Assembly: GCA_016234365.1 (NCBI GenBank)
Contig: JACRER010000080.1
Location: 2,619-66,618, forward strand
Length of the DNA stretch: 64,000 nt
Direction: 5' to 3'
DNA from: Elusimicrobiota bacterium
GTDB taxonomy: Bacteria > Elusimicrobiota > Elusimicrobia > Elusimicrobiales > UBA9959
This document shows, one piece after another, positions 1-64,000 of this stretch; position 1 is the first letter of the stretch, and each line of letters begins with the position of its first letter. The notes below the pieces were generated by a model that saw nothing but the letters and a program-made list of their open reading frames with translations, was not told the DNA's origin and made no database searches. Made by a program: the position numbers and the translations under genes.

Positions 1-215
1 AGTCCGGGTTCTCCGAGGCGGGGCCTATGGTGCAGATTATCTTGGTCCTGCGGAAAGTTTGCCGCTTAACGGGCGTAGGTGCGAGTATCATGGATATCCT
101 TATGGGCGGGCACGGGCCAGCCGGTGTTCCTTTGTATGTTGAAGATTAAAATCGGGGGAATGGATACATCACTTCCAGGACAATTATATCTTTTTCCCGG
201 GCCGGTTGTCCCGGT

Positions 216-1667
216 TCAGCCTTTCAGGACTATGAGCGGGCGCAAGCGGGCCACGCGGCGCGCCAGGCCGGCGCTGGCTACCACGCCCACCACCGCGTCC
301 ACGTCTTTGTAGGCTTCGGGCATTTCCTCGGCCAGGGTTTCGCGGCCAGAAGAGGCCACCCAGACGCCGGCTTCAAGCAGTTCTTGCGCGATGTTCCTGC
401 CGCGGGCCCGGCGGACGGCCTCGCCGCGGCTCAGCAGGCGGCCGGCGCCGTGGCAGGCCGAACCGAAAGTGTCCGTCATGGCCTTGCCCGTGCCGGCCAG
501 CACGTAGGAGCACCGGCCCATGTCGCCGGGGATTATGACCGGCTGGCCGGAGGCGGCGTAGGCGGCGGGCAACTCCGGGTGGCCGGGGCCGAAGGCGCGC
601 GTGGCGCCTTTGCGGTGGACCAGGGCCGTTAATTTCCTGCCGTTGAATTCGTGCTCTTCCAGTTTTGCTATGTTGTGGGCCACGTCGTAGACCAGGTCCA
701 GCCCCAGCGCCGCTTCGCCCAGGCCCAGCACGCGCGAGAATACTTCCCGCGTCAGGCCGGTGAGGGCCTGGCGGTTGGCCCAGGCGTAATTGGCGGCGGC
801 CTGCATGGCGCCGAAATATTCCTGCCCCTCGGTGCTGCGCAGGGGCGCCGCGGCCAGCTGGGGGTCCGCCAGGGCTATGCCGTAGCGCGCGGCCGCGGCG
901 CGCAGGGCGCCCGCGAAATCCGTGCAGACCTGGTGGCCCAGGCCGCGCGAGCCGGTGTGCAGCATTACCGTGAACTGCCCCTTGAAGAGGCCGAAGGCCC
1001 TGGCCGCCGCCTCGTCGTAAATATCGGTGACCTCCTGCACTTCCAGGAAGTGGTTGCCGGACCCCAGCGTTCCAAGCTGGTCCCGCCCCCGCTCCAGCGC
1101 GCGGCGGCTGATGGCGCCGGGGTCGGCGCCTGGCAGGGCCCCGGCGGATTCCGCCCGGTCCAGGTCCTCCGGCCGGCCCAGGCCACGCTCCACGGCCCAC
1201 GCGGCACCCTTAACGAGAGGAGCTTCCTGCGTACGCTTTTCCAGGCGCAGGCCGCCGCCGGTGCCTACGCCGGCCGGCACCGCGGAGCGCAGCGCGGCCG
1301 CGAGGACTTCTTTATGTTTTTCCAGGTCGCGCCAGGCCAGCGCTCCGGCCAACAGGCGCACGCCGCAGTTGATGTCGTAGCCCACGCCGCCGGGGGAGAT
1401 CACGCCGTCGCGCGCGTCGAAGGCGGCCACGCCGCCTATTGGAAAGCCGTAACCGGTGTGGATGTCGGGCATGGCCAGCGCCGGGCCGGCCAGGCCGGGC
1501 AAGGTGGCGATGTTGGCCGCCTGGTCCAGCGCGGCCGCTTCAAGGAATGGTTCCAGCGCCGCGTCGGCGTAGACTATAGCGGAGGTCTTCATCCCCTGCT
1601 TGTAGGAGGGGAGGATCTCCAGCCTGTTGGCGTCGAGTCGGAGGATATGCGGGGAAGTGATGTCCAT
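216..1667 (-). CDS. rtcB: RNA 3'-phosphate/5'-OH ligase RtcB
   Basis: ORF 216..1787 trimmed to the Met at 1667 (MDITSPHILRL...), which aligns with archaeal/bacterial RtcB N-termini. Motifs seen: MPDIHTGYGFPIGGVAAF, GYDINCGVR, GSGNHFLEVQ, HRKGATRAF. Confidence 0.9.
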   Translation of the reverse strand: MDITSPHILRLDANRLEILPSYKQGMKTSAIVYADAALEPFLEAAALDQAANIATLPGLAGPALAMPDIHTGYGFPIGGVAAFDARDGVISPGGVGYDINCGVRLLAGALAWRDLEKHKEVLAAALRSAVPAGVGTGGGLRLEKRTQEAPLVKGAAWAVERGLGRPEDLDRAESAGALPGADPGAISRRALERGRDQLGTLGSGNHFLEVQEVTDIYDEAAARAFGLFKGQFTVMLHTGSRGLGHQVCTDFAGALRAAAARYGIALADPQLAAAPLRSTEGQEYFGAMQAAANYAWANRQALTGLTREVFSRVLGLGEAALGLDLVYDVAHNIAKLEEHEFNGRKLTALVHRKGATRAFGPGHPELPAAYAASGQPVIIPGDMGRCSYVLAGTGKAMTDTFGSACHGAGRLLSRGEAVRRARGRNIAQELLEAGVWVASSGRETLAEEMPEAYKDVDAVVGVVASAGLARRVARLRPLIVLKG

Positions 1668-1741
1668 GAGGTAAGTGCCGGCGGAGGCCGGGGACGTTGC
1701 CCATCGAACCCATTGCGGAAGGGGGGCCCCGCCTCCGCCCG

Positions 1742-2173
1742 CTACTGCTCTGCCCAGGATTTGCCTTTGGAATCTTCGTGCGTGCAATTAACGAGGAGCG
1801 TGCCGAAAGAGGCGGACGCCGGGTCGTTGACATAAGCCCAGCCGCCCGTATCGTCTACGGCGGTCGCGGTGCTGGCCCCCACGTTCACGCGCCGGTTATC
1901 CGGGTGCGTGGTGCCGGGGAGTTTGACCACGGGCAGATTGTCTACATACTTCTTGTTGGCCGTCAGCGAGGCAAGGTCGTCCGAAGGGTAAAGGGTATTG
2001 TCGCCGTAATAGATGTTGAGCGCCGAACGCAGGGCGGTCAGGCTCCCGCGCGTAGCTCCTTCCTTGGTCCTGTCCAGCACGCCTGCGAAGCGCGTGACCG
2101 CAATGCCGGCCAGGATGCCGATAATGGCCACCACTACCATCAGTTCTATCAGGGTGAAGCCCCGCCTGTTCAT
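1742..2173 (-). CDS. type IV pilin-like / pseudopilin protein with prepilin N-terminal cleavage-methylation signal
   Basis: The N-terminus MNRRGFTLIELMVVVAIIGILAGIAV is the classic G|FTLIE prepilin peptidase site followed by a hydrophobic helix. 143 aa. Its start overlaps the stop of the upstream ankyrin gene (ATGA). Confidence 0.85.
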   Translation of the reverse strand: MNRRGFTLIELMVVVAIIGILAGIAVTRFAGVLDRTKEGATRGSLTALRSALNIYYGDNTLYPSDDLASLTANKKYVDNLPVVKLPGTTHPDNRRVNVGASTATAVDDTGGWAYVNDPASASFGTLLVNCTHEDSKGKSWAEQ

Positions 2174-2847
2174 CGTCTCCCCTTCGCCGGTTTTTCTGGA
2201 GCTTCGCCGCGGATAAAGGCGCCCAGCTCCTGGTAGCCGCTGAAGATGGCCACGTCGGCCGCGGTCTGGCCGTCTTTGTTGGTCTTAAGCGGGTTCGCTC
2301 CCAGGTCGAGCAGCTTTTTTACCGTCTCGGTGCGGCCGCGGTTGGCCGCCATCATGAGCGCGGTGTTGCCGTTGGTGTCCCGGAATTCGATGTTCGCCCC
2401 GCCTTCCGCCAGGGCCTGCACCACCTCGGTGCGGCCCTGCATGGCGGCCCACATCATGGGAGTCCAGCCCAGGCGGTCCAGCGCCTCGGTGCGGGCGCCG
2501 GAGGCTATGAGGAATTTTATGGTATCGAGGCGGCTCCAGCGCGCCGCGATGTGCAGCGAGGTCTCGCCCTTGCTGTTGCGGGTCTCCGTTTTGCCGCCGC
2601 GCGAGATCAGCAGCTGCAGGATGTCTACGTTGTCCTTGGCGGAGGCCCACATTACCGGCGTCCAGCCGGCTTCGTCCGTTATGTTAGGGTCCACGCCGGC
2701 GTCCAGCATCTTGCGCATGCTGCGCACATAGCCGTTCTTGGCGCACTTGAACATTCGTTCCTGCGTCGAGCCAAGGGGAATTTCGCACCCCGCCGCCAGT
2801 ACCGAGGCGGCGAACAGGGCCGATAGGATGAGTTTTCCCCGTGACAT
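2170..2847 (-). CDS. ankyrin-repeat lipoprotein
   Basis: ORF 2170..3087 trimmed to the Met at 2847 (MSRGKLILSALFAASVLAAGC, a lipobox-like AAGC). It carries about 5 ankyrin repeats (GWTPVMWASAKDNVDILQLLISRGG, GETSLHIAARWSRLDTIKFLIASGA, GWTPMMWAAMQGRTEVVQALAEGGA, GNTALMMAANRGRTETVKKLLDLGA). Confidence 0.8.
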   Translation of the reverse strand: MSRGKLILSALFAASVLAAGCEIPLGSTQERMFKCAKNGYVRSMRKMLDAGVDPNITDEAGWTPVMWASAKDNVDILQLLISRGGKTETRNSKGETSLHIAARWSRLDTIKFLIASGARTEALDRLGWTPMMWAAMQGRTEVVQALAEGGANIEFRDTNGNTALMMAANRGRTETVKKLLDLGANPLKTNKDGQTAADVAIFSGYQELGAFIRGEAPEKPAKGRR

Positions 2848-2888
2848 CCTAGGAAATATATAAATAATGGCGCGGTTTAACAATAGGG

Positions 2889-4505
2889 TCAGACCTTGCT
2901 GAAGAAATCCCCGCCCTTGTCGTCCACCAGGATGAAGGCCGGGAAATCCTCCACGTCTATGGCCCAGACGGCTTCCATGCCCAGTTCCGGGTAGTCCAGC
3001 GTCTCCACCTTCTTTATGTTGCGCTCGGCCAGCAGCGCGGCCGGGCCGCCGGGCGAGCCCAGGTAGAAGCCGCCGTACTTCCTGCACGCGTCGGTGACGG
3101 CCTTCGAGCGGTTGCCCTTGGCTATCATCACGAGCGACGCCCCGTGCGACTGCAGCAGGTCCACGTAGGAATCCATGCGCCCCGCGGTAGTGGGGCCGAA
3201 AGAGCCGGAAGGCTTGCCTTTGGGCTGCTTGGCCGGCCCGGCGTAATAGACGGGGTGCTTTTTAAGGTACTCCGGCAGCGGCTTGCCGGCGTCCAGCAGC
3301 TCTTTGAATTTGGCGTGGGCCAGGTCGCGCGCCACTACGATGCGGCCGTTCAGCGCGAGGCGGGTGCCGATGGGGTGTTTTGAAAGCTGCGCCTGGATCT
3401 CTTTCATGGGCTGATTAAGGTCCACGCTCACGCAGCTGGAGCAGGAGGAAAATTTAGCCCGGATCTCTTTGGGGATCAGGCTGCCAGGCTCGCGGTCCAG
3501 TTCTTCCAGCCACAGCCCATCGCGGTCAATGCGGGCCCTCGCGTTGCGGTCGGCCGAGCAGGAGACGCCCATGCCTATGGGCGCGGACGCGCCGTGGCGC
3601 GGCAGGCGCACCACGCGCACGTCGTGCGCGAAATATTTGCCTCCGAACTGGGCGCCGTAGCCGATCTTGCGCGAAGCTTCCAGCAGTTCCGCTTCCAGTT
3701 TTTTGTCGCGGAAGGCGCGGCCGGTGTCGCCGGGGTCTCCTGGCAGGCCGTCGAGGTAGCCGGTGCTGGCCAGCTTCAGGGTCTTCAGGCACATCTCTGC
3801 GGAGGTGCCGCCGATGACGAAGGCTATGTGGTAGGGCGGGCAGGCCGCGGTGCCCAGGGACTTCATCTTCTCCACCAGGAACGGCTTCAGCTTATCCGGA
3901 GCCAGCGTGGCTTTGGTTTCCTGGAACAGCATGGTTTTGTTGGCCGAGCCGCCGCCCTTGGTCACGAAGAGGAACTCGTAGGCCATGCCGGGCTTGGCGT
4001 AGATGTCTATCTGCGCGGGCAGGTTGTTGCCGGAGTTCTTTTCCCGGTACATGTCCACGGCCAGCGTCTGCGAATAGCGCAGGTTCTCGCCGGTGTAGGC
4101 TTCCCAGACGCCTTTCGAAATGGCTTCTTCGTCGTCGTAGCGCGTCCAGACCTGTTCGCCCTTCTTGGCTACTATGGTGGCGGTGCCGGTGTCCTGGCAG
4201 AAAGGCAGTTCGAAATTGGCGGAGATGGCGGCGTTCTCCAGCATGCAGTACGCCACGAACTTGTCGTTCTCGGAGGCCTCTGGGTCCTTGAAGATGGCGG
4301 CTACCTGCTCGTTGTGCGCGCGGCGCAGCAGGAAGGAGATGTCGCGTGCGGCCTCGCGGGCGAGGCGCGTCAGCGCTTCGGGGGAAACCTCCAGGATCTC
4401 GCGGCCGCCGTCGCGCGACACCACGACGCCTTCCTTGGAGACGAGGCGGAACTTGGCCTTGCTCTTGGCCAACTGGAACATTTCCGTATAGTTGAATTCA
4501 GGCAT
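2889..4505 (-). CDS. fumA: class I (Fe-S dependent) fumarate hydratase, fused alpha/beta type
   Basis: ORF trimmed to [10 protein letters not shown] at 4505, with an AAGGAG Shine-Dalgarno 6 nt upstream. Motifs seen: [31 protein letters not shown]. 538 aa. Confidence 0.88.
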
Positions 4506-4523
4506 AGTAAGCTCCTTGGCGGC

Positions 4524-4649
4524 CGCCGCAGGGGGAAGGGTTTTCAAAACCAGCGTCGCGCACACCGTGCGCGCGCTTCCTGCCTCGGCCCTCGCGCTTA
4601 CGTAAGCTCGGGCCTCCGGATGGTTTTTAAAACCCTTCCCCCCGCGGCG
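4524..4649 (-). repeat. intergenic structured element, copy 1: 29-bp imperfect stem enclosing a conserved ~58-nt core
   Basis: 4524-4552 (cgccgcagggggaagggttttcaaaacca) pairs with 4621-4649 at 27 of 29 positions by hand count. The core at 4557-4614 is the reverse complement of the core at 43965-44022. It lies between the sdhB stop and the fumarase start. Confidence 0.7.
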
Positions 4650-4661
4650 ACCTTGGGCCCG

Positions 4662-5486
4662 CTACGCTTCTTCCGGCGTGTCGGGCGTAGAGATCAGGTG
4701 CGCCGGCTGGGCCTTGGGCTCGGTCTTGGCGAACAGGTTGGCCAGCAGGAACTCGCGGTTCATGCGGGCGATGTTGGCCACCTTCACTTCCTTCGGGCAG
4801 ACCGCTTCGCACTCGTACTCGTTGGTGCAGTTGCCGAAACCCTGCTTGTCCATCACCGCCACCATGTTCAGCGCGCGCACGTGCCGCTCGGGCGCGCCCT
4901 GCGGCAGCAGCGCCAGCTGCGAGATCTTGGCGCCGGTGAAGAGCATGGCCGCGCCGTTGGGGCACGACGCCACGCACGCGCCGCAGCCTATGCAGGCCGC
5001 CGCGTCCATCGCCTCTTCGGCGTCTTCTTTCTTTATGGGGGTGGCGTTGGCGTCCTGCGCCGCGCCGGTGTTAACGGAGATAAAGCCGCCGGCCGCGATG
5101 ATGCGGTCCAGCGACGAGCGGTCCACGGCCAGGTCCTTGAGCACCGGGAAAGCCTTCACGCGCCACGGCTCCACCGTTATCACGTCCCCGTCGCGGAAGC
5201 GACGCATATGCAGCTGGCACACCGTGGAGTGCTCGTCCGGGCCGTGCACGTCGCCGTTCACCACCAGGCCGCAGCTGCCGCAGATGCCCTCGCGGCAGTC
5301 GCTTTCGAAGGCGATAGGGCTGCCGCCTTTTTTGAGCAGGTCGTCGTTGAGGATGTCCAGCATCTCAAGGAACGACATGTCCGGGGACACGTCCTTGACC
5401 TTGTAGGAGACCATCTTGCCGGGCTCTGCAGGGCCGGCCTGGCGCCAGACGCGCACGGTAACCGTGAAGTGTTTAGAGCTGGTCAT
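4662..5486 (-). CDS. sdhB: succinate dehydrogenase / fumarate reductase iron-sulfur subunit
   Basis: A 2Fe-2S cysteine cluster (CREGICGSCG) and two ferredoxin-type clusters (CIGCGACVASCP, CTNEYECEAVCP). It sits directly downstream of the flavoprotein subunit. Confidence 0.92.
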   Translation of the reverse strand: MTSSKHFTVTVRVWRQAGPAEPGKMVSYKVKDVSPDMSFLEMLDILNDDLLKKGGSPIAFESDCREGICGSCGLVVNGDVHGPDEHSTVCQLHMRRFRDGDVITVEPWRVKAFPVLKDLAVDRSSLDRIIAAGGFISVNTGAAQDANATPIKKEDAEEAMDAAACIGCGACVASCPNGAAMLFTGAKISQLALLPQGAPERHVRALNMVAVMDKQGFGNCTNEYECEAVCPKEVKVANIARMNREFLLANLFAKTEPKAQPAHLISTPDTPEEA

Positions 5487-5487
5487 G

Positions 5488-7401
<1,914 letters not shown>

Positions 7402-7423
7402 GTTTCCTCCGGATCCGTTAAAT

Positions 7424-8107
7424 TCAGTTTATCACTACCATCTGGCCGCCGGCTTCGGCGGCTTTAAGGTCCACGCCGGCCAGGAAGTACAGCGAGATCA
7501 GCGCGAAGCCTATCATCAGTACGGCCACGGCCAGGCCGCCCAGCTTTATGAGCGGGGTGTACTTGGGGTGGCTCAGGCCCAGCGTCTGGAAGGCGCTCTG
7601 CATGCCGTGGCTGAGGTGCAGCGCCAGCGCCGCGGCGCCGGCGATGTAGACCGCGGTGAAGACCGGCGCGCGGAAGGCGCCGGTGACCATCTGGTAGAAG
7701 CCCATGGAATGGTCCACGAAACGGAACGTCAGCATGTGGTAGACAAGATAGGCCAGGATGGCCGCGGCGGTGTAGAGCATGGTGGCCGAGCCTATGGTGC
7801 GGCCGCCCTGCCACTTGCGCGCCTCGTAGCCGCGCGGCGCGTTGAGGAAGTCTTCCACGCGTACCCAGACCCCGGCCGCGATATGCGCCAGGAAGACGGC
7901 CAGCAGCCCGACTTCCAGGAACGGGGTGACCGGGTTGGAGAGCAGCAGGTCCACCCAGCCGTTGTAGGCGGCCTCGCCCTTGAACAGCAGCAGGTTCTCG
8001 GCGAGGTGAACCAGCATGAAGCCTCCCAGCATGAGGCCCGAGGCGGCCATCACGGCCTTGCGGCCTATGGAGGTGGTCACGAAGCGTTTGAGGAAAGTAA
8101 TATCCAT
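7424..8107 (-). CDS. sdhC: succinate dehydrogenase cytochrome b subunit (single-subunit b558-type anchor)
   Basis: A 227-aa polytopic membrane protein with about five hydrophobic helices and conserved His residues. It is the first gene of the sdhCAB array, as in Bacillus/Wolinella-type enzymes. Confidence 0.8.
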
Positions 8108-8283
8108 AAAATACAGAACTCCTGATATTCGCGAATAAATTGTATCCTAAAACATTAAAGGGCCTGGCGGCAAGGCCGATTTGCTTAACCGCGTTATTAG
8201 ATAAAATAATATCCGCAGGCCTGCCCGCCCGGTCGGGAAATTTAATAGAATAGGAATACGTTAATACACAGGGGAGGAAGTAC

Positions 8284-11200
8284 ATGAAGCGCCATTTCCT
8301 GATCTCAGCCGCATTTTTCCTGCTGGCCGGTTCCGCGGCCGCCTACGAGAAGATAGAGTTCAAGGCCCAGTTCCTCAGCGCGGCTTTCCTTAAGCCCGCC
8401 GCGGTGGCCGTGGACTCCGGCAAAACCTTCGTGGCTGACTCCAAGGCTAACGCGATCTTCGTTTTCGACGAGACCGGCAAGCAGCTGAAAAAGATAGAGG
8501 GCGCCCTGAAGGGCCCCGAGGCGCTGGCCTTCGGCGGCGGCCGGCTTTACGTGGCCGATACGGGTAATTCCCGCATAGTGGTCTTCGACCCGGACGGCAA
8601 GTTCCTGTGGGCTTTCTCCGGAGACGGCTCCGCCCCCGGCCAGCTTGACGCGCCGCGCGGCCTGGCCTACGGGCCGGACAGCCGGCTTTACGTCTCCAAT
8701 ACCGGCAATTCCCGCGTGGACGTCTTTAATTCTGACGGTATTTACCTTTACGGCTTCGCCGCGGCCAAGACCGACGGCATTACCAAGCTCAACCCGGCCA
8801 AGCTCTCCCTGAACCAGGCCGGGGACATCTTTGTGTCCGATCCCGACAAGGCCCTGCTGCAGAAGTACGACAGGACGGGGAAACTCCTTAAAGAGTACCA
8901 GCTGCCCAACGACGGGGCGGTGGCCGATAAACGCGGCCAGCTTTATATCATCAATTCCCGCGAGGGGAAGGTGAGCGAGTACACCGATGGCGGCGAGAAA
9001 GTGGGGACTTTCGGCACCAAGGGCAAAGGGAAGATGGAGTTCAAGAACCTGCGCGACATCGCCATAGACGGCGCGGGCAACCTCTACCTGTGCGACGACG
9101 AGAACAAAAAGGTGGTGGCGATAAACCTGGAGAGCGCCGAAACCGGCCCCGAGCTGCCCCTGGCTTCCATCCTGGACCGCTTTACCGTAAAGGGCCCGGT
9201 GGCCAAGGCCGCGTTCAAGGCCGACGTCTTTGCGGTCACGCCCGAGGGCAAGATAGTGGCTTATATGCCCGAGGCCAAAGAAATAGTCCTGATAGAGAAC
9301 GGCACCAAGAAAACCCTGGTGCGCGAAGGCAAACTGCAGGGGCAGGTGCGCGCGCCCAAGGGGATCTTTATAGACCCCAAGGGCCTCATCTACGTGGCGG
9401 ACACCGGCAACGACCGCGTGCAGATCTTCAACGCCGACGGCACTTATAACAACATGTTCGGCGAGAGCGGTTCCGGCGACGGGCAGTTCAAGTCCCCGTC
9501 CGCCGTGGCCGTCAACGCCAAGGGCAATATTTACGTGGCGGACACCCGCAACCGCAAGGTCAAGGCCTTCAGCCCGGACGGCATCTTCCTGTTCGCCGTC
9601 GGCCCCGAGGTGGGCAACCTGATCCTCTCCAACCCGGTGTCCGTGCGCTGCGACGAGAACAAGAACGTCTATGTGCTGGATTCCGCGCTGAAGAAGGTGG
9701 TGGTGCTGGACTCCATGGGCAAGTTCCTGCGCATCTGGGACGATTCCGGCGCCCTGCAGGACCCGGCCTCCCTGACCTACGATAATAAGGGGTTCTTCTA
9801 CATCCTGGACCGCGGCACGTTCAACGTCAAGATCTTCGACGCCGACGGCCGGTTCACCGCTTCCTTCTTCGCCAAGGGCCGCGGCGAGCGCGAGCTGTGG
9901 GCCCCGCAGTACATGGCCTTCCGCAACGACAAGATCTATATCTCCGACATGGAGAACGCGCGCATCCTGGGTTTCGACATCAGCTACCTGCCGGAGGAGC
10001 CTTTTGACCTGAAGGGCACCGCCCTGGAGAACAGCGTGAAGCTTTTCTGGAAGGCCAAGGCCAATGCCTGGACCAACGGCTCCAAGATCTACCGCCGCAA
10101 AGGGCTGGACGGGGAACTTGTGGAGGTCGGCGCGCCCAAGGAGAAAACTTTCGAGGACACCTCCCTGACCCCGGACGCCACCTATTACTACTATGCCGCC
10201 GGCCTGAGCGTGACCGGAGTGCGGGGCGGGCTGTCCGCCCCGTTCGAGGTCTATTACAAAGGCCCCGAGGCCGCTGCCGCCGCGCCCGAGGCCGTAGTGG
10301 ACAACAAGAACGTGGCGCCCATGGAGATAGTGGCGCCGGAGCTCAACTACATCTTCTCGGCCAACTACAAGTATTACCAGAAGAACCCGGTGGGCAAGAT
10401 AGCCGTTAAGAATAACACCGACAGCGATTTCTCCAACGTCAAGCTGTCCTTCTTCTTCAAGGACTTCATGGACTTCCCGAGCGACACCGTGGTGCCGCTG
10501 GTGAAGGCCCGTTCCCAGGCCGACGTGGACCTGTCCGCCACGCTCAACAACCGCGTGCTCAGCATCACCGAGGACACGCCGATACAGTGCCAGCTGACCC
10601 TGACCTATTACCAGGACGGAGCGGAGAAAACTTTCACCCTTAACAAGCCGGTGAAGGTGCTGTCCAAGAACGCCATAGTCTGGGACAAGCCCCAGCGCCT
10701 GGCCAACTTCATCACGCCCAAGGATACGCCCGTCTTCGGTTTCAGCCGGTTCGCGCTGAACGAGAAAGGCAAGTTCGAGGATGAGACGGAATTCCTCAAC
10801 GGCGACACGCTGACCGCGCTGATGGTGTGGGAAGCGCTCGGCGAACATGGCCTGAGCTACCTGTCCGACCCGGTCAGCCCGTACGCGGTGCTGAAGTCTT
10901 CCAGGGAAGTGGTGCTGGACACCGTGCAGTTCCCGCGCAGCACGCTGAAGCTGCGCAGCGGCGACTGCGACGACCTGACCGCGCTGTTCGCGTCCATCCT
11001 GGAGGCTTCCGGCGTGAAGACCGCCCTGCTGGACTACCCGGCGCACATCGCGCTGATGTTCGACACCGGCGCCACCGACGCGCGCGAGGTGGGCATCCCC
11101 GAAGAGTACCTGATAAAGTACAACAATACCTGGTGGGTGGGCCTGGAGACCACGATGGTGGGCAAGGACTTCTATGAAGCGGTCAAGCACGAGGCCGACC

Positions 11201-11754
11201 TCTACCGCCGCTCCAAGGACGACGTGCGCGTGATAGAGGTGCGTTCCGCCTGGGCGGAATTCGAGCCGGTCACCCTGCCCGAGACCGAGGTGGAGAGCTA
11301 CCCGGACAAGGCCAAGTTCCTCGCCCGCGTAAAAGAGGCTTCCGCGGCCCTGCTGAAGGCCCGCTACGACTACTTCAAGGATTACTTCGGCAAGGTGCTG
11401 GCGGAGAATCCCGCCGACATGGACGCCAATATCAACCTCGGCATGCTGACCGCCCGCAACGGCGAGTCCGCCGAGGCGGTAAAGTATTTCAACGCGGTGC
11501 TCGCCAAGGAGCCGTTCAACGCCGCCGCGCTCAACGACCTGGGCAACGTCTCATTCCTGGACAAGAAATACGACGACGCCAAAAAGTATTATTTCGACGC
11601 CGCCAAGGCCGACCCGTACGACGCGGAGATCTGGCTTAACCTGGCGCGCGTTTCCGACAAGCTGGGCAAAAAGGACGACGTGAAGGCCTTCGCCGAGCGC
11701 GCTGCCAAGATAGACCCGGCCGTAAAGAGTACGGGCGATAAGCTGCTGAAATGA
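8284..11754 (+). CDS. large secreted mosaic protein: two NHL-repeat beta-propellers + Fn3 + transglutaminase-like cysteine-protease core + TPR
   Basis: Signal peptide MKRHFLISAAFFLLAGSAAA. About 10 NHL repeats (LYVADTGNSRIVVFDPDGKF, IYVADTGNDRVQIFNADGTY and others). An Fn3-like segment (VKLFWKAKANAWTNGSKIYRRKG...ATYYYYAAGL). A Cys/His/Asp core RSGDCDDLTALFASILEASGVKTALLDYPAHIALMFD. C-terminal TPRs. Confidence 0.85.
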   Translation: MKRHFLISAAFFLLAGSAAAYEKIEFKAQFLSAAFLKPAAVAVDSGKTFVADSKANAIFVFDETGKQLKKIEGALKGPEALAFGGGRLYVADTGNSRIVVFDPDGKFLWAFSGDGSAPGQLDAPRGLAYGPDSRLYVSNTGNSRVDVFNSDGIYLYGFAAAKTDGITKLNPAKLSLNQAGDIFVSDPDKALLQKYDRTGKLLKEYQLPNDGAVADKRGQLYIINSREGKVSEYTDGGEKVGTFGTKGKGKMEFKNLRDIAIDGAGNLYLCDDENKKVVAINLESAETGPELPLASILDRFTVKGPVAKAAFKADVFAVTPEGKIVAYMPEAKEIVLIENGTKKTLVREGKLQGQVRAPKGIFIDPKGLIYVADTGNDRVQIFNADGTYNNMFGESGSGDGQFKSPSAVAVNAKGNIYVADTRNRKVKAFSPDGIFLFAVGPEVGNLILSNPVSVRCDENKNVYVLDSALKKVVVLDSMGKFLRIWDDSGALQDPASLTYDNKGFFYILDRGTFNVKIFDADGRFTASFFAKGRGERELWAPQYMAFRNDKIYISDMENARILGFDISYLPEEPFDLKGTALENSVKLFWKAKANAWTNGSKIYRRKGLDGELVEVGAPKEKTFEDTSLTPDATYYYYAAGLSVTGVRGGLSAPFEVYYKGPEAAAAAPEAVVDNKNVAPMEIVAPELNYIFSANYKYYQKNPVGKIAVKNNTDSDFSNVKLSFFFKDFMDFPSDTVVPLVKARSQADVDLSATLNNRVLSITEDTPIQCQLTLTYYQDGAEKTFTLNKPVKVLSKNAIVWDKPQRLANFITPKDTPVFGFSRFALNEKGKFEDETEFLNGDTLTALMVWEALGEHGLSYLSDPVSPYAVLKSSREVVLDTVQFPRSTLKLRSGDCDDLTALFASILEASGVKTALLDYPAHIALMFDTGATDAREVGIPEEYLIKYNNTWWVGLETTMVGKDFYEAVKHEADLYRRSKDDVRVIEVRSAWAEFEPVTLPETEVESYPDKAKFLARVKEASAALLKARYDYFKDYFGKVLAENPADMDANINLGMLTARNGESAEAVKYFNAVLAKEPFNAAALNDLGNVSFLDKKYDDAKKYYFDAAKADPYDAEIWLNLARVSDKLGKKDDVKAFAERAAKIDPAVKSTGDKLLK

Positions 11755-11765
11755 GGGGAGGGAAC

Positions 11766-12293
11766 ATGAAGAAGATACTTTTAACGCTTGCGCTGGTGTT
11801 CTCCGTGAACTCCGTCTACGCCGCCGACAAGGGCGACTGGAAGGATTGGTATTCCGGCATGCTCAAGGGCCTCAGGGCCAAGGTGGAGAAGAAACTGGAA
11901 TCCAAGAACCGCGTTACCGCCGTGGCCGCCGTGCGCGGCGCCAAGCAGGGCGGGGACCCGCGCGCCCTTTACTGGAAGGGCGGCGTATCCGAGGCCGCCA
12001 GCAAAAAGCTGGAGGCCGAGAAAAAGCAGCTTACCGACGCGCTGCAGCTGGTGATGGACGGCAGCCTGCCGGAAGGCAAGGCCGCCATCGGCAAGTTCAT
12101 AAAAGAGAACCCGGAGAGCGTTTACCTGCCGGAGGCCAAAGAGGCGCTGGAGCGCCTGCCGGCCGAAGAGGCCAAGCCCGCGGAGGTGAAGCCCGGCGAG
12201 GCCAAGCCTGTGGAAGCTAAACCCGCCGAAACTAAGCCCGCGGCGGACAAGCCGGCGGAGAAAGCCCCGGAAGCGCCCAAGGCCGGCAACTGA
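11766..12293 (+). CDS. small secreted protein with low-complexity (A/E)KP-rich C-terminus
   Basis: ORF 11751..12293 trimmed to MKKILLTLALVFSVNSVYA (signal peptide). It starts 12 nt after the NHL gene stop. The tail reads AKPAEVKPGEAKPVEAKPAETKPAADKPAEKAPEAPKA. Confidence 0.65.
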   Translation: MKKILLTLALVFSVNSVYAADKGDWKDWYSGMLKGLRAKVEKKLESKNRVTAVAAVRGAKQGGDPRALYWKGGVSEAASKKLEAEKKQLTDALQLVMDGSLPEGKAAIGKFIKENPESVYLPEAKEALERLPAEEAKPAEVKPGEAKPVEAKPAETKPAADKPAEKAPEAPKAGN

Positions 12294-12306
12294 CGGCTCG
12301 CCCGCA

Positions 12307-12341
12307 AATAAAAAGCCCCGCTTCCATGCGGGGCTTTTTTA
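12307..12341. terminator. bidirectional intrinsic terminator
   Basis: aaataaaaaGCCCCGCttccatGCGGGGCtttttt lies between convergent genes. An A-run precedes the stem and a T-run follows it. Confidence 0.85.
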
Positions 12342-12356
12342 TTGGGGTGGAGGAGG

Positions 12357-13307
12357 TCAATCGTCCGGGGTTTCCTGCGGGGCGGGAGCGGCCGCCGGGG
12401 CGGTGCCGGTTGTTGGCGCCGGAGGCGGCAGCCAGGACCGCGACGCCTCGGCCGGCTTTATGGGTTCCGAAGGCTGGGTAACGGGCTGGCCGTCCTTCTT
12501 CTGCGACTCGGGCACTACCCAGGTATTGTCCGGCTTTTCCGGCACGATGCCGGCCGCGTTGTCCGCGGGGCCCTGGCCGGGCAGCCAGGTGCGGTCCGGC
12601 GGCAGCGGGGGGCCGGGCATGGGCACGGCGGGCTCGTTCTTTGCGGCGGCTTTGGGCAGTTCCGCCGGCACGCCGCCGGCGGCTTTCAGCCTGGTGTAGA
12701 CGTCAGTGGCGGAGCGCCAGAGCATCTGGCGCAGCAGCGAGGTTTCCTTGCGTCCAGGAGGGGCGAACGGGTAAAGCGGCATCATCAGCAGGTGGAAGGT
12801 GGTCTTGTTGGTGCCTTCGGTTTCCACGCGTACCTGTTTCTCGGGCGCCGCGAAATCCGCGGTCAGGTAATAGTTCTCGCGCAGCGACGCCGGGATGATG
12901 AAGATGAACCCGGTATCTACCAGGAAAGACTTGAAAAGGTCCCCGTAGGTCCACTTGCCCAGGGTGGTCAGTTCCAGGCGCAGGGCCCCGCGCCCGCGGC
13001 CCTGGTCGTACAGGCCGGCTTCGCCGAACACCTGCCGGGCCAGTTCCGCGAAGTCCGCGGCGGCTCCCGGCTCGGCCTGGACCGGCTTTATGACGGTCGG
13101 CCTGGAGATGGAGCCCTCGCCTATGGAATCCGTAGGCGCCCGGTAAGGGAAGACGCGCCAGGACACCTGTACGTCCGCGAACGGGGTTATTTCCCGGTCC
13201 GCCAGCATGGCGGCGGCGGTTTCGCGCCGCACCTTGATGTCCCCGGAATTGAACGAGGCGCAGCCGCACAGCGCGGCGGCGGCCAGTAAAAAGGTAAGTT
13301 TCTTCAT
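12357..13307 (-). CDS. lipoprotein of unknown function with Pro-rich C-terminal tail
   Basis: MKKLTFLLAAAALCGCASF lipobox. 316 aa. No recognisable catalytic motif. Confidence 0.7.
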   Translation of the reverse strand: MKKLTFLLAAAALCGCASFNSGDIKVRRETAAAMLADREITPFADVQVSWRVFPYRAPTDSIGEGSISRPTVIKPVQAEPGAAADFAELARQVFGEAGLYDQGRGRGALRLELTTLGKWTYGDLFKSFLVDTGFIFIIPASLRENYYLTADFAAPEKQVRVETEGTNKTTFHLLMMPLYPFAPPGRKETSLLRQMLWRSATDVYTRLKAAGGVPAELPKAAAKNEPAVPMPGPPLPPDRTWLPGQGPADNAAGIVPEKPDNTWVVPESQKKDGQPVTQPSEPIKPAEASRSWLPPPAPTTGTAPAAAPAPQETPDD

Positions 13308-13413
13308 TATGCTCCGGCTGAGGCGGGCCTGATTTAACTCATATGAAACGGCCCGCTATTTTTACTATATTATATTATCAGGTCGTTTTCTTCAATACGT
13401 TCACGGGGAACCT

Positions 13414-14610
13414 ATGGCGCAAAAAAAGATAGAGAGGGTGATCAGGGCGGAGGGCAAGCCCGACGTGGTGATCCGCCTGGCCAAGGTGCAGGACATGCGC
13501 CGCATCCAGATGCTTTACGCCGAGGTCTACGGCGGCTCCTATTCCGTGCCTATAGTCACGGACAAGGAGAAGATGCGCCGGGCCATAGAGGATAACGAGT
13601 ATTACTGGCTGGTGGCGGAATGCCAGGGCCGCGTAGTGGGCAGCCTGGTCTACGCGCTGGACCTGTATTACCGCAACTCAAAAGCCTTCGGCGCGGTGGT
13701 GAGCCAGGAATTCCGCAAGCTGGACCTGGCCTACACCATGATGAAACTGGTGCTCGACGACATCACGCATACCAAGGACCTCGTAGACCTGGTTTACGCC
13801 ACCACCCGCACCGCCAATTACGCTCCGCAGAAGCTGACCGAGAGCCTGGGCTTCATAAAGCTGGGGATCTTCCCCAATACGCACAAGGTGCAGGACAACG
13901 AGACGCACTGCCTGACCGGTTACTTCACCGAGAAGGCGCTGCAGCGCCGGCGCCAGCGGCCCCGCATCATCCCTGAGGTGGCGCCTTTCTACGACATCGT
14001 GCGGCGCCAGATCAACCTGGATAAACCCCAGATAAAGGACGTCAAAGGGGACTACAGCGACCACGCCCGCAAGATCCCGCTGCTCCACTTCGAGGCCATT
14101 ACCGCCCCGGAGTTCGTGAAGAACCGCTGGAAGAAGACCCGGAGCAACAGCTTCTTCGAGCACATCTTCATGCCGTTCCACGAGCCAAATTTGATCCTGA
14201 TAACGCCGGACCAGGGCACCGAGGTGTACCTTACCTTCAACCAGAAGGACAAGTACAGCGTGGTGGTGGGCGGCGTGACCAACGAGCGGAGCTTTGCGGT
14301 GGTGCTGGAAAGCATAGCGCAGAAGGTGAGCGCCATGGACATGGCCTACGTGGAGGTCATTATAGACGGCTACGCGCCCCACATCCAGCGCGACGCCCTG
14401 GACGCGCGCTTTATCCCCAGCGCTTATTTTCCCTGCGCCAAGCGCATGGGCGGCAAGCGCTACGACTGCATCGTCTTCTCGCGTACGTTCGACATGCTGG
14501 ACTTCCGCAACGTCAAGATCATCTCGCTCTACAAGAACTTCCTCAAGGAATACCTGAAGCTCTGGCGCGAGAACTATATAGAACTGGCCTTCAAGACCGA
14601 GCCGAAATAA
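13414..14610 (+). CDS. GNAT-fold acyltransferase-like protein with ~220-aa C-terminal extension
   Basis: The N-terminal ~170 aa look like a GNAT domain (VVIRLAKVQDMRRIQMLYAEVYGG...WLVAECQGRVVGSLVYA...TESLGFIKLGIFPN). The acetyl-CoA P-loop-like segment is degenerate (QEFRKLDLAYTMM). It is the first gene of a coupled operon. Confidence 0.65.
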   Translation: MAQKKIERVIRAEGKPDVVIRLAKVQDMRRIQMLYAEVYGGSYSVPIVTDKEKMRRAIEDNEYYWLVAECQGRVVGSLVYALDLYYRNSKAFGAVVSQEFRKLDLAYTMMKLVLDDITHTKDLVDLVYATTRTANYAPQKLTESLGFIKLGIFPNTHKVQDNETHCLTGYFTEKALQRRRQRPRIIPEVAPFYDIVRRQINLDKPQIKDVKGDYSDHARKIPLLHFEAITAPEFVKNRWKKTRSNSFFEHIFMPFHEPNLILITPDQGTEVYLTFNQKDKYSVVVGGVTNERSFAVVLESIAQKVSAMDMAYVEVIIDGYAPHIQRDALDARFIPSAYFPCAKRMGGKRYDCIVFSRTFDMLDFRNVKIISLYKNFLKEYLKLWRENYIELAFKTEPK

Positions 14611-14618
14611 GAGGAGCC

Positions 14619-15788
14619 ATGGCCGACCTTTCCGTTGAAGATAAGCTGCCGCCGGTGTATAAGCCGCTCAAGAGCCGCGCCGCCGTGGACGCGCTGTTCG
14701 AGACGCCGGCGTTCGGCTATTCCCCGAAAACCTCGAAGGCCTTCCTGGCCGCCATGCGCGCCGCGCTGGCCTTCCAGGGCGGCCGTGCCCCGGTGCTGAA
14801 AGCGCTCTACAAAGCGGAAGGCTTCCGCCCGGCGTCGGTCAGGGCGGAAAAAGACGTGGCGGGCATCCCTTACGTTTTCGTTGCCGCGCTCAAAGAGCGG
14901 GACCTTACCACCCTGCCTTATTCGAAGATAGTGCTGGAGCTCAAATCCAGCGGCACTTCGGGCCAGCGCAGCCGCATGCAGCTGGATAAGGGCTCGCTGA
15001 TGCGCGTGCGGCGCATGGCCTGGAAGGTCTTCGAGGGCCTTGGCCTGACGGACCTGGAGCGCGCGCACGACTATATCTGCTTTACGTACGACCCGGAGGT
15101 CGCCAAAGACCTGGGCACCGCCTGGACGGACAAGCTGCTGAGCGGTTTCACCAAAAAAGGCGAGATCTTCTACACGTTCCGCTGGAGCAAGGCGAAGAAC
15201 GATTTTTATTTCGACATCGACGGCGCGGTCTCGGCCATGAAGAAGTTCGAGGCGGCCGGCTCGCTGGTGCGGCTGGTGGGGTTCCCGGCCTTCGCGCTGA
15301 AACTCACCGAAGAGTTCAAGAAACGCTTCGGCCGCTATCCGCGCCTGAACCCGGAGTCCAGCGTGGTGACCGGCGGCGGCTGGAAGACCCTGGCCGACGA
15401 GGCCATGGACAAGAAGGTGTACCGCAAGATCCTGGCGGACAACCTGGGTATCCCCGTGGCCAACGTGCGCGACCTGTTCGGCATGGTGGAGCACGGCGTG
15501 CCGTACGTGGACTGCCGGCTGGGCAATTTCCATATTCCCAATTACGGCCGCGTCATAGCGCGGCATCCCGGCACGCTGGCGCCGCTGGGGTATAACAAGG
15601 CCGGCCTGCTGCAGTTCATTACCCCGTACCTGACCAGCTACCCGTCGCTTTCGGTGCTGTCCTCGGATTTCGGCCTGGTGCGGCCCAAGTGCTCCTGCGG
15701 CCTGAGCGGCCCGGTGCTCGAGATCCACGGCCGCGCCGGCGTGAAGAAGCTGAAGGGCTGCGCCATAAGCGCCGCCACCATGCTATGA
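14619..15788 (+). CDS. LuxE-like acyl-protein synthetase (adenylate-forming)
   Basis: About 389 aa. IPYVFVAALKERDLTTL...LKSSGTSGQRSRMQLD matches the LuxE-family FK...SSGTTG..S.h adenylation motif. An AGGAG Shine-Dalgarno lies 8 nt after the upstream stop. Confidence 0.7.
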   Translation: MADLSVEDKLPPVYKPLKSRAAVDALFETPAFGYSPKTSKAFLAAMRAALAFQGGRAPVLKALYKAEGFRPASVRAEKDVAGIPYVFVAALKERDLTTLPYSKIVLELKSSGTSGQRSRMQLDKGSLMRVRRMAWKVFEGLGLTDLERAHDYICFTYDPEVAKDLGTAWTDKLLSGFTKKGEIFYTFRWSKAKNDFYFDIDGAVSAMKKFEAAGSLVRLVGFPAFALKLTEEFKKRFGRYPRLNPESSVVTGGGWKTLADEAMDKKVYRKILADNLGIPVANVRDLFGMVEHGVPYVDCRLGNFHIPNYGRVIARHPGTLAPLGYNKAGLLQFITPYLTSYPSLSVLSSDFGLVRPKCSCGLSGPVLEIHGRAGVKKLKGCAISAATML

Positions 15789-18427
15789 AAATACACAACA
15801 CCTATTTGTTCGGCAAAGCCTGCGACAAGGCCGCGTGGACCCCGGCGGAGCTGGAAGAACTGGGGCTGAAGGCGCAGAAGGCGCGCGCGCTGATGCGCGG
15901 CGCGTCCCGCGATTACATAGTCACCACGCTGGCCAAGGCCGGCGCCCTGTTCGAGAAAGGCGGCAAGTACCGCAAGGCCGCCCTCGCCCACCTCAAAGAC
16001 CACATCGCGTTCTCCCCGCCGGTCATAGACAAGAGCCTGGACGTGATCCCGGAGCTGCTCAACCGCCAGGGCATGAACAAGCGCATGAACATGGAACTGT
16101 TCCTGCCGTACGCGCTGGAAGCGCCGGTGGAGCGCCGCGGTTACGACGGGCTGGTGCGCGCCGCCCCGAAAGGCGTGGTGCTGCACGTCGGGGCCGGCAA
16201 CGTGTTCCTGGGCATCCTCGATTCCATGGTGATAGGTTTCCTCACCAAGAACGTCAATATCGTCAAGCTTTCCTCTTCGGGCTCCAACTTCATCAACCTC
16301 TTCATGGAGGCGCTGAAGGAAGTGGACGAGAAAGGCATCCTTTCGAAATGCGCCGCCATAGTCAGCTGGAAGGGCGGCAGCCAGGCGCTGGAGGAAGCGG
16401 CGCTTAAAAACGTGAACGCGGTCTTCGTGTGGGGCGGTTACGACGCGGTGCAGTCCTACCGCAGGATAGCCCCCATAGACGTGCGCGTGGAAGGCTTCGG
16501 CCCCAAGACCAGCGTGGGCGTGGTGTTCGCCAGCTGCGTGGACAACGAGGGAATGGGCGCGGTGGCGCAGCGCGCCGCCACGGACGCCTCCCTGTGGGAC
16601 CAGGCCGCCTGCTCGTCGCTGCATACCCTTTATTTCATAGCCCCGGCCAAACGGCACAAGGAGCTGGCGGGGTCTTTTCTGAAAGAAGCGAAAGGGCATT
16701 TTGCCCGGCTGGCCAAAGAGCTGCCGCCCGGCAAGCTTTCGCCCGACGAACAGGTGGAGATAAACAAGGCACGCGAACTGGCCCGCGTGGACGCGGCGCT
16801 GGGCAACGCCTCTTTCGCCAGTTCCAAACCTTCCACCGACTGGACCGTGATCTACGAAACCGACCCGGTGTACCGGGTATCCCCGCTCAACCGGGTGCTT
16901 TACGTGAAGACCGTGGAGAGCCTGGAAGAAGTGCGCGAACGCCTGATGCCGCTGCGCGGCTATATCCAGACCGTGGGCGTGGGCGGCTCCATAGAGCGCA
17001 AGAAGGTTCTGGAGACGCTGGCCCCTGCCGGCATAGCCCGCGTGGTAAAGCTCGGCAAGATGCTGGAGGAGGCCAACGGCTCCCCGCACGACGGGATCTA
17101 CCCCATGATGTCGCTGGTCAACTGGCTGCCCATAGAGGAAAAGCCCTCCCAGCTGGACCGCCTGAGCGAACTGGTGGAGCACGCCCGCAACCGCAGTCCC
17201 TTTTACGGCCGGCATTTTAAGGGCGTGCCGCGCATCACCGCCCTGGACGATTTCCTGAAAGTCCCGTTCCTGGAAAAGCACCACGTTCTGGAGAACACGC
17301 CTCCGGACAGCGCGGACCTGCTGACCTCCAAGGTGCAGCGCGGCATCTTCTTTGCGAGCGGCGGAAGCACCGGCCAGCCGAAATACGTTTTTTACGACCA
17401 GCACGAATACGACCACACGTGCCGGATGCTGGGCTTCACGCTGGAGGCCGCGGGCCTTAGCGAGAAGGACGTCATCGCCAACCTGTTCATAGCCGGCAAC
17501 CTCTGGTCCAGCTGGCTTTCCGTGGAGAAAGCCATCGCCTATACCAAGGCCATCTCCGTGCCGGTGGGCAGCAACCTGCCGCTGGAAAATATCGTGGGCT
17601 ACCTGGAGGACTTCCAGGTTACGGCCATCATAGGCCTGCCCTCCTTCCTCGTCAAACTGGCGGAGTTCGCCAGGGCGAACAAAAGCAAGTACAAACTGAA
17701 TATCAAACGGATCTTCTACGGCGGCGAGTACGTGGGTTCGGAGATGGTGAAGTTCTTCAAGGGCGTGTTCCCCGGGGTGGACGTGCGCTCGGCGGGCTAT
17801 GCCACGGCGGACGCCGGCGTGATAGGTTTTCAGTGCCCGGTCTGCGTAAAGGGGCAGCACCACCTGTTCGCCTACAGCCAGTTCATAGAGTTCGTGGACC
17901 AGGATACCCTGAAGCCCGTGAAGCAAGGCGAGATAGGGGAGCTGGTGGTGACGGGGCTTTCTAAAAAGCACATGCCCATCATCCGCTACCGCGTGGGCGA
18001 CCTGGGCCGCTGGCTCATGAAGCCGTGCGCGTGCGGCCGCAAAGAACCTTTGTTCGAGATCCTCGGCCGCTGCGACGACCGCATCCACGTCGGCGGCGCG
18101 CACCTGTTCGTCAACGATATCCAGAACGCTTTGGGCAAGGTGCCGGACCTGACCTTCAATTTCCAGGTCGTTATAGGCAAGAAAGGCCACCGGGACACTC
18201 TGGCCATCCGCGTAGAGGTAAAAGACCCGGCCGCGCTGGCGCGGGCGGGGGAACTGGCGGACCTGCTGTGGCGGCAGGTAGAGCAGCACTGCGAAGACCT
18301 GCACGAAAGCGTGCGGATGAGGTGGCTGGATAAGCCGGTCATCGAAGTGCTCAAGCCCGGGACCATCGAGCGCGTACTGCGGACCGGCAAGATCCGTAAG
18401 GTGATAGACAAGCGCGTTAAGGTTTAA
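15785..18427 (+). CDS. fusion protein: LuxC-like acyl-CoA/acyl-protein reductase (N) + PaaK/F390-synthetase-like adenylating enzyme (C)
   Basis: ORF 15689..18427 trimmed to MKIHNTYLFG at 15785 (ATGA overlap with the upstream stop). N-terminal half: VVLHVGAGNVFLGILDSMVIGFLTKNVNIVKLSSSGS and the Cys motif WDQAACSSLHTLYF, as in LuxC. C-terminal half: FASGGSTGQPKYVFYD, YGGEYVG, YATADAGVIGFQC, GELVVTGLSKKHMPIIRYRVGDLGRW, as in phenylacetate-CoA ligase-like enzymes. Confidence 0.7.
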   Translation: MKIHNTYLFGKACDKAAWTPAELEELGLKAQKARALMRGASRDYIVTTLAKAGALFEKGGKYRKAALAHLKDHIAFSPPVIDKSLDVIPELLNRQGMNKRMNMELFLPYALEAPVERRGYDGLVRAAPKGVVLHVGAGNVFLGILDSMVIGFLTKNVNIVKLSSSGSNFINLFMEALKEVDEKGILSKCAAIVSWKGGSQALEEAALKNVNAVFVWGGYDAVQSYRRIAPIDVRVEGFGPKTSVGVVFASCVDNEGMGAVAQRAATDASLWDQAACSSLHTLYFIAPAKRHKELAGSFLKEAKGHFARLAKELPPGKLSPDEQVEINKARELARVDAALGNASFASSKPSTDWTVIYETDPVYRVSPLNRVLYVKTVESLEEVRERLMPLRGYIQTVGVGGSIERKKVLETLAPAGIARVVKLGKMLEEANGSPHDGIYPMMSLVNWLPIEEKPSQLDRLSELVEHARNRSPFYGRHFKGVPRITALDDFLKVPFLEKHHVLENTPPDSADLLTSKVQRGIFFASGGSTGQPKYVFYDQHEYDHTCRMLGFTLEAAGLSEKDVIANLFIAGNLWSSWLSVEKAIAYTKAISVPVGSNLPLENIVGYLEDFQVTAIIGLPSFLVKLAEFARANKSKYKLNIKRIFYGGEYVGSEMVKFFKGVFPGVDVRSAGYATADAGVIGFQCPVCVKGQHHLFAYSQFIEFVDQDTLKPVKQGEIGELVVTGLSKKHMPIIRYRVGDLGRWLMKPCACGRKEPLFEILGRCDDRIHVGGAHLFVNDIQNALGKVPDLTFNFQVVIGKKGHRDTLAIRVEVKDPAALARAGELADLLWRQVEQHCEDLHESVRMRWLDKPVIEVLKPGTIERVLRTGKIRKVIDKRVKV

Positions 18428-18477
18428 GCTTGTGAGAGAGCGAACATGAGAACTTTGAATTTACTTCAGGAGAACCT

Positions 18478-19992
18478 GTGACTACTTCCAACGAACCTTC
18501 AACTGCGTCCGATCCCGCCATCATTACGGGCGGCATGGGCGTGCGCGTTTCCTGGTGGGTGATGTCCAGGATAGTTTCCCTGATGGGGGGGCTGGGCGTG
18601 GTGTCCGGCACGGGGCTGGAGATAGTTTATCCGCGCCTGCTGCAGGACGGCGACCCGGGCGGCAACGTGCGGCGGGCTTTCACGGAATTGGTCCGCAGGC
18701 AGCCGGCGCTGGCCGGCCCCGTCTGGGAGATCTTCAATAACTATTACATCGAGGGCGGCCGCGCCCCGGGTACGCCTTACAAGGCGGTGCCGCCCTGCCG
18801 CTTCAACCGCATAGACGATTTCCGCCCAGGTCCCGATTCTTTCTGGGAACTGCCGCGCGAGATGCAGGTGCTGGTGATGGCGGCTAACTTCGCGGAGGTC
18901 TGGCTGGCCAAGGAAGGGCATGACAGGCCGGTGGGCATAAATTTCCTGCGCAAGGTGGAGCGCCCGCTGCCGTGGGCCCTGTACGGCGCGATACTGGCCG
19001 GGGCGGCCTACGTGCTGGTGGGGGCCGGCAGCCCGGACGAACTCCCGGCCATGATAGAAAAACTTTCGCGCCACGAACCCGCGGCCATGTCTTTCAAGGT
19101 GTACAACACCAAATCCGACTCCGGTAATTTCTATGCGGCGGTGCGGCCTGGGGAATTGAACACCGCCGGGGCGGCGCTGCCGGCGCCCAAGTTCCTGGCG
19201 ATAGTTTCCTCTTTCGGCCTCGCCAAAGCCCTGGCCGAGGATCCCGTTACCAGGCCTTACGGCTTTGTGGTGGAAAGTTCGGAAGCCGGCGGCCACAGCG
19301 TGGCCCCGTCCAAAGCCTGCTTCGACGCCGACGGCAAACAACGGCTGGTCTACACCGACGCCGATAAAATAGACGTGGCAGCCATAGCCGGGCTCGGCCT
19401 GCCTTTCTGGCTGGCCGGCGCTTACGCGAGCCCCGAGGGGCTGGCCTCGGCGCGCGCCAAGGGCGCCGCGGGGATACAGGTGGGAACGCTGGCCGCGCTC
19501 TCGTCCCAGTCGGGCCTGACGCCGGAACTCCGGGCGCGTGTGCTTAAGCTGCTTGCCGCCGGAAAGCTCAGGATAGAGAACGTAATGGTTTCCCCTACCG
19601 GGTTCCCCTTTAAGGTGGCGCAGGTTCCCGGCACCGTTTCCGAAGAAAGCGTATATAACGCGCGCCCACGCGTCTGCGATGTGGGCCTGCTGCAGGCCGC
19701 TTACCTTAAGCCGGACGGGCAGCTGGGCTACCGCTGCCCCGCCGAACCCGTTGAGATCTTTACGGCCAAGGGCGGCCGCCGGCAGAATACGGAAGGCCGC
19801 GCCTGCCTGTGCAACGCGCTGTTGGCCGCCGCGGGCGTGCCGCAGATCCGCCAGGGCGGCTACGTGGAGCCGCCCATAGTTACGCTGGGCGAGAACCTGG
19901 ATTCCGCCCGCGCGCTGCTGGCCGGCCTGCCGGAAGGGCACGAGAGCTACACCATAGGAAAAGCGCTGGGTTACCTGCGCAAAGCGGCTTAA
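18478..19992 (+). CDS. NMO/FabK/PfaD-like FMN-dependent TIM-barrel oxidoreductase (long form, 504 aa)
   Basis: GTG start with an AGGAG Shine-Dalgarno upstream. Motifs seen: PAIITGGMGVRVS...LGVVSG, ESSEAGGHS, PFWLAGAYASPEGLASARAKGAAGIQVGT. These resemble nitronate monooxygenase / enoyl reductase family signatures. Confidence 0.65.
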   Translation: MTTSNEPSTASDPAIITGGMGVRVSWWVMSRIVSLMGGLGVVSGTGLEIVYPRLLQDGDPGGNVRRAFTELVRRQPALAGPVWEIFNNYYIEGGRAPGTPYKAVPPCRFNRIDDFRPGPDSFWELPREMQVLVMAANFAEVWLAKEGHDRPVGINFLRKVERPLPWALYGAILAGAAYVLVGAGSPDELPAMIEKLSRHEPAAMSFKVYNTKSDSGNFYAAVRPGELNTAGAALPAPKFLAIVSSFGLAKALAEDPVTRPYGFVVESSEAGGHSVAPSKACFDADGKQRLVYTDADKIDVAAIAGLGLPFWLAGAYASPEGLASARAKGAAGIQVGTLAALSSQSGLTPELRARVLKLLAAGKLRIENVMVSPTGFPFKVAQVPGTVSEESVYNARPRVCDVGLLQAAYLKPDGQLGYRCPAEPVEIFTAKGGRRQNTEGRACLCNALLAAAGVPQIRQGGYVEPPIVTLGENLDSARALLAGLPEGHESYTIGKALGYLRKAA

Positions 19993-20016
19993 TAGCCGTC
20001 CCTGTCGGCGGCTGCA

Positions 20017-20051
20017 AAATAAAAAAGCCGGGGAGTTTCCCCGGCTTTTTT
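20017..20051. terminator. bidirectional intrinsic terminator
   Basis: aaaataaaaaaGCCGGGGagtttCCCCGGCtttttt lies between the convergent NMO-like and DUF4105-like genes. Confidence 0.85.
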
Positions 20052-20064
20052 GCGTCCCGCGGAC

Positions 20065-21165
20065 CTAGGGGATGAGCGTGTGCAGGGTGCCGGAGTTGAT
20101 GTCCGTGAATTCTGCGCCCAGCAGGCCGCGCTTCTGCAGATCCGTGATGACCATCAGCGGCATGGTCGCCTTGACGTTGTAGACCATGTAGGGGATGGCC
20201 CACATCTTTATCTGATTCTCCTTGGGGAGAACGCGGTTGAGCAGGATGAGCAGGTTGTTGGTGCAGTTGTTCTTTATGGTGTTGTAGAACTCGCCCTCGC
20301 GGTCCACCGCGGCCTGCGTCATGGATTCCTGCAGCAGCTGGACCTTCTGCGCGTGCGTGAGCTGCACCGGGTAGGGGACCAGGTGGCCCTTCTCGTGGTA
20401 GATGGTGCGGGCGGCGTATTCTTCCCAGGTGGAGAGGGACCAGATGATGCCGAAGGAATTGCGCAGGCCGGTCAGGGGGGAGAAGCTCTGGCCCACGCGG
20501 GTCTTGCCCTCTATGCTCAGGGCCAGCGCCATCGGTTCCTTGCCCTGCGCGTCCTTCAGGCCGCCTTTTTCGAAAGTGAAGACGAAGAAGGAATGCGCCG
20601 CCACAACTTCCGGCTTGAACGGTTTCTTGATGAAATAGACGTTCTTTATCAGTTCCGGCTTCAGCGTCATCGAGGTCCATTCGTAGGCGGTCTCCGAAGG
20701 AACTTCCATGGAAGCCGTGCGCACGTTGCCCATCACCAGTTCGCCGGTCTTATTCCCGATAATGGTGGCCTGGCGGCGGCGGGGCTGGTAGGCCGGAGGG
20801 GTTACCTCGCCGGCCTTGGGGGTGTACTCCGAGATCTTGGCGACTTTCAGTACCGAAAGATCGTCCGACTGGCGGGCCTGGGCTTCCAGTACCACGGTCT
20901 TGCCCTCGAAAACGGCCGCCTTTTTAGCGGCCAGGTCCAGCTTGAAGAGCTGGCCCTCCACCGTGTTGATGAAGACGCCGCCTTCGTTGACCGAAATTAC
21001 GCCTTTGAGCGAATAGTTCACTCCCCAGCTCTTATCGGCCGGCAGGCCCGCGCCGGGCAACTGCGAGATCTGCGCGGCGTCTATGCTTTCAAGTTCCGAA
21101 AAATTCTGGGCGGCGGACGGGGAAGCCAGCAACAGCAGGGCGAAGGGGAGGGTCTTTAGTATCAT
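20065..21165 (-). CDS. secreted DUF4105-like (Lnb N-terminal periplasmic domain-like) protein
   Basis: ORF trimmed to MILKTLPFALLLLASPSAAQ at 21165. The C-terminal region has an NNCTNNLLILLN motif reminiscent of the conserved NCT motif of DUF4105. Confidence 0.55.
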   Translation of the reverse strand: MILKTLPFALLLLASPSAAQNFSELESIDAAQISQLPGAGLPADKSWGVNYSLKGVISVNEGGVFINTVEGQLFKLDLAAKKAAVFEGKTVVLEAQARQSDDLSVLKVAKISEYTPKAGEVTPPAYQPRRRQATIIGNKTGELVMGNVRTASMEVPSETAYEWTSMTLKPELIKNVYFIKKPFKPEVVAAHSFFVFTFEKGGLKDAQGKEPMALALSIEGKTRVGQSFSPLTGLRNSFGIIWSLSTWEEYAARTIYHEKGHLVPYPVQLTHAQKVQLLQESMTQAAVDREGEFYNTIKNNCTNNLLILLNRVLPKENQIKMWAIPYMVYNVKATMPLMVITDLQKRGLLGAEFTDINSGTLHTLIP

Positions 21166-21306
21166 ACATATATGATACCCTCCCGCCGGGGTTCCTTTAA
21201 GGTGCCAAGGTCCCTGTTTGCGGCGGCAATGTTCCCAGGCCCGGGTAGGCCCTTTGGGAATGAAATTAATATAATCTATTCCATAGGACATTGCCCGGAG
21301 GCCGAT

Positions 21307-22512
21307 ATGAGCATTTTCTCAAAAACACAGCTTGAAAAATACGCCGACACCCTGGTGTGGGGGCTTACCACCGCCCGCACCAAGCCCTTTAAAAAATACG
21401 ACGTGGTGCTGCTGCGCTGCGACCTGGAAGCCCGCGAACTGGGCGAACTGGTGCACCGCAAACTGGTACAGCGCCGCTTCAACGTGACGGTCAGCTTCCT
21501 GCCCAGCCCCGTCATAGAGAAGGATTTCTACCAGTTCTCGGACGACAAACAGCGCGCCTTCCTGTCCTCCTGGGACCGCGAGATGTACAACAACCTTAAC
21601 GGCTACGTGTTCATCCACGCGCCGGCCTCGCTCACCCACCTCAAGGACATAGACACCAAGCGCCAGTCGCAGGTGGCCATAGCCAAAAAGCCGCTGTTCG
21701 CCATACGCAATAAACGCGAGGAGCAGGGGCAGTTCGCCTGGACGCTGTGCACCTATCCCACGCCGGAGTTGGCCAAACAGGCTAAGCTCTCAGTGAAAGA
21801 ATACGCGGACCAGATAGCCAAGGCCTGCTACCTCAACGAACCCTCCCCCGTGAAGAAATGGAACCAGGTTTACAAGCAGGTGACGGCCATAAAGAAATGG
21901 CTGGGCGCGCTGAACATGGAAGTCATCCTCACCGAATCGGCCTCTATGGACCTCGAGGTGAAGCTCGGCGAGAAGCGCCGTTTCCTGGGCATCAGCGGCC
22001 ACAACATCCCTTCGTTCGAGATCTTCACCTCGCCCGACTGGCGCGGTACGCGCGGCACCTATTACGCCAACCTGCCGGCCTTCCGCGGCGGCAACTACGT
22101 GGAGAAGATAAAACTGGAGTTCAAGGACGGCCGCGCCGTCAGGATCTCCGCCGCCAAAGGCCAGGACTATGTAAAGAAGATCATGGCCACCGACAAGGGC
22201 GCCAGCCAGCTCGGCGAGTACTCGCTCACCGACCGCCGCTTCTCCAGGATCGACCGCTTCATGGCGGACACGCTGTTCGACGAGAACCACGGCGGGCGCC
22301 ACGGCAACTGCCACGTGGCCATAGGCAATTCCTACACGGACACCTATACCGGCGACGTCTCGAAGCTCAACGAAGCGCTTAAGAAGAAACTGGGCTACAA
22401 CGACTCCGCGGTGCACTGGGACCTGATCAACACCGAGGACAAGAAAGTGACCGCCACCCTGAAGAACGGCAAAAAGGTCACCATCTACGAGAAAGGCCAG
22501 TTCAGGTACTAG
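21307..22512 (+). CDS. aminopeptidase, peptidase M29 (AmpS/PepS) family
   Basis: ORF trimmed to MSIFSKTQLEKYADTLVWGL at 21307. C-terminal FEIFTSPDWRGTRGTYY...LGEYSLTD...LFDENHGGRHGNCHVAIGNSY is typical of M29 thermophilic metalloaminopeptidases. Confidence 0.8.
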   Translation: MSIFSKTQLEKYADTLVWGLTTARTKPFKKYDVVLLRCDLEARELGELVHRKLVQRRFNVTVSFLPSPVIEKDFYQFSDDKQRAFLSSWDREMYNNLNGYVFIHAPASLTHLKDIDTKRQSQVAIAKKPLFAIRNKREEQGQFAWTLCTYPTPELAKQAKLSVKEYADQIAKACYLNEPSPVKKWNQVYKQVTAIKKWLGALNMEVILTESASMDLEVKLGEKRRFLGISGHNIPSFEIFTSPDWRGTRGTYYANLPAFRGGNYVEKIKLEFKDGRAVRISAAKGQDYVKKIMATDKGASQLGEYSLTDRRFSRIDRFMADTLFDENHGGRHGNCHVAIGNSYTDTYTGDVSKLNEALKKKLGYNDSAVHWDLINTEDKKVTATLKNGKKVTIYEKGQFRY

Positions 22513-22539
22513 GGGACGCTGATGACTATATGACTATTC
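22512..22539 (+). repeat. REP-like element, left arm (ggggacgctgatgactatatgactattc)
   Basis: Perfect 28-nt inverted partner at 22596-22623. It shares the head GGGGACGCTGA with the RAYT-flanking REPs. Its first G is the last base of the aminopeptidase TAG stop. Confidence 0.8.
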
Positions 22540-22580
22540 CGGGCCGGCAGTCGGGATGTGAATAGCGCAATAGTCGCGGA

Positions 22581-22628
22581 GGGGGCGCTGATGACGAATA
22601 GTCATATAGTCATCAGCGTCCCCTTTTT
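22581..22628 (+). terminator. intrinsic terminator built from the REP-like arm
   Basis: GGGGGCGCTGATGAC (22581-22595) pairs with GTCATCAGCGTCCCC (22609-22623) with 1 mismatch, followed by TTTTT. It lies downstream of the M29 aminopeptidase gene. Confidence 0.7.
22596..22623 (-). repeat. REP-like element, right arm (inverted)
   Basis: Exact reverse complement of 22512-22539. Confidence 0.8.
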
Positions 22629-22643
22629 GCGATAATAAAAACA

Positions 22644-23894
22644 ATGAGCACACTTCTTGAGGCGTTAAAGACGGAGCGCGGCCGGCACGTGGCCGCTGCG
22701 GTATTCCTGGCGGGTTTGTCCGCCATGTTCCTGTTCTGCGGCTACGAGTTCGTACGATCCCCGGTAGAGGCCATCTTCATGGACCGCGTCGGCGCGGAAT
22801 ATAAACCCTACGCCATAGCGTGCGTGCCGGTAATGATGGGCGTGATGATCTATGGTTACGGACGCCTGCTTTCCGCCGTCGGCGCTAAAAAAGCCATGGC
22901 CGCCTCCATGCTGGGCAGCGCGGTTTTCTTCGCGCTGGCCTGGACCATGCTGGGCGCCGCCGGCCGCTGGCTGGCGTTCCTGCTGCTGGTGTTCAAGGAA
23001 TCCTACGTGGTGATAATCTCCGAGCAGTACTGGTCCTTCATCAACAGCGTGCTCAAGGATGACGAGGGAAAGGTCTTTAACGGGCCGGTGGCGGGCTTGG
23101 GCGCGCTCGGGTCGCTCGTGGGCGGGTGGACGCTGAGCCGTTACGTGATGAACCTGGGCACGGACAAATTCCTGCTTTTCGGCGCGGTCATAATAATCCC
23201 GGCGCTGCTGCTGTTCTGGAACGCCTGCGAAAAGGCCGGGGAGCCCAAGCCGGCGGCCGACGAGGCCGGCGGCCGGAAAGGGCACCTGCACCTGAGCATC
23301 CTTATGGAGAACCGCACGGTGCTGTTCATCGCCTTCATCATCTTCTCCGCGCAGGTGGTGGCTACCGCGCTGGACCTGCGCTGGACCCAGCTGGTGCAGG
23401 ATTTTATCCCGCTCAAGGACGCGCGCACGGCCTATATGAGCCAGTTCTGGATGAACGTGAATATTTTCTCGTTCTCCATGCAGTTCCTGCTGACGCCGCT
23501 GCTGCTGCGCTATATCCCGCGCCGCGGCATCCTTACCTCCATCCCGGCGGTGCACATAGCCACGTGCGCGCTGCTGTTCTTCTACCCGTCGCTGGCGCTG
23601 GCGTCGGGGGCGTTCCTGCTGTTCAAAGGCATGGACTATTCCATCTTCCGCGCTTCAAAGGAGACGCTCTACATCCCGTTCTCCTACGACACGCGCTACC
23701 GCGCCAAGCAGGTGGCCGACGCGTTCACGTACCGTTTCGCCAAGGGTGTAACGGGCACGTGGATCTCGGCTATGAAGGCGGCGGGCGCCATGGTGGCGCC
23801 CACCTTCTACCCGGCGCTGGGCGTGGTGTTCTCCGGGGCGTGGCTGGCCATGTCCTTCCCGCTTACCGCCAAACGCGAACAACCCGCCGGCTGA
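22644..23894 (+). CDS. MFS-type transporter, TLC (ATP/ADP antiporter)-like family
   Basis: A 416-aa polytopic membrane protein with about 11-12 helices. The segment FKESYVVIISEQYWSFINSVLKDDEGKVFNGPVAGLGALGSLVGG resembles the ElWgs..FWsfaN...eAKR.Y region of TLC/Npt-like carriers. Confidence 0.5.
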   Translation: MSTLLEALKTERGRHVAAAVFLAGLSAMFLFCGYEFVRSPVEAIFMDRVGAEYKPYAIACVPVMMGVMIYGYGRLLSAVGAKKAMAASMLGSAVFFALAWTMLGAAGRWLAFLLLVFKESYVVIISEQYWSFINSVLKDDEGKVFNGPVAGLGALGSLVGGWTLSRYVMNLGTDKFLLFGAVIIIPALLLFWNACEKAGEPKPAADEAGGRKGHLHLSILMENRTVLFIAFIIFSAQVVATALDLRWTQLVQDFIPLKDARTAYMSQFWMNVNIFSFSMQFLLTPLLLRYIPRRGILTSIPAVHIATCALLFFYPSLALASGAFLLFKGMDYSIFRASKETLYIPFSYDTRYRAKQVADAFTYRFAKGVTGTWISAMKAAGAMVAPTFYPALGVVFSGAWLAMSFPLTAKREQPAG

Positions 23895-23907
23895 CCCCGG
23901 CGCCGCA

Positions 23908-23944
23908 AATAAAAAAGCCCGGCTGGACCGGGCTTTTTTATTTA
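23908..23944. terminator. bidirectional intrinsic terminator
   Basis: aaataaaaaaGCCCGGctggaCCGGGCtttttta lies between the convergent transporter and PorV-like genes. Confidence 0.85.
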
Positions 23945-23955
23945 TGCGGGGCGGA

Positions 23956-24936
23956 TCAGAAAACTATGCCGGCCGAGATGCGGTGCACTATGCCCAGGTC
24001 GCCGAAGGGGGAGAAAGCGTAGTCCAGGTTGTAACTGCCAAAGCGCATTCCAGCGCCCAGCGCCACGTTGCGCGTGCCGCTCAGCTCGCCCAGCGCCCGG
24101 GTGTTGAAGCCCGCGCGCAGGAAGACGTCCATGGACGGCCCGGCGGTGATGCGCCCCTCGCCGCCCATGGCAAGGAAAGGCAGGTTGTCGCGCGCGCCCA
24201 CTATGTCGGCCGTCAGGTTGAAATGGTCGCCAAGCCTGGTAACGCTGCCCACGCGCAGGATGAGCGGCAGCGGCGCCTCTTCCTTGTCGTAGCGCAGCGT
24301 TCCCATGATGTTCTGCGCGGACACGGACATCCGGAAATTATTGTCGAACATGTATGGGAAGTTAAGGCCGATGTCCGCGGAGACCGTGTTATCGGCGGAG
24401 ATTATCTTGGAGCGCACGAACTTGCCCGTGGCGCCCAGCACAAAGCGCTCCTGCGGGTCTTTGTTGAAGCCGGTGACATAGCAGGCAAAGCCCACGTTGA
24501 TCGCCGTGTCGTAAGGGGTGAAAGCCCCCAGCTCGAAGCCGCTGGAATCCGTCTGGCTGATCCTGCCGAAATTCATGTACTTGGCCGAGACGCCCCAGGA
24601 GCCCACTTCGCCGGCGCTTTCCGCGTAGGCGAAGTAATCGGCGTAGGTGCCGGCCAGGTAGGGCGAGTGCATGAAAACCATGGAGTTGGTCTTGATGTTG
24701 ATGAGGCCCGCGGGATTCCAGTCCAGCGCGAAAGCGTCGTCGACCAGAGCCGAGTAAGCCTCTCCAAGGGCCGCGCCGCGCGCCCCGGAGGCGATCTTCA
24801 GGAACTGCGCGGAGGCCGTGCCGGCCGAGGCCGTGTCGAACCCCTGCGCCGCAGCACCCCCGGCCAGCAGGGAGCAAAGCAGCAGCGCCGGCGCCGAAGC
24901 CGCTTTCAGGATGCTTTGCACGCTCCTCTTGCTCAT
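23956..24936 (-). CDS. PorV/PorQ-like outer-membrane beta-barrel protein
   Basis: A signal peptide followed by the hallmark N-terminal block SAQFLKIASGARGAALGEAYSALVDDAFALDWNPAGL. Beta-strand-like alternation continues to a C-terminal aromatic residue (GIVF). It starts 10 nt after the stop of the Fn3/CTD giant. Confidence 0.65.
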   Translation of the reverse strand: MSKRSVQSILKAASAPALLLCSLLAGGAAAQGFDTASAGTASAQFLKIASGARGAALGEAYSALVDDAFALDWNPAGLINIKTNSMVFMHSPYLAGTYADYFAYAESAGEVGSWGVSAKYMNFGRISQTDSSGFELGAFTPYDTAINVGFACYVTGFNKDPQERFVLGATGKFVRSKIISADNTVSADIGLNFPYMFDNNFRMSVSAQNIMGTLRYDKEEAPLPLILRVGSVTRLGDHFNLTADIVGARDNLPFLAMGGEGRITAGPSMDVFLRAGFNTRALGELSGTRNVALGAGMRFGSYNLDYAFSPFGDLGIVHRISAGIVF

Positions 24937-24946
24937 AAATTCCGCG

Positions 24947-27900
24947 TCAGCGCTCCACCGCCACTTTGAAGCTCTTGCCGTTCTTTTTGTCCGCAGTCTG
25001 GATGAAAGCTATGTAAACGCCGCTCGCGGCCTTGCGGCCGTCGGAGTTGAGGCCGTCCCAATGGGCCATGCCGTTGCCGTCGGCCTTCAGGTCGCGCACA
25101 AGTTCTCCAAGGAAGGTGTAGATCTTGACCTTCGCGCCCGGGGTCATGTTGGTGAAATGCATCACGTCGGATACCGAGTTGGGCCTGTAAGGGTTGGGGT
25201 AGATCTTGACGTTGGACAGACCCGCCTCGGAAGTCGCCTGCATGATCTGGAAGGTGGACAGGTGCCAGGTCTGGCCTATCACGCGGTCGTTGGCCATGTC
25301 GGAGACCGACGGCAGCGGCACCCAGACCGAGTGGACTTCGTCGTAAAGGGCCAGGATCAGCTTGGAGCGGTCCGTTCCGGAGGGAAGGTCCGACCGGCGG
25401 TACGGCAGGGTTATCGTTATGGCGTCCAGTACCAGCGTTGGCGGGAAATGGGTGACCGAGAGGCCTATGCCGGTGGGGGACAGAACGGAGACCGCGGAGA
25501 GCGGCGCCGCGAAGGAGGAGACCGGCTGCAGCAGCAGCCTGGTGGAACTGCCTATGGAACCGCGCGGCATACGCACCGAGATCAGGCCGTAGGAGGTCTG
25601 CAGCGAGATGGTGTTATCCTGTCCGGATACGGCGTTGAGCTGCGAAGAGAGCAGCGTCCTGGTGGAGCCGGCGTCGACGTAAACTGAAAGAACTCCGGTC
25701 TGGCCGCGCGCCTGGAGGCGGGCGAAGTAAGTGGTATCTATCTGCAGGTCGCGGAAGGAGGCGGAAAGCGCGCGCACCGTAAGCGAGGAATTCATGGTGG
25801 AGAAATCCGACATGGTGGACAGCAGCACGTTGTACCAGGTGTGCGAGGAGTTGTTGTTGTCCGCCCAGTTGACGGTGAAGCCGTCCGTCAGAGCTCCGGA
25901 GAAGCCCTGCGCCGGAGGCAGGACGTAAGCCGTAGCGGGAAGCGTGAGCGCGGCTCCCAGGTCTACGGGCGGGTCCGTGGGCACTCCGGTCAGGTTGAGG
26001 GCGGAGACGCGCATGTAGTAACTGGCGTTGGAGACCATGCCGGTGAAGCCGGCGTAAAGGTTGAGCGTGATGGAGGACAGCACCGTAGCGGAGAAGTCGG
26101 TGTTGGAGGAGATCTGCGCGCGGTACCAGGTGTTGGCCGGGTTCGTGCCCGGCAGCCAGTTGGCCGTCATGGAGGAGACGCCCACGTCAGAGAAATTGTC
26201 GAAGGCCGGGTGGAAGGCGCCGGTTGCCATGGACGAGAAGACCACCGTGGGGGCGGGGCGGTTGAAGCGGTTGTAGGCGGTCACCACCGGGTAGTAGGTG
26301 GTGTTGGGGACGAGAGCCGAGAAAGTGGCCGAAGACAGCGCCGTGGCCGAGGAATGGACCGGCGCAGAGAAATCCGAGTTGGAGGAGATGGTCACCAGGT
26401 AGACCGTGTCCGGCGGGTTGGAGTTGGGCAGCCAGGTCAGGTTCATGGTGAACGGCGTTATATAGGTGGCCTGCGGCGTGGGCGGATTGGCCAGGGTGGC
26501 GGTAGCGGGGACCACGGAATAGTTGGCGTTCCCGGCGGAGTTGAGCGAGCCGGCCCGCAGGTAATAAGTGGTGTTGGGCGAGAGGCCCTGCAGCGTGAGG
26601 CGGGAGGCGGTGGAAAGCGCGCTCTGCGAAGAGAACAGCACGGTGGTGAAGGCCGAGGTCGTGGCCGCCTCCAGCACATAGGCGGCGGCGGTCAGTTTCT
26701 GCGGGCTGTCGGCCAGCGTGGCCCAGGACATGGTGATGCTGGAATAATGGACGCCGGGGAACGGCGGCGAATCCGGCATCAGGGGGAGCGGCAGCGTAGA
26801 CATGTAGGCGGGGGAGGTATTGGCGTAGACGGTGGTTCCGCCGTAGAGGCCGCCGGCCCGGAAGTAGTATTTGGTGTTCTCGTCCAGGCCGGAGATGGTG
26901 AGCGTGGTCAGGGCCACGCTGGTCGTGGCCGAACTGCGGCTGACAACGTCGAAGAACTGGTAGGTAGAGGCCTCCACCATGTAGCTGTCGCCGCCGGCTA
27001 CGGCGCTGAAATAGATAGTGGCGCTGGACTGCCAGACCTGGCCCATGGCCGGGCCGGCCGGGGCCGGGGGCAGGGCGGTGCGCGTAAGCGTCAGCGCGGA
27101 GTAGTTGGGCGTGCCGTCCCAGTTAAGCGTTGCGAGGCGCATGTGGTAATCGGTGTTCTGTTTCAGGCCGCCTATGGCCAGCGCTCCCGCCTGCGGGTCC
27201 GCGGTGACCGAGGAGAGTACCACGCCCCCGGCCCCGAACGCGGCCGTGGAAGCCTCCAGGCGGTAGCCCTCGCAGGTGGATCTCTGCGGTGCGGCGGGCA
27301 GCGGGTAGATGAAGACGGTAATGACTTCCGGCTCGGGGATTATGGTAGCCAGATTGGCCGAGGGCGGGCTGGCCAGCGTGATCGAGGTTATGGCCGCGGT
27401 ATAGTTGGCGGTGTAGGCGAGGTTTATGGAGGAGGTCCTGAAATAATACGTGGTGTTCGCGTCCAGGCCGGCTACGGTCAGGGAGTTATCCGCCATGTCG
27501 TAGGTGGTGGAGGACAGCGCCGCCTGCGCGCCCGTGAAGGCGCCCGTGGAGGCCTCCAGCCGGTAGGCCAGGGCGTCGCCCGGGGTCAGCGCGGTCCAGG
27601 CCAGGCCGGCCGCGCCTTCGGTGACGGATTGCAGCGAAAGAGAGGTTATCTTGGAGGCCAGCGTGGTGAAACTGCGGGTTTCCGAAAGGTTGCTGGCGAA
27701 GTTCCAGTTGAGGGTGCCGATGCGGTAATAGTAGGTGGTGTTGAAATCGAGCGGGGACAGGTCGACGGCGGCCGAGGCCGGTACGGCCGTCTCCCAGTAG
27801 GTGCTGGTGGGGGAGATCAGGTCGGAAGCGGTGGTGGCGACGTGGAGGCGGTAGCCTTCTGCCTGCTCGGCCTGCGTCGGGCCGTTGACGGCGGCCCAGG

Positions 27901-28597
27901 AGATGGCGGCGCTGCTTTCCACTACCGATTCGGAAATACCGGTTATTTTCATGGCCAGCGTGGCCGTGGAGAGGCCCAGCGGCGGGGTGTAGTTGGTGGC
28001 GATGCCGCTGAGGCTGCGAGCCCTCACGCGGAAGTAGTAGGTAGTGTTGGCCAAAAGGCCGCCGGCGTCCACCGGCGGGTAGCCTTTAATGGAGAGGATG
28101 GAGGAGGCGAAGCCGGAGTTGTCGGCGTATTCAAGTTCATACCGGGTCCAGGCCGGGTTGTTGGCCGTGTCCCAGCCGATCTTGGCCACCGCCGTGTAAG
28201 AGGAGGCGGCCGTAAAGAAGGCGGGGATGGAGTAGGCCATGGCGGGCGTCCCGGCCATGGTGGTGGAGGAGACGCCGTTAAGGGCGTAGGCCGTGTCATT
28301 CTCCGACGCTTTTTTAACCCGGAAGTAGTAGGTGGTGTTCTGGTCCAGGTTGATGTAAGTGGTGGTCAGGGCGGCCGTAGAACCAGTGGCTATCCTTACG
28401 GAAAAATTGGAGGCGGTTGAAAGCGCCACAATGTAGGGGCCGCCGCCCCCGGCGCTCCAGCTGAACGCGAGCGTGTTGAGGGTGGCCCCCGCTTTCTGGG
28501 GGCTGAGGGCGGTCTGTGCCGCGGCTGAACCCGCGCCGGCTAAAAGCAGGAGCGCGGGCAGCAACAGGCTGCGGAAGGGCTTGAACCGCGGGAACAT
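24947..28597 (-). CDS. giant surface protein: ~10 Fn3-like repeats + T9SS-type (FlgD-Ig/Por_Secre_tail-like) C-terminal sorting domain
   Basis: Signal peptide MFPRFKPFRSLLLPALLLLAGAGSAAA. Ten recurring modules end in N-T-T-Y-Y-[FY]-R-like motifs (NTTYYFRVKKA, NTTYYFRVRARS, NTTYYYRIGTLN, NTTYYFRTSSIN, NTDYHMRLATLN, NTKYYFRAGGLY, NTTYYLRAGSLN, NTTYYPVVTAYN, NASYYMRVSALN, DTTYFARLQARG). C-terminus: VKIYPNPYRPNS...VKIYTFLGELVRDL...WDGLNSDGRKAASGVYIAFI. Confidence 0.85.
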   Translation of the reverse strand: MFPRFKPFRSLLLPALLLLAGAGSAAAQTALSPQKAGATLNTLAFSWSAGGGGPYIVALSTASNFSVRIATGSTAALTTTYINLDQNTTYYFRVKKASENDTAYALNGVSSTTMAGTPAMAYSIPAFFTAASSYTAVAKIGWDTANNPAWTRYELEYADNSGFASSILSIKGYPPVDAGGLLANTTYYFRVRARSLSGIATNYTPPLGLSTATLAMKITGISESVVESSAAISWAAVNGPTQAEQAEGYRLHVATTASDLISPTSTYWETAVPASAAVDLSPLDFNTTYYYRIGTLNWNFASNLSETRSFTTLASKITSLSLQSVTEGAAGLAWTALTPGDALAYRLEASTGAFTGAQAALSSTTYDMADNSLTVAGLDANTTYYFRTSSINLAYTANYTAAITSITLASPPSANLATIIPEPEVITVFIYPLPAAPQRSTCEGYRLEASTAAFGAGGVVLSSVTADPQAGALAIGGLKQNTDYHMRLATLNWDGTPNYSALTLTRTALPPAPAGPAMGQVWQSSATIYFSAVAGGDSYMVEASTYQFFDVVSRSSATTSVALTTLTISGLDENTKYYFRAGGLYGGTTVYANTSPAYMSTLPLPLMPDSPPFPGVHYSSITMSWATLADSPQKLTAAAYVLEAATTSAFTTVLFSSQSALSTASRLTLQGLSPNTTYYLRAGSLNSAGNANYSVVPATATLANPPTPQATYITPFTMNLTWLPNSNPPDTVYLVTISSNSDFSAPVHSSATALSSATFSALVPNTTYYPVVTAYNRFNRPAPTVVFSSMATGAFHPAFDNFSDVGVSSMTANWLPGTNPANTWYRAQISSNTDFSATVLSSITLNLYAGFTGMVSNASYYMRVSALNLTGVPTDPPVDLGAALTLPATAYVLPPAQGFSGALTDGFTVNWADNNNSSHTWYNVLLSTMSDFSTMNSSLTVRALSASFRDLQIDTTYFARLQARGQTGVLSVYVDAGSTRTLLSSQLNAVSGQDNTISLQTSYGLISVRMPRGSIGSSTRLLLQPVSSFAAPLSAVSVLSPTGIGLSVTHFPPTLVLDAITITLPYRRSDLPSGTDRSKLILALYDEVHSVWVPLPSVSDMANDRVIGQTWHLSTFQIMQATSEAGLSNVKIYPNPYRPNSVSDVMHFTNMTPGAKVKIYTFLGELVRDLKADGNGMAHWDGLNSDGRKAASGVYIAFIQTADKKNGKSFKVAVER
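25900..28510 (-). repeat. array of about ten diverged Fn3-like coding repeats (~85-95 aa each) inside the 1216-aa gene
   Basis: Periodic recurrence of W/A-x-A...NT(T)YY(F)R-type motifs in the translation. The boundaries are approximate. Confidence 0.6.
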
Positions 28598-28739
28598 GTG
28601 TATATTCTAATAAACGCGCGTTAAAAAACAATGGCCAATATGTTACAGTGTGCGGCCGCCGCCGGGTCGGTTTGCACGGGGCGCGGTTTCTATTATATTA
28701 TAAATCAGATTTCAATAACCGGATTCCGGGAATAAAAAA

Positions 28740-29846
28740 ATGCATTTTCTGATAAAGCAAACGGCGCCACTGCTCAAAACCGGCGCGGCGGTCGTATGCG
28801 CCGCGGCGTTTTTTTTGGCTCCGGGCGCGGCCGCCGGCGACAAGGCCGCTTTTCCTGAATTCGAGCTTCAGGCTGGCTTTCCGCTGTTCTCCCAGGCCGC
28901 CGCCACCGGCGTGGTGGTGGGCCAGGGCGGCAATTACGCCGTGGCCCTGCCGGACGGCCGCGCCCTGTGGCTGCTCAATAACGTCATGACCGGCGAACGC
29001 AAAGCCGACGGGCAGAGCGCGGTGTGGGATATAACCGACGGCGCAGCCGCGCTCACGTACAGCACCGCCGCCGCGTCCCAGGCCGGGGCCCTGGGCTACG
29101 TCTCGGACGAGAACGGCCTGCCGCTGCCGTTGCTCTCCGGAGGCGCCGGCGAATACAGCCGCGTGCGCAAATTCTGGCCGCGTGCCGGCTACTGCGGCAA
29201 GGCCCGCTGCTTCGTCTTCTACTCGGTCATGAACAACTACGGCCCCGGCCCCTACGATCATTTCCGCGTGGGGCAGGGCGTAGCCTCGGCCCAAACTCCG
29301 GCCGGGCCCTACGTCAAGGCGCCGCACGGCCTGCGCGGCGTATTCTGGGACGATACCGAACCGGCTTTTGGCTCGGCCCTGCTGGAAGATGCCGACGGCT
29401 GGCTTTACGTTTACGGCCGCGTGGCGACCGCGCCCGGAGAGTACGGCGCGGCGCTGGCCCGCGTCAGGCCCGGAGACCTGCTGGAGAAGGCGAAGTATGC
29501 CTATTACGACGCCGAGAATTCTTCCGCGCCCTGGACGTCGGACCTGGCCGAAGCCGCGGCGGTCATGGATAAAATGCCCGAGGATTTTTCCGTTTCCTAC
29601 AACGATTTCCTGAAGAGTTACCTGGCCGTCTATATGGACGACGAGTCCGGCACGGTGCTGGCCCGCCAGGCCCGCTACCCGTGGGGGCCGTGGGGAGAGC
29701 CTTACCGGCTCCTGGCCTGCGCAAAGGAAGATTACTGCTACGGGGCCAAGGAACAGCCCGCTTTCTCCTCGGAAGGCGGGCGGACGATCTGGCTGACGGT
29801 GGAGAAGAGGAACGCGCCTTACCTGTACAAATTAAAGTTCAAATAG
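28740..29846 (+). CDS. secreted protein of unknown function (possible DUF4185-like beta-propeller)
   Basis: Signal peptide (AAVVCAAAFFLAPGAAAG). 368 aa. Weak resemblance to DUF4185-type proteins (WLYVYGRV...ARVRPGDLLEKAKYAYYD...YPWGPWGEP). It ends 8 nt before buk. Confidence 0.6.
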   Translation: MHFLIKQTAPLLKTGAAVVCAAAFFLAPGAAAGDKAAFPEFELQAGFPLFSQAAATGVVVGQGGNYAVALPDGRALWLLNNVMTGERKADGQSAVWDITDGAAALTYSTAAASQAGALGYVSDENGLPLPLLSGGAGEYSRVRKFWPRAGYCGKARCFVFYSVMNNYGPGPYDHFRVGQGVASAQTPAGPYVKAPHGLRGVFWDDTEPAFGSALLEDADGWLYVYGRVATAPGEYGAALARVRPGDLLEKAKYAYYDAENSSAPWTSDLAEAAAVMDKMPEDFSVSYNDFLKSYLAVYMDDESGTVLARQARYPWGPWGEPYRLLACAKEDYCYGAKEQPAFSSEGGRTIWLTVEKRNAPYLYKLKFK

Positions 29847-29854
29847 GGGAAAGC

Positions 29855-30973
29855 ATGGCCGACTACAACATACTGGTTATCAACCCGGGCTCAACTTCCG
29901 ACGAGGTGAGCTATTTCCGCGGCGAAAAGGAGGTCTTCCATAAGACCGTCCGGTACAGTCCGGAAGACATGAAGCCTTACGACCATGAAAAGATCACCGC
30001 GCAATTCGATATGCGCAAGCGCATGACGCTGGAAGCTTTGAAAGAGCACGGCGTTGAGCTGAAAGAGCTGCACGCGGTGATAGGCCGCGGCGGCCTGGTA
30101 AAGCCCATCGAAGGCGGCGTCTATGCGGTGGACGATGTCCTGCTGGCGGACCTGCGCGAAGGCGTGCTCGGCGACCATTCCTCCAACCTGGGCGGAATCA
30201 TAGCGCACGATATCGCCACGCCGCTCGGTATCAAGTCCTTCATAGCGGACCCGGTGGTGGTGGATGAAATGCTGCCGCTCGCGCGCTATTCCGGCATGCC
30301 GGAGAATCCCCGCATTTCCATTTTCCACGCGCTCAATCAGAAGCGCGTGGGCCGTCACGCGGCGGCCCAGCTGGGCAAACCTTACGAGGAATGCCGGCTG
30401 ATAATAATGCACGGCGGCGGCGGCGTTTCCGTGGGTGCGCATATGGGCGGGCGCGTGATAGACGTGAACAACGCTTTGAACGGCGACGGACCCATGACTC
30501 CGCAGCGCTCCGGCGGCGTGCCCGCCGGCGGCCTGGTGAAGATGTGCTTCAGCGGCAAGTATACCGAGAAAGACATGATGCTCAAGCTTAAGGGCCGCGG
30601 CGGCCTGGTGGCATATACCGGCACGTCAGACTGCATCGCGTTGGAGAAATACATCCTGACCGGGGAAATAAAGCCCGGCAGCGGTATAGACCCCGACAAG
30701 ATGACCCGCGAGGAGGCCCGCGAGGCCGTTCACGCCATGGGTTACCAGATCTGCAAGGAGATCGGCGCGATGGCGGCCGTGCTCGAGGGCAAAGTGGACG
30801 CGATCGTGCTGACCGGCGGCCTCGCCTACGACAAGGTGCTGGTGCCGGAGATCAAGCGGCGCGTGGGGTGGATAGCGCAGATCCTGACCTACCCCGGCGG
30901 CGACGAAATGACGGCGCTGCGGACGGCCGCCGAGACGGCCCTGCGGCACCCCAACATGATAAAGAAGTACTGA
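29855..30973 (+). CDS. buk: butyrate kinase
   Basis: ORF 29681..30973 trimmed to MADYNILVINPGSTSDEVSYF at 29855. Motifs seen: GGGVSVGAH, VIDVNNALNGDGPMTPQRSGGVP, LTGGLAYD. Confidence 0.92.
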   Translation: MADYNILVINPGSTSDEVSYFRGEKEVFHKTVRYSPEDMKPYDHEKITAQFDMRKRMTLEALKEHGVELKELHAVIGRGGLVKPIEGGVYAVDDVLLADLREGVLGDHSSNLGGIIAHDIATPLGIKSFIADPVVVDEMLPLARYSGMPENPRISIFHALNQKRVGRHAAAQLGKPYEECRLIIMHGGGGVSVGAHMGGRVIDVNNALNGDGPMTPQRSGGVPAGGLVKMCFSGKYTEKDMMLKLKGRGGLVAYTGTSDCIALEKYILTGEIKPGSGIDPDKMTREEAREAVHAMGYQICKEIGAMAAVLEGKVDAIVLTGGLAYDKVLVPEIKRRVGWIAQILTYPGGDEMTALRTAAETALRHPNMIKKY

Positions 30974-31007
30974 TTTTGTTCGAACTTAAACTTACTCCGG
31001 AGGAAAA

Positions 31008-31934
31008 ATGAAATTCAAGAACTTTGACGAACTTTTAAGCATGGTAAAGGGCAAGACCAACCGTATCGTGGTGCCCGGCGCCAACAACGACGAAGTGCTC
31101 ACCGCCTGCAAGATGGGCGTGGACCACAAGATCATCTCCGGCGGCATCCTGATAGGCCCCAAAGCCCAGGTAGAAGAGATGGCGAAAAAAGTCGGCTTGA
31201 AGCTGGACATCTTCGAGATCATCGACAAGTCCGACTACGCCGAGATGTGCAACCAGGCGGTGGACATGGTGAAGGCCGGCAAGGGCGATTTCCTGGTGAA
31301 GGGCCTGGTGGACACAAAGTTCTACATGAAGGCCATCCTGCGCAAGGAGATCGGCGCCGTGGCCGAGGGCACCGTGCTCAGCCACTTCGTGCTGTTCGAA
31401 CTGGCCAACTACCACAAACTGTTCGCCGTGACCGACGCCGCCATTATGATCGCCCCCAACGTGGACCAGAAGGCCATGATCCTCAACAACTCCGTGGACA
31501 TGATGCGCATGCTGGGTGTGGAGAAACCCAACGTGAGCGTGGTCTGCCCGGTAGAGAAGGTCAACGAGAAGATCCCCAGCACCCTGGACGCGGCGGAACT
31601 CGTGAAGCGCAACAAGGAAGGCAAGATAAAGAACTGCGTGGTGGAAGGCCCCTACGACGTCTACATCGCCTTCTCCAAGGAACTGGGCGCCGAGAAAGGC
31701 ATAAAGGGCGTAGTGCCTGGCAATACCGACATAGCGCTGTTCCCCAGCCTCGATTCCGGCAACCCCGTCTACAAGTGCCTGAGCTTCTTTGGCGCGGGCA
31801 TGAAGAGCGCCACGCTGCTGGCCGGTTCCAACATCCCGGTGATCCTGCCCTCCCGCACGGATACCCCCATGACCAAACTGCATTCAATAGCCCTCGCCGC
31901 CTATCTCAAGGATAAGGCCGGCGTGCTGGCTTAA
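31008..31934 (+). CDS. ptb: phosphate butyryltransferase / phosphate acyltransferase
   Basis: 308 aa. [34 protein letters not shown], and [16 protein letters not shown] are typical of Ptb/Pta-family enzymes. It lies adjacent to buk. Confidence 0.88.
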
Positions 31935-31947
31935 AGGAGATAACCCT

Positions 31948-32403
31948 ATGTCCTGGAATTTCATTAAAAAACTGGTAGGCAAGGAAGAGGAAAAGAAGCA
32001 CCAGCCCTCGGCCGCGGCTCCGGCTTTCAAGCCGCAGACGGCCGCTCCCGCCCCGGCGCCCCAGGCGCCCGCCGCCCCGGCCAAGGAAAAGCCGGTGGCC
32101 GAAAGGACCGACGACGAGTTGGCCGCCGAACTGGACAAGATGTCCCCGGAGATCCTGGCGCAGGCCAAGGACCCGCAGATGCGCGCGCTCATTATCGGCA
32201 TCTACCGCAAGATGCTGCTGGACAACGTGAACATCCATGACGACAAGGAAGTGAAGAAGTGGATGAAGAAGCACCCCGAGGTGCTGCAGGGCGGCGAGAC
32301 CGTGAAGGTGGAGACGGTGCGCCGGGAAGAGCCTAAAGTGGGCCGCAACGACCCCTGCCCCTGCGGTTCCGGCAAAAAACACAAAAAATGCTGCGGTAAT
32401 TAG
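31948..32403 (+). CDS. small SEC-C metal-binding-motif protein with Ala/Pro-rich linker
   Basis: The C-terminus [18 protein letters not shown] is the SecA-type SEC-C zinc motif. 151 aa. The stop TAG is fused to a GGGGACG REP head. Confidence 0.75.
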
Positions 32404-32427
32404 GGGACGTGCGGTAATTAGGGGACG
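32392..32427 (+). repeat. perfect 18-bp tandem duplication tgcggtaattaggggacg x2 at the left REP junction
   Basis: Unit 1 (32392-32409) contains the last codons and TAG of the SEC-C gene plus a REP head. Unit 2 (32410-32427) repeats it exactly and runs into REP copy 1. Confidence 0.9.
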
Positions 32428-32447
32428 TTCATTCCTAATTCCTAATT
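32421..32447 (+). repeat. REP copy 1 (ggggacgttcattcctaattcctaatt)
   Basis: A 27-nt unit made of the head GGGGACG, 4 variable nt, and a tandem TTCCTAA TTCCTAA TT tail. It is identical to the reverse complement of 33591-33617. Confidence 0.85.
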
Positions 32448-32450
32448 GAG

Positions 32451-32479
32451 CCGCCGGGATCGCCCGGCGGTTCTTTTTT
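32451..32479 (+). terminator. intrinsic terminator between REP copies 1 and 2
   Basis: CCGCCGGGatcgCCCGGCGGttctttttt. It is the likely end of the buk-ptb-SEC-C transcript. Confidence 0.8.
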
Positions 32480-32484
32480 GTGGA

Positions 32485-32511
32485 GGGGACGCACATTCCT
32501 AATTCCTAATT
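32485..32511 (+). repeat. REP copy 2 (ggggacgcacattcctaattcctaatt)
   Basis: Same architecture; it differs only in the 4 nt after the head. Confidence 0.85.
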
Positions 32512-32606
32512 GGGTCCCTGAAAAGTTCGGAAATTCTGGTTTTTTAGGCGACAGACCCTTGTCGGGTTGGTGTGCTAGATTATTGGCAGAGGTTAGCGGA
32601 GGAACT

Positions 32607-33512
32607 ATGCCAAGAAAAGCCAGGGTAGATGTGGCGGGGCAGTATTATCATGTGATTTCCCGCGGGATAGAGCGCCGGGAGATCTTTTCACAGAACGAGG
32701 ATTACGAGGATTTTCTTGAACGGTTCAGGGTCTGGCTGGAGAACTGCGGCGCCAAGTGCATGGCCTGGTGCCTGATGCCAAACCACTTCCACTTTCTGTT
32801 GCTGCGCGGGGAGCGTCCGCTCAGCGAACTCATGCATCATCTGATGACCGGCTATGCGGTCAACTACAACCTGCGTCGCAACCGCTGTGGGCACCTGTTC
32901 CAGAACAGGTACAAATCCATCCTCTGCAGTTGTGAGGAATACTTCTTGGAGGCGGTCCCGTACATACACCTGAATCCGCTGAAGGCTGGGCTGGCGAAGG
33001 ACCTCAATGACCTTATGAATTATCCCTGGTGTGGTCACCGGGCGCTGGTAGCAGGCGATGCTGACGGGATACTTTGCGTTCCAGCCCTGTTGGAGCATTA
33101 CGGCGGGGGTGAGCCAGCCTTGCCCCGCTATGTCGCGGCTATGGAGGTAAAGGCCGCGGAGCTGGAGCGCGAAAGAGCGGAAGCCCGCAGGCGTGTCTCC
33201 CGATTTTCGGGCGAGACGAAAGATTTCGTGGGAGATATCCTCAAAAAAGTTGAGAGGCTTGAAGAACGTCCCTTTCGGCCGCGGGCGGAGCTTCTTGCGG
33301 AGGCGTCCAGGCTGACGGGCGTGGCCTGCGGGGATATTCTCCATCCTAGCCGCATAAGGGCTGCGGCCAAAGCGCGGGCTGTCTATTGTTATTTATGCCG
33401 TGAGCAGGCCGGGGTCAGCGGTCAGGAACTAATGGAGGAACTGGAGATAAAGCAGAGCGGGATATCCAAACTTATAGCTAAGGGCCGCGCATTGCTGGCA
33501 GGGAATAATTAG
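32607..33512 (+). CDS. REP-associated tyrosine transposase (RAYT; IS200/IS605-like Y1 HUH transposase) with DnaA-C-like HTH tail
   Basis: ORF 32478..33512 trimmed to MPRKARVDVAGQYYHVISRG at 32607. HUH motif PNHFHFLL; catalytic Tyr region HLFQNRYKS; C-terminal ARAVYCYLCREQAGVSGQELMEELEIKQSGISKLI. GC is visibly lower, with AGA/AGG/AAA codons. The gene is flanked by inverted REPs. Confidence 0.85.
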   Translation: MPRKARVDVAGQYYHVISRGIERREIFSQNEDYEDFLERFRVWLENCGAKCMAWCLMPNHFHFLLLRGERPLSELMHHLMTGYAVNYNLRRNRCGHLFQNRYKSILCSCEEYFLEAVPYIHLNPLKAGLAKDLNDLMNYPWCGHRALVAGDADGILCVPALLEHYGGGEPALPRYVAAMEVKAAELERERAEARRRVSRFSGETKDFVGDILKKVERLEERPFRPRAELLAEASRLTGVACGDILHPSRIRAAAKARAVYCYLCREQAGVSGQELMEELEIKQSGISKLIAKGRALLAGNN

Positions 33513-33533
33513 GAATTAGGAATCAGCGTCCCC
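33507..33533 (-). repeat. REP copy 3, inverted (rc = ggggacgctgattcctaattcctaatt)
   Basis: It overlaps the RAYT stop codon (33510-33512). Its head plus 4 nt, GGGGACGCTGA, is identical to the 22512 element. Confidence 0.85.
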
Positions 33534-33541
33534 TAAATCAA

Positions 33542-33570
33542 AAACCCCGGTTTCGCCCGGGGTTTCTGAT
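33542..33570. terminator. hairpin/terminator between REP copies 3 and 4
   Basis: AAACCCCGGtttcgcCCGGGGTTTctgat has an A-run upstream and a T-rich run downstream. It lies between convergent genes. Confidence 0.6.
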
Positions 33571-33590
33571 TCTGGCTGCTACTGAAGAAC

Positions 33591-33617
33591 AATTAGGAAT
33601 TAGGAATGAACGTCCCC
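33591..33617 (-). repeat. REP copy 4, inverted (rc identical to REP copy 1)
   Basis: Exact reverse complement of 32421-32447. Confidence 0.85.
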
Positions 33618-33637
33618 TTAGTTCCACCTTAGTTCCA
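33616..33637 (+). repeat. perfect 11-bp tandem duplication ccttagttcca x2 at the right REP junction
   Basis: Unit 2 (33627-33637) carries the real stop (TAA on the minus strand) and last codons of paralog A. Unit 1 (33616-33626) overlaps the end of REP copy 4. Confidence 0.9.
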
Positions 33638-34468
33638 GGAGACGGTGGGGGTTTCGGAGATCTGCACCGGGCCTACTTCGCCGGCGTTGCGCATATCTTC
33701 GGACAGGTCCTTGAAGTTGCCCAGGCCGTCCACCGCGTAGGACAGCGTGCCGCCGTTGGTGGAGAAGGGGGTGGAGCGGATCCAGTTCAGCGAGGCCTGC
33801 AGCGCGGAGACCGGGGCCAGCTTGGTGCCGACGTTCATGGGATCTGACATGCGCACGTTCAGGTCGAATTTCCAGCCCCATTTCACGTTCACGCTGATAG
33901 GCTGCACGGTGAAGTTGGTGATGTAGCGGCCGTGTATCTTGCCGTCTCCCTTGTCGTCGGCGTTGCCTACCGCGCCGCCGGTGGCCTGGTTGATGTAGTT
34001 GTCCAGGCGGCCTTTGCCGCTGTAGTCCTCGGTGCCGCCGTAGAAGAAAGAGATCTTGTATTTAACGTCCACCACGTCTATGCCCATGAGGTTGGTGACC
34101 TTGTAGCGGTACAGCATCTCCTTGGGGCCTTTCCAGCCGCTTATGTTGCCCCAGTTGAAAGAGAAGCCGGGAATGGCGCTGGCGTAAGCGGAAGCGTAGG
34201 AGCCGCTGGGGGCGCCGCTGGTTATAACGCCCCAGGCCGCCAGGCCGGCGTTCATGAGGCCGCCTTCGCCGCCTTTGTTCATTCCGGCCAGGTTTTCCGG
34301 CATGGCGGGCGGAACGGCTTCTTTGCCGGGTTCCACGGAGGTCAGGGTGACCTGCTCACCGGCCACGGTAAAATAATCCTTATCTATGGCTTTGCCGCCC
34401 TGTGCGGACAGGGGGGGAACGAGGGCGAGTATCGCTGCCAGGGCCACTGTAGAGTTAAGGGTTTTCAT
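33629..34468 (-). CDS. secreted protein, unknown family (paralog A)
   Basis: ORF trimmed to MKTLNSTVALAAILALVPPLSAQ at 34468. It shares blocks with the upstream gene: YASAIPGFSFNWGNISGWK, NFTVQPISVNVKWGWKF, SDPMNVGT. Confidence 0.7.
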   Translation of the reverse strand: MKTLNSTVALAAILALVPPLSAQGGKAIDKDYFTVAGEQVTLTSVEPGKEAVPPAMPENLAGMNKGGEGGLMNAGLAAWGVITSGAPSGSYASAYASAIPGFSFNWGNISGWKGPKEMLYRYKVTNLMGIDVVDVKYKISFFYGGTEDYSGKGRLDNYINQATGGAVGNADDKGDGKIHGRYITNFTVQPISVNVKWGWKFDLNVRMSDPMNVGTKLAPVSALQASLNWIRSTPFSTNGGTLSYAVDGLGNFKDLSEDMRNAGEVGPVQISETPTVSWN

Positions 34469-34533
34469 AGTTATAGTGTAATGGGTGCCCGGGATATCCG
34501 CAAGGGATTTAGGGCCCAGGCCCGGCTGGGTCC

Positions 34534-35292
34534 TCAGTCCCACGCTACTTCAGCGTCCTTGCCGTCCCCCGGGGCCTGCTCCGGCAGGGGGAGCGGGATG
34601 GCCTCGGAACTTTGCGAGGTTATGGTCCCGGTGCCGGTCACATTTACAGGGTTAACGCTCACGGTGGGCCTCCTGAGGGGGCCGCTATAGCGCCAGAGCA
34701 GGTTGGAGGTAAGCAGGGCCACAGGCTTGCCGGCGGAGCCTATGTTCATGGGGTCGGCCATGGCCGTTTCCATGTAAAGTTCCCAGCCCCATTTGACGTC
34801 TATTTTTATGGGCTTTATCGTGAAATTAGCGATGTAGGCGCCCTTCAGGGCCGGGTCGGGGCCCGGGATCTCCCCGTGGTAGAAAGCGACTTCGTAAAGC
34901 ACGTCCACGGCCCGGCCCTGCAGGGAGGAGTCCACCGCGAACCGGTACCTGCGGGTGACTTTTTTCCAGCCGGACAGATCGTCCCAGTTGAATGAGAAGG
35001 AGGGGATGGCGCTGGCGTAAGCCGTGCCCAACTGTACCGAAGGCCTGCCGTTCACTATCACCTTCCAGAGTTTGGAGCCGGCCATCACTACCAGGGCGCC
35101 CGTGACCACGAACCGTCCGTCCTGGGCGGGCGGCCGGACGGTGCCGTTCTCGCCGAAGACCACCGGCTCGGAAGTTTCGGAGATCAGGGTGGTGGTAGCG
35201 GCGCAGTCGCCGTTGTCCTGGCCGGCCGCGGCCGGCGCCGCCGCGTTGAGCAGCAGGCAGAGGGAGGTTATGATGAAAGGCGTTTTTAACAT
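34534..35292 (-). CDS. secreted protein, unknown family (paralog B)
   Basis: ORF trimmed to MLKTPFIITSLCLLLNAAAPAAA at 35292. Shared blocks: YASAIPSFSFNWDDLSGWK, NFTIKPIKIDVKWGWEL, ADPMNIGS. Confidence 0.7.
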   Translation of the reverse strand: MLKTPFIITSLCLLLNAAAPAAAGQDNGDCAATTTLISETSEPVVFGENGTVRPPAQDGRFVVTGALVVMAGSKLWKVIVNGRPSVQLGTAYASAIPSFSFNWDDLSGWKKVTRRYRFAVDSSLQGRAVDVLYEVAFYHGEIPGPDPALKGAYIANFTIKPIKIDVKWGWELYMETAMADPMNIGSAGKPVALLTSNLLWRYSGPLRRPTVSVNPVNVTGTGTITSQSSEAIPLPLPEQAPGDGKDAEVAWD

Positions 35293-35296
35293 CAGG

Positions 35297-35998
35297 TTAC
35301 CAGTAGCGTACCCGGCCCGCGTCCACGTGCACAAAGCCGTCGGAAGGATAGTAGCCAACACCGCCGGCTTTAAGGGCCTTGGCGGCGTCGCGCAGGGCCG
35401 AGGTCCGCACCCCGGGCACTTTTATATCCGCCGCCCAGCCTTTCAGGTGCAGGCTGTTCTTGGCGACCCCGCTGGAATTGGAAGACAGGGCGGAGTTAAG
35501 CTCGGGGCTGCGGTAGCCGCAGATCACGGTCACGGTAGCGCCGCCCAGGCGGTCCTGCAGCGCGTCCAGGATCTCCGCCAGCCGGGCGGGCACCGCCGTC
35601 TCTTTGCCGGTCAGGCGGCAGCGCATGAAGTGCTTGAGTTTTTCGAAAGCTTCCGGGATGTAGCGCCCGTCGGCGCCGCGGTAGCGGACTTCAATGGTTT
35701 CTTTGTTCCATTCGTGGTAAAGCCTTATCGTCCCGTCCCCGCCCAGGCTGGCGGCGGAAGGTTGCGCGTCGGCGGTTTTTTCTTCGCCATCCGGTTCGGA
35801 GTCGGCCAGGTAGGAGCCGGCTTCCACTTCGTTCAGACCTGAAAGTTCGGCCACGGCCTGGGCCACGGCGGGGACCTGGGAATCGAACTGGCGGATGTCG
35901 CTGGCGCTGATAACGGCGAGCCGGAACTCCTGCGCGAAAGCGGGCGCGGCCGCCTGGGCCAGGAGCAGTAAGGAGAGGATGGCGTTTCCGGTTTTCAT
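35297..35998 (-). CDS. DUF882 / peptidase M15A-like (YcbK/MepK-type) cell-wall peptidase
   Basis: ORF trimmed to MKTGNAILSLLLLAQAAAPAFA at 35998. C-terminal ICGYRSPELNSAL...SLHLKGWAADIKVPG...GGVGYYPSDGFVHVDAGRVRYW matches the DUF882 zinc-peptidase signature. Confidence 0.8.
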   Translation of the reverse strand: MKTGNAILSLLLLAQAAAPAFAQEFRLAVISASDIRQFDSQVPAVAQAVAELSGLNEVEAGSYLADSEPDGEEKTADAQPSAASLGGDGTIRLYHEWNKETIEVRYRGADGRYIPEAFEKLKHFMRCRLTGKETAVPARLAEILDALQDRLGGATVTVICGYRSPELNSALSSNSSGVAKNSLHLKGWAADIKVPGVRTSALRDAAKALKAGGVGYYPSDGFVHVDAGRVRYW

Positions 35999-36107
35999 AA
36001 ATTGTCTCCGCTGGTTATAGTCTAGCTGAACTGCAAAAAGGTTCAAGCGCCGTTGTGCCCAGAACAGGGGGCGCGCGAGGACCCCGCTGAAATGGGTCCT
36101 GGGGCCC

Positions 36108-36136
36108 TTGACAAAAGGCAAACGCCCCCTTATCCT
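36108..36136 (+). promoter_or_regulatory. sigma70-like promoter candidate upstream of the TPR-kinase gene
   Basis: TTGACA (36108-36113), a 17-nt spacer, then TATCCT (36131-36136). The match is by eye only. Confidence 0.4.
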
Positions 36137-36165
36137 ATCTTGTAAGATAAGTGTATCCTGCGTTT

Positions 36166-38595
36166 ATGAGGAAGATACTTTCTACTCTGCTTTTCTTTTC
36201 CCTGGCCGCCGGCCTTGGCGCGGCCCCGCCGTCCCCTGACGCCACACCGGTACCGGAGCAGGCGCTGCCGCACCACGCGGAGCCACGCCCCGCCGACGCG
36301 CAGGCCCAGGGCCGCGACGACCTGGCCATTTTTACGCGCAACGCCGCGCACCGGCCCCGGGTCTCGGCCGAGGCCCTGCTGCGGCTGCTGGCCGGTATGA
36401 CCCCTGAGGAGGCGGACGCTTTTCGCCAGAAGAATTGCGGTATCATAGCCGAGCTGGTGGATTCCCTTGAGCGCGCCGCCGCCTCCGGCCGCGTCAGCAA
36501 GGACGCCTACGACGACTTCACCTCCAAGTTCGCCAAGTACGAGATCCCTACCATGCAGGCCCGCGCCGGCGAACTTCCGGCCGAAGGCCCCCGCAAGGAC
36601 GCCCGGCGCAACCCCGTTGCCGCTCTGGTGGACGCGAGGATAGCCACTAATTCAGGCGACAAAGAGAAGGCCGCCGCCGCGATAGCTGCCGCCAGCACCT
36701 CCTACCCGGAAAACCCGGCTGTGCAGACCGCTGCCGCCTCCTATTACAACGAGACCAAGAATTACGCTATGGCGGAAAAGACCGCCACCGGGGCCATAGC
36801 CCTGGACGACAGATCTCCCGAGGCCTACAAAGCCCGCGCGGTGGCGCGCGCCTCGCTGGAGGACCGTAAGGGAGCCATAGAGGATATCCGCAAAGCCATG
36901 GCCATAGACCCGCAGGACGAATCCGCCCGCCTGCTCTCCGTGCTGCTGGAGAGCCGCAAAACGGTCCCCACCCTGCGTTCGGTTTCCTCCGTGGACGAGA
37001 TCAAGCGGGCCCTGGGTTCTTATGAGGAATCCCCGGACGCCGTGGAAGGCGGCGGTACCGCGGTAGGTACGGAGACGGCGGCCCTGGCCGCCCCCGATAC
37101 CTCCAAATCCCGCGCCTACCTGAAGACCGCGCTTTCAAAGAACCGGCTGGGGGATTATGAGGACGCTGTGCGCTACGCGGGCCTCGCCCTGGAAAAAGAC
37201 CCTGGCAATATGGAGGCCTACCTGGAGCGGGCCAACGCTTATAATTTCCTCGGCAAATACGACGAGTCGGTGCGCGACGCCAGCTTTGTGATCTCGAAGG
37301 ATCCCTCCAACCTGCAGGCCTTCAATATGCGCGCGTGGGCGCTTAACCGCAAAGGGCAGTCCGCGGAGGCGGAATCCGACGCCAGCCGCGCCATAGGCCT
37401 TAATCCCGGTTTTGCCGACGCGTGGTTCAACCGCGCGCTGGCCTACGAGAAGCAGGGCGACTATAAGCGGATGCTGGAGGATTTTAAGCAGGCCGCGGCG
37501 CTTTCCGGCTCTTACGCGGCCCGCTACCAGGACGCGGTGGCGCAGTACGGCCCACGCGTGCCTGGCTTTGCCGGCCAGAGCGCGGCCATGCGCGCCGCGG
37601 CCGGCGCAGCCGCGCCGGAAGACGCGAGGCACGGCCGCCGCAACCCGCTGCGCCGCTTCCTGCTGACGCTTTTCTTCACTCTGACCGGCGGCGCGCTGGT
37701 GGCGATGGGCCTCATCCACGTGGCCTCTTCGGCCAGGGAGGATTCTCCCAAAGCCCGCGCCACGCATCCCGACGTGCTGTCGCCTTCTGTGTTCTACGAG
37801 GGCGTGGCCACCGGCAAGTACAAGATAGAGCGCAAGCTCGGCGAGGGGGCCATGGGCGTGGTTTACGAGGCCACCGACCAGTCCCTTGGCCGCAAGGTGG
37901 CCATCAAGCGCATGGGCGACGAGATAAAAGTGAATCCGCGCGAGAAGCAGCGCTTCCTGGAAGAGGCTCGCACGGTGGCGCTGCTGCACCACCCCAATAT
38001 AGTGGAAATCTACACCATCTTCGAGGAAGAAGACAACATCTACCTGGTCTTTGAGCACGTGGACGGGACTACGCTGGACAAGGTGTTGGAGAAGGAGTTG
38101 CGGCTGCCGTTCGATAAGGCCGCCCAGCTCTTCGGCGAGACCGCCGGCGCCCTGGCCTACGCGCATTCCAAGAACGTCGTGCACCGCGACCTTAAACTTT
38201 CCAACCTGATGCTGTCCGCCGAGGGCTGGGTGAAGGTGATGGATTTCGGCCTGGCGCGCCGCGCCAAGGAGACCATGGCCCGCACCTCCGCTCACGAGGT
38301 GGTGGGTTCTCCTGCCTACATGGCCCCGGAGCAGGACCTGGGCGTGTCTTCCGCCGAGTCCGACATCTATTCTCTGGGCGTCTGTTTCTACGAGGCGCTG
38401 AGCGGCGTGCTGCCTTTTGCCGGCCCGGACTTCCACGCCCAGAAGACGCACCTCTCCTACCAGCCGCTTTCCGACATCCTGCCGGGCCTGCCGCGCGGCG
38501 TGGACGCGGTGGTGGCCAAGTGCCTAGCTCCAGCTCCCGAGGACCGCTTCCGCACCGCCGAGGATTTCCGCCGCGCGCTGGACGCGATACTTTAA
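36166..38595 (+). CDS. Hanks-type Ser/Thr protein kinase with N-terminal signal peptide and TPR ectodomain (kinase domain C-terminal)
   Basis: ATG at 36166 (MRKILSTLLFFSLAAGLGAA); a GTG at 36151 is an alternative start. TPR-like repeats span about aa 150-470. One TM helix (FLLTLFFTLTGGALVAMGLIHV). Kinase motifs follow: GEGAMGVVYEA, VAIKRM, HRDLKLSNLML, DFGLAR, GSPAYMAPEQ. Confidence 0.85.
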   Translation: MRKILSTLLFFSLAAGLGAAPPSPDATPVPEQALPHHAEPRPADAQAQGRDDLAIFTRNAAHRPRVSAEALLRLLAGMTPEEADAFRQKNCGIIAELVDSLERAAASGRVSKDAYDDFTSKFAKYEIPTMQARAGELPAEGPRKDARRNPVAALVDARIATNSGDKEKAAAAIAAASTSYPENPAVQTAAASYYNETKNYAMAEKTATGAIALDDRSPEAYKARAVARASLEDRKGAIEDIRKAMAIDPQDESARLLSVLLESRKTVPTLRSVSSVDEIKRALGSYEESPDAVEGGGTAVGTETAALAAPDTSKSRAYLKTALSKNRLGDYEDAVRYAGLALEKDPGNMEAYLERANAYNFLGKYDESVRDASFVISKDPSNLQAFNMRAWALNRKGQSAEAESDASRAIGLNPGFADAWFNRALAYEKQGDYKRMLEDFKQAAALSGSYAARYQDAVAQYGPRVPGFAGQSAAMRAAAGAAAPEDARHGRRNPLRRFLLTLFFTLTGGALVAMGLIHVASSAREDSPKARATHPDVLSPSVFYEGVATGKYKIERKLGEGAMGVVYEATDQSLGRKVAIKRMGDEIKVNPREKQRFLEEARTVALLHHPNIVEIYTIFEEEDNIYLVFEHVDGTTLDKVLEKELRLPFDKAAQLFGETAGALAYAHSKNVVHRDLKLSNLMLSAEGWVKVMDFGLARRAKETMARTSAHEVVGSPAYMAPEQDLGVSSAESDIYSLGVCFYEALSGVLPFAGPDFHAQKTHLSYQPLSDILPGLPRGVDAVVAKCLAPAPEDRFRTAEDFRRALDAIL

Positions 38596-38610
38596 AGCCG
38601 TTCTGTCCAA

Positions 38611-38645
38611 AGCAAAGGGCCCCTTTCCGGGGCCCTTTCTTTTGC
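38611..38645. terminator. bidirectional intrinsic terminator
   Basis: AAAGGGCCCCtttccGGGGCCCTTTcttttg lies between the convergent kinase and marC-family genes. Confidence 0.85.
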
Positions 38646-38659
38646 GCCGGCGGGGCCGG

Positions 38660-39286
38660 TCAATGGAAGAACGCTTTTTTTACCCCGTCTATGATGAACT
38701 GCACCGCCGTGGCCGCCAGCATGAGGCCCATGAGGCGGGTGGTGATGTTCATTACGATGGGATTTATCTTGGAGGCTTTTTTTATGGCGACGCGGAAGAT
38801 CAGGTAGCTGGCTAAACCGACGGTCAGGAACAGCAGGAAGAGGATGCCGTCGTAAACTATGGTCTTGGCGCGGGATGCCAGCAGGATGGCGGTGGTAATG
38901 GCGCCCGGGCCGGAGAGCATGGGGATGGCGAGGGGGGTGATGGAGACGTCGGCCTTCTCGGCGCCGGCGGCTTTTTCCTCCTCGGTTTCCTGCACGCCGG
39001 AGCGCTTGGCGCGGAGGTTGTCCAGCGAGACCAGCAGCAGCAGCAGGCCGCCGGCCATCTGGAAGGCGGCTATGGTGATGCCGAGCACGGAGAACAGGGC
39101 GTTGCCGGTGACGGCGAAGAGGATCAGGACGCCGGTGGCGGTGACGCAGGCCGTGCGCGCCATACGCAGGCGTTCGGCCTCGGTGTTTTCCGGGGTCATG
39201 GCGAAGAACGTGGGCACCGCCGCCAGCGGGTTGATGATGGCGAACAGCGAACCTGCGCTCATCAACGCGAAATTAAGGATTTCCAT
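38660..39286 (-). CDS. MarC-family (UPF0056) integral membrane protein
   Basis: 208 aa with six hydrophobic helices. N-terminal FAIINPLAAVPTFFAMT is typical of the MarC family. Confidence 0.8.
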   Translation of the reverse strand: MEILNFALMSAGSLFAIINPLAAVPTFFAMTPENTEAERLRMARTACVTATGVLILFAVTGNALFSVLGITIAAFQMAGGLLLLLVSLDNLRAKRSGVQETEEEKAAGAEKADVSITPLAIPMLSGPGAITTAILLASRAKTIVYDGILFLLFLTVGLASYLIFRVAIKKASKINPIVMNITTRLMGLMLAATAVQFIIDGVKKAFFH

Positions 39287-39310
39287 GCGTTAACCAGTAT
39301 ATAAATTTGT

Positions 39311-42058
39311 TCACCGTTTTAGTTTGAACAACCGGGAGTACTCCAGCGAGAGGCCGGTGGTGAGGTTGGAAGCGGACCCGGGCAGCTTTTTGCCGGTGGC
39401 CATGAAATAGGTTAGGTAGGGGCTCAGCATGATGTCCTTGTAGAGCCGCGTGCTCAGCTTCACATTTACCTCAAGCCGCTCTTTCAGGTCGTACACCGTG
39501 TCGAAGCGGCTGCGCGCGAAATTGCGGTAGTTGGCGTCGGCGCTGAGCATCAGCGCGGTATGCGGCACGGGAGTATAGACGCGCAGGCCGGCTTCCACCG
39601 CGTACTTGGTGCGCGCCGGAGTATAGGTGTAGATGTTCTCCATCGTCAGGCCGGTGTAGAGTTCCTGTATGGCGGCGCCCTCGTAGAGTTTCAGGCCGGC
39701 GCTGCCGCGCAGCACCTTCTTCAGCGGCTGCTCTTCCACCCGCGAGAATTCCGTCTCGTAGGCCGCGGAGCCGTAGGGACCTATCACCAGCGGGCCCAAG
39801 GCCCCGTTATAACTCTTCATCCGGTACAGCACCTGCGACTCGAAGTTCAACTGGTCCACGCTCTCCGTGGTAAGGTGCGGCTGGTGGCGCGGGCGCAGCA
39901 CCGTCTTGCCGTAATCGGCCAGGATGCCTGAATCCAGCCGGAACCGGCCGGAATAATATTCGGAGAACAGCCGCGCCGACCCTTGCATGCGCGTCTGGTT
40001 AACCGCGCCCAGGCGCGAGTCAGCGCCGGCGTAATCCGGGGCCCCGTGCACTTCGGTGTTGACGGTCTCCAGCGAGAGGTTGCGCAGGTTGATGCGCCAC
40101 AGGTCGCGCTGTTCGGGTCTGTTGCGGATGGCGGCCGTCACGGCGTTCTCCCAGGCTTCGCGCGAAGGGGCCGCCGTGCGCAGTTCGTTCAGCGAGTCGA
40201 TGACCGCCTCGTACAGCGTGGCCGGCGCTCCGGCGGGCTGCTGTACCGGCCGCAAAAAACTCCTGCCCTCCGCTACATCGGCCGGCAGGGCCATCAGATA
40301 AAGTTCCGAGTCGTTTACCGGCAGGCCGCCCACGCGCCCGGCGTCGTCCAGGCCGGAAAGCGCGTAGTGATCCTCGCCGCTGTAATTCTGCGGCGTGTAG
40401 TACTGGTCCGGGGCGCGGGGCGGTAGCGCGTGGCTGCGCAGGTCGTTGATGAAGCGGCCAGGCGCCAGCACCAGCTTTACCGGGCGGTCCGGGCCCAGCC
40501 AGGTCTTTACCATGGCCGTCGGCACGTCGCCCATCATGGAGCTGGAGAAAGGCCGGGCTTTGACCGCGGCCACCTCGGCCCTGAACTTTTTGCGCAGCAA
40601 GTTGGCCGACAGGCTGAAGAATTCGGGCACGCCGTACTTGGGGCCGCCGTCCTGCGGCTCGGGGCCTGCCAGGTCCGGCAGCAGCGTGTCGCCGGTGCCG
40701 AGGAAATGCCGCACGATGCGCTCTTTCATGTAGAGCTGCTCGCGGTAGTACAGGGGCTCGCGGCCGTCGTCGGGCGCGGGCAGGGCCTCCAGCGCGGTCA
40801 GTTCCGAGCGCGCGCCGAACTCCAGCCGGATCTGGCCCATGCCGCTGGAATCCGGGAAGACGGTCAGCGCCGGGCCGGTGTGGGCTTCGCGGTCCCACCT
40901 GCGCAGTTCCACGCGCGTCTTGCGGCCGGAATCGTTGTCCCAGGTTTCCGGCCCTATCAGCGCGTCCACGCCGCGCGCGCTCAGCAGCCAGCCCAGCTCG
41001 TCCTTCTTAAGCATCGGCACCAGCGCTATCACGGCCTTCGCCTTGCGCGGGCCGCGCAGCTCGTTGACCAGCGCGTAAAAAGCCTTCTGGTCGCGCGGGT
41101 CGCGCACGCTTATGGGCGAGCCCGCCAGGTCGGCCATGGCGGCCGACGCGGCCGGCACGAAGGAGATGAAGGCCACGTTGACGCCGCCCAGCCTGCGGAT
41201 GGCATAAGGTTTTATCAGCCGGGCCAGTTCCGGGTCGGAGATGTCGGCGTTGGAACAGATCAGCTCCGGCAGGCCGGTGGAGATCTTCAGCCCGCCGTCC
41301 ATGCGCCACTGCCAGAGGTTGTGCAGGTCGTTGTGGTCCAGCGCGCCTATGTCCGTGCCGGCGCCCGCGAGGTAGGCGAAGGTGCGTTCCGGCCCGGCCT
41401 TCAGCACCTGGCCCGTAAGGGCGCCTCCCAGCCCCAGGCTGAGGAGTACCGCTTCTTTTTTATCGGCGGCGTTCTCCAGCATCTTGCGGCTGAGGCCGTT
41501 GAGGCCCAGCGGGACGGAAAAGCCGGTGAAGACCACTTCCCGCCCCGAGGCGGAGGCGAAGTGGCGCATCTCAAGGGTAGGTTCCCAGAGAGTTTTAGAG
41601 GGGCGGGAAGGCAGCTGCAGCGCGCGGAACTTTATGCCCGAGGGGGAAGTGGCGGCGAGCAATTGCGCCGGTTCCCGCTCCACGCTGAAATAGGGGCTCA
41701 TGATCTCCTCTATCAGCGGGGCCAGGCTTTCGATCAGGTCGGGCGGCATCAGCACCACCGAGTGGCCGCCGGAGATAACCTCCGCGGTCCCTTCCAGGGC
41801 GTAGTCCGTGGTGCGCGACAGTTCTTCGGAGGTGAGGTCCTCGGGCCCGTCTATTACGAACTTCGAGCCGTTGGTGTAGGTGATGGAGGTGGCGGAACGG
41901 GAAAGTTTTATGGAGCCGGTGGAGGAGGTTATTTCCTCTATCACCTGCGACAGGTCGAAGCTGATGCGGTAATCGTGGTTGAAGTAGTAGACGGCGGCGG
42001 AGCCGGCCAGAGCGCGGGCCGGGCAAACGGCCAGCAGCAGCGTCAGGATGAATTTCAT
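39311..42058 (-). CDS. large secreted protein of unknown function; central degenerate metallophosphoesterase-like region and probable C-terminal beta-barrel
   Basis: Signal peptide MKFILTLLLAVCPARALA. 915 aa. The middle resembles the 5'-nucleotidase/calcineurin-like fold but with altered metal motifs (ALDHNDL in place of GNHEFD-like). The last ~300 aa show amphipathic beta-strand alternation rich in Y/F/L. Confidence 0.7.
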   Translation of the reverse strand: MKFILTLLLAVCPARALAGSAAVYYFNHDYRISFDLSQVIEEITSSTGSIKLSRSATSITYTNGSKFVIDGPEDLTSEELSRTTDYALEGTAEVISGGHSVVLMPPDLIESLAPLIEEIMSPYFSVEREPAQLLAATSPSGIKFRALQLPSRPSKTLWEPTLEMRHFASASGREVVFTGFSVPLGLNGLSRKMLENAADKKEAVLLSLGLGGALTGQVLKAGPERTFAYLAGAGTDIGALDHNDLHNLWQWRMDGGLKISTGLPELICSNADISDPELARLIKPYAIRRLGGVNVAFISFVPAASAAMADLAGSPISVRDPRDQKAFYALVNELRGPRKAKAVIALVPMLKKDELGWLLSARGVDALIGPETWDNDSGRKTRVELRRWDREAHTGPALTVFPDSSGMGQIRLEFGARSELTALEALPAPDDGREPLYYREQLYMKERIVRHFLGTGDTLLPDLAGPEPQDGGPKYGVPEFFSLSANLLRKKFRAEVAAVKARPFSSSMMGDVPTAMVKTWLGPDRPVKLVLAPGRFINDLRSHALPPRAPDQYYTPQNYSGEDHYALSGLDDAGRVGGLPVNDSELYLMALPADVAEGRSFLRPVQQPAGAPATLYEAVIDSLNELRTAAPSREAWENAVTAAIRNRPEQRDLWRINLRNLSLETVNTEVHGAPDYAGADSRLGAVNQTRMQGSARLFSEYYSGRFRLDSGILADYGKTVLRPRHQPHLTTESVDQLNFESQVLYRMKSYNGALGPLVIGPYGSAAYETEFSRVEEQPLKKVLRGSAGLKLYEGAAIQELYTGLTMENIYTYTPARTKYAVEAGLRVYTPVPHTALMLSADANYRNFARSRFDTVYDLKERLEVNVKLSTRLYKDIMLSPYLTYFMATGKKLPGSASNLTTGLSLEYSRLFKLKR

Positions 42059-42224
42059 GCAGTAAAGATTAGCATTTTTTATTTTTGCGGCCGCGGCGGA
42101 CCCTTAATGCCCAGGTGGCGGTGGGCCTGAAAGTGCCGCCAGCATGGGCATTCCGCCTCATACCGGGATAGCGGGTAAAAAAATAAAATAGTCTTAGCGG
42201 TTTAAATTTTCAGGAGGCATATAG

Positions 42225-42755
42225 ATGAAAAGATCACTGACTTTGTTCCTGGCGGTTTCGGCTCTTTCGGCCGGCTTATGCAGGGCAGGTTCCTTCGAAG
42301 ACGCCCTTTCGATTTCAGGTACGGGCCTGATGGCAAGGACGGTGGAATTCTCCGCGCCGGCTGTCTCCGCTCCTGCCCCCGCGCCGGCCAGGGCTTTTGA
42401 ACTTTACTGTGCCGGCGGCAAGCTGCAGGTCCAGTTCAAGGACGCCGTGCGCTACACCGCCATTGTAAAAGACGCCGCCATCACCGCCGCCCTTAAAGCC
42501 GCGGCCGCGAAATTCTACGAGGGCGAACAGCGCCTGGTGAACGTGCGCTTTAACGGCCCGGCCTCCTTTATGGTGGCGGATTTTCAGAAAGATCCGGACG
42601 GTTACGGTTACGACGCGGGACAGTTCGCCCCCAAGCTGCGCCTGCTGGGCGGCGGCCGCGCCAGGCTGACCCTTACCTACTTCCGCATGACCAACAGCCA
42701 CGCCTACGAGTTCAACGAGGTCGCCTCGTTCGATTTCGACGGCTGCCTAAAATAA
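42225..42755 (+). CDS. secreted hypothetical protein
   Basis: Signal peptide MKRSLTLFLAVSALSAGLCRAG. 176 aa. Followed by a strong terminator. Confidence 0.6.
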   Translation: MKRSLTLFLAVSALSAGLCRAGSFEDALSISGTGLMARTVEFSAPAVSAPAPAPARAFELYCAGGKLQVQFKDAVRYTAIVKDAAITAALKAAAAKFYEGEQRLVNVRFNGPASFMVADFQKDPDGYGYDAGQFAPKLRLLGGGRARLTLTYFRMTNSHAYEFNEVASFDFDGCLK

Positions 42756-42773
42756 GGCGCTCCTGCGCCGTAA

Positions 42774-42804
42774 GGGCCGGGCCCGCTGGGGCCCGGCCTT
42801 TTTA
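42774..42804 (+). terminator. intrinsic terminator
   Basis: GGGCCGGGCCcgctgGGGCCCGGCCttttt lies after the 176-aa secreted protein gene. Confidence 0.85.
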
Positions 42805-42860
42805 TTTATAAAGCGGTATAATATCCGTATCTGATTTTACGCGTCAAGGAGACCACTTCT

Positions 42861-43892
42861 ATGAAAGCGCTCGTTAAAGCTAAAGCTGAAAAAGGCCTCT
42901 GGCTGCAGGACGTGCCCAAGCCGTCCATAGGCGACAACGAGGTCCTGATAAAGATAAAGAAGACCGCCATCTGCGGCACCGACATACACATCTACCAGTG
43001 GGACGACTGGGCGCAGAAGACCATTCCCGTGCCCATGCACGTGGGCCACGAGTTCGTGGGCGAGATAGCCGAGCTGGGCCGTGCCGTGCAGGGGCATTTT
43101 GTGGGCGAGCGCGTGAGCGGCGAAGGCCACATAGTCTGCGGCCACTGCCGTAACTGCAAGGCCGGGCACCGCCACCTGTGCATCAATACCAAGGGCGTGG
43201 GCGTGACCCGCCCGGGCTGTTTCGCGGAATACCTGGCCATTCCGGCCGAGAACGTGTTCTCCATACCCGAGGGCGTGAGCGACGAGGAGGCTTCCATCCT
43301 CGACCCGCTCGGCAACGCCGTGCATACCGCGCTCTCCTTCGACCTGATAGGCGAGGACGTGCTCATTACCGGCGCGGGCCCGATAGGCATCATGGCCGGC
43401 GCCATCTCCAATCACGTGGGCGCGCGCCACACCGTGATCACCGACGTGAACGATTACCGCATGGACCTGGCCCGCAAGCTGGGCATAAAGAACGTGGTTG
43501 ACTCCCGCAAGGAGAAGCTCCCGGACGTGATGAAAAAGCTCGGCATGACCGAGGGCTTCGACGTGGGCCTGGAGATGAGCGGCAACGCGCAGGCCTTTAA
43601 CGACATGATAGGCGCGGTGAAGATGGGCGCTAAAATAGCCCTGCTCGGCATCCTGCCGCCCAATACCACCATCCCGTGGAACCAGGTGATCTTCAAGGCG
43701 CTGTTCCTTAAGGGTATTTACGGCCGCGAGATGTTCGAGACCTGGTACAAGATGTGCGCCATGCTCACCAGCGGCCTGGACATCAAGCCCATTATCACGC
43801 ACCGTTTCCCGGTGAAGGATTTCAAAGAGGGCTTCGAGATAATGTCCTCCGGCAAGTCCGGCAAGATCATCCTGGACTGGACTGCGTTGTAG
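42861..43892 (+). CDS. tdh: L-threonine 3-dehydrogenase
   Basis: [69 protein letters not shown] is near-canonical for Tdh. Structural zinc Cys cluster [15 protein letters not shown]; GAGPIG NAD motif. Confidence 0.93.
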
Positions 43893-43934
43893 ATCGGGCG
43901 GATAGCCGGCAGGCAGAATAATGGGAGCGGGTGG

Positions 43935-44048
43935 CGAGGGTTTGCCTTCGCAGGGGCATCATGAAGCCCGAGCTTGCGTAAGCGCGAGGGCTGAATGCGA
44001 GAGCGCGGCCACGGTGTGGCCGCGCGTACCCGGAGAAGGCAACCCTCG
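43935..44048 (+). repeat. intergenic structured element, copy 2: ~14-bp stem enclosing the same conserved core
   Basis: 43935-43949 (cgagggtttgccttc) pairs with 44035-44048 (gaaggcaaccctcg). The core agcccgagcttgcgtaagcgcgagggc...gcgcggccacggtgtggccgcgc matches copy 1 at about 45 of 58 positions, ungapped, by hand alignment. It lies between tdh and the flavin-reductase-like gene. Confidence 0.7.
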
Positions 44049-44093
44049 ACAGGTCCCGCGCACTTGCAAGCCTGCCACAGAGAGATCCTGTAT

Positions 44094-44594
44094 ATGAAAT
44101 ACTCGGATAATTTCGACAAACTGTGCGCCGCGCTGGAAGGGTCCGGCGCTTTCCTCGTGGTCGAGGATAATATCGGGCGCGTCAACGTGATGACCATCGG
44201 CTGGGCCCAGCTGGGCCTCATCTGGAGCCAGCCCATCATGACCGTGCTGGTGCGCCCGTCGCGCTACACCTACGACCTCCTTTCAAAGGCCACCCATTTC
44301 TCCGTCTGCGTGCCGCATCCGGGCGGGATGCAGAAAGAGCTGGCTTACTGCGGCAGCAAGTCCGGCCGCGACTTCGACAAGGCGCGCGTCTGCGGCCTCA
44401 CGTTCAAGGAAGGCTACGGCCACAAGGTGAAATACATAGAAGGCTGCGAACTGGTCTACCAGTGCGAGATCTGCGTCGGCACCGGCCTGCCCACTGCCTG
44501 TTCGGAGCAGCCGGCGCTTTCCCGCTATTACCCCGGCGGGGGCGACGTGCATACGGTCTATTTCGGCAAGATAGTGAAGTCGGAGAAATTCTGA
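44094..44594 (+). CDS. flavin reductase-like (FMN-binding split-barrel) domain protein
   Basis: ORF 43995..44594 trimmed to MKYSDNFDKL at 44094. NVMTIGWAQLGLIWSQPIMTVLVRPSRYTYDLL is typical of the flavin reductase-like domain. Confidence 0.7.
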   Translation: MKYSDNFDKLCAALEGSGAFLVVEDNIGRVNVMTIGWAQLGLIWSQPIMTVLVRPSRYTYDLLSKATHFSVCVPHPGGMQKELAYCGSKSGRDFDKARVCGLTFKEGYGHKVKYIEGCELVYQCEICVGTGLPTACSEQPALSRYYPGGGDVHTVYFGKIVKSEKF

Positions 44595-45823
44595 TGCGCC
44601 ACGCCCGCCTCGCCCCGCTGTTCCTCGCCGCCGTCCTGCTGTCCGGCTGCGGTATCCTCAAACAGAAGGCCGCCGAGTATTACCTCGGTAAAGCGCGTTC
44701 CGCCGCCGCGGCGCAGAACCCCGCCCCGGCCGACCTCGAGGCGGCCTTTGCTTACGCGGACAAGGCGTTTAGCTACGCGCCCGGTTCCGAGCAGGCCGTG
44801 GAACTACTGGAAGACCTGGCCGACGCCTCTTCCCGCAGCGGCTTCGCCAAGGGGCAGGAAATGCAGGCGGCCTCGCTGCAGCGCGCCCTTAAGCTTGCCC
44901 CGCTCAACTGGTATGTCCGCGAGGCGCTCGTTAACTTCTACGCCGCCCGCGGCGACACGGCCGGCCTGGACGCGCTGGCCGCGCAGGGCCGCGAACTGGC
45001 GGCTTCGCCCGACTCCGGGGTCAAGTATTGCTCGCTCCTTTCCGCCCTTGCCGCCAAGGCCGCTTCCGTCCCCTGGCTGGAATCCGAAGCCTCCCTGGCC
45101 CTGAACAAGTCCGCCGAGGTTTTCTTCGGGAAGGCGGGCGCCTATGCCGCCGCCCTGGCCGAACTGCCTGGCCTGAAGGCGGAGTCCGAGAAACTGACCG
45201 CCGCCGACCCTTCCGTCAAGCGCGCCGCTCCTGCCGCGCTGGTCTCCGCCGCGGAGGTGGCCGCCGCCGACGCGCTGCGCTTGCCCGACGCTGCGGCGCG
45301 CGCCGCCGATTTTGCCGCCAGGGCCGCCGCCGACCCCGCTTTTCACAAGGCCGTGGAGATGACGGTGCAGGGCAACGTAGCCTTGCTGAAAAAAGAATAC
45401 GCGCAGGCCCGCGCGTTCTACCAGGGCGCGCTGCAGAACGCCCCCGGCCTGGTGGACGCCCGCCGCCAGCTGGCGGAAACCGACTTCCAGGAGGGCGCCG
45501 CGCTTGGCGCCGCTGGCGCGGACCGCAAGGCCTCCGCTCAGCTGCTTTACCGCGCCTACGGCACGGCCGGCGAGGTGATAACAGCCGTCCTTAAAGGCGG
45601 CGCCCCGCTGCCGTTCATAAAACCGGAGCGGTTCCTGGGCGAGTTGTACGCCCTGAAGGCGGCCGACCTGGCCGCGCTGCGCGCCGTGGACGGCAAGCGC
45701 CTGCGCAACACCGCCAGGCTCGAGGCCGAGTTTAAATCCGCGCTCGACGAGGCCGTAAGGCTTAACCCGGAAGGCCGCCTGGCCCGGGAGCTCCTCGAGC
45801 GTTATTCCAAAGAAGGTTTTTAA
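44594..45823 (+). CDS. Ala-rich lipoprotein with TPR-like helical repeats
   Basis: ORF 44462..45823 trimmed to MRHARLAPLFLAAVLLSGC at 44594 (lipobox). The start overlaps the upstream stop by 1 nt (TGATG). Confidence 0.65.
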   Translation: MRHARLAPLFLAAVLLSGCGILKQKAAEYYLGKARSAAAAQNPAPADLEAAFAYADKAFSYAPGSEQAVELLEDLADASSRSGFAKGQEMQAASLQRALKLAPLNWYVREALVNFYAARGDTAGLDALAAQGRELAASPDSGVKYCSLLSALAAKAASVPWLESEASLALNKSAEVFFGKAGAYAAALAELPGLKAESEKLTAADPSVKRAAPAALVSAAEVAAADALRLPDAAARAADFAARAAADPAFHKAVEMTVQGNVALLKKEYAQARAFYQGALQNAPGLVDARRQLAETDFQEGAALGAAGADRKASAQLLYRAYGTAGEVITAVLKGGAPLPFIKPERFLGELYALKAADLAALRAVDGKRLRNTARLEAEFKSALDEAVRLNPEGRLARELLERYSKEGF

Positions 45824-45829
45824 ACCGCC

Positions 45830-46489
45830 ATGTCCGTACGGCTCCTGACGTTCGCGCTGCTGCTGCCCGCGCTCCCGTGCGCGGCGCAGCAGACGGACGT
45901 CTCTACCGCCGCGGCCGCGGCGCAGGGCCCCAGCCCGCTGGTGCTCAACATCTCAAAGGACGCGCGCATGTCGCGCGTCGGCCTGGACTACTCCATAAAG
46001 TGGGATTTTTCGGACCTCGCCTCTTTCCGGCCCAGCCTGGGCGCGGTCTATGAGGGCGTGAAGGCCGTGTATTCGTGGGATATCACAGAGAATACGATGG
46101 TGAATTATTACGGCCTGCGCACCAATCCGTGGCGCATGATAATAGCGCGCGACAAGATACAGACCTCTTCAGCGCAGGGCTCCGGCGGCGGGGAAGCGGG
46201 CGTGGTCAGCAGGACCCCTTCGGCATACCGCAAACGCGTGAGGCTGTCGGTGTCGCCGCTGGTGGACGACATCAAGCGCGACTTCGATTCCAACCTCGCG
46301 GATTTCCTGCTGCGCAGCTCCCTCAGCAAGGCGTCGCCGGAATGGGAGAAGATAGGCGCGCAGAACCGCAAGACCTTTGTGAAGGACGTCCTCTCGCTGC
46401 CGGTCTGGGCCGTGCCCGTTCCCGGCATGGAGCAGACAAAAGAAGGTTTGGAATACCTTGGCGGGCCGCCAAAGCCCGTAAAGAAATAA
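45830..46489 (+). CDS. secreted hypothetical protein
   Basis: Signal peptide MSVRLLTFALLLPALPCAAQ. 219 aa. Starts 6 nt after the upstream gene. Terminator downstream. Confidence 0.6.
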   Translation: MSVRLLTFALLLPALPCAAQQTDVSTAAAAAQGPSPLVLNISKDARMSRVGLDYSIKWDFSDLASFRPSLGAVYEGVKAVYSWDITENTMVNYYGLRTNPWRMIIARDKIQTSSAQGSGGGEAGVVSRTPSAYRKRVRLSVSPLVDDIKRDFDSNLADFLLRSSLSKASPEWEKIGAQNRKTFVKDVLSLPVWAVPVPGMEQTKEGLEYLGGPPKPVKK

Positions 46490-46521
46490 AGAAGCCCGGG
46501 TTATCCCGGGCTTCTTTTTTT
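46486..46521. terminator. bidirectional intrinsic terminator
   Basis: aataaaGAAGCCCGGGttatCCCGGGCTTCttttttt lies between convergent genes. Confidence 0.88.
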
Positions 46522-46534
46522 ACCAGGTTCGCTC

Positions 46535-49483
46535 CTAGAGCAGCGCGGCGGCGCCGCGGCCTTCCGAACCGTCTATCCTTATATCCAGCGGCCGGTCGAA
46601 GCGCAGGTGCCTGATGTAGTTCAGTTCCTGCACCGGCGTCTGGGCCCGGATGCGCTCCCAGTTGATGAAGGAGTCCGGCCCCGTTTCATTTATGGTGAAG
46701 TAGCCCATGCCCAGCGAGGTGACGTTGTGGAAGAAATGCGTGCCGTAAGACGGGTCCACCACGAAGTCGCCGTAGGCCGCCTCCACTATCACGCGCGAGG
46801 CGGAGATGTGGTTCCATTTCACCGGGATGCCCAGGAGCGGGTCGCTCGACCCCCAACGGCCGGGGCCTATGATGATGTAGGAACGCCCTTCCTGCCGCAG
46901 CCGTGCGTTAAGTTCGCCTATCTCGGCGGCGATGTCGCGGGTCTTGAGCGTGTCGAACTTTTCAGGGATCACGTAAATGAGGTCCGAGATGTCCTTGTGC
47001 GCGCCGTTTCCCAGCGTCTGGGCGCTGAGGCACAGCAGGCTTTCGTGCGGCAGGTCCTTCACGGACACTTTCTTGACCGGGCTGCGCGATACCATCGGGC
47101 GCATCTGCAGGATGTTGAACGCCGCGTGGCCGGAGTCCTGGTCGTAGTCGCAGGCGAATTCCATCTCGATATTGCAGCCCATGGCTTCCTTGCCGAGTGC
47201 CGCTGCCTCCGCCAGGATCGCTGAAAGCGGCAGCGTCTCGCTCTTAAGGATGGGGGCGAAGGTTATAAGCCGGCGGCCCCGTTCGGAGATGCCGTCATAG
47301 ACGCGGTCGTTCTCGGCGGAGTAGGTGGAGCCTACCAGCTCAAGCGTGCCGTCCGCCTCCGACTCCTCTATGCCGGCATGGACCAGGGCCGGCTCCTCGT
47401 CGTACTTGAGCGCGCCTTCGCCGCCTTTCACGCTCAGCGCGATGAATTTCTTCTGTGAATTGGCCAGGAAGTCCCCCAGCGTTGAGAACTGGTGCAGGTT
47501 CTGCGGGTGGGCGGGGGAGAAACGCAGCGCGGTAAAGCCTTCCACTATGGTCTTGCCCAGGCCCAGCGCGATATGGGCTATCGGGTCCTCCGCTTCCAGC
47601 GGCGGCACCGGGTAATAGTTGTACGACTGCATCACCCCGGCGAAGGCCGGGTAGAAGCGGCCGCTGCCCTGCGGGCGGCCCACCACCTTCTGGATCACCA
47701 CCGCCATCTTTTCCTCTTCTATCAGCAGCGGGTTCAGTTTGCGGTAGGCGCGCGCCTCCCGCGAGAAGACCGAGGCGTAGATAAATTTTATCGCGCGCTC
47801 CAGTTCGGCCAGCCGCACGGCCGGGTCCGGGTTGTCGTTGGGCAGCATGTAGGTCTTGTACACGCCGGCGAAAGGCTGCGTCTTGGAGTCTTCCAGCAGC
47901 GAGGAGGAGCGCACGGCCAGCGGGCCCTGCAGCCGCTCCACCACGGAAACCAAGTCTCTGGTCACGTAATCCGGCAGGTGCGCGTGCTCGAACAGCGCCG
48001 CGGTCTCCTCGCTGGTATGGTTCTCGTTCATCAGCGAGTCCAGGCCGTTCTGTTCCATGAAGAAATCGAACACGTCCGTGGCGATGACGATGGTGTTGGG
48101 TACGTTCACCGTGACGCCGGGCCAGCGCGTCTCCAGGTCGCTTTTGGAGAGCAGGAAGTCCACGAAGGCCAGGCCGCGGGCCTTGCCGCCTATGGAGCCG
48201 GAGCCTATCTTGGAGAAGGGCGTGGAATCGTCGAAGAGCTTGCGGTCGAACTTGAGCACTGTGCCCAGCTGCGTCTTGTAGATGAACTGGTGGATAGTCT
48301 CTATCAGGTACTTGCGCAGCTGCTCGTGGTTGCTGAATTCGGAGATCTTCTTGGGCCGGATATGGTAGGCCATCTCGAACTCGGTGCGGGCGAACAGCCA
48401 CTTGGAGAAGTGGTTGCGCCCGGCGTGATATATCACGGACTCTATGGGTACCACCTTCAGCAGTTTCAGCATCGTGTTGAGGTCCGCCGCGCGCGCCAGC
48501 TCCGCGCCGTTGCGGTCCGAGAAGACGAAATCGCCGAAGCCGAAGTAGCGCGTGATGAAGGCGCGCAGCTGCTTGGACAGGTCCGGCGCCGCCTTGTGCA
48601 CGAAAGAAGCGCCCAGCCCGGCCGCGGCGCCCGCCATGCGGGCGTTGGAAGACTGCAGCAACACCGGCATGTCCGGGTTTTCCGCCTTGATTCGGCGCGT
48701 CAGTTCCAGCCCGGCTTCCGGGTGGCACGCGCCCCCCATAGGGTATTCTATGTCGCTTATCACGCCGAGCAGGTTGTTTTTGTACTTTTCGTAAAGGGCC
48801 CAGGCCTCTTCGTAAGTGCTGCAGAACAGGATCTTGGGCCTGGCGCGCAGGCGCAGGTTCTTCTTCACAGGGTTAAGCTCTTCGGCCATTACTACCTGCG
48901 TCTGTTTCATCAGTTCGCTGTAGATGAGCGGCAGGTAGGTGGAATAGAACTTGATGTTGTCCTCCACCAGCAGCACCGCTTGCACGCCCACTTTGGAATC
49001 CTGGTCGAAGTTGCGTTCGTCCTCTATGATGTTGATGATGGCGGAGAAGATGCGCGTATCGCCGCTCCACAGGCAGATGCCGTCGGCCAGGGCGCGGGTA
49101 TCGTCCAGCACGTTCTTGATATCCTGGACGTTGAACGACAGCAGCACCACCGGCAGGTCCGGTTTGTAGGCTTTGATGCTGCGGAAAAAAGCGGCCATAT
49201 CGGTCTCGCCCACCTGAACCATGGCGATGACCAGGTCGTAGGAACCGCGCTTGAGCTTCTCCAGCGCCTGGCCGGTGGTGGGTACGCGCGTTATCTTGGG
49301 GGCGCCGCGGCCGGAATCCGGCAGCTCGGAGAACAGGGCCTCGTTGAGGCGGTCATCGTCGGCCAGCAGGAAGGAGTCGTAGAGGGAGGCTACCATCAGG
49401 ACGTTCTTTATCCTGTGCGGCATCAATTTTTCGAAGCCGCCGAACTCTATTTCGTAATCTCCGGGTTTCTTGGTATTCGGCAT
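46535..49483 (-). CDS. pseudo-receiver + receiver + PEP/pyruvate-binding (PPDK_N ATP-grasp) domain protein
   Basis: 982 aa. First REC-like domain lacks the acceptor Asp ([11 protein letters not shown]). Second REC has VLLVEDN and [11 protein letters not shown]. The C-terminal half has the PPDK/PpsA N-terminal nucleotide-binding signature ([46 protein letters not shown]). I saw no phosphohistidine (TGGxTSH-like) or PEP-utilising TIM-barrel domain. Confidence 0.8.
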
Positions 49484-49542
49484 GGGAGTATTCTACAAAA
49501 AAGGCGCCGCGCGGGCGCCGTTATTGCCTGATGCGTGGGTGG

Positions 49543-49572
49543 TTGCCAAAAAATTCTTATTATGTTTATAAT
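49543..49572 (+). promoter_or_regulatory. sigma70-like promoter candidate for serC-serA
   Basis: TTGCCA (49543-49548), an 18-nt spacer, then TATAAT (49567-49572), about 43 nt before the serC ATG in an AT-rich divergent spacer. Confidence 0.45.
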
Positions 49573-49614
49573 ATAAGTAGTTCAGCGAAAATCACTCAGG
49601 AGACCCGCATTATC

Positions 49615-50793
49615 ATGGAAAAACCCACCCTTAAACCCAAGTGTCCCAACTTCTCTTCCGGCCCCTGCGCCAAGCGCCCCGGCTGGACCGTAGACGCGCT
49701 GAAGAACGCGCTGGTCGGCCGCTCCCACCGCTCTAAAGAGGGCAAAGCCCGCCTGCAGGAAGTCTCCGACCGCATGAAGAAAGTCCTTAACCTGCCCGCC
49801 GATTACCGCATAGGCGTGGTGGCCGGCTCCGACACCGGCGCCGTAGAACTGGCGATGTGGACCCTGCTCGGCCCGCGCTCCGTGGACATCTTCGGCTGGG
49901 AAGCCTTCAGCAAGGGCTGGATCACCGACGCGGTGAAGTACCTCAAGCTCCCCAAGGTCAACGAGTACAAGGCCGACTTCGGCAAGCTGCCGGACCTGGC
50001 CAAGGCCAACGCGGCCAACGACATCATCTTCACCTGGAACGGCACCACCTCGGGCGTCAAGGTCCCGAACCTGAACTGGATCCCCAAGAACCAGGAAGGC
50101 CTAGTGATCTGCGACGCCACCAGCGGCGTGTTCGCCATGGACATAGACTTCACCAAGCTCGACGTGATCACCTTCTCCTGGCAGAAAGTGCTGGGCGGCG
50201 AGGCCGCGCACGGCGTCATCATCCTCTCTCCCAAGGCGGTCAAGCGCATGGAGGAGCAGAATTCTAAAATTACCTGGCCCGTGCCCAAGATCTTCCGCCT
50301 CGTGGACGAGAAGAAGCTCAACCCCGGCGAGCTGGAGTACAGCACCATCAACACGCCCTCGATGCTCTGCGTCGAGGACGCCATAGACGCCCTGAAGTGG
50401 GCCGAGACCGTGGGCGGCCTGGCCGGCCTGGTAAAGCGCTCCACCGCCAACCTGGCGGCCTTCGAGCGCTGGGTTGAGAAGTCCTCCTGGATCAGCTTCC
50501 TCGCCGAGACAAAGGAGACCCGCTCCAACACCTCCGTCTGCTTCAAGATCAAGGCCGACTGGTTCGGCAAGCTGTCCGACGAGGACAAGGTGAAGGCCGC
50601 CAAGAAGCTCACCTCCATGCTGGACAAGGAAGGCGTGGCCAAGGACATCAACTCCTACGGCAAGGCCCCGGCCGGCATCCGCGTGTGGTGCGGCGCCACC
50701 GTGGAGACTTCCGACATAGAAGCCCTGATCCCCTGGCTCGACTGGGCCTACGAGCAGACCGCCAAAGAATATTCCAAGGAGGCCGTGAAATGA
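49615..50793 (+). CDS. serC: phosphoserine aminotransferase (long, Methanosarcina/Mycobacterium-type)
   Basis: ORF 49531..50793 trimmed to [24 protein letters not shown] at 49615. [20 protein letters not shown] contains the PLP-Lys region. Adjacent to serA. Confidence 0.85.
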
Positions 50794-51740
50794 GCAAAGT
50801 CCTTATAGCCGACAAAGCCGATCCCCTCTGCGAGAAGGTCCTCAAGGACCGCGGCATCGAGGCCGTGGTCAAGACCGGCATGAAGCCCGAGGAGCTTAAG
50901 GCCTGCGCCCATGAGTTCGACGGCATCATAGTGCGCTCCGCCAGCAAGATTACCCGCGAGATCATAGAGGCCGCCAAAAACCTCAAGGCCGTGGCCCGCG
51001 CCGGCGCCGGCGTAGACAACGTCGACCTGGTCGCCGCCAGCGAGAAGAAAGTGCTGGTGATGAACACGCCTTTCGGCAACACCGTTTCCACCGGCGAGCA
51101 CGCCATAGCCATGATGTTCGCCATGGCCCGCCTGATCCCGCAGGCCAACGCGTCCACGCACGCGGGCAAGTGGGAGAAGAACAAGTTTGAGGGCGTGGAG
51201 ATAACCGGCAAGACGCTCGGCGTCGTAGGCTGCGGCAACATCGGCGCCGTGGTGGCCGACCGCGCCAAGGGCCTGCACATGGACGTGCTGGTGTTCGACC
51301 CCAAGATGACCACCGAGCGCGCCCGGGAGCTGGGCGTGAAGATGGTGACCCTGGACGAACTGTACGCCAAGGCCGATTTTATCACCTACCACGTGACCAT
51401 CAACCCCGCCACCAAGGGGATGATCAACAAGGACGCGATCGCCAAGATGAAGAAGGGTGTGCGCCTCATCAACTGCGCGCGCGGCGGCATCATGGTGGAG
51501 GCCGACATCAAGGCCGCCATCGAGAGCGGCCAGATAGCCGGCTTCGCGGTGGACGTGTACGCGGAAGAGCCCGCCACCAGCCACATCTTCTTCGGCATGG
51601 AGAAAGTGATCTGCACCCCGCATATCGCCGCCTCCACCAAGGACGCGCAGGTGACCGTGGCGCGCCAGGCCGCCGAGCAGATAGCGGACTTCCTGCTCAC
51701 CGGCAAGCGCACCCACGCGGTGAACGGCGACAAGATATAA
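50790..51740 (+). CDS. serA: D-3-phosphoglycerate dehydrogenase, short form lacking ACT domain
   Basis: ORF trimmed to [13 protein letters not shown] at 50790 (ATGA overlap with the serC stop). NAD motif [13 protein letters not shown]; catalytic region [11 protein letters not shown]...DVYAEEP...TPHIAAST. 316 aa. Confidence 0.85.
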
Positions 51741-51754
51741 ACTTGCCGCCAGGC

Positions 51755-51790
51755 GCCCGGGTCCCCGCGAGGGGGCCCGGGCTCATTTTC
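51755..51790 (+). terminator. GC-rich hairpin with weak T-tract between serA and the DUF1015 gene (terminator or attenuator-like)
   Basis: GCCCGGGTCCCCgcgaGGGGGCCCGGGCtcattttc. The stem is 12 bp with one mismatch and the T-tract is interrupted. Confidence 0.5.
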
Positions 51791-51807
51791 TGACAAGGAA
51801 AGATACC

Positions 51808-53064
51808 ATGGCAAAACTCCCTCTTTTCTCCCCTATATTCGGTATCCGCCCCGCTCCCGGCAAGGCGCAGGAAATTATCGCCCCGCCCTACGACGTGCTC
51901 GACTCCGAAGAAGCCCGCGAAATGGCCAAGGGCAAGCCCAACAGTTTCCTGCATGTCTCCAAGGCCGAGATAGACCTGCCGCCCGGCACCGACGTGCATG
52001 ACGAGATCGTCTATAAGAAAGCCGCCGAGAATTTTGAAGGCATGCTTAAAAAAGGCCTGCTGATGCGGGAAGGCAAGCCCTGTTTCTACGCCTACCGCCT
52101 GCAGATGGGGGCGCATATCCAGACCGGCCTGATGGTGGGCGCCTGTGTGGACGATTACGACGCCAACCGCATCCGCAAGCACGAGTTCACCCGCCCCGTA
52201 AAAGAGGACGACCGCGTGAACCAGATAAAGTACGTTAAGGCGCAGACCGGCCCCGGCATCATCGCCTACAAGCAGGTGCCCGAGATCGACGCCGTCATAA
52301 AGAAGAACGTGAAGAAAGAGCCGCTGTTCTCCGCCACCGGCCCTGGCGGCGTGATCCACACCCTCTGGCTCATCGACGACGCGGCCGACATAAAGGCCAT
52401 CTCCGATGCCTCGGAGAAACAGAAAACAGTCTACATCGCCGACGGCCACCACCGCAGCGCCGCGGCCAGCCGCGTTAAGAAATTCATGGTGCAGCAGCGC
52501 GGCAGCGCCCATACCGGTACCGAGCCATACAATGTTTACCTGGCGGCGGCTTTCCCTGTGAACGAGATGAAGATCTGGGACTATAACCGCGTGGTGAAGG
52601 ACCTCAACGGCCTTACGCCGGACCAGTTCCTCGCCAGCGTGAAGGAAGTTTTCGAAGTGAAGGAAGTTAAGGGCCAGGCCAAGCCAACGGCGCGCCGCGA
52701 GTTCGGGATGTACCTTGGCGGCAAGTGGTATTCGATGAAACCCGCCGTAAAGACCCCGACCAAGGAAGAGGACCCGGTGAAGGCGCTGGACGTCAGCGTC
52801 TTGAGCGACCTGGTGCTGGACCGCATCCTCGGCATAAAGGACCTGCGCAAGTCCGACCGCGTGGATTTCGTGGGCGGCATACGCGGCCTGGGCGAGCTTG
52901 AGAAGCGCGTGAATTCCGGCGAGATGACCGCGGCTTTCGCGCTGCACGCCACCTCGCTGGACGAACTTATTTCCGTGGCGGACGATAACCAGGTGATGCC
53001 GCCCAAGTCCACCTGGTTCGAGCCTAAACTGGCCGACGGAGTGGTTTCCAACCCGCTGCTGTAA
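51808..53064 (+). CDS. DUF1015 domain protein
   Basis: N-terminus MAKLPLFSPIFGIRPAPGKAQEIIAPPYDVLDSEEARE, then IADGHHRSAAA and a C-terminal MPPKSTWFEPKL. These are characteristic DUF1015 blocks. Confidence 0.8.
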   Translation: MAKLPLFSPIFGIRPAPGKAQEIIAPPYDVLDSEEAREMAKGKPNSFLHVSKAEIDLPPGTDVHDEIVYKKAAENFEGMLKKGLLMREGKPCFYAYRLQMGAHIQTGLMVGACVDDYDANRIRKHEFTRPVKEDDRVNQIKYVKAQTGPGIIAYKQVPEIDAVIKKNVKKEPLFSATGPGGVIHTLWLIDDAADIKAISDASEKQKTVYIADGHHRSAAASRVKKFMVQQRGSAHTGTEPYNVYLAAAFPVNEMKIWDYNRVVKDLNGLTPDQFLASVKEVFEVKEVKGQAKPTARREFGMYLGGKWYSMKPAVKTPTKEEDPVKALDVSVLSDLVLDRILGIKDLRKSDRVDFVGGIRGLGELEKRVNSGEMTAAFALHATSLDELISVADDNQVMPPKSTWFEPKLADGVVSNPLL

Positions 53065-53095
53065 ACCGGCGGGGAGGGAAGGCCCAGGGATCCCT

Positions 53096-54172
53096 ATGGT
53101 CAAGAAGATATACGAAATGCTGCTCGGCAGCAAGGCGAAGGCCCTGGTTACAGGGGTGCTGCTGTTCGCCGCGGTATCCGCCGCCGATTATTATCTGCGC
53201 AACGAGATTTCCATCGACATCTTCTACTTCCTGCCCATATTCGTGCTGACCTGGCGCGGCAGCCGGGGCTGGGGACTGGCCGCCGCGGCCGCGGGCGTGC
53301 TGGTCTGGCTTACCGACGAGCGCGTCTTTATGCCCGGCTTCCAGGACCAGTTCAGTCTCGTGCTCTGGAACGCCGTGGTGCGGTTGTCCTTCTTTTCCGT
53401 GCTGGTGCTGCTGCTCCACGAGCTCCGCGTGATAATTCACCGGGAACGCGCCGTATCCAGACTGAAATCCGCGATGATCCACACCGTAAGCCACGAGTTC
53501 AATAATTCTCTCACGGGGCTTTCCGCGGGGCTGTTCCTGCTCAAAGAGATGGATCCGGCCGCCGCGGAGGCCGCCAAGGGGAGGATCTATTCCTCCATGG
53601 AGTCGGCCCTGAGCAACCTGACGCTTTACGTAAAGAACATCCTGAACGAAGCCCGTATGGAAGAGGGGCGCTTTACGATAGAGAAACGGCCGGTGGCCCT
53701 GCGGGAACTGGCGTCGGAAGCCGCCGCGCCCATGCAGGAACTCCTGGAGCAGAAAGGGATAGAACTGGAGATGAGCATGCCGCAGGTGCCGGCCATGGTC
53801 AGCGCGGACCGGGAGGCGCTGGCGCTGGTGGTCAGTAACCTCATAGGCAACGCGGTCAAATACACGCGTAAGGACGGGGCCATAACCGTGTCCATAGAGG
53901 CTTCCGGCGGCAAGGTGATATTCTCCGTGGAGGATTCCGGCATAGGCATTTCACTGGAAGACATGAAGAAGATCACCTCCGGGTTTTACAGGACGGAAGA
54001 AGGCCAGATGCAGGCCGCGGGCTTCGGCATGGGGCTTAAGATCACCAATGACCTGCTGGCGCTGCACGGCAGCCGCCTGGAGATATCCAGCGAGAAGGGG
54101 AGAGGTTCGCGGTTCTTCTTCGAACTGCCGGTGCTGGAAACCGGCGGCCAGGCCGCGCGGGGGAACATATGA
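53096..54172 (+). CDS. membrane sensor histidine kinase
   Basis: About 4 N-terminal TM helices. H-box MIHTVSHEFNNSLTGL. N/G boxes NLIGNAVKYT, DSGIGISLED, GFGMGLKITNDLLALHGSRLEISSEKGRGSRFFFELP. Confidence 0.88.
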   Translation: MVKKIYEMLLGSKAKALVTGVLLFAAVSAADYYLRNEISIDIFYFLPIFVLTWRGSRGWGLAAAAAGVLVWLTDERVFMPGFQDQFSLVLWNAVVRLSFFSVLVLLLHELRVIIHRERAVSRLKSAMIHTVSHEFNNSLTGLSAGLFLLKEMDPAAAEAAKGRIYSSMESALSNLTLYVKNILNEARMEEGRFTIEKRPVALRELASEAAAPMQELLEQKGIELEMSMPQVPAMVSADREALALVVSNLIGNAVKYTRKDGAITVSIEASGGKVIFSVEDSGIGISLEDMKKITSGFYRTEEGQMQAAGFGMGLKITNDLLALHGSRLEISSEKGRGSRFFFELPVLETGGQAARGNI

Positions 54173-54585
54173 AACACAAGATCCTGATAGTGGACGACGA
54201 GGAGAACATCCTCTTCATAACCAAGACCGCTTTCGAGCAGCACTACGAGGTCTTCACGGCCCCGGACGGCGCGGCCGCGCTGGAGATCATAAAACGGGAA
54301 CGGCCGGTGCTGGTCTTCCTGGATATAAAAATGCCGGGGATGTCCGGCATGCAGGTGCTGGAAGAGATAATCCTGCTGGACCAGAAGCCCGCGGTCTGGA
54401 TGCTGACCGGGGACGAGGAACTGGACACCGCCATGAAGACGCTCAACGCCGGCGCTTCCGGCTACGTTACCAAGCCTTTCGAACTCAGCCGGCTGCGTGA
54501 GATAGTGCTCAGCGCCACCGAGTCCTCCAAGGACTCGGGCAAGCCGGTATCCGAACGCCCGTGGCGGGTCAAGAAGAAAGAATGA
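54169..54585 (+). CDS. single-domain response regulator (CheY-like receiver)
   Basis: MKHKILIVDDEENILF; acceptor LVFLDIKMPGMSG; conserved Lys in YVTKPF. ATGA overlap with the kinase gene. Confidence 0.88.
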   Translation: MKHKILIVDDEENILFITKTAFEQHYEVFTAPDGAAALEIIKRERPVLVFLDIKMPGMSGMQVLEEIILLDQKPAVWMLTGDEELDTAMKTLNAGASGYVTKPFELSRLREIVLSATESSKDSGKPVSERPWRVKKKE

Positions 54586-55280
54586 CGCCACGCATGCGTC
54601 GCGCCTTCCGAGTTTTCCCGGCACAATACCTGCGGCTGCTGCGCCGGCTGGATTCTCCCCGCAAGGTGCAGGCCTTCCTGGATTACGAGCTCGCCTACAA
54701 CGATTCCAAAAAGAACACCTGCTACTCGCCGCTTGAAGCGCTGCGGCGGGGCCGCGCGCACTGCATAGAGGGCGCCATGCTGGCCGCCGCCGCGTTCCAG
54801 TTCCACGGCCGTCGCGCGCTGCTGCTGGACCTGCGCGCCAACCCCAAAGACGACGACCACGTTATAGCCCCGTTCACGCAGAACGGCCGGTGGGGCGCGG
54901 TGGCAATGTCCCACTTCTGCGGGCTGCGCTACCGCGAGCCGGTATACCGCTCGTACGGGGAGTTGGCGCGGAGCTATTTCGATTTTTACTACAACGGGAG
55001 GGGGGAGAAGACGCTGCGCGAGTATTCCATGCCGCTGCCGGTTTCCGCGCTGCCGGAGGAGTGGCTGTATTCCGCCAGAGACGTTTTTTTTGTGGGCCGC
55101 CGGCTGGACGCCGCCAGGCATTTCAACATACTGGCCCCCGGCCAGGAGAGAACGCTTGCCCGAGCGGATTCGCTGCTGGTGGAGGCTGAGCTGGTGGGAA
55201 AAAACAAGGCGCCGCTTGCGAAGCGGCGCCCTAAGCCTTATTCCAGGCTGAAACTGCCCCGCGTCAGCGGGCCGGCTTGA
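54582..55280 (+). CDS. hypothetical protein with possible transglutaminase/papain-like Cys-His-Asp core
   Basis: ORF 54561..55280 trimmed to MTPRMRRAF at 54582 (ATGA overlap with the regulator stop). The segment RGRAHCIEGAMLAAAAFQFHGRRALLLDLRANPKDDDHVIAPF has the spacing of a thiol-peptidase-like core. The assignment is tentative. Confidence 0.55.
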   Translation: MTPRMRRAFRVFPAQYLRLLRRLDSPRKVQAFLDYELAYNDSKKNTCYSPLEALRRGRAHCIEGAMLAAAAFQFHGRRALLLDLRANPKDDDHVIAPFTQNGRWGAVAMSHFCGLRYREPVYRSYGELARSYFDFYYNGRGEKTLREYSMPLPVSALPEEWLYSARDVFFVGRRLDAARHFNILAPGQERTLARADSLLVEAELVGKNKAPLAKRRPKPYSRLKLPRVSGPA

Positions 55281-55827
55281 ACGTCTTCAGTATCTTCTCG
55301 AACACCGCGAGGTTGCGCTGCGCTTCGCCCTTCTGAGTCTTCAGCGTCAGCGAGTAGAACCCTTTCTTGGCCGGCACTATCACGTACCTCTCCAGCATCT
55401 CCACCTTCTCCGGCGCCGGCGCGTAGGGCGGGTAGAGCGCGTACGACTTCTTGTCGAAGGTCTTGGCGTAGCGGCTATTTACCACGGTATCCGTCACCTT
55501 GCCGGCCACTTCCCCGGGCACGCTGTCCTTGGTGTCGCGCAGGGTGGCCAGGTATTTTTCATAGGTCTTGAAGCGCGGGTGGTCGGGCCCGAAGTAGATG
55601 AGCGAGACCGCCGCGGCCGGTTTTTTGCCGGGCGAGTACAGGTCCACGCCGTACTGCTTCTCCTGCCTGCCGGCTACGATCTCCTCCTCCTTCTCCCAGT
55701 CGGCCGGGACCATAGCGGTGAATACGTTGCCATCAGCCGTGTATTTAACCATACCGGGCTGGGCGGCGGTGTCCCCGGCGAAGGCGGCCGGGGCCAGGGT
55801 CATGAGCAGAGCGAGTATTTTTATCAT
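55264..55827 (-). CDS. secreted hypothetical protein
   Basis: ORF trimmed to MIKILALLMTLAPAAFAG at 55827. 187 aa. Its 3' end overlaps the convergent gene 54582..55280 by 17 nt. Confidence 0.6.
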   Translation of the reverse strand: MIKILALLMTLAPAAFAGDTAAQPGMVKYTADGNVFTAMVPADWEKEEEIVAGRQEKQYGVDLYSPGKKPAAAVSLIYFGPDHPRFKTYEKYLATLRDTKDSVPGEVAGKVTDTVVNSRYAKTFDKKSYALYPPYAPAPEKVEMLERYVIVPAKKGFYSLTLKTQKGEAQRNLAVFEKILKTFKPAR

Positions 55828-55855
55828 TTTAAGTTCTCCGGTTAGATCGGGCGCG

Positions 55856-57784
55856 TCACAGACCTTCGCCGTCATATTCCCTGAGTTCCTTGATCTTCTT
55901 GGCTTTGAGGCTCTTGCGCAGGGAACTCTGGTTGATCTCCTCTTCCAACGCGGAGTTCAGCATCGCGGTCTCCGATTTCTGCCGCGCTATGACGGTTTCG
56001 TACCACGGATATGCCTTCTGCGTCATGCTGGTAAGCTGTGCGTCCGAGCAGTTTTGGATGTTGTACCAGGAGCAGAGATTGGTCACCTTCGCCTGGGAGG
56101 CGTAGGCAGGGTCCGTCTTGCGCAGTTCCATTTCTTTGAGACCGGCCTCCATCTGCTTGATGGACTTGGCGCCCACGCCCTGTACGCCTTCCAGGTCGTA
56201 GTAGCGCACAAAGGACTTGATGCCGCGGTACCCGCCGTCCTCTACGGCCTTGAGGGTCTTCAGGTCGAAATCCGAGGCCTCGCGGCGGTAAAGCGCGCCT
56301 TCCGGGCCATTGAACTTGTTCTTCAGGGACAGGGTGGAGAGGCCGAAAGCCATGGCTTCCTTGTCCAGGATCTTTTTGTTGTCCACGCCGTTCGCTATGT
56401 AGAACTGGTCCTGGCGGACTTCGTGCACCGGCCCTTCATGCACCATCACCACGTACAGGTGCCGTCCGAGACGGTCCATCAATTTGGGGTCGCTGGTGAG
56501 CTGGTCGGCGGTGATCTTGTTCTTCTTCATCCACTCCTCGACAAGCATCTTGTTGACCCTGATGCTGCCCGCAGGGAAATCCGTACCGCAGCCGTTGGTG
56601 CCGGCGTGCTGCGGGCAGTAGCCGCCGTTGGTGTTCTTGCTCATTACCTGGATGCCGAAATTCAGGTCGTGCAGCGGCTTGCCGTCCTTGCCCTTGGCCG
56701 TGTAGAACTTAAGGGCTTCGTCCTCCCACTGAGTGCCGGAGAAAGCGGGCTTGCGCGGTTTGCCGTCCAGTTCGCTGACGCCGCCCAACATGCGCGTCTT
56801 TACTTCCGCGGCGACCTTGTCCAGTTTGTCTACCGGAAGCGTGTACTTGGCCGGGTCTTCCTTGGCTCCCGGTTTGGCCGTTTTGGCCTTGGCGAAATTT
56901 TCCGGAGACTGGAATTTGGCCGCGGCCGACTTCTTGTCGAACATGCCGCCGAGGTAGGCCATCATCTCCGCGTCGGACTTGCCTGCCATGGCCTTGGCCC
57001 TGTCGGCCGCGCTGGCGTACTTTGAAGGATCGGTGCCGGAGGCGGCGCCGGAGCCGGCCGCCGCGGGGGCGGGCATTACCTTGGCCAGGTAAGCGCGGAT
57101 GCTGGCGCGGATGTCGGCGGGGAGGTTGCGGTCCATGTACTGTTGCGGCGTCCCGTTAACTATCCAGCATTTGGTTATAACGTCGGGATAGTTGCTTTTG
57201 TTGGAGAGGGCGGTCTCCGCCATTACCGCGGCCGTGCGCTCCGAAACCGTCATCTGCATCCAGCGCGCGGGCGTGACGCCCATGTTGGTGAACATGGGCT
57301 GGCGCGGCGCTCCGGCCACGCTCCAGGCGAGCCCGGCCTTCATGGAGTCCTGGGAGGAGCCGTTGTAATAGGTGCTTATCCACTTGAAGGTCTTGTCCGG
57401 CTGCGGGGCCATATCCATATCGCACAGCACGCAGCCTTCCTGGTCGCCCGAGGCTTCCAGCATGGCCAGGTAGCGTTCCTTGATAAGGCATTCGCCGGGT
57501 TTGTCGCGGAAGAAATCCCCCAGTTCTTTTATTACGCCGTCGTACTTGAGGATATAGTTAAGCGTGTCCTTGTCCTCGTCCTTGAGCTTCTTGAACAGCG
57601 TGGCGTCGGGGTGGATGGCCTGCAGGCACTTATAGGCGTCCTTGGGAGAATAGGCCTTGCTTTCTATATTGGTCTTGCAGAAGTCGATGGTGGCCTGTTC
57701 CTCGGCCGTGAACTCGGCCAGGGCCGGCAGGGCCAGCGACACCGCAAAGATAGGAAGGGTTAAAAGATAGGTCATCTTTTTCAT
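55856..57784 (-). CDS. large secreted protein of unknown function
   Basis: Signal peptide MKKMTYLLTLPIFAVSLALPALA. 642 aa. Several Cys pairs (CKTNIESKAYSPKDAYKC, CLIKERYLAMLEASGDQEGCVLC, CPQHAGTNGCG, CSWYNIQNC). No family recognised. Confidence 0.7.
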   Translation of the reverse strand: MKKMTYLLTLPIFAVSLALPALAEFTAEEQATIDFCKTNIESKAYSPKDAYKCLQAIHPDATLFKKLKDEDKDTLNYILKYDGVIKELGDFFRDKPGECLIKERYLAMLEASGDQEGCVLCDMDMAPQPDKTFKWISTYYNGSSQDSMKAGLAWSVAGAPRQPMFTNMGVTPARWMQMTVSERTAAVMAETALSNKSNYPDVITKCWIVNGTPQQYMDRNLPADIRASIRAYLAKVMPAPAAAGSGAASGTDPSKYASAADRAKAMAGKSDAEMMAYLGGMFDKKSAAAKFQSPENFAKAKTAKPGAKEDPAKYTLPVDKLDKVAAEVKTRMLGGVSELDGKPRKPAFSGTQWEDEALKFYTAKGKDGKPLHDLNFGIQVMSKNTNGGYCPQHAGTNGCGTDFPAGSIRVNKMLVEEWMKKNKITADQLTSDPKLMDRLGRHLYVVMVHEGPVHEVRQDQFYIANGVDNKKILDKEAMAFGLSTLSLKNKFNGPEGALYRREASDFDLKTLKAVEDGGYRGIKSFVRYYDLEGVQGVGAKSIKQMEAGLKEMELRKTDPAYASQAKVTNLCSWYNIQNCSDAQLTSMTQKAYPWYETVIARQKSETAMLNSALEEEINQSSLRKSLKAKKIKELREYDGEGL

Positions 57785-57891
57785 AGTACTAATAGTATAA
57801 GGCCCGCCCGGATATTGTCAAGGGCCGGCCGGCCCGGCCGGGTTGCCAAGCCGCGCGGCATTTGGTAGAAAAGTAGAAGTATGGAGGCCGC

Positions 57892-58446
57892 ATGAAGAAC
57901 CCAGTTTTGGACGTTATCAAGAACCGGCGCAGTATAAGGAAATACCTGCCCGACCAGCTGAAGCCGGCGGAGCTGGAGGCTATACTCGAGGCCGGCGCCT
58001 ACGCGCCCAGTGCCCACAACGAGCAGCCCTGGCATTTCACCGTGATCCGCGACAAGGCGCTGCTGGACCGCATCAGCGAAAAGTCCAAGGAGCTTATGGC
58101 CGCGCAGGACACGGACTGGGTTAAGGAAATGGGCCGCAACCCGGCGTTCCACGTTTTTTACCACGCCCCGGCCGTGGTGATAGTTTCCGCGCGCGCCGCG
58201 GCGATGTCGCCAAAGGTGGACTGCTCCGCCGCCATACAGAACATGCTGCTGGCCGCCGAGAGCCTGGATATAGGTTCCTGTTGGATAGGCCTGGCCCGCT
58301 ACTTCTTCTCGCTGGAAGAGGAACTCCCGCTGCTGGGGCTTCCGGACGGCTACGAACCCTTCTACGCGGTCACGTTCGGCTACAAGGGCCAGCGCCCCTC
58401 CCGCGCCCTGCCGCGCAAGGCGCCGCCGGTCAGTTACATAGGCTGA
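57892..58446 (+). CDS. nitroreductase family protein
   Basis: VLDVIKNRRSIRKYLPDQL...APSAHNEQPWHFTVI is the typical nitroreductase N-terminus. 184 aa. Confidence 0.85.
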   Translation: MKNPVLDVIKNRRSIRKYLPDQLKPAELEAILEAGAYAPSAHNEQPWHFTVIRDKALLDRISEKSKELMAAQDTDWVKEMGRNPAFHVFYHAPAVVIVSARAAAMSPKVDCSAAIQNMLLAAESLDIGSCWIGLARYFFSLEEELPLLGLPDGYEPFYAVTFGYKGQRPSRALPRKAPPVSYIG

Positions 58447-59351
58447 TGATAAGGCTGGGCCTCTGCTGCAAGTTCGCCGCGGCACCGATAAGGTTTCCCG
58501 TCACCACCGCGCTTTACGCCCTTAAGCTGGATCCGGCGCGGCGTCACGCCAGGCTGGCCGAACTCTGCCGCGCCAACGCCGCGGCGCTGGGTGAAGCTAT
58601 TAAATACTGCGCCGCTAACGGTATAGGCAGTTTCCGGGTAAACAGCCAGGTCCTGCCGCTTAAGACGCATCCGCGCGCGGGCTACGACCTGGCGAAACTG
58701 CCGGGGGGCGCCGGGATAATAAAAGAATTTAAAAAGTGCGGCGCGCAGGCGCGCAGGCTGGGCGTGCGGCTGACCTTCCACCCGGACCAGTTCATCCTGC
58801 TGAGTTCCGAAAAACCGGGCGTCACGGAGTCCTCCGTAAAAGAACTGGAATACCAGGCGGAAGTTTCCGCCTGGCTAGGCGCGGACGTTATTAATATCCA
58901 CGGCGGCGGCGCCTACGGCGACAAGGCAGCCGCGCTGGCGCGCGCGGGCCTGGCCCTTAAAAAGCTCGGCCGCGCCGTCCGCTCGCGCCTCGCTTTCGAG
59001 AACGACGACCGCATCTACACGCCGGCGGACCTGCTGCCGTTCTGCCGCGAACACAAAGTGCCTTTCGTCTACGACGTGCACCACCACCGCTGCCTGCCGG
59101 ACGGGCTTGGCGTGGAGGAGGTCACCCGGCAGGCGCTTAAGACCTGGGACCGGGAGCCGCTGTTCCACCTGTCCAGCCCCAGGGACGGCTGGGGGGCCGC
59201 GGACCCGAGGCCGCACCACGATTATATCGACCTGAAGGATTTTCCCGCCTGCTGGCGCCGCCTCGACGTGACCATAGAGGTGGAGGCCAAGGCCAAGGAA
59301 CTCGCTATCGCCCGCCTGCGCGCACAGCTCGAGGGAGGAAGGAATGCCTAA
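58446..59351 (+). CDS. uvdE: UV damage endonuclease
   Basis: ORF 58281..59351 trimmed to MIRLGLCCKF at 58446 (1-nt overlap, TGATG). Motifs seen: GSFRVNSQVLP, LTFHPDQFILLSS, INIHGGGAYGDK, RLAFENDDRIYTPADLL, VPFVYDVHHHRC. Confidence 0.85.
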   Translation: MIRLGLCCKFAAAPIRFPVTTALYALKLDPARRHARLAELCRANAAALGEAIKYCAANGIGSFRVNSQVLPLKTHPRAGYDLAKLPGGAGIIKEFKKCGAQARRLGVRLTFHPDQFILLSSEKPGVTESSVKELEYQAEVSAWLGADVINIHGGGAYGDKAAALARAGLALKKLGRAVRSRLAFENDDRIYTPADLLPFCREHKVPFVYDVHHHRCLPDGLGVEEVTRQALKTWDREPLFHLSSPRDGWGAADPRPHHDYIDLKDFPACWRRLDVTIEVEAKAKELAIARLRAQLEGGRNA

Positions 59352-59943
59352 AAAAATTCTGGCCATCAACGGCAGCTACCGCCGCAGCGGCGCTACGGCG
59401 CTGGCCCTGGCCGAAGTGCTGGAAGGCGCGCGCGAGGCTGGCGCCCTGACGGAAACGGTGGAACTGGCGCAAGAGCGCATAGAGTTCTGCACCAACTGTC
59501 GCGCCTGCACCCAGCAGCCCGGGGAAAAGCGCGGGGCCTGTCCGATAGAGGACGAGATGGGTGCCTTGCTGGACCGCGTGGAGGCCGCCGACGCCCTGGT
59601 CCTGGCCGCGCCTGTGAACTGTTTCAACCTTACGGCCATAACCCGCCGCTTCATGGAGCGCCTGACGGTGTACGCTTACTGGCCCTGGGGCGCCGGCGGG
59701 CCGAAATACCGCAGGGCGAAGCCGTCGAAGAAGGCCGTGCTCATCACTTCCTCGGCCATGCCGGCGCCGCTGGGTCGGTTGTTCACAGGGGCCATGCGCG
59801 CCCTTAAACTCATCGCCAAGGCCGTGGGCGCTGAGCCAGCCGGAAGCATGTTCATAGGGCTGTCTTCCTCGCGCGAACGCCCGGAGCTGACCGGGGCGGA
59901 AAAAAATAAAGCCCGCACCCTGGGCCGCCGCCTGGCCGCCTGA
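59344..59943 (+). CDS. NADPH-dependent FMN reductase / iron-sulfur flavoprotein-like
   Basis: MPKKILAINGSYRRSGAT; Cys cluster FCTNCRACTQ...GACP; ADALVLAAPVNCFNLTA. 8-nt overlap with uvdE. Confidence 0.75.
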   Translation: MPKKILAINGSYRRSGATALALAEVLEGAREAGALTETVELAQERIEFCTNCRACTQQPGEKRGACPIEDEMGALLDRVEAADALVLAAPVNCFNLTAITRRFMERLTVYAYWPWGAGGPKYRRAKPSKKAVLITSSAMPAPLGRLFTGAMRALKLIAKAVGAEPAGSMFIGLSSSRERPELTGAEKNKARTLGRRLAA

Positions 59944-60054
59944 CCCGTTCCAATAGGGCCAAAATACCGCTCCCGCCTGGGCCTTTTGGGCCTATCGGGC
60001 GGGGCGGCTATTTATTAGGATATGATGGTGGGGTTTTGAAGAGAGGATAGTGTT

Positions 60055-60252
60055 ATGATGACCTGCAACTTTGGGAAAGACGGCGAAGACGGTTCCCGCA
60101 AGGGCGAGAAGCTGATAGTGCGCATACCGCCCGGTCACGCCGTGGCTACGGACACTCCCGGCTTAAAGCCGTGCAAGAACGGAGCCTACCTCTGGGTGAT
60201 GGGCCCGCGCCGCCGCCCCGGCAAAGGCTGGCGCGAGGAATCCGTGAACTGA
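60055..60252 (+). CDS. possible small basic protein (65 aa), unknown function
   Basis: A stand-alone ORF in a 380-nt gap, with an AGAGGA Shine-Dalgarno-like element about 10 nt upstream and its own intrinsic terminator 15 nt downstream. No homolog recognised; it could be spurious. Confidence 0.35.
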   Translation: MMTCNFGKDGEDGSRKGEKLIVRIPPGHAVATDTPGLKPCKNGAYLWVMGPRRRPGKGWREESVN

Positions 60253-60267
60253 ACGGAGCCTGCCCCG

Positions 60268-60297
60268 AAAAGCCGCGCTTACCGCGCGGCTTTTTTA
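60268..60297 (+). terminator. intrinsic terminator
   Basis: gaaaaGCCGCGCttaccGCGCGGCttttttat lies after the 65-aa ORF. Confidence 0.8.
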
Positions 60298-60323
60298 TTC
60301 GCCCGATTTGCTACCATAGCCGT

Positions 60324-60959
60324 ATGAAAATACTGACGCTCCTGCTGCTGCTGCCCCTGGCCGCTTCCGCCGAGGACGCGAAACCGGTGATCGATAAGCA
60401 GCAGGCCACGGAGATAGCCAGGCAGATAACGCTCCCGGCCATACAGGTGCTGAAACCTGCCGCGGATAAAGCGGGTAAAGACCTTCACGAAGCCCTGCAG
60501 TTCTCCAACGGCGCCTCTTGGGCGCTTTGGGACCTTATCCGGGACCTTTCCGTAAAGCGCAAATCCGGGGCCAAGCCCGAGCCGGACGCCGCGCTGGCCG
60601 AAACCTACGTGCGCCTGCGGATGCGCTGCAATACCGGCGACCTCTGCCCGCGCCATGGCGCCGGCTGCAAGGCCTATCCGCCGGTTGAAAGCCTGGCGGC
60701 CGCGGCCAGGAACGCCTGTACGGAAATAAAAAAATTCATGGCCAAACTGCCGGTCAACGAAGACCCGGCCCTGCGCCACAACCGCACCAGGATAGAAAAT
60801 TTTCTGGAGACAGCGCGCCTGAGGGCCGCTTTCGCCATGCCTGGGAGCAAAGGTAAGGACCCCCTGCCGCCCGCCGCCACCACGGCAGAATTGAAGTACC
60901 GGGACCTCGCCCTTAAGAAGCGCGACGGCAACCATTTCAGCCAGCCGCCCTGGCCATGA
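60324..60959 (+). CDS. secreted hypothetical protein
   Basis: ORF 60171..60959 trimmed to MKILTLLLLLPLAASA at 60324. 211 aa. Terminator downstream. Confidence 0.6.
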   Translation: MKILTLLLLLPLAASAEDAKPVIDKQQATEIARQITLPAIQVLKPAADKAGKDLHEALQFSNGASWALWDLIRDLSVKRKSGAKPEPDAALAETYVRLRMRCNTGDLCPRHGAGCKAYPPVESLAAAARNACTEIKKFMAKLPVNEDPALRHNRTRIENFLETARLRAAFAMPGSKGKDPLPPAATTAELKYRDLALKKRDGNHFSQPPWP

Positions 60960-60975
60960 GTTACGTGGGGAAAAG

Positions 60976-61008
60976 AAAAGCCGCGCTTTGCGAGCGCGGC
61001 TTTTTTTA
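60976..61008. terminator. bidirectional intrinsic terminator
   Basis: gaaaaGCCGCGCtttgcgaGCGCGGCttttttta. The stem sequence is the same as in the terminator at 60268-60297. Confidence 0.85.
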
Positions 61009-61026
61009 TGCGCGGACCATCTACGC

Positions 61027-61431
61027 TCAGGGCGTAACCGCGAAATCCAGCGAAGCCAGCACGGCGCCGGCCTCGTCCGTTACGTCCACCTTCCAACTGC
61101 CGGGTTTCACGGCTTTTACGCTCCAGACCCGGTAGTAGGTGGAGTTGACCGTAAGCGCGGCCTCGGCCGTCTTTTTGCCTTCGTAATAATAGACGTGGCG
61201 TATGGTGAACGGGGCCTTTTTCGCGCTGATCCTTGTCCAGATATAGATGCGCGCGGTGTCCGCCGGGAAAACTACCGCTTCAGCCACAGGTTCCCGGTCG
61301 GCTATAGCGGTTGCCGCGGCCAGCTTTTCTATTTTTACGGCCGGCGCCTCCGGTCGCGGCGCCGCGGGCGGTTTTGCATAAAGCGCTCCAGCCGCCGCCA
61401 CCGCCGCCGCCGCTATCAGTATCTTTTTCAT
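61027..61431 (-). CDS. small secreted beta-rich protein (possibly DUF2914-like)
   Basis: ORF trimmed to MKKILIAAAAVAAAGALYA at 61431. The C-terminal ARIYIWTRI...IRHVYYYEGKK...YRVWSVKAVKPGSWKVDVTDEAGAVLASLDFAV resembles DUF2914-type domains. The family call is tentative. Confidence 0.6.
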   Translation of the reverse strand: MKKILIAAAAVAAAGALYAKPPAAPRPEAPAVKIEKLAAATAIADREPVAEAVVFPADTARIYIWTRISAKKAPFTIRHVYYYEGKKTAEAALTVNSTYYRVWSVKAVKPGSWKVDVTDEAGAVLASLDFAVTP

Positions 61432-61529
61432 GTAAACACGCCCCTCTAAAACTTCGTTGAAAACCATTCTACTAAAACTGGCGCTGTTAAGGCCAAGAAC
61501 CGGCTCCGTAACACTTAATACGCAGGTGC

Positions 61530-61558
61530 TTGACAAAACCGCTCCTGTCCTATATATT
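61530..61558 (+). promoter_or_regulatory. sigma70-like promoter candidate for the GT51-like gene
   Basis: TTGACA (61530-61535), a 17-nt spacer, then TATATT (61553-61558). It implies a very short leader, or use of the internal Met at 61612. Confidence 0.5.
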
Positions 61559-61578
61559 ATTACTCTGGGTTAGGCATA

Positions 61579-62397
61579 ATGGACTATACACCACTACACA
61601 CGCGGTCGCGCATGCTTTTCAAGCATTACAAGCATCACGACCACTTGCTGGATACCTGCCGCCGACAGAAAAGTCCGGGGCTGAAGGCGTTCCTTTATTT
61701 TGCCGGATTGGTGCCGCTGCTCCTGGGCCTGCTGGTCGCGGCCTACTTCGGCGCCGTGGTGTTAAAGGCCCGGCGTGCAACTCCGGCCATAGTTAAAGAG
61801 GCCATGGGCGCCGGGCGTATACGGGTTTGCGCCGCGGACCTGCCGCGTGAACGCCTTGAGGAACTGATAAAGATAGAGGACCCGGCCTTCCTCTCCCACA
61901 GCGGGGTCGACCTGCGCACGCCGGGCGCCGGACTTACCACCATAACGCAGGCCCTGGTAAAGATCTTCTACTTCAAGCAGTTCAAGCCCGGCCTGTCAAA
62001 ACTAAAACAGACGCTCATCGCGCGTTACGCCGTGCACCCTTTGGTTTCAAAGCAGGACCAGATTACGCTGCTGCTCAACTACGCCTACCTCGGCCGCTGC
62101 CGCGGCGAAGAGATGCGCGGTTTTCCGGCCGCCGCCCAGTGCTACTATGGCCGCAAACTCGACGGCCTGCGCGAGGACGAATACCTTTCGCTCGTAGCCA
62201 TGCTTATCGCCCCGGATACTTTCAACCCTGTCTTTAACCCGCGGGCCAATAAGGACCGCGTGGACCGCATTAAGAAAGTCATCTCCGGTAAATACATCCC
62301 CAAACGCCACATGGACATTTATTATGGTCCGGTAGATCCCCGTACCCAGACGGCCCTGGCTCCCGCCTCGTATTTTTCCTCTATTTACCAGAACTGA
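61579..62397 (+). CDS. monofunctional peptidoglycan glycosyltransferase-like (GT51) protein
   Basis: One TM helix (FLYFAGLVPLLLGLLVAAYFGAVVL). GT51 motif 1 IEDPAFLSHSGVD and motif 2-like GLTTITQALVK. No transpeptidase domain. Confidence 0.65.
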   Translation: MDYTPLHTRSRMLFKHYKHHDHLLDTCRRQKSPGLKAFLYFAGLVPLLLGLLVAAYFGAVVLKARRATPAIVKEAMGAGRIRVCAADLPRERLEELIKIEDPAFLSHSGVDLRTPGAGLTTITQALVKIFYFKQFKPGLSKLKQTLIARYAVHPLVSKQDQITLLLNYAYLGRCRGEEMRGFPAAAQCYYGRKLDGLREDEYLSLVAMLIAPDTFNPVFNPRANKDRVDRIKKVISGKYIPKRHMDIYYGPVDPRTQTALAPASYFSSIYQN

Positions 62398-62431
62398 ACG
62401 AGCGCTGGCCTGAGCAGGCCTGGCGGCGGCC

Positions 62432-62473
62432 AAAAAAGAAGGCGGAGCTTGCGGCTCCGCCTTCTTCTTTTTA
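62432..62473. terminator. bidirectional intrinsic terminator
   Basis: aaaaaaGAAGGCGGAGCttgcgGCTCCGCCTTCttcttttta lies between the convergent GT51-like and receiver genes. Confidence 0.8.
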
Positions 62474-62482
62474 TTCGACCGC

Positions 62483-62929
62483 TCACCGCGGGAACTTGGG
62501 GGGGGGCGGCGGGACCGGGTTCATGGGCCGTTCGGCCGCTGGAGGCGGCGGGGGCGCGGCGGGGGCGGCGGCTTTGGAGGCCGCTAGCTGTTTCTGCACC
62601 TCTGCCATCAGCACGTCGGGATTGGTGGGCTTGCGCAGCGCCGAGACGTTGATCATCTTGGTCAGGTCGCCCAGCGTTTCCGGTTTACCGGTGGAGAAAA
62701 TTATCGGGACCAGGTCCTGCTGCGCGCGCAGCGTTTCGTAGACGAAGAGCCCGCCGCCGCCGGGGATATTGAGGTCCTGCAGGATCACTTCGGCTTTGAA
62801 CTGCTGCTGGGCCGCGATGGCCGCCGGGGCCGTGTCGGCCGTGCGTACCTCGAAACCGGCGTCCTCGAAGAATTCCTTGGAAAAATCCACTATCGCCGGG
62901 ATATCGTCCACCACAAGTATCTTAGGCAT
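62483..62929 (-). CDS. orphan response-regulator receiver protein with Pro-rich C-terminal tail
   Basis: MPKILVVDDIPAIVDF; acceptor region VILQDLNIPGGGG; conserved Lys in ALRKPT; tail AAPPPPPAAERPMNPVPPPPPKFPR. Confidence 0.75.
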   Translation of the reverse strand: MPKILVVDDIPAIVDFSKEFFEDAGFEVRTADTAPAAIAAQQQFKAEVILQDLNIPGGGGLFVYETLRAQQDLVPIIFSTGKPETLGDLTKMINVSALRKPTNPDVLMAEVQKQLAASKAAAPAAPPPPPAAERPMNPVPPPPPKFPR

Positions 62930-62967
62930 AACTCCCTCCGGGAAATACCGCAGTTAAATGATACCAC

Positions 62968-63006
62968 AAAATAAAGAGGGCGGGGCTTTTGGCCCCGCCC
63001 TCTTCT
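62968..63006 (-). terminator. intrinsic terminator of gdhA
   Basis: Minus-strand reading: AGAGGGCGGGGCcaaaaGCCCCGCCCTCTttatttt, directly after the gdhA stop. Confidence 0.85.
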
Positions 63007-63022
63007 TAGGTTCCGGTCGGAC

Positions 63023-64000
63023 TTAGACCAGGCCCTGGGCCATCATGGCTTCGGCGACTTTCTTGAAGCCGGCCATATTGGCGCCCGCCACGTAGTTGCC
63101 GGGCATGCCGGCCTCTTTGGCGGCCGTCACGCAGGCGTTGTGGATGTTCACCATGATGCCGTGCAGGTGACGGTCCACCTCTTCGCGGCTCCAGCTCATG
63201 CGCATGCTGTTCTGGCTCATCTCCAGGCCCGAGGTGGCCACGCCGCCGGCGTTGGAAGCCTTGCCGGGGGCGAAGAGCACCTTGGCGTTCTGGAAGGCGG
63301 TCACGGCCTCGGGGGTGCAGGGCATGTTGGCGCCTTCGGTCACGCACATAACGCCGTTCTTTATCAGGGTCTTGGCGTCGTTCTCATTGAGTTCGTTCTG
63401 GGTGGCGCAGGGCAGGGCCACGTCCACTTTCACTTCCCACGGCTTCTTGCCCGCGTAGAACTTCGCGCCCTTGAACTTCTCGGCGTAAGGGGCCACAATG
63501 TCCTCGCCGGAAGCGCGGAGGTTGAGCATGTACTCCCACTTGTCGCCCTTTATGCCTTCGGGGTCGTGGATGTAGCCGTCGGGGCCGGAGATGGTGACCA
63601 CCTTGCCGCCCAGGTCGTTGACCTTCTGCACCGCGCCCCAGGCCACGTTGCCGAAGCCGGAGACGGCCACGGTCTTGCCCTTGAAGCTGGTGCCCTTGGT
63701 CTTAAGCTGTTCTTCCGCGAAGTACACCACGCCGAAGCCGGTGGCTTCGGGGCGGATCAGCGAGCCGCCCCAGGTGGTGCCCTTGCCGGTCAGCACGCCG
63801 GTGAATTCGTTGCGGATGCGCTTGTACTGGCCGAACATGTAGCCGATCTCGCGGCCGCCCACGCCGATGTCGCCGGCGGGAACGTCCGTGTCGGGGCCGA
63901 TGTGCTTGCAGAGCTCGGTCATGAAGCTCTGGCAGAAGCGCATCACTTCGGCGTCGGACTTGCCCTTGGGGTCGAAGTCGGAACCGCCTTTGCCGCCGCC
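63023..64000 (-). CDS. gdhA: glutamate dehydrogenase (C-terminal part; N-terminus lies beyond the window edge)
   Basis: FCQSFMTELCKHIGPDTDVPAGDIGVGGREIGYMFGQYKR, GFGNVAWGA, and C-terminal ANMAGFKKVAEAMMAQGLV are typical GdhA blocks. The reading frame stays open to position 64000. Confidence 0.9.
   Translation of the reverse strand, partial: GGGKGGSDFDPKGKSDAEVMRFCQSFMTELCKHIGPDTDVPAGDIGVGGREIGYMFGQYKRIRNEFTGVLTGKGTTWGGSLIRPEATGFGVVYFAEEQLKTKGTSFKGKTVAVSGFGNVAWGAVQKVNDLGGKVVTISGPDGYIHDPEGIKGDKWEYMLNLRASGEDIVAPYAEKFKGAKFYAGKKPWEVKVDVALPCATQNELNENDAKTLIKNGVMCVTEGANMPCTPEAVTAFQNAKVLFAPGKASNAGGVATSGLEMSQNSMRMSWSREEVDRHLHGIMVNIHNACVTAAKEAGMPGNYVAGANMAGFKKVAEAMMAQGLV

Follow-up and report, generated by a model that had tools for sequence, protein, structure and literature searches.

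A clade-restricted family of structured intergenic repeats with REPIN-like doublets in Elusimicrobia

Two folded elements in one contig

Within a stretch of 64,000 nt from an Elusimicrobiota genome (contig JACRER010000080.1; hereafter the window), two intergenic spacers contain similar and extensively base-paired sequences, one between sdhB and a fumarase gene (copy 1), the other downstream of tdh (copy 2). An earlier note on this DNA had proposed a transcribed RNA element that acts on the surrounding messages, and the locus raises the question of whether the two copies serve their neighboring genes or belong to a sequence that spreads among genes. We find that both copies belong to a previously undescribed structured interspersed repeat family that is confined to a GC-rich clade of Elusimicrobia (Elusimicrobiales). 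The family is new and clade-restricted, forms REPIN-like doublets and turns over at orthologous loci; we further infer that it is selfish or mobile. Taken as a whole, the reading as a REP/REPIN/BIME- or MITE-like intergenic repeat, selfish and probably mobile, has a probability of about 0.6.

Copy 1 is located in the sdhB-fumarase spacer (156 nt, minus strand), flanked by the sdhB stop codon (4662-4664), past which it begins after 9 nt, and by the Shine-Dalgarno sequence of the fumarase gene (4512-4517), whose ATG is at 4505-4503. SdhB and the class I fumarase are assigned by Pfam, and the sdhC-A-B-fumarase synteny is common to relatives. Judged by its position, copy 1 probably shares a transcript with sdhCAB and the fumarase gene. 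The features of the locus are as follows.

4521-4652, minus strand: copy 1, whole element (132 nt), outer stem and three-way junction (predicted fold)
4622-4652, minus strand: 5' arm of the outer stem, GGTCGCCGCGGGGGGAAGGGTTTTAAAAACC (predicted fold)
4521-4551, minus strand: 3' arm of the outer stem (predicted fold)
4578-4620, minus strand: branch P2, consisting of a short basal stem, tandem GA/GA, GGCCC/GGGCC and the apical hairpin GCUU-ACGU-AAGC at 4596-4607 (predicted fold)
4552-4577, minus strand: branch P3, a GC-rich hairpin with the invariant tip GCAC-GGU-GUGC and the loop ACGGUGU at 4562-4568 (predicted fold)
4662-4718, minus strand: 19 added C-terminal codons of sdhB and the stop codon (comparison by eye with L094)

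The spacer folds with -98.2 kcal/mol (z = -6.8), a stability that none of 200 shuffled sequences attains. The 29-bp stem described earlier (4524-4552 pairing with 4621-4649, around a 68-nt loop) is present, with 27 Watson-Crick pairs and one G·U among its 29 positions; the minimum-free-energy fold lengthens it to 4521-4551 / 4622-4652, and three more pairs reach position 4518. The distance from the 3' arm to the fumarase AAGGAG, previously given as 8 nt, measures 6 nt (4524 to 4517-4512).

Copy 2 (flanked by tdh at 42861-43892 and a flavin reductase gene at 44094-44594) folds in the same manner, with -101.5 kcal/mol and z = -4.6. The product of tdh is a Zn-ADH by Pfam, and sources name this Zn-ADH L-threonine 3-dehydrogenase. 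The element ends in GGCAGGC (43908-43914) and GCCTGCC (44070-44076), termini that recur in the loci L047, L061, L088, L041 and L073, with unrelated flanks in each.

43908-44076, plus strand: copy 2, whole element (169 nt, long 'B-ext' subtype; predicted fold)
43927-43949, plus strand: 5' arm of the outer stem, GCGGGTGGCGAGGGTTTGCCTTC (predicted fold)
44035-44059, plus strand: 3' arm of the outer stem, GAAGGCAACCCTCGACAGGTCCCGC (predicted fold)
43966-43991, plus strand: P2 hairpin, GCCC-GA-GCUU-GCGU-AAGC-GCGA-GGGC
44001-44026, plus strand: P3 hairpin with the loop ACGGUGU at 44011-44017 (predicted fold)

The similarity between the copies is as the earlier note had counted it: the core of copy 1 (4614-4557, minus strand) and that of copy 2 (43965-44022) agree at exactly 45 of 58 ungapped positions, the hairpin GCTT-NCGT-AAGC occurs in both, and the ACGGTGT hairpin keeps its pairing through compensatory change, with the stem GCGCGGCC/GGCCGCGC in copy 2 and GCGCGC/GCGCG in copy 1. 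A 25-base core pattern matches twice in the window and never in 100 shuffled versions. Both copies also lie, as described, between co-directional genes in sense orientation, and neither stem is followed by a T-tract. The common orientation is, with n = 2, a coincidence.

Extent of the family

To delimit the family, one genome for each of 185,579 species was scanned with a 20-base core pattern (GAGCTTNCGTAAGCGCGAGGG). The scan yields 89 stretches in 27 assemblies, with up to 14 loci in a single MAG. Among these assemblies, 22 are named Elusimicrobia, Elusimicrobiales or Elusimicrobiaceae, and 5 are named only 'bacterium'. A covariance model (R1; 125 positions, 26 pairs) was built from 68 copies and finds 119 copies across 734 kb of sequence, about 30% above the exact pattern. 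In the window R1 reports the two known copies only: copy 1 (match at 4523-4646, 112.5 bits, E = 9e-28) and copy 2 (match at 43933-44054, 100.1 bits); the next-best match scores 10.7 bits.

The comparison with Rfam that had been suggested for these elements returns nothing alike: the whole window has no match in Rfam 15 at the gathering score, and at E-values up to 10 both copies give chance miRNA and snoRNA matches only. A blastn search of both copies against 72,556 plasmids gives no match, the core pattern is absent (0 matches) from the IMG/VR viral contigs, and no description of the family was found in the searchable literature. The family supplies a clearly delimited structured repeat with covariation support for a poorly studied, mostly uncultured phylum, together with a usable model of 119 members.

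Architecture and covariation

Elements of the family are 125-190 nt long and consist of an imperfect outer stem (about 25-35 bp, median about 29 bp) that closes a three-way junction with two conserved hairpins. The outer stem, P2 and P3 fold in every inspected copy. The tip of P2 (GCUUGCGUAAGC-GCG) is nearly invariant across the family, that of P3 (GCAC-GGU-GUGC) is conserved, and tandem G·A pairs are conserved at the base of P2. The middle part of the outer stem is copy-specific yet paired. At least four subtypes exist whose outer-stem sequences are wholly different with the pairing retained; copy 1 is close to the A subtype, and copy 2 is of the B-ext subtype. The terminal sequences differ accordingly: B-ext conserves the 7-bp GGCAGGC/GCCTGCC, the A subtype only CTGACG/YGGCAG, the rest of its arms being copy-specific. 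In this conserved part of the A-type stem a G·Y wobble and an A·G mismatch are kept. Eight stem positions just outside the conserved core of A-type elements vary between copies and are nevertheless 92% Watson-Crick paired. Some copies also contain an optional 24-nt hairpin (GTGGAGCGAAGCGACACCGCAGTG), inserted at varying sites.

The earlier note had proposed looking for further copies and for covariation in a larger alignment, and both are found. In the 119-member alignment, which was fitted to model R1, standard pairs make up 97.0% of cells, compared to 77.0% upon shuffling (none of 500 shuffles attains as high a value), and in 21 of the 26 pairs both partners have changed. Covariation scores 0.464, as opposed to 0.140 for shuffled alignments and at most 0.123 with the partners slid. 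An independent analysis with MAFFT and RNAalifold finds double changes in 17 of the 26 pairs. The basal and middle pairs of P2 covary (G-C/A-U, G-C/C-G and U-A/C-G/G-U/A-U), as do pairs of P3 (G-C/C-G and C-G/A-U). The sequence holds up as a conserved folded element that is neither a terminator nor a coding remnant.

In 98 of 99 copies folding favors the sense over the antisense strand (mean -94.4 versus -81.8 kcal/mol), an advantage in keeping with either a transcribed RNA or single-stranded DNA. Counts of G·U against A·C were considered as proof of strand-specific (RNA) selection and are only suggestive overall: outer stems contain 170 G·U (G·T) and 31 A·C wobbles, mostly at inherited positions; the 26 modelled pairs contain 58 and 39, respectively, with a single column contributing 33 of the 58; and sporadic events in the copy-specific stem number 8 and 3. 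We note that template switching from arm to arm (quasipalindrome correction) can yield 'compensatory' changes even if no selection acts on the RNA, though it would fail to maintain the fixed mismatches. Selection for the fold, template-switch correction between the arms, or a combination of the two could maintain the pairing of the arms.

Genomic context

Genes next to the copies were called with a GC3-based method validated on the window. Of 91 copies, 88 are intergenic. Among 90 model hits with two called neighbors, 60 lie between co-directional genes, 36 in the same and 24 in the opposite orientation; 20 are found between convergent and 10 between divergent genes. The fold energy per nucleotide is alike for sense-oriented (-0.628 kcal/mol) and antisense-oriented copies (-0.649 kcal/mol). 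The neighbors are unrelated housekeeping genes: 130 neighboring proteins contain 143 Pfam families, none of which recurs more than four times, and no functional link to the element was found among them.

The role of an intrinsic terminator is ruled out by stems without a flanking T-tract or A-tract (T4 within 12 nt downstream in 2 of 99 copies, A4 upstream, corresponding to a U-tract on the other strand, in 4 of 99), and the dispersal of the copies, singly or as doublets, between unrelated housekeeping genes speaks against integron attC sites, which separate short cassettes in arrays next to intI. The position-specific composition upstream of the copies contains no -10-like signal of the kind that a promoter at a fixed distance would give.

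Genes for a mobilizing enzyme were likewise sought in the vicinity. No transposase occurs among the 25 Pfam families listed for the 130 neighboring proteins, nor among 9 proteins bracketed by two copies, and the matches listed for these 139 neighboring or bracketed proteins include no RAYT, reverse transcriptase or recombinase. None of the copies in 734 kb is split or carries an ORF. The flanks of six B-ext copies, which have defined ends, share no direct repeat, i.e. no target-site duplication. A coreless outer stem is seen at most once (0-1 candidates of the form CTGACG...YGGCAG in about 730 kb); an independent existence of this stem as a REP-like hairpin is therefore not supported as a general rule, although the 'shell' at the tdh locus described below still suggests core exchange.

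Copying as units and turnover at orthologous spacers

The copies behave as repeats within genomes. Unrelated loci of one MAG have only a sharp-edged block in common:

GWA2_62_23, loci L047, L061 and L088: shared block of 173-179 bp (B-ext unit), 96-99%
binchicken_co266_98, loci L020, L042 and L086: shared block of 262-268 bp (doublet), 99.6%
STC_50, loci L065 and L089: shared block of 384 bp (doublet), 90%

The 384-bp block also matches L015, from another species, at 85% with different flanks. Adjacent pairs are arranged head-to-head in 20 of 20 cases, with gaps of 15-133 nt, whereas pairs more than 400 nt apart occur in all orientations. The two members of an adjacent pair are usually of different subtypes, and no motif is shared among the doublet spacers. 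Doublets are copied as units and decay to singlets, and at orthologous spacers copies are gained, lost, flipped and replaced. Segmental duplication, recombination or gene conversion could be the source of some of these repeat-like patterns.

The two loci of the window illustrate this turnover. The sdhB-fumarase spacer contains:

Window and L090: one sense copy
L091 and L092: one sense copy, diverged (77 bits)
L093: an antisense copy only
L094: a head-to-head doublet

The stems of the orthologous sense copies differ by compensatory changes (GGGTTTT/GAAAACCC in the window, GGTTGT/ACAACC in L094, GGCTTAGC/GCGTGCC in L091), and the distance between stem and Shine-Dalgarno sequence varies among the orthologues. 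About 18 nt in L093 resemble the right arm of a sense copy that has been lost. In the window, sequence similar to the spacer after the lost antisense copy remains, now within the 19-codon extension of sdhB. The SdhB encoded there comprises 274 aa, compared to 255 aa in relatives, and shares 92-93% identity with the proteins of GWA2_62_23 and relatives; part of 4662-4718 appears, in a comparison by eye, to resemble the L094 spacer located after the antisense partner copy. Together these remnants would fit an ancestral doublet that decayed differently in each lineage.

The tdh-flavin reductase spacer varies as well:

L096 (GWC2_64_44): 20 nt, empty, with at least 7 copies at other loci of this genome
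L099: 15 nt, empty
Window: 201 nt, B-ext copy
L095: 223 nt, a sense C-type copy enclosed by an outer 'shell' hairpin specific to the locus
L098: 355 nt, an antisense C-type copy in the shell of L095 and a sense A-type copy
L097 and L100: 209 nt (L097), the shell of L095 holding a second repeat family

The shell hairpin (GCGGTTTCGC.../...GCGAAACCGC) is orthologous between these loci and holds a sense family-1, an antisense family-1 or a family-2 core, depending on the species. Family 2 has a similar architecture, contains UUGCG in one hairpin loop and is also found in L076, L022, L013 and L002. A simple inversion of the core between the arms was considered for L095 versus L098, but the arm sequences misfit a clean inversion. 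A scan of metagenomes with Tdh for orthologous spacers gave four close relatives, of which L100 alone is informative. No pair of a filled and a precisely empty site with alignable flanks was recovered.

Orthologous copies are better conserved than the DNA around them. L053 and L078 are 91.5% identical over the element and 82.2% over 3 kb of mostly coding surroundings, and three compensatory pairs in P3 account for 6 of the 12 differences. A host function would be in keeping with this conservation, which could also stem from gene conversion with other copies as donors.

We note that, in these MAGs, the elements explain long spacers, miscalled gene starts and the altered C-terminus of at least one protein, SdhB.

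Alternative explanations

Further readings were weighed against that of a REP- or MITE-like repeat. According to the first, the host has co-opted the repeat for a structural role in which orientation is immaterial, such as a block to 3' exonucleases, a transcription insulator or stop that works without a U-tract, or a binding site for a nucleoid protein or gyrase. Orientation-independent structural roles of this kind have been proposed for the REP/BIME elements of E. coli. Twice as many convergent as divergent contexts, the conservation of orthologous copies relative to their flanks and hairpins that are very stable on both strands (mean -94 and -82 kcal/mol) are in line with such a role, as is the head-to-head doublet, which provides transcripts from either direction with one sense copy. 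Stems with a T-tract after (2 of 99) or an A-tract before them (4 of 99) are, however, rare, copies are located within likely operons, where termination would be harmful, and individual copies are easily lost. The role would also leave the sequence invariance of the hairpin tips unexplained. Overall we regard recruitment as unlikely, if still worth considering.

A second possibility concerns the mode of movement. Many A-type cores are identical within and between genomes, the outer stems being copy-specific, and the tdh shell holds different cores in different species. A structure-guided mobile element would account for both if the core were copied into, or exchanged within, the apex of an existing hairpin by a protein that reads the invariant tips. 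We consider this specific scenario rather doubtful, a little more so than recruitment. Distinct from it, and also novel, would be a functional RNA in many copies with a protein partner dedicated to it.

The third reading is that of the earlier note, namely a cis-acting RNA element in the sdhCAB-fumarase and tdh mRNAs that serves as a processing or stability signal, a protein-binding site or a translational coupler. It is favored by the sense orientation of both window copies, each flanked by co-directional genes, by a very stable fold with covariation, by the folding advantage of the sense strand (98 of 99 copies) and by three further contigs that keep the sense copy of the sdhB-fumarase spacer with compensatory stem changes. 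Strong covariation and two same-sense copies in one window are, however, not by themselves the sign of a cis-regulatory RNA, and the orientation statistics and orthologous spacers give a different answer. A ratio of 36:24 with equally well folding antisense-oriented copies, an sdhB-fumarase spacer with the antisense copy only (L093) and others that are doubled, tdh spacers that are empty in two relatives, flanking genes without a common function and a stem-to-Shine-Dalgarno distance that is not conserved among orthologues all speak against this part of the earlier interpretation. A cis-regulatory mRNA element of fixed orientation and position at orthologous loci is not what is observed, and we judge the reading to be very improbable.

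Equally improbable is, fourth, a family of independently transcribed small structured RNAs, whose paired ends would protect the molecule and whose junction would bind a protein partner. A terminal stem that closes a conserved junction with optional hairpins is typical of stable non-coding RNAs, covariation is strong, folding favors the sense strand, and indifference to the orientation of neighbors is expected of separate transcription units. On the other hand, there is no positional promoter-like signal upstream and no terminator downstream, copy 1 starts directly (9 nt) after the sdhB stop codon, the flanks past the stem are unique to each copy, the 5' ends in a doublet are just 15-133 nt apart with spacers that lack a shared motif, and copies are lost without replacement.

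Proposed mechanism

Returning to the selfish and probably mobile repeat, the invariant hairpin tips and the junction would constitute the recognition site of a trans-acting protein, which presumably works on single-stranded nucleic acid in the folded form of the element. The nearest parallel would be a RAYT/HUH-type nuclease acting on single-stranded DNA. As no target-site duplication is seen, a RAYT/HUH-like or another non-target-duplicating mechanism is suggested, and we hold any particular enzyme as the mobilizing agent with much less confidence than the repeat-element reading itself. Once co-transcribed, copy 1 would form a hairpin of about -98 kcal/mol just ahead of the ribosome-binding site of the fumarase gene; any effect on the stability or translation of the sdh-fumarase mRNA is likely an incidental by-product.

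Comparison with known repeat families

The earlier note had named membership in a known REP/MITE family with terminal inverted repeats and target-site duplications as one finding that would contradict its reading. The behavior of the elements is indeed largely that of a REP/MITE-type repeat, whereas the family is not a known one and a target-site duplication was not found.

The REP/REPIN/BIME elements of proteobacteria, mobilized by the Y1 HUH transposase RAYT, are similar in being extragenic, multi-copy, GC-rich hairpins that occur in either orientation relative to genes. They likewise form inverted doublets of fixed arrangement that are copied as a unit and decay to singlets, build mosaics with other repeats and lack target-site duplications. 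A REP, however, consists of one imperfect palindrome, 20-40 nt long, with GTAG conserved at its 5' end, whereas the Elusimicrobia element (125-190 nt) has an outer stem that is copy-specific in part and a three-way junction from which two distinct conserved hairpins branch. No GTAG motif is present at its ends, no RAYT gene was found near the examined copies, and there is no sequence similarity.

A second class of relevant systems are hairpin-forming MITEs (ERIC/IRU, the Correia elements of Neisseria, RUP and Nezha), which are also non-coding and intergenic, have a length of 100-200 nt, pair their ends into a long stem, vary in presence between relatives and yield mRNA hairpins if transcribed. 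MITEs differ in their conserved terminal inverted repeats, their target-site duplications and a related autonomous insertion sequence; the Elusimicrobia arms vary except for short motifs, six B-ext copies are without duplication, and no parent insertion sequence is seen. A third class are the mosaic repeats RIME and NIME of rhizobia and cyanobacteria, with modules nested or juxtaposed in one spacer. Corresponding examples in Elusimicrobia are family 1 and family 2 within one outer hairpin and the optional 24-nt hairpin module, although RIME and NIME belong to other phyla, have other sequences and are not defined by a covarying three-way junction.

By analogy, the family appears to work most like REP/REPIN/BIME and hairpin MITEs (ERIC, Correia), yet it lacks defining features of both: it has no short GTAG palindrome, most subtypes appear to be without conserved terminal repeats, no target-site duplication is seen, and a cognate gene was not found near the examined copies. 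Several of its properties go beyond the standard REP and MITE models, namely a three-way junction with invariant tips, arms that are paired yet differ between copies, strictly head-to-head doublets, the lack of target-site duplications, and an apparent exchange of cores within a persistent outer hairpin. The cognate enzyme, if found, could bring to light a new mode of recognizing and moving folded single-stranded nucleic acid.

Differing cores at the tdh-flavin reductase spacer

The tdh-flavin reductase spacer harbors a locus-specific outer hairpin, here called the shell (GCGGTTTCGC...ACGTCA...TCGGGG / CCCCTCCG.GCGAAACCGC), which is conserved in four contigs carrying the orthologous locus:

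L095:2541-2720, shell hairpin in the tdh-flavin reductase spacer
L097:2539-2725, shell hairpin in the same spacer
L098:2540-2722, shell hairpin in the same spacer
L100, shell hairpin in the same spacer

Depending on the contig, the interior of the shell consists of a family-1 core in sense orientation, a family-1 core in antisense orientation, or the core of a second structured repeat family (family 2; core CGCGAACCCTGGAAGATGGAAACCGTTGCGCGGTTTCC...). At the tdh locus, family 2 is enclosed by the same outer hairpin that encloses family 1 in other species. The differing interiors suggest that cores have been exchanged, inverted, or inserted repeatedly at a hairpin apex. Family 2 shares the architecture of family 1, an outer stem and two hairpins, with UUGCG located within one hairpin loop, and family-1 copies often adjoin it. 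Family-2 elements lie at the following positions, among others:

L097:2575-2705, family 2
L100:1560-1800, family 2, with an additional nested hairpin
L076:6851-6938, family 2
L022:1605-1665, family 2
L013:1433-1603, family 2

Variation within family 1

Some family-1 copies contain an optional hairpin module of approximately 24 nt (GTGGAGCGAAGCGACACCGCAGTG and variants) that includes a GCGAAGC mini-hairpin and is inserted either after P2 or on the 3' side of P3 (L051, L087, L018, L020, L034, L069, L074, L079, L026, and L013). The copy-specific part of the A-type outer stem is consistently G-rich in its 5' arm (G 117, C 74) and C-rich in its 3' arm (C 100, G 76), which means that G-C pairs in this variable stem cannot freely turn into C-G pairs. 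One MAG holds three doublet copies at unrelated loci (L020:2357-2483, L042:368-492, and L086:5557-5681) that are 99.6% identical. The block common to all three stops within the A-type outer stem, and only in L086 is the 3' outer arm complementary to its own 5' arm. Two of the three copies are therefore truncated or chimeric, or else misassembled.

Genes adjoining the two copies in the window

The gene 3' of copy 2 encodes a flavin reductase with a length of roughly 166 aa, as judged from synteny with L095-L099, and is followed by a long ORF without a Pfam match, whose real start is probably near 44591:

44094-44594 (+), flavin reductase gene, start ATG at 44094
44462-45823 (+), long ORF, 453 aa as listed
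4662-4718 (-), C-terminal extension of SdhB

SdhB comprises 274 aa in the window, compared to 255 aa in its closest relatives: the usual stop codon of sdhB is gone, and what used to be spacer now adds 19 codons to the reading frame. Some of this extension appears similar in sequence to the region after the antisense partner element in L094, whose sdhB-fumarase spacer holds a head-to-head doublet.

Follow-up and report, generated by a model that had tools for sequence, protein, structure and literature searches.

Three genes of an Elusimicrobiales genome, A, B and C, form by their conservation a self-contained cassette with the enzyme set of the leupeptin operon. On balance we favour, with some reserve, the view that they encode a minimal leup-like, NRPS-free route to a small N-acyl amino- or dipeptide aldehyde. 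A fourth gene, D, which follows C in this strain, is a strain-specific insertion between the C stop codon and the ancestral terminator, outside the conserved cassette.

Organization of the locus

The genes lie in a window of 64,000 nucleotides, which is the whole stretch of DNA that was analysed. According to the ORF list and to direct reading of the sequence, A, B, C and D are four tightly packed genes, all on the + strand. The features are the following.

13308-13413, + strand: divergent intergenic spacer 5' of A (sequence read), probable promoter region of the cassette
13414-14610, + strand: gene A, 398 aa; N-terminal GNAT (about aa 18-175), diverged second GNAT fold (about aa 225-360) and long C-terminal helix
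14619-15788, + strand: gene B, 389 aa
15785-18427, + strand: gene C, 880 aa, start at the ATGA overlap
15917-17125, + strand: thioester reductase domain of C, LuxC type (aa 45-447), carrying GAGNV and, within DQAACSS, the invariant Cys276
17144-18415, + strand: PaaK-type adenylate-forming ligase domain of C, aa 454-877
18478-19992, + strand: gene D, 504 aa, GTG start
20020-20051, bidirectional: intrinsic terminator hairpin, AAAAAAGCCGGGGAGTTTCCCCGGCTTTTTT, read directly 3' of D

The junctions were read directly as well. A and B are separated by 8 nt (TAA-GAGGAGCC-ATG), the B stop and the C start share ATGA at 15785-15788, and the 50-nt gap between C and D contains CAGGAGAACCTGTG. All the junctions, motifs and the terminator which the earlier note had described for these co-directional genes were found again in the sequence and its translations. 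The genes flanking the group in the window encode surface proteins and lipoproteins.

In the spacer upstream of A, an AT block of 21 nt (13358-13378, ATTTTTACTATATTATATTAT) is invariant in five aligned loci, with diverging flanks, and the arms of a palindrome are found at 13323-13329 and 13350-13356. A sigma-70-like match at 13343-13371 is no better than chance expectation, and an Rfam search of the spacer gave no match. At the other end, the hairpin at 20020-20051 has a folding energy of -30 kcal/mol (z = -4.4), equalled by 0 of 200 shuffles, and it is common to the operon and to a convergent gene at 20065-21291 (- strand). A homologous hairpin is located directly 3' of C in three related loci (L004, L013 and L022), and we assign the one at 20020-20051 as the ancestral terminator of the A-B-C operon.

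Enzymes encoded by the cassette

Gene A is predicted to encode a tandem-GNAT acyltransferase. The GNAT assignment proposed earlier was supported by Pfam Acetyltransf_1 (24.5 bits, cut-off 20.7), and the 220-aa half that had then been left unrecognised could be attributed to a diverged second GNAT-like fold, on the basis of an AlphaFold model (pLDDT 84, pTM 0.84) and of an hhalign comparison in which the profiles of the two halves were aligned in GNAT register (E = 2.5e-4, probability 43%). The N-terminal half resembles the ArsN, phosphinothricin, RimL and SpeG N-acetyltransferases, and the nearest kin of its GNAT are amino-acid alpha-N-acetyltransferases such as ArsN and PAT. The CoA-binding loop had been called degenerate, and the pyrophosphate loop indeed reads RKLDLA where R/QxxGxG/A is expected. 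The A family comprises 477 representative clusters.

The product of B scored 112 bits against Pfam LuxE. It is predicted to be an acyl-protein synthetase of the LuxE/LeupA type, because it has both the GGGWK loop specific to LuxE and a KGCA tail at its C-terminus (Cys381); all 69 of the 69 B orthologues keep the two. PMC9157457 describes what the LuxE loop, the LuxE tail and the LuxC cysteine do. Over its full length, B shares 32% identity with LeupA (194 bits), and it scored 80 bits with Photorhabdus LuxE and 82.7 against the NCBIfam LuxE equivalog (cut-off 550).

Gene C is assigned, from its domains, as a LuxC::PaaK-like fusion with the LeupB architecture. The reductase domain matched Pfam LuxC with 231 bits over aa 45-447 and, in a PDB sequence search, the LuxC chain 7xc6; the score against the NCBIfam LuxC equivalog was 120.5 (cut-off 750). 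Among 68 full-length C orthologues, its motifs are retained in 62-66, the cysteine motif DQxACS being present in 62. The C-terminal domain has the features of a complete PaaK-type ligase: the P-loop (SGGSTGQPK) is found in 68 of the same 68 orthologues, the hinge (RYRVGD) in 66 and the lysine of the terminal TGK in 68. It was matched by Pfam AMP-binding (46.7 bits) and AMP-binding_C_2 (38.6 bits), by the PaaK chains 4r1l, 2y27 and 2y4o, and by the PaaK-like ligases AjiA1 (6wuq) and 6siw. Since the NCBIfam PaaK score is about 153 bits over aa 454-877, for equivalog cut-offs of 646-700 bits, the domain is not a PaaK orthologue; its identity to LeupC is 30%. C as a whole is 28% identical to LeupB over 736 colinear aa spanning both domains (218 bits, against 105 bits with Photorhabdus LuxC), and fusions of this kind are also present in Streptomycetaceae, Salmonella plasmids and metagenomes.

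By bit score, B and C are thus 2-3 times closer to LeupA/LeupB than to Photorhabdus LuxE/LuxC. The HMM searches upheld the LuxE, LuxC and PaaK-like assignments made from the letters. Both of the adenylate-forming modules proposed there are present, but they are not equivalent, one being an acyl-protein synthetase (B) and the other a PaaK-type ligase (C).

Conservation of the cassette and position of gene D

The A-B-C cassette is kept in nearly every Elusimicrobiales genome. Among 70 informative loci of this order, B was found upstream of C in 70 and A in 69, with identities of 45-92% for A and B. Homologues of C were collected from 79 Elusimicrobia loci (48-90% identity). In distant loci, the flanking genes vary and A-B-C remains constant. 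For a secreted secondary metabolite, it is unusual that synteny is kept almost throughout an order; this pattern would better suit a housekeeping function, which counts against a leup-like reading. Neither luxD nor luxAB was found, in line with the earlier statement that the system is not bioluminescent.

The four genes had been taken for one coupled operon. The neighbourhood analysis argues against a conserved unit: D was found downstream of the cassette in 0 of 62 related loci with enough downstream sequence. Elsewhere, it adjoins C only in one contig, whose D is 99% identical, and a 76%-identical homologue in one relative lies about 170 kb from that genome's own cassette, after the TRAP transporter genes dctQM. 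Because the terminator found here 3' of D directly follows C in relatives, D was inserted, and its tight packing results from this insertion rather than from conserved coupling. Hence, the four genes are not, as judged from these comparisons, one evolutionary unit. The site 3' of C is a hot spot which holds many unrelated genes across loci. In this strain, D is nevertheless probably co-transcribed with A-B-C, given the 50-nt gap, its own AGGAG, and a single terminator, placed after D, with none intervening.

The description of D as NMO/FabK/PfaD-like failed at the level of Pfam (NMO, 22.8 bits, cut-off 28) and was recovered at the level of structure: its AlphaFold model (pLDDT 87) matches FabX, FabK, NMO and PfaD structures, the closest being H. 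pylori FabX and FabK (Foldseek E = 4e-14 to 1e-10). According to the model, D is a FabX/FabK/NMO-fold flavoenzyme, sharing the TIM-barrel flavoenzyme fold with these enzymes and nitronate monooxygenase. With 504 aa against 310-370 aa in its fold relatives, it is unusually long, as had been remarked. Four cysteines are invariant in the D family, and they suggest an Fe-S site. In relatives, D is linked neither to fatty-acid synthesis genes nor to the cassette.

Proposed pathway and alternatives

As A-B-C contains the same enzymes as the leupeptin operon, its product is probably an N-acylated amino- or peptide-aldehyde. On the grounds of homology and colinearity, of catalytic motifs that are intact and of a triad that is conserved, we infer the following order of steps, substrates and product. 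A would first N-acylate an amino acid at its alpha-amino group. The carboxylate of this N-acylated compound would then be adenylated by the PaaK-type domain of C and coupled to a second amino acid; since there is but one ligase of this kind, a single peptide bond is expected, against two in leupeptin. The terminal carboxylate would next be adenylated by B and loaded as a thioester on Cys381 of its tail, from which the acyl group would be handed to Cys276 of the LuxC domain and reduced by NAD(P)H to the aldehyde. D would be dispensable for this scheme. N-acyl amino- and peptide aldehydes typically inhibit serine and cysteine proteases in a covalent but reversible manner, and leupeptin itself is a protease inhibitor with two peptide bonds. 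The earlier note had already put forward, in general terms, a small-molecule pathway with an acyl-aldehyde or N-acyl compound as its product. This idea is upheld; the role given there to D is not retained.

The same enzymes could be wired differently, although we consider it unlikely: the PaaK-type domain would convert an aryl or acyl acid to its CoA thioester, A would use this acyl-CoA to N-acylate one amino acid, and B with the LuxC domain would reduce the carboxylate of that amino acid. The resulting N-acyl mono-amino aldehyde would contain no peptide bond. Every enzyme would then keep the textbook reaction of its family, in agreement with the best scores of the ligase domain, obtained against PaaK CoA-ligase models and solved PaaK structures, with the presence of a single ligase domain and no LeupC, and with the kinship of A to amino-acid N-acyltransferases. 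However, leup and the Streptomycetaceae cassettes possess two PaaK-type ligases, one standalone and one as a fusion domain, and because two ligases match the two peptide bonds of leupeptin, this suggests that ligases of this type form amides. PaaK-like ligases that couple directly, without CoA, are known, and one of them, AjiA1, is among the PDB matches; the degenerate CoA loop of A also speaks against this wiring. A Lux-type fatty acid reductase, in which B and the LuxC domain would yield a fatty aldehyde or alcohol for envelope lipids while A and the PaaK domain carry out an N-acyl or CoA-dependent side reaction, seems to us decidedly improbable. The strong Pfam LuxE and LuxC scores favour it, the order-wide synteny and the lack of an exporter suit a housekeeping lipid role, and there is a precedent in LuxC relatives of other pathways which reduce fatty acyl thioesters, such as TabE (bioRxiv 10.1101/2025.08.11.669332). 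Yet both NCBIfam equivalog scores are far under their cut-offs, B and C are closer to LeupA/LeupB than to the luminous enzymes, luxD is missing, and this model does not explain why an amino-acid-type GNAT and a PaaK ligase are obligatory partners.

That A, B, C and the NMO/FabK-like D constitute one dedicated pathway, as first proposed, is very improbable. The 50-nt spacing, the AGGAG of D and the terminator placed only after D are consistent with it, but the distribution of D (none in the 62 loci, a 99%-identical copy beside C, a distant copy after dctQM), the ancestral position of the terminator and the varied occupation of the site 3' of C all point to an insertion. Finally, luxC/luxE homologues are found with ACP, FabG and an AMP-dependent synthetase in flagellin glycosylation islands (PMC7874193), and a surface glycan modification by the LuxE/LuxC pair, as proposed for such islands of Aeromonas and enterobacteria, could be imagined here in view of the surface protein and lipoprotein genes in the flanks. 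This is hardly credible: no glycosyltransferase, pse/leg sugar gene, ACP or FabG accompanies the triad in any of 82 loci, and the flanks vary in distant loci while A-B-C persists. The leup-like route to an N-acyl aldehyde remains our preferred reading.

Comparison with known systems

The leupeptin operon leupABCD was reportedly described by Li and colleagues in 2020 in Klebsiella michiganensis/oxytoca, Photorhabdus and Xenorhabdus. Its products are a LuxE-family protein, a LuxC::ligase fusion, a PaaK-like ligase and a GNAT, and an MFS gene is adjacent. The operon was recovered on a metagenome contig (L091), where each of the two published primers has an exact match and their spacing, 1,235 bp, is the published one; LeupB on this contig is an 803-aa LuxC::AMP-binding fusion. 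The earlier note was aware of no characterised cluster of this exact composition; leupABCD has the same enzyme set, although A-B-C is not an exact copy of it. Both encode a GNAT, a LuxC::adenylating-ligase fusion and a LuxE-family synthetase whose C-terminal tail bears the Cys, and they have in common the gene order LuxE, LuxC, ligase and the NRPS-independent logic. In contrast, the GNAT gene comes first in the Elusimicrobial operon and last in leupABCD, and the standalone LeupC and adjacent MFS exporter of leup are absent from the window. A is a 398-aa tandem GNAT and LeupD has 305 aa; orthology between them was not detected, as the A-family HMM misses LeupD, hhalign gives a probability of 16%, and the BLASTP match (E = 2e-4) covers the N-terminal GNAT only. 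Identity to the Leup proteins is low, about 30%, so that another substrate class is conceivable. The host range differs as well, A-B-C being kept across the order Elusimicrobiales whereas leup is patchy.

A closer parallel for A is found on Streptomycetaceae plasmids, in the arrangement PaaK-ligase / MFS / A-type GNAT / LuxE / LuxC::ligase (for example, Kitasatospora sp. NBC_00070 OHV05_RS01600-01620 and Streptomyces sp. W1SF4 D1J60_RS34820-34840). A literature search found no published function for this cassette. Its GNAT is 28% identical to A over the full length, and the LuxC::ligase fusion is present in all 7 records carrying it. The tandem GNAT, LuxE and LuxC::ligase are ordered as in A-B-C. 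The Streptomycetaceae cassette has two further genes upstream, for an MFS transporter and for a standalone ligase of the PaaK family; unlike that of A, the CoA loop of its GNAT is canonical (RxxGxA, HRSGGLA). The same set was found in one metagenome locus (L099) and the triad alone in another (L100), and MFS::A-type-GNAT fusion proteins exist. These clusters form a bridge between A-B-C and leup, which favours the leup-like reading.

The alignment between PaaK and the ligase domain of C runs from one end to the other and takes in the C-terminal subdomain with its catalytic lysine, but, unlike PaaK, the domain is fused to a reductase and has no paa catabolic genes nearby. In the LuxC-LuxE pair of bioluminescence, adenylation by LuxE is followed by self-thioesterification on its KGC tail, transfer to the LuxC cysteine and reduction by NADPH (PMC9157457). 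Both motifs, the KGC tail and the LuxC cysteine, are conserved in B and C, and the LuxC domain of C differs from its bioluminescence counterpart by its fusion to a complete PaaK-type ligase.

Organization of the operon

Reading of the window sequence confirmed four head-to-tail genes on the + strand, with the junctions that the earlier note had described. The window derives from an Elusimicrobiales genome; its best protein matches, at 100% and 99% identity, were to metagenome-assembled genomes of Elusimicrobia. The features are as follows.

13414-14610, + strand: gene A, GNAT-family protein read as a tandem GNAT, 398 aa
14619-15788, + strand: gene B, LuxE/LeupA-type synthetase, 389 aa
15785-18427, + strand: gene C, LuxC::PaaK-like fusion, 880 aa
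18478-19992, + strand: gene D, putative FabX/FabK/NMO-fold flavoenzyme, 504 aa, GTG start
20020-20051: terminator hairpin after D, GC-rich with A and T runs on either side (-30 kcal/mol, z = -4.4 by folding)

The 8-nt gap between A and B contains GAGGAG, the stop codon of B and the start codon of C overlap in ATGA, and AGGAG is found within the 50-nt gap between C and D. The hairpin downstream of D was missed by a simple terminator scan, and folding confirmed this terminator. When the domain calls were checked with profile HMMs, GNAT, LuxE and LuxC plus PaaK-like assignments were supported and the NMO match of D was sub-threshold. Since the gene layout and junctions were as first written and the domain calls were backed by the HMMs, the original observation is real.

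In the spacer upstream of A, a 21-nt AT block (13358-13378) is invariant in five loci that differ on either side of it. Upstream of the block is a 7-bp palindrome (both within 13323-13378), the arms of which covary from GGGCC/GGCCC to GGGGC/GCCCC in L004 and L034. An Rfam search of this 5' spacer gave no match; the AT block and palindrome look like a conserved promoter or operator. Two very large genes (8284-11754 and 24947-28597) flank the cassette and encode 1,156-aa and 1,216-aa proteins of repetitive sequence, which, judged from reading the sequence, may be surface proteins. These genes are part of the conserved backbone and show no linkage to the cassette in distant genomes.

A three-gene cassette is conserved and gene D is an insertion

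In the scan of C loci, one genome per species was retained. Fusion C was encoded at 79 loci (48-90% identity), nearly all labelled Elusimicrobia and the remainder unclassified; one of the 79 is a genome assembly labelled Elusimicrobium minutum. At the 70 loci whose upstream sequence was long enough, B preceded C in 70/70 and A preceded B in 69/70, with median gaps of 26 nt and 0 nt, and A-B-C persisted at the most distant loci, where the flanking genes differ. Gene D was found in none of the 62 loci having enough downstream sequence. The four genes, which had been taken for a single unit, are not one, and the conserved cassette is a three-gene triad.

Elsewhere, D follows C in only one contig, where it is 99% identical to the D of the window. 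In a related genome, a homologue of D (76% identity) lies about 170 kb from that genome's own cassette, behind the TRAP transporter genes dctQM. Furthermore, the window's hairpin after D has homologues in L004, L013 and L022 that lie directly 3' of C. Insertion of D thus took place 3' of the stop codon of C and 5' of the terminator that belongs to the operon. D is probably co-transcribed with the triad here, and this co-transcription is an accident of insertion. For annotation, the flavoenzyme gene should not be counted in the pathway.

The site just after C (18428-20064 in the window; L004-L082) is an insertion hot spot, in which unrelated genes differ between genomes: D here, tocopherol-cyclase-like and HEAT-repeat genes in L015, L016 and L019, TPR genes, and others. 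Beyond it, the syntenic backbone resumes with an Lnb_N/DUF5818 gene, an M29 aminopeptidase and a transporter. The operon itself is interrupted by unrelated genes between B and C in L052, L053, L057 and L067, and also in L048, L075 and L011. The B-C interruptions comprise DUF1007 with a NicO metal transporter, a DNA methylase, or a DUF362 Fe-S protein with a phosphonate-binding protein; an AAA_14/DUF4143 ATPase separates A from B. As A-B-C is interrupted in some genomes, translational coupling is not essential. The genes inserted at the A-B, B-C and post-C positions were considered as functional clues but, once annotated, proved to be unrelated cargo, including the tocopherol-cyclase-like, HEAT and TPR proteins. 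Likewise, a divergent 507-aa gene beside the triad in L001, examined as a possible homologue of D, proved unrelated.

The only informative locus with B and C but no upstream A is L054 (assembly JAUSCK01, shared with L010). Its metagenome bin also holds a second, complete copy, and L054 may reflect either mixing within the bin or a duplicate that is decaying. At the distant locus L003, a gene for an asparagine-synthetase-like amidotransferase (10644-12575) starts 7 nt after C and might contribute an additional amide-forming activity. Five genes upstream (1-2086) are a type I PKS and a phosphopantetheinyl transferase.

Protein D

Against the Pfam NMO profile, D scored 22.8 bits (cut-off 28), the match being confined to residues 262-349. 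The predicted structure (pLDDT 87, pTM 0.91) was compared with Foldseek, and the closest match was H. pylori FabX, followed by FabK, NMO and PfaD. On this model, D has an FMN TIM-barrel fold like that of FabK, FabX and NMO. The family of D gave more than 7,900 matches, flavoenzymes of roughly 505 aa with the FabX/FabK/NMO fold. Its invariant cysteines (C400, C420, C443 and C445) suggest an Fe-S site; H. pylori FabX has such a site.

Protein A

Protein A matched Pfam Acetyltransf_1 at 24.5 bits (cut-off 20.7). Its structural model (pLDDT 84, pTM 0.84) was matched by Foldseek to GNAT structures with a probability of 1.0 and target-normalised TM-scores of 0.66-0.78. The N-terminal half matches amino-acid and N-terminal acetyltransferases (ArsN, phosphinothricin acetyltransferase, RimL and SpeG). 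The C-terminal half has the strand-helix order of a GNAT, and in a profile-profile comparison of 116 family members the two halves align in register (E = 2.5e-4, probability 43%). On these two grounds A is read as a tandem GNAT, for which the evidence is modest but consistent. The canonical acyl-CoA pyrophosphate loop Q/R-x-x-G-x-G/A is absent from A, where the segment reads RKLDLA; RKHDLA and RKLNLA occur among the Elusimicrobial orthologues, and a Kitasatospora homologue retains an R-S-G-G-L-A loop.

The impression given by a word-indexed homologue search, that A is restricted to Elusimicrobia, was overturned by tblastn on plasmids and by an exhaustive profile-HMM search, which returned 477 A-family clusters at 50% identity. 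Single proteins in which an MFS transporter is joined with a tandem GNAT of the A type (P0424, L098 8001-10412; P0435, L102 6971-9370) tie this GNAT family to small-molecule export. The family is also found outside the cassette, as an A-type GNAT (L101 8001-9122) lies near an AMP-binding ligase, without LuxE or LuxC, on a contig that looks archaeal (ribosomal proteins L44e and S27e, hydrogenase genes).

Proteins B and C

In profile-HMM searches, B matched LuxE (112 bits), and C matched LuxC (231 bits), AMP-binding and AMP-binding_C_2, with an NCBIfam PaaK score of about 153 bits. B carries a GGGWK lysine loop and, in place of the usual C-terminal subdomain, a short cysteine tail (VKKLKGCAIS, Cys381). 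These are the features of B that set LuxE apart from CoA ligases, and both were present in 69/69 orthologues of B; both are described for LuxE in a cryo-EM study of LuxC-LuxE (PMC9157457). The N-terminal domain of C conserves the LuxC nucleotide motif GAGNV and the invariant cysteine in DQAACSS. Its C-terminal domain is a complete PaaK-type ligase, with a conserved P-loop (SGGSTGQPK), hinge (RYRVGD) and terminal TGK lysine.

Relation to the leupeptin operon

Searching the literature for this combination of domains pointed to the leupeptin operon. The leupABCD operon of Klebsiella, Photorhabdus and Xenorhabdus makes leupeptin, as confirmed in PMC11480411, and primers and locus tags for leupA and leupB are given in PMC8283571. 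In order to recover the locus, metagenome contigs were scanned with the leupA primer, which returned eight loci. In L091, both published leup primers match exactly, with the published spacing of 1,235 bp. The gene order there is an MFS transporter, a 378-aa LuxE-family protein, an 803-aa LuxC plus AMP-binding protein (LuxC 374 bits), a 446-aa PaaK-like ligase and a 305-aa GNAT. Given the domains of the 803-aa protein, the "LuxC::PaaK fusion" is the LeupB architecture.

B and LeupA are 32% identical over their full length (194 bits, versus 80 bits for B and Photorhabdus LuxE). C and LeupB are 28% identical over 736 colinear residues (218 bits, pairwise E = 4e-64, versus 105 bits for C and Photorhabdus LuxC). 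The triad thus has a named, characterised relative, contrary to the earlier note, which knew of no characterised cluster of this composition. A literature search found no description of the roles of individual Leup enzymes and no characterised A-type cassette.

Proposed pathway

Homology, colinearity, intact catalytic residues and conservation were observed for the triad; by analogy with the leup operon, we infer its substrates, step order and product. Leupeptin is acetyl-Leu-Leu-argininal, and making it takes a single N-acetylation, the formation of two peptide bonds and the reduction of one carboxylate. In the corresponding scheme for the triad, which we regard as the most likely one, A would acylate an amino acid and the single ligase domain of C would make one amide bond. 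B would then place the terminal carboxylate on its own tail as a thioester, and the LuxC domain of C would reduce this B-bound thioester to the aldehyde. The interpretation first given from the sequence is partly supported: the small-molecule pathway stands, as an aldehyde route distinct from bioluminescence, but with three genes instead of four and with a named, characterised relative.

Several observations count against so close a parallel: no orthology between A and LeupD is detectable, the CoA loop of A is degenerate, LeupC and the exporter are missing, and syntenic conservation throughout the order resembles that of a housekeeping trait more than that of a secreted natural product. An equally orthodox scheme is that the ligase domain of C supplies acyl-CoA to A, which would lead to an N-acyl mono-amino aldehyde. 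Because virtually all Elusimicrobiales genomes keep the triad at one syntenic position, and because no exporter accompanies it, the triad may be something other than a secreted secondary-metabolite cluster. It could then be a housekeeping maker of an intracellular or envelope-bound N-acyl amino aldehyde, in which A takes its acyl group from the LuxE cysteine tail or an acyl-adenylate, independently of CoA; we consider this reading improbable. Such an aldehyde could, for example, serve the cell as an endogenous control of its peptidases, and the reaction of A would be a CoA-independent GNAT acyl transfer.

If the leup-like scheme holds, leupeptin-type, NRPS-independent synthesis of peptide aldehydes would not be confined to a few gammaproteobacterial pathogens. 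It would be carried by a widespread cassette, present in Streptomycetaceae, Salmonella plasmids and many metagenomic lineages, and would belong to the core traits of an entire order in the little-studied phylum Elusimicrobiota. No version smaller than the three-gene form was seen here, which makes this form a convenient model for the cooperation of LuxE tail, LuxC reductase, PaaK-type ligase and GNAT; it would also be a compact tool for peptide-aldehyde production.

Comparison with known systems

The GGGWK loop, the KGC tail and the LuxC catalytic cysteine of the bioluminescence fatty-acid reductase, as defined in PMC9157457, are conserved in B and C. However, B falls far under the NCBIfam LCFA_lig_LuxE cut-off (82.7 versus 550 bits) and C far under that of LCFA_red_LuxC (120.5 versus 750 bits). 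No match to LuxD was found by tblastn of the window, and no luciferase-like gene was seen among the operon's neighbours. The system is not bioluminescent, in agreement with the earlier note, and the annotation "acyl-CoA reductase / bioluminescence" on such fusions is misleading.

LeupA, like B, ends in GRA...(K/R)(G/S)CA, the cysteine tail being common to all the LuxE-type proteins compared. LeupB and C share the Pfam LuxC and AMP-binding domains and a C-terminal (S/T)GK...DxR motif common to all fusions. In the leup operon, one LuxE/LuxC pair and one GNAT go with two PaaK-type ligase modules, whereas the window triad has a single ligase domain: upon tblastn with LeupC and a Kitasatospora ligase, only the ligase domain of C was found, and the separate PaaK-family ligase is missing from the window. 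A GNAT gene is present in both systems and is obligatory in the triad (A in 69/70 loci), but the resemblance of A to LeupD is weak and confined to the N-terminal domain (BLASTP E = 2e-4). With an hhalign probability of 16% and LeupD missed by the A-family HMM, orthology is not detectable. No match to the Leup or Kitasatospora MFS proteins was found in the window. The nearest transporter-like gene (22644-23894) gives only marginal matches to TLC (22.6 bits, cut-off 21) and to MFS_1 (19.4 bits, under the cut-off); it is part of the syntenic backbone, and distant loci lack it.

Between these two forms lie other clusters. In Streptomycetaceae, all seven plasmid records with an A-type GNAT also have the fusion gene (7/7). 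The Kitasatospora GNAT and A share 28% identity from end to end, second domain included, and the three operons inspected encode a PaaK-family ligase, an MFS protein, a GNAT, a LuxE and a LuxC::ligase. The contexts of the 477 A-family clusters were sampled: L099 has an MFS protein, A, LuxE, the fusion and a ligase; L100 has the triad alone; L102 has LuxE, the fusion and then an MFS::A protein; and L098 has another MFS::A protein.

The fusion gene also matches two Salmonella plasmid records, CP053580.1 and CP054717.1. The former, a conjugative IncF plasmid of Salmonella enterica (L086, 4560-9437 of the locus), encodes LuxE, an 802-aa LuxC::ligase fusion and a PaaK-family ligase. This leup-like set is without a GNAT, has a peptidase-domain ABC transporter gene a few kb upstream, and may be a mobile peptide-aldehyde cluster. 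As homologous compact cassettes occur in Streptomycetaceae, metagenomes and Salmonella, the window triad belongs to a broad family of which the leup operon is the characterised member.
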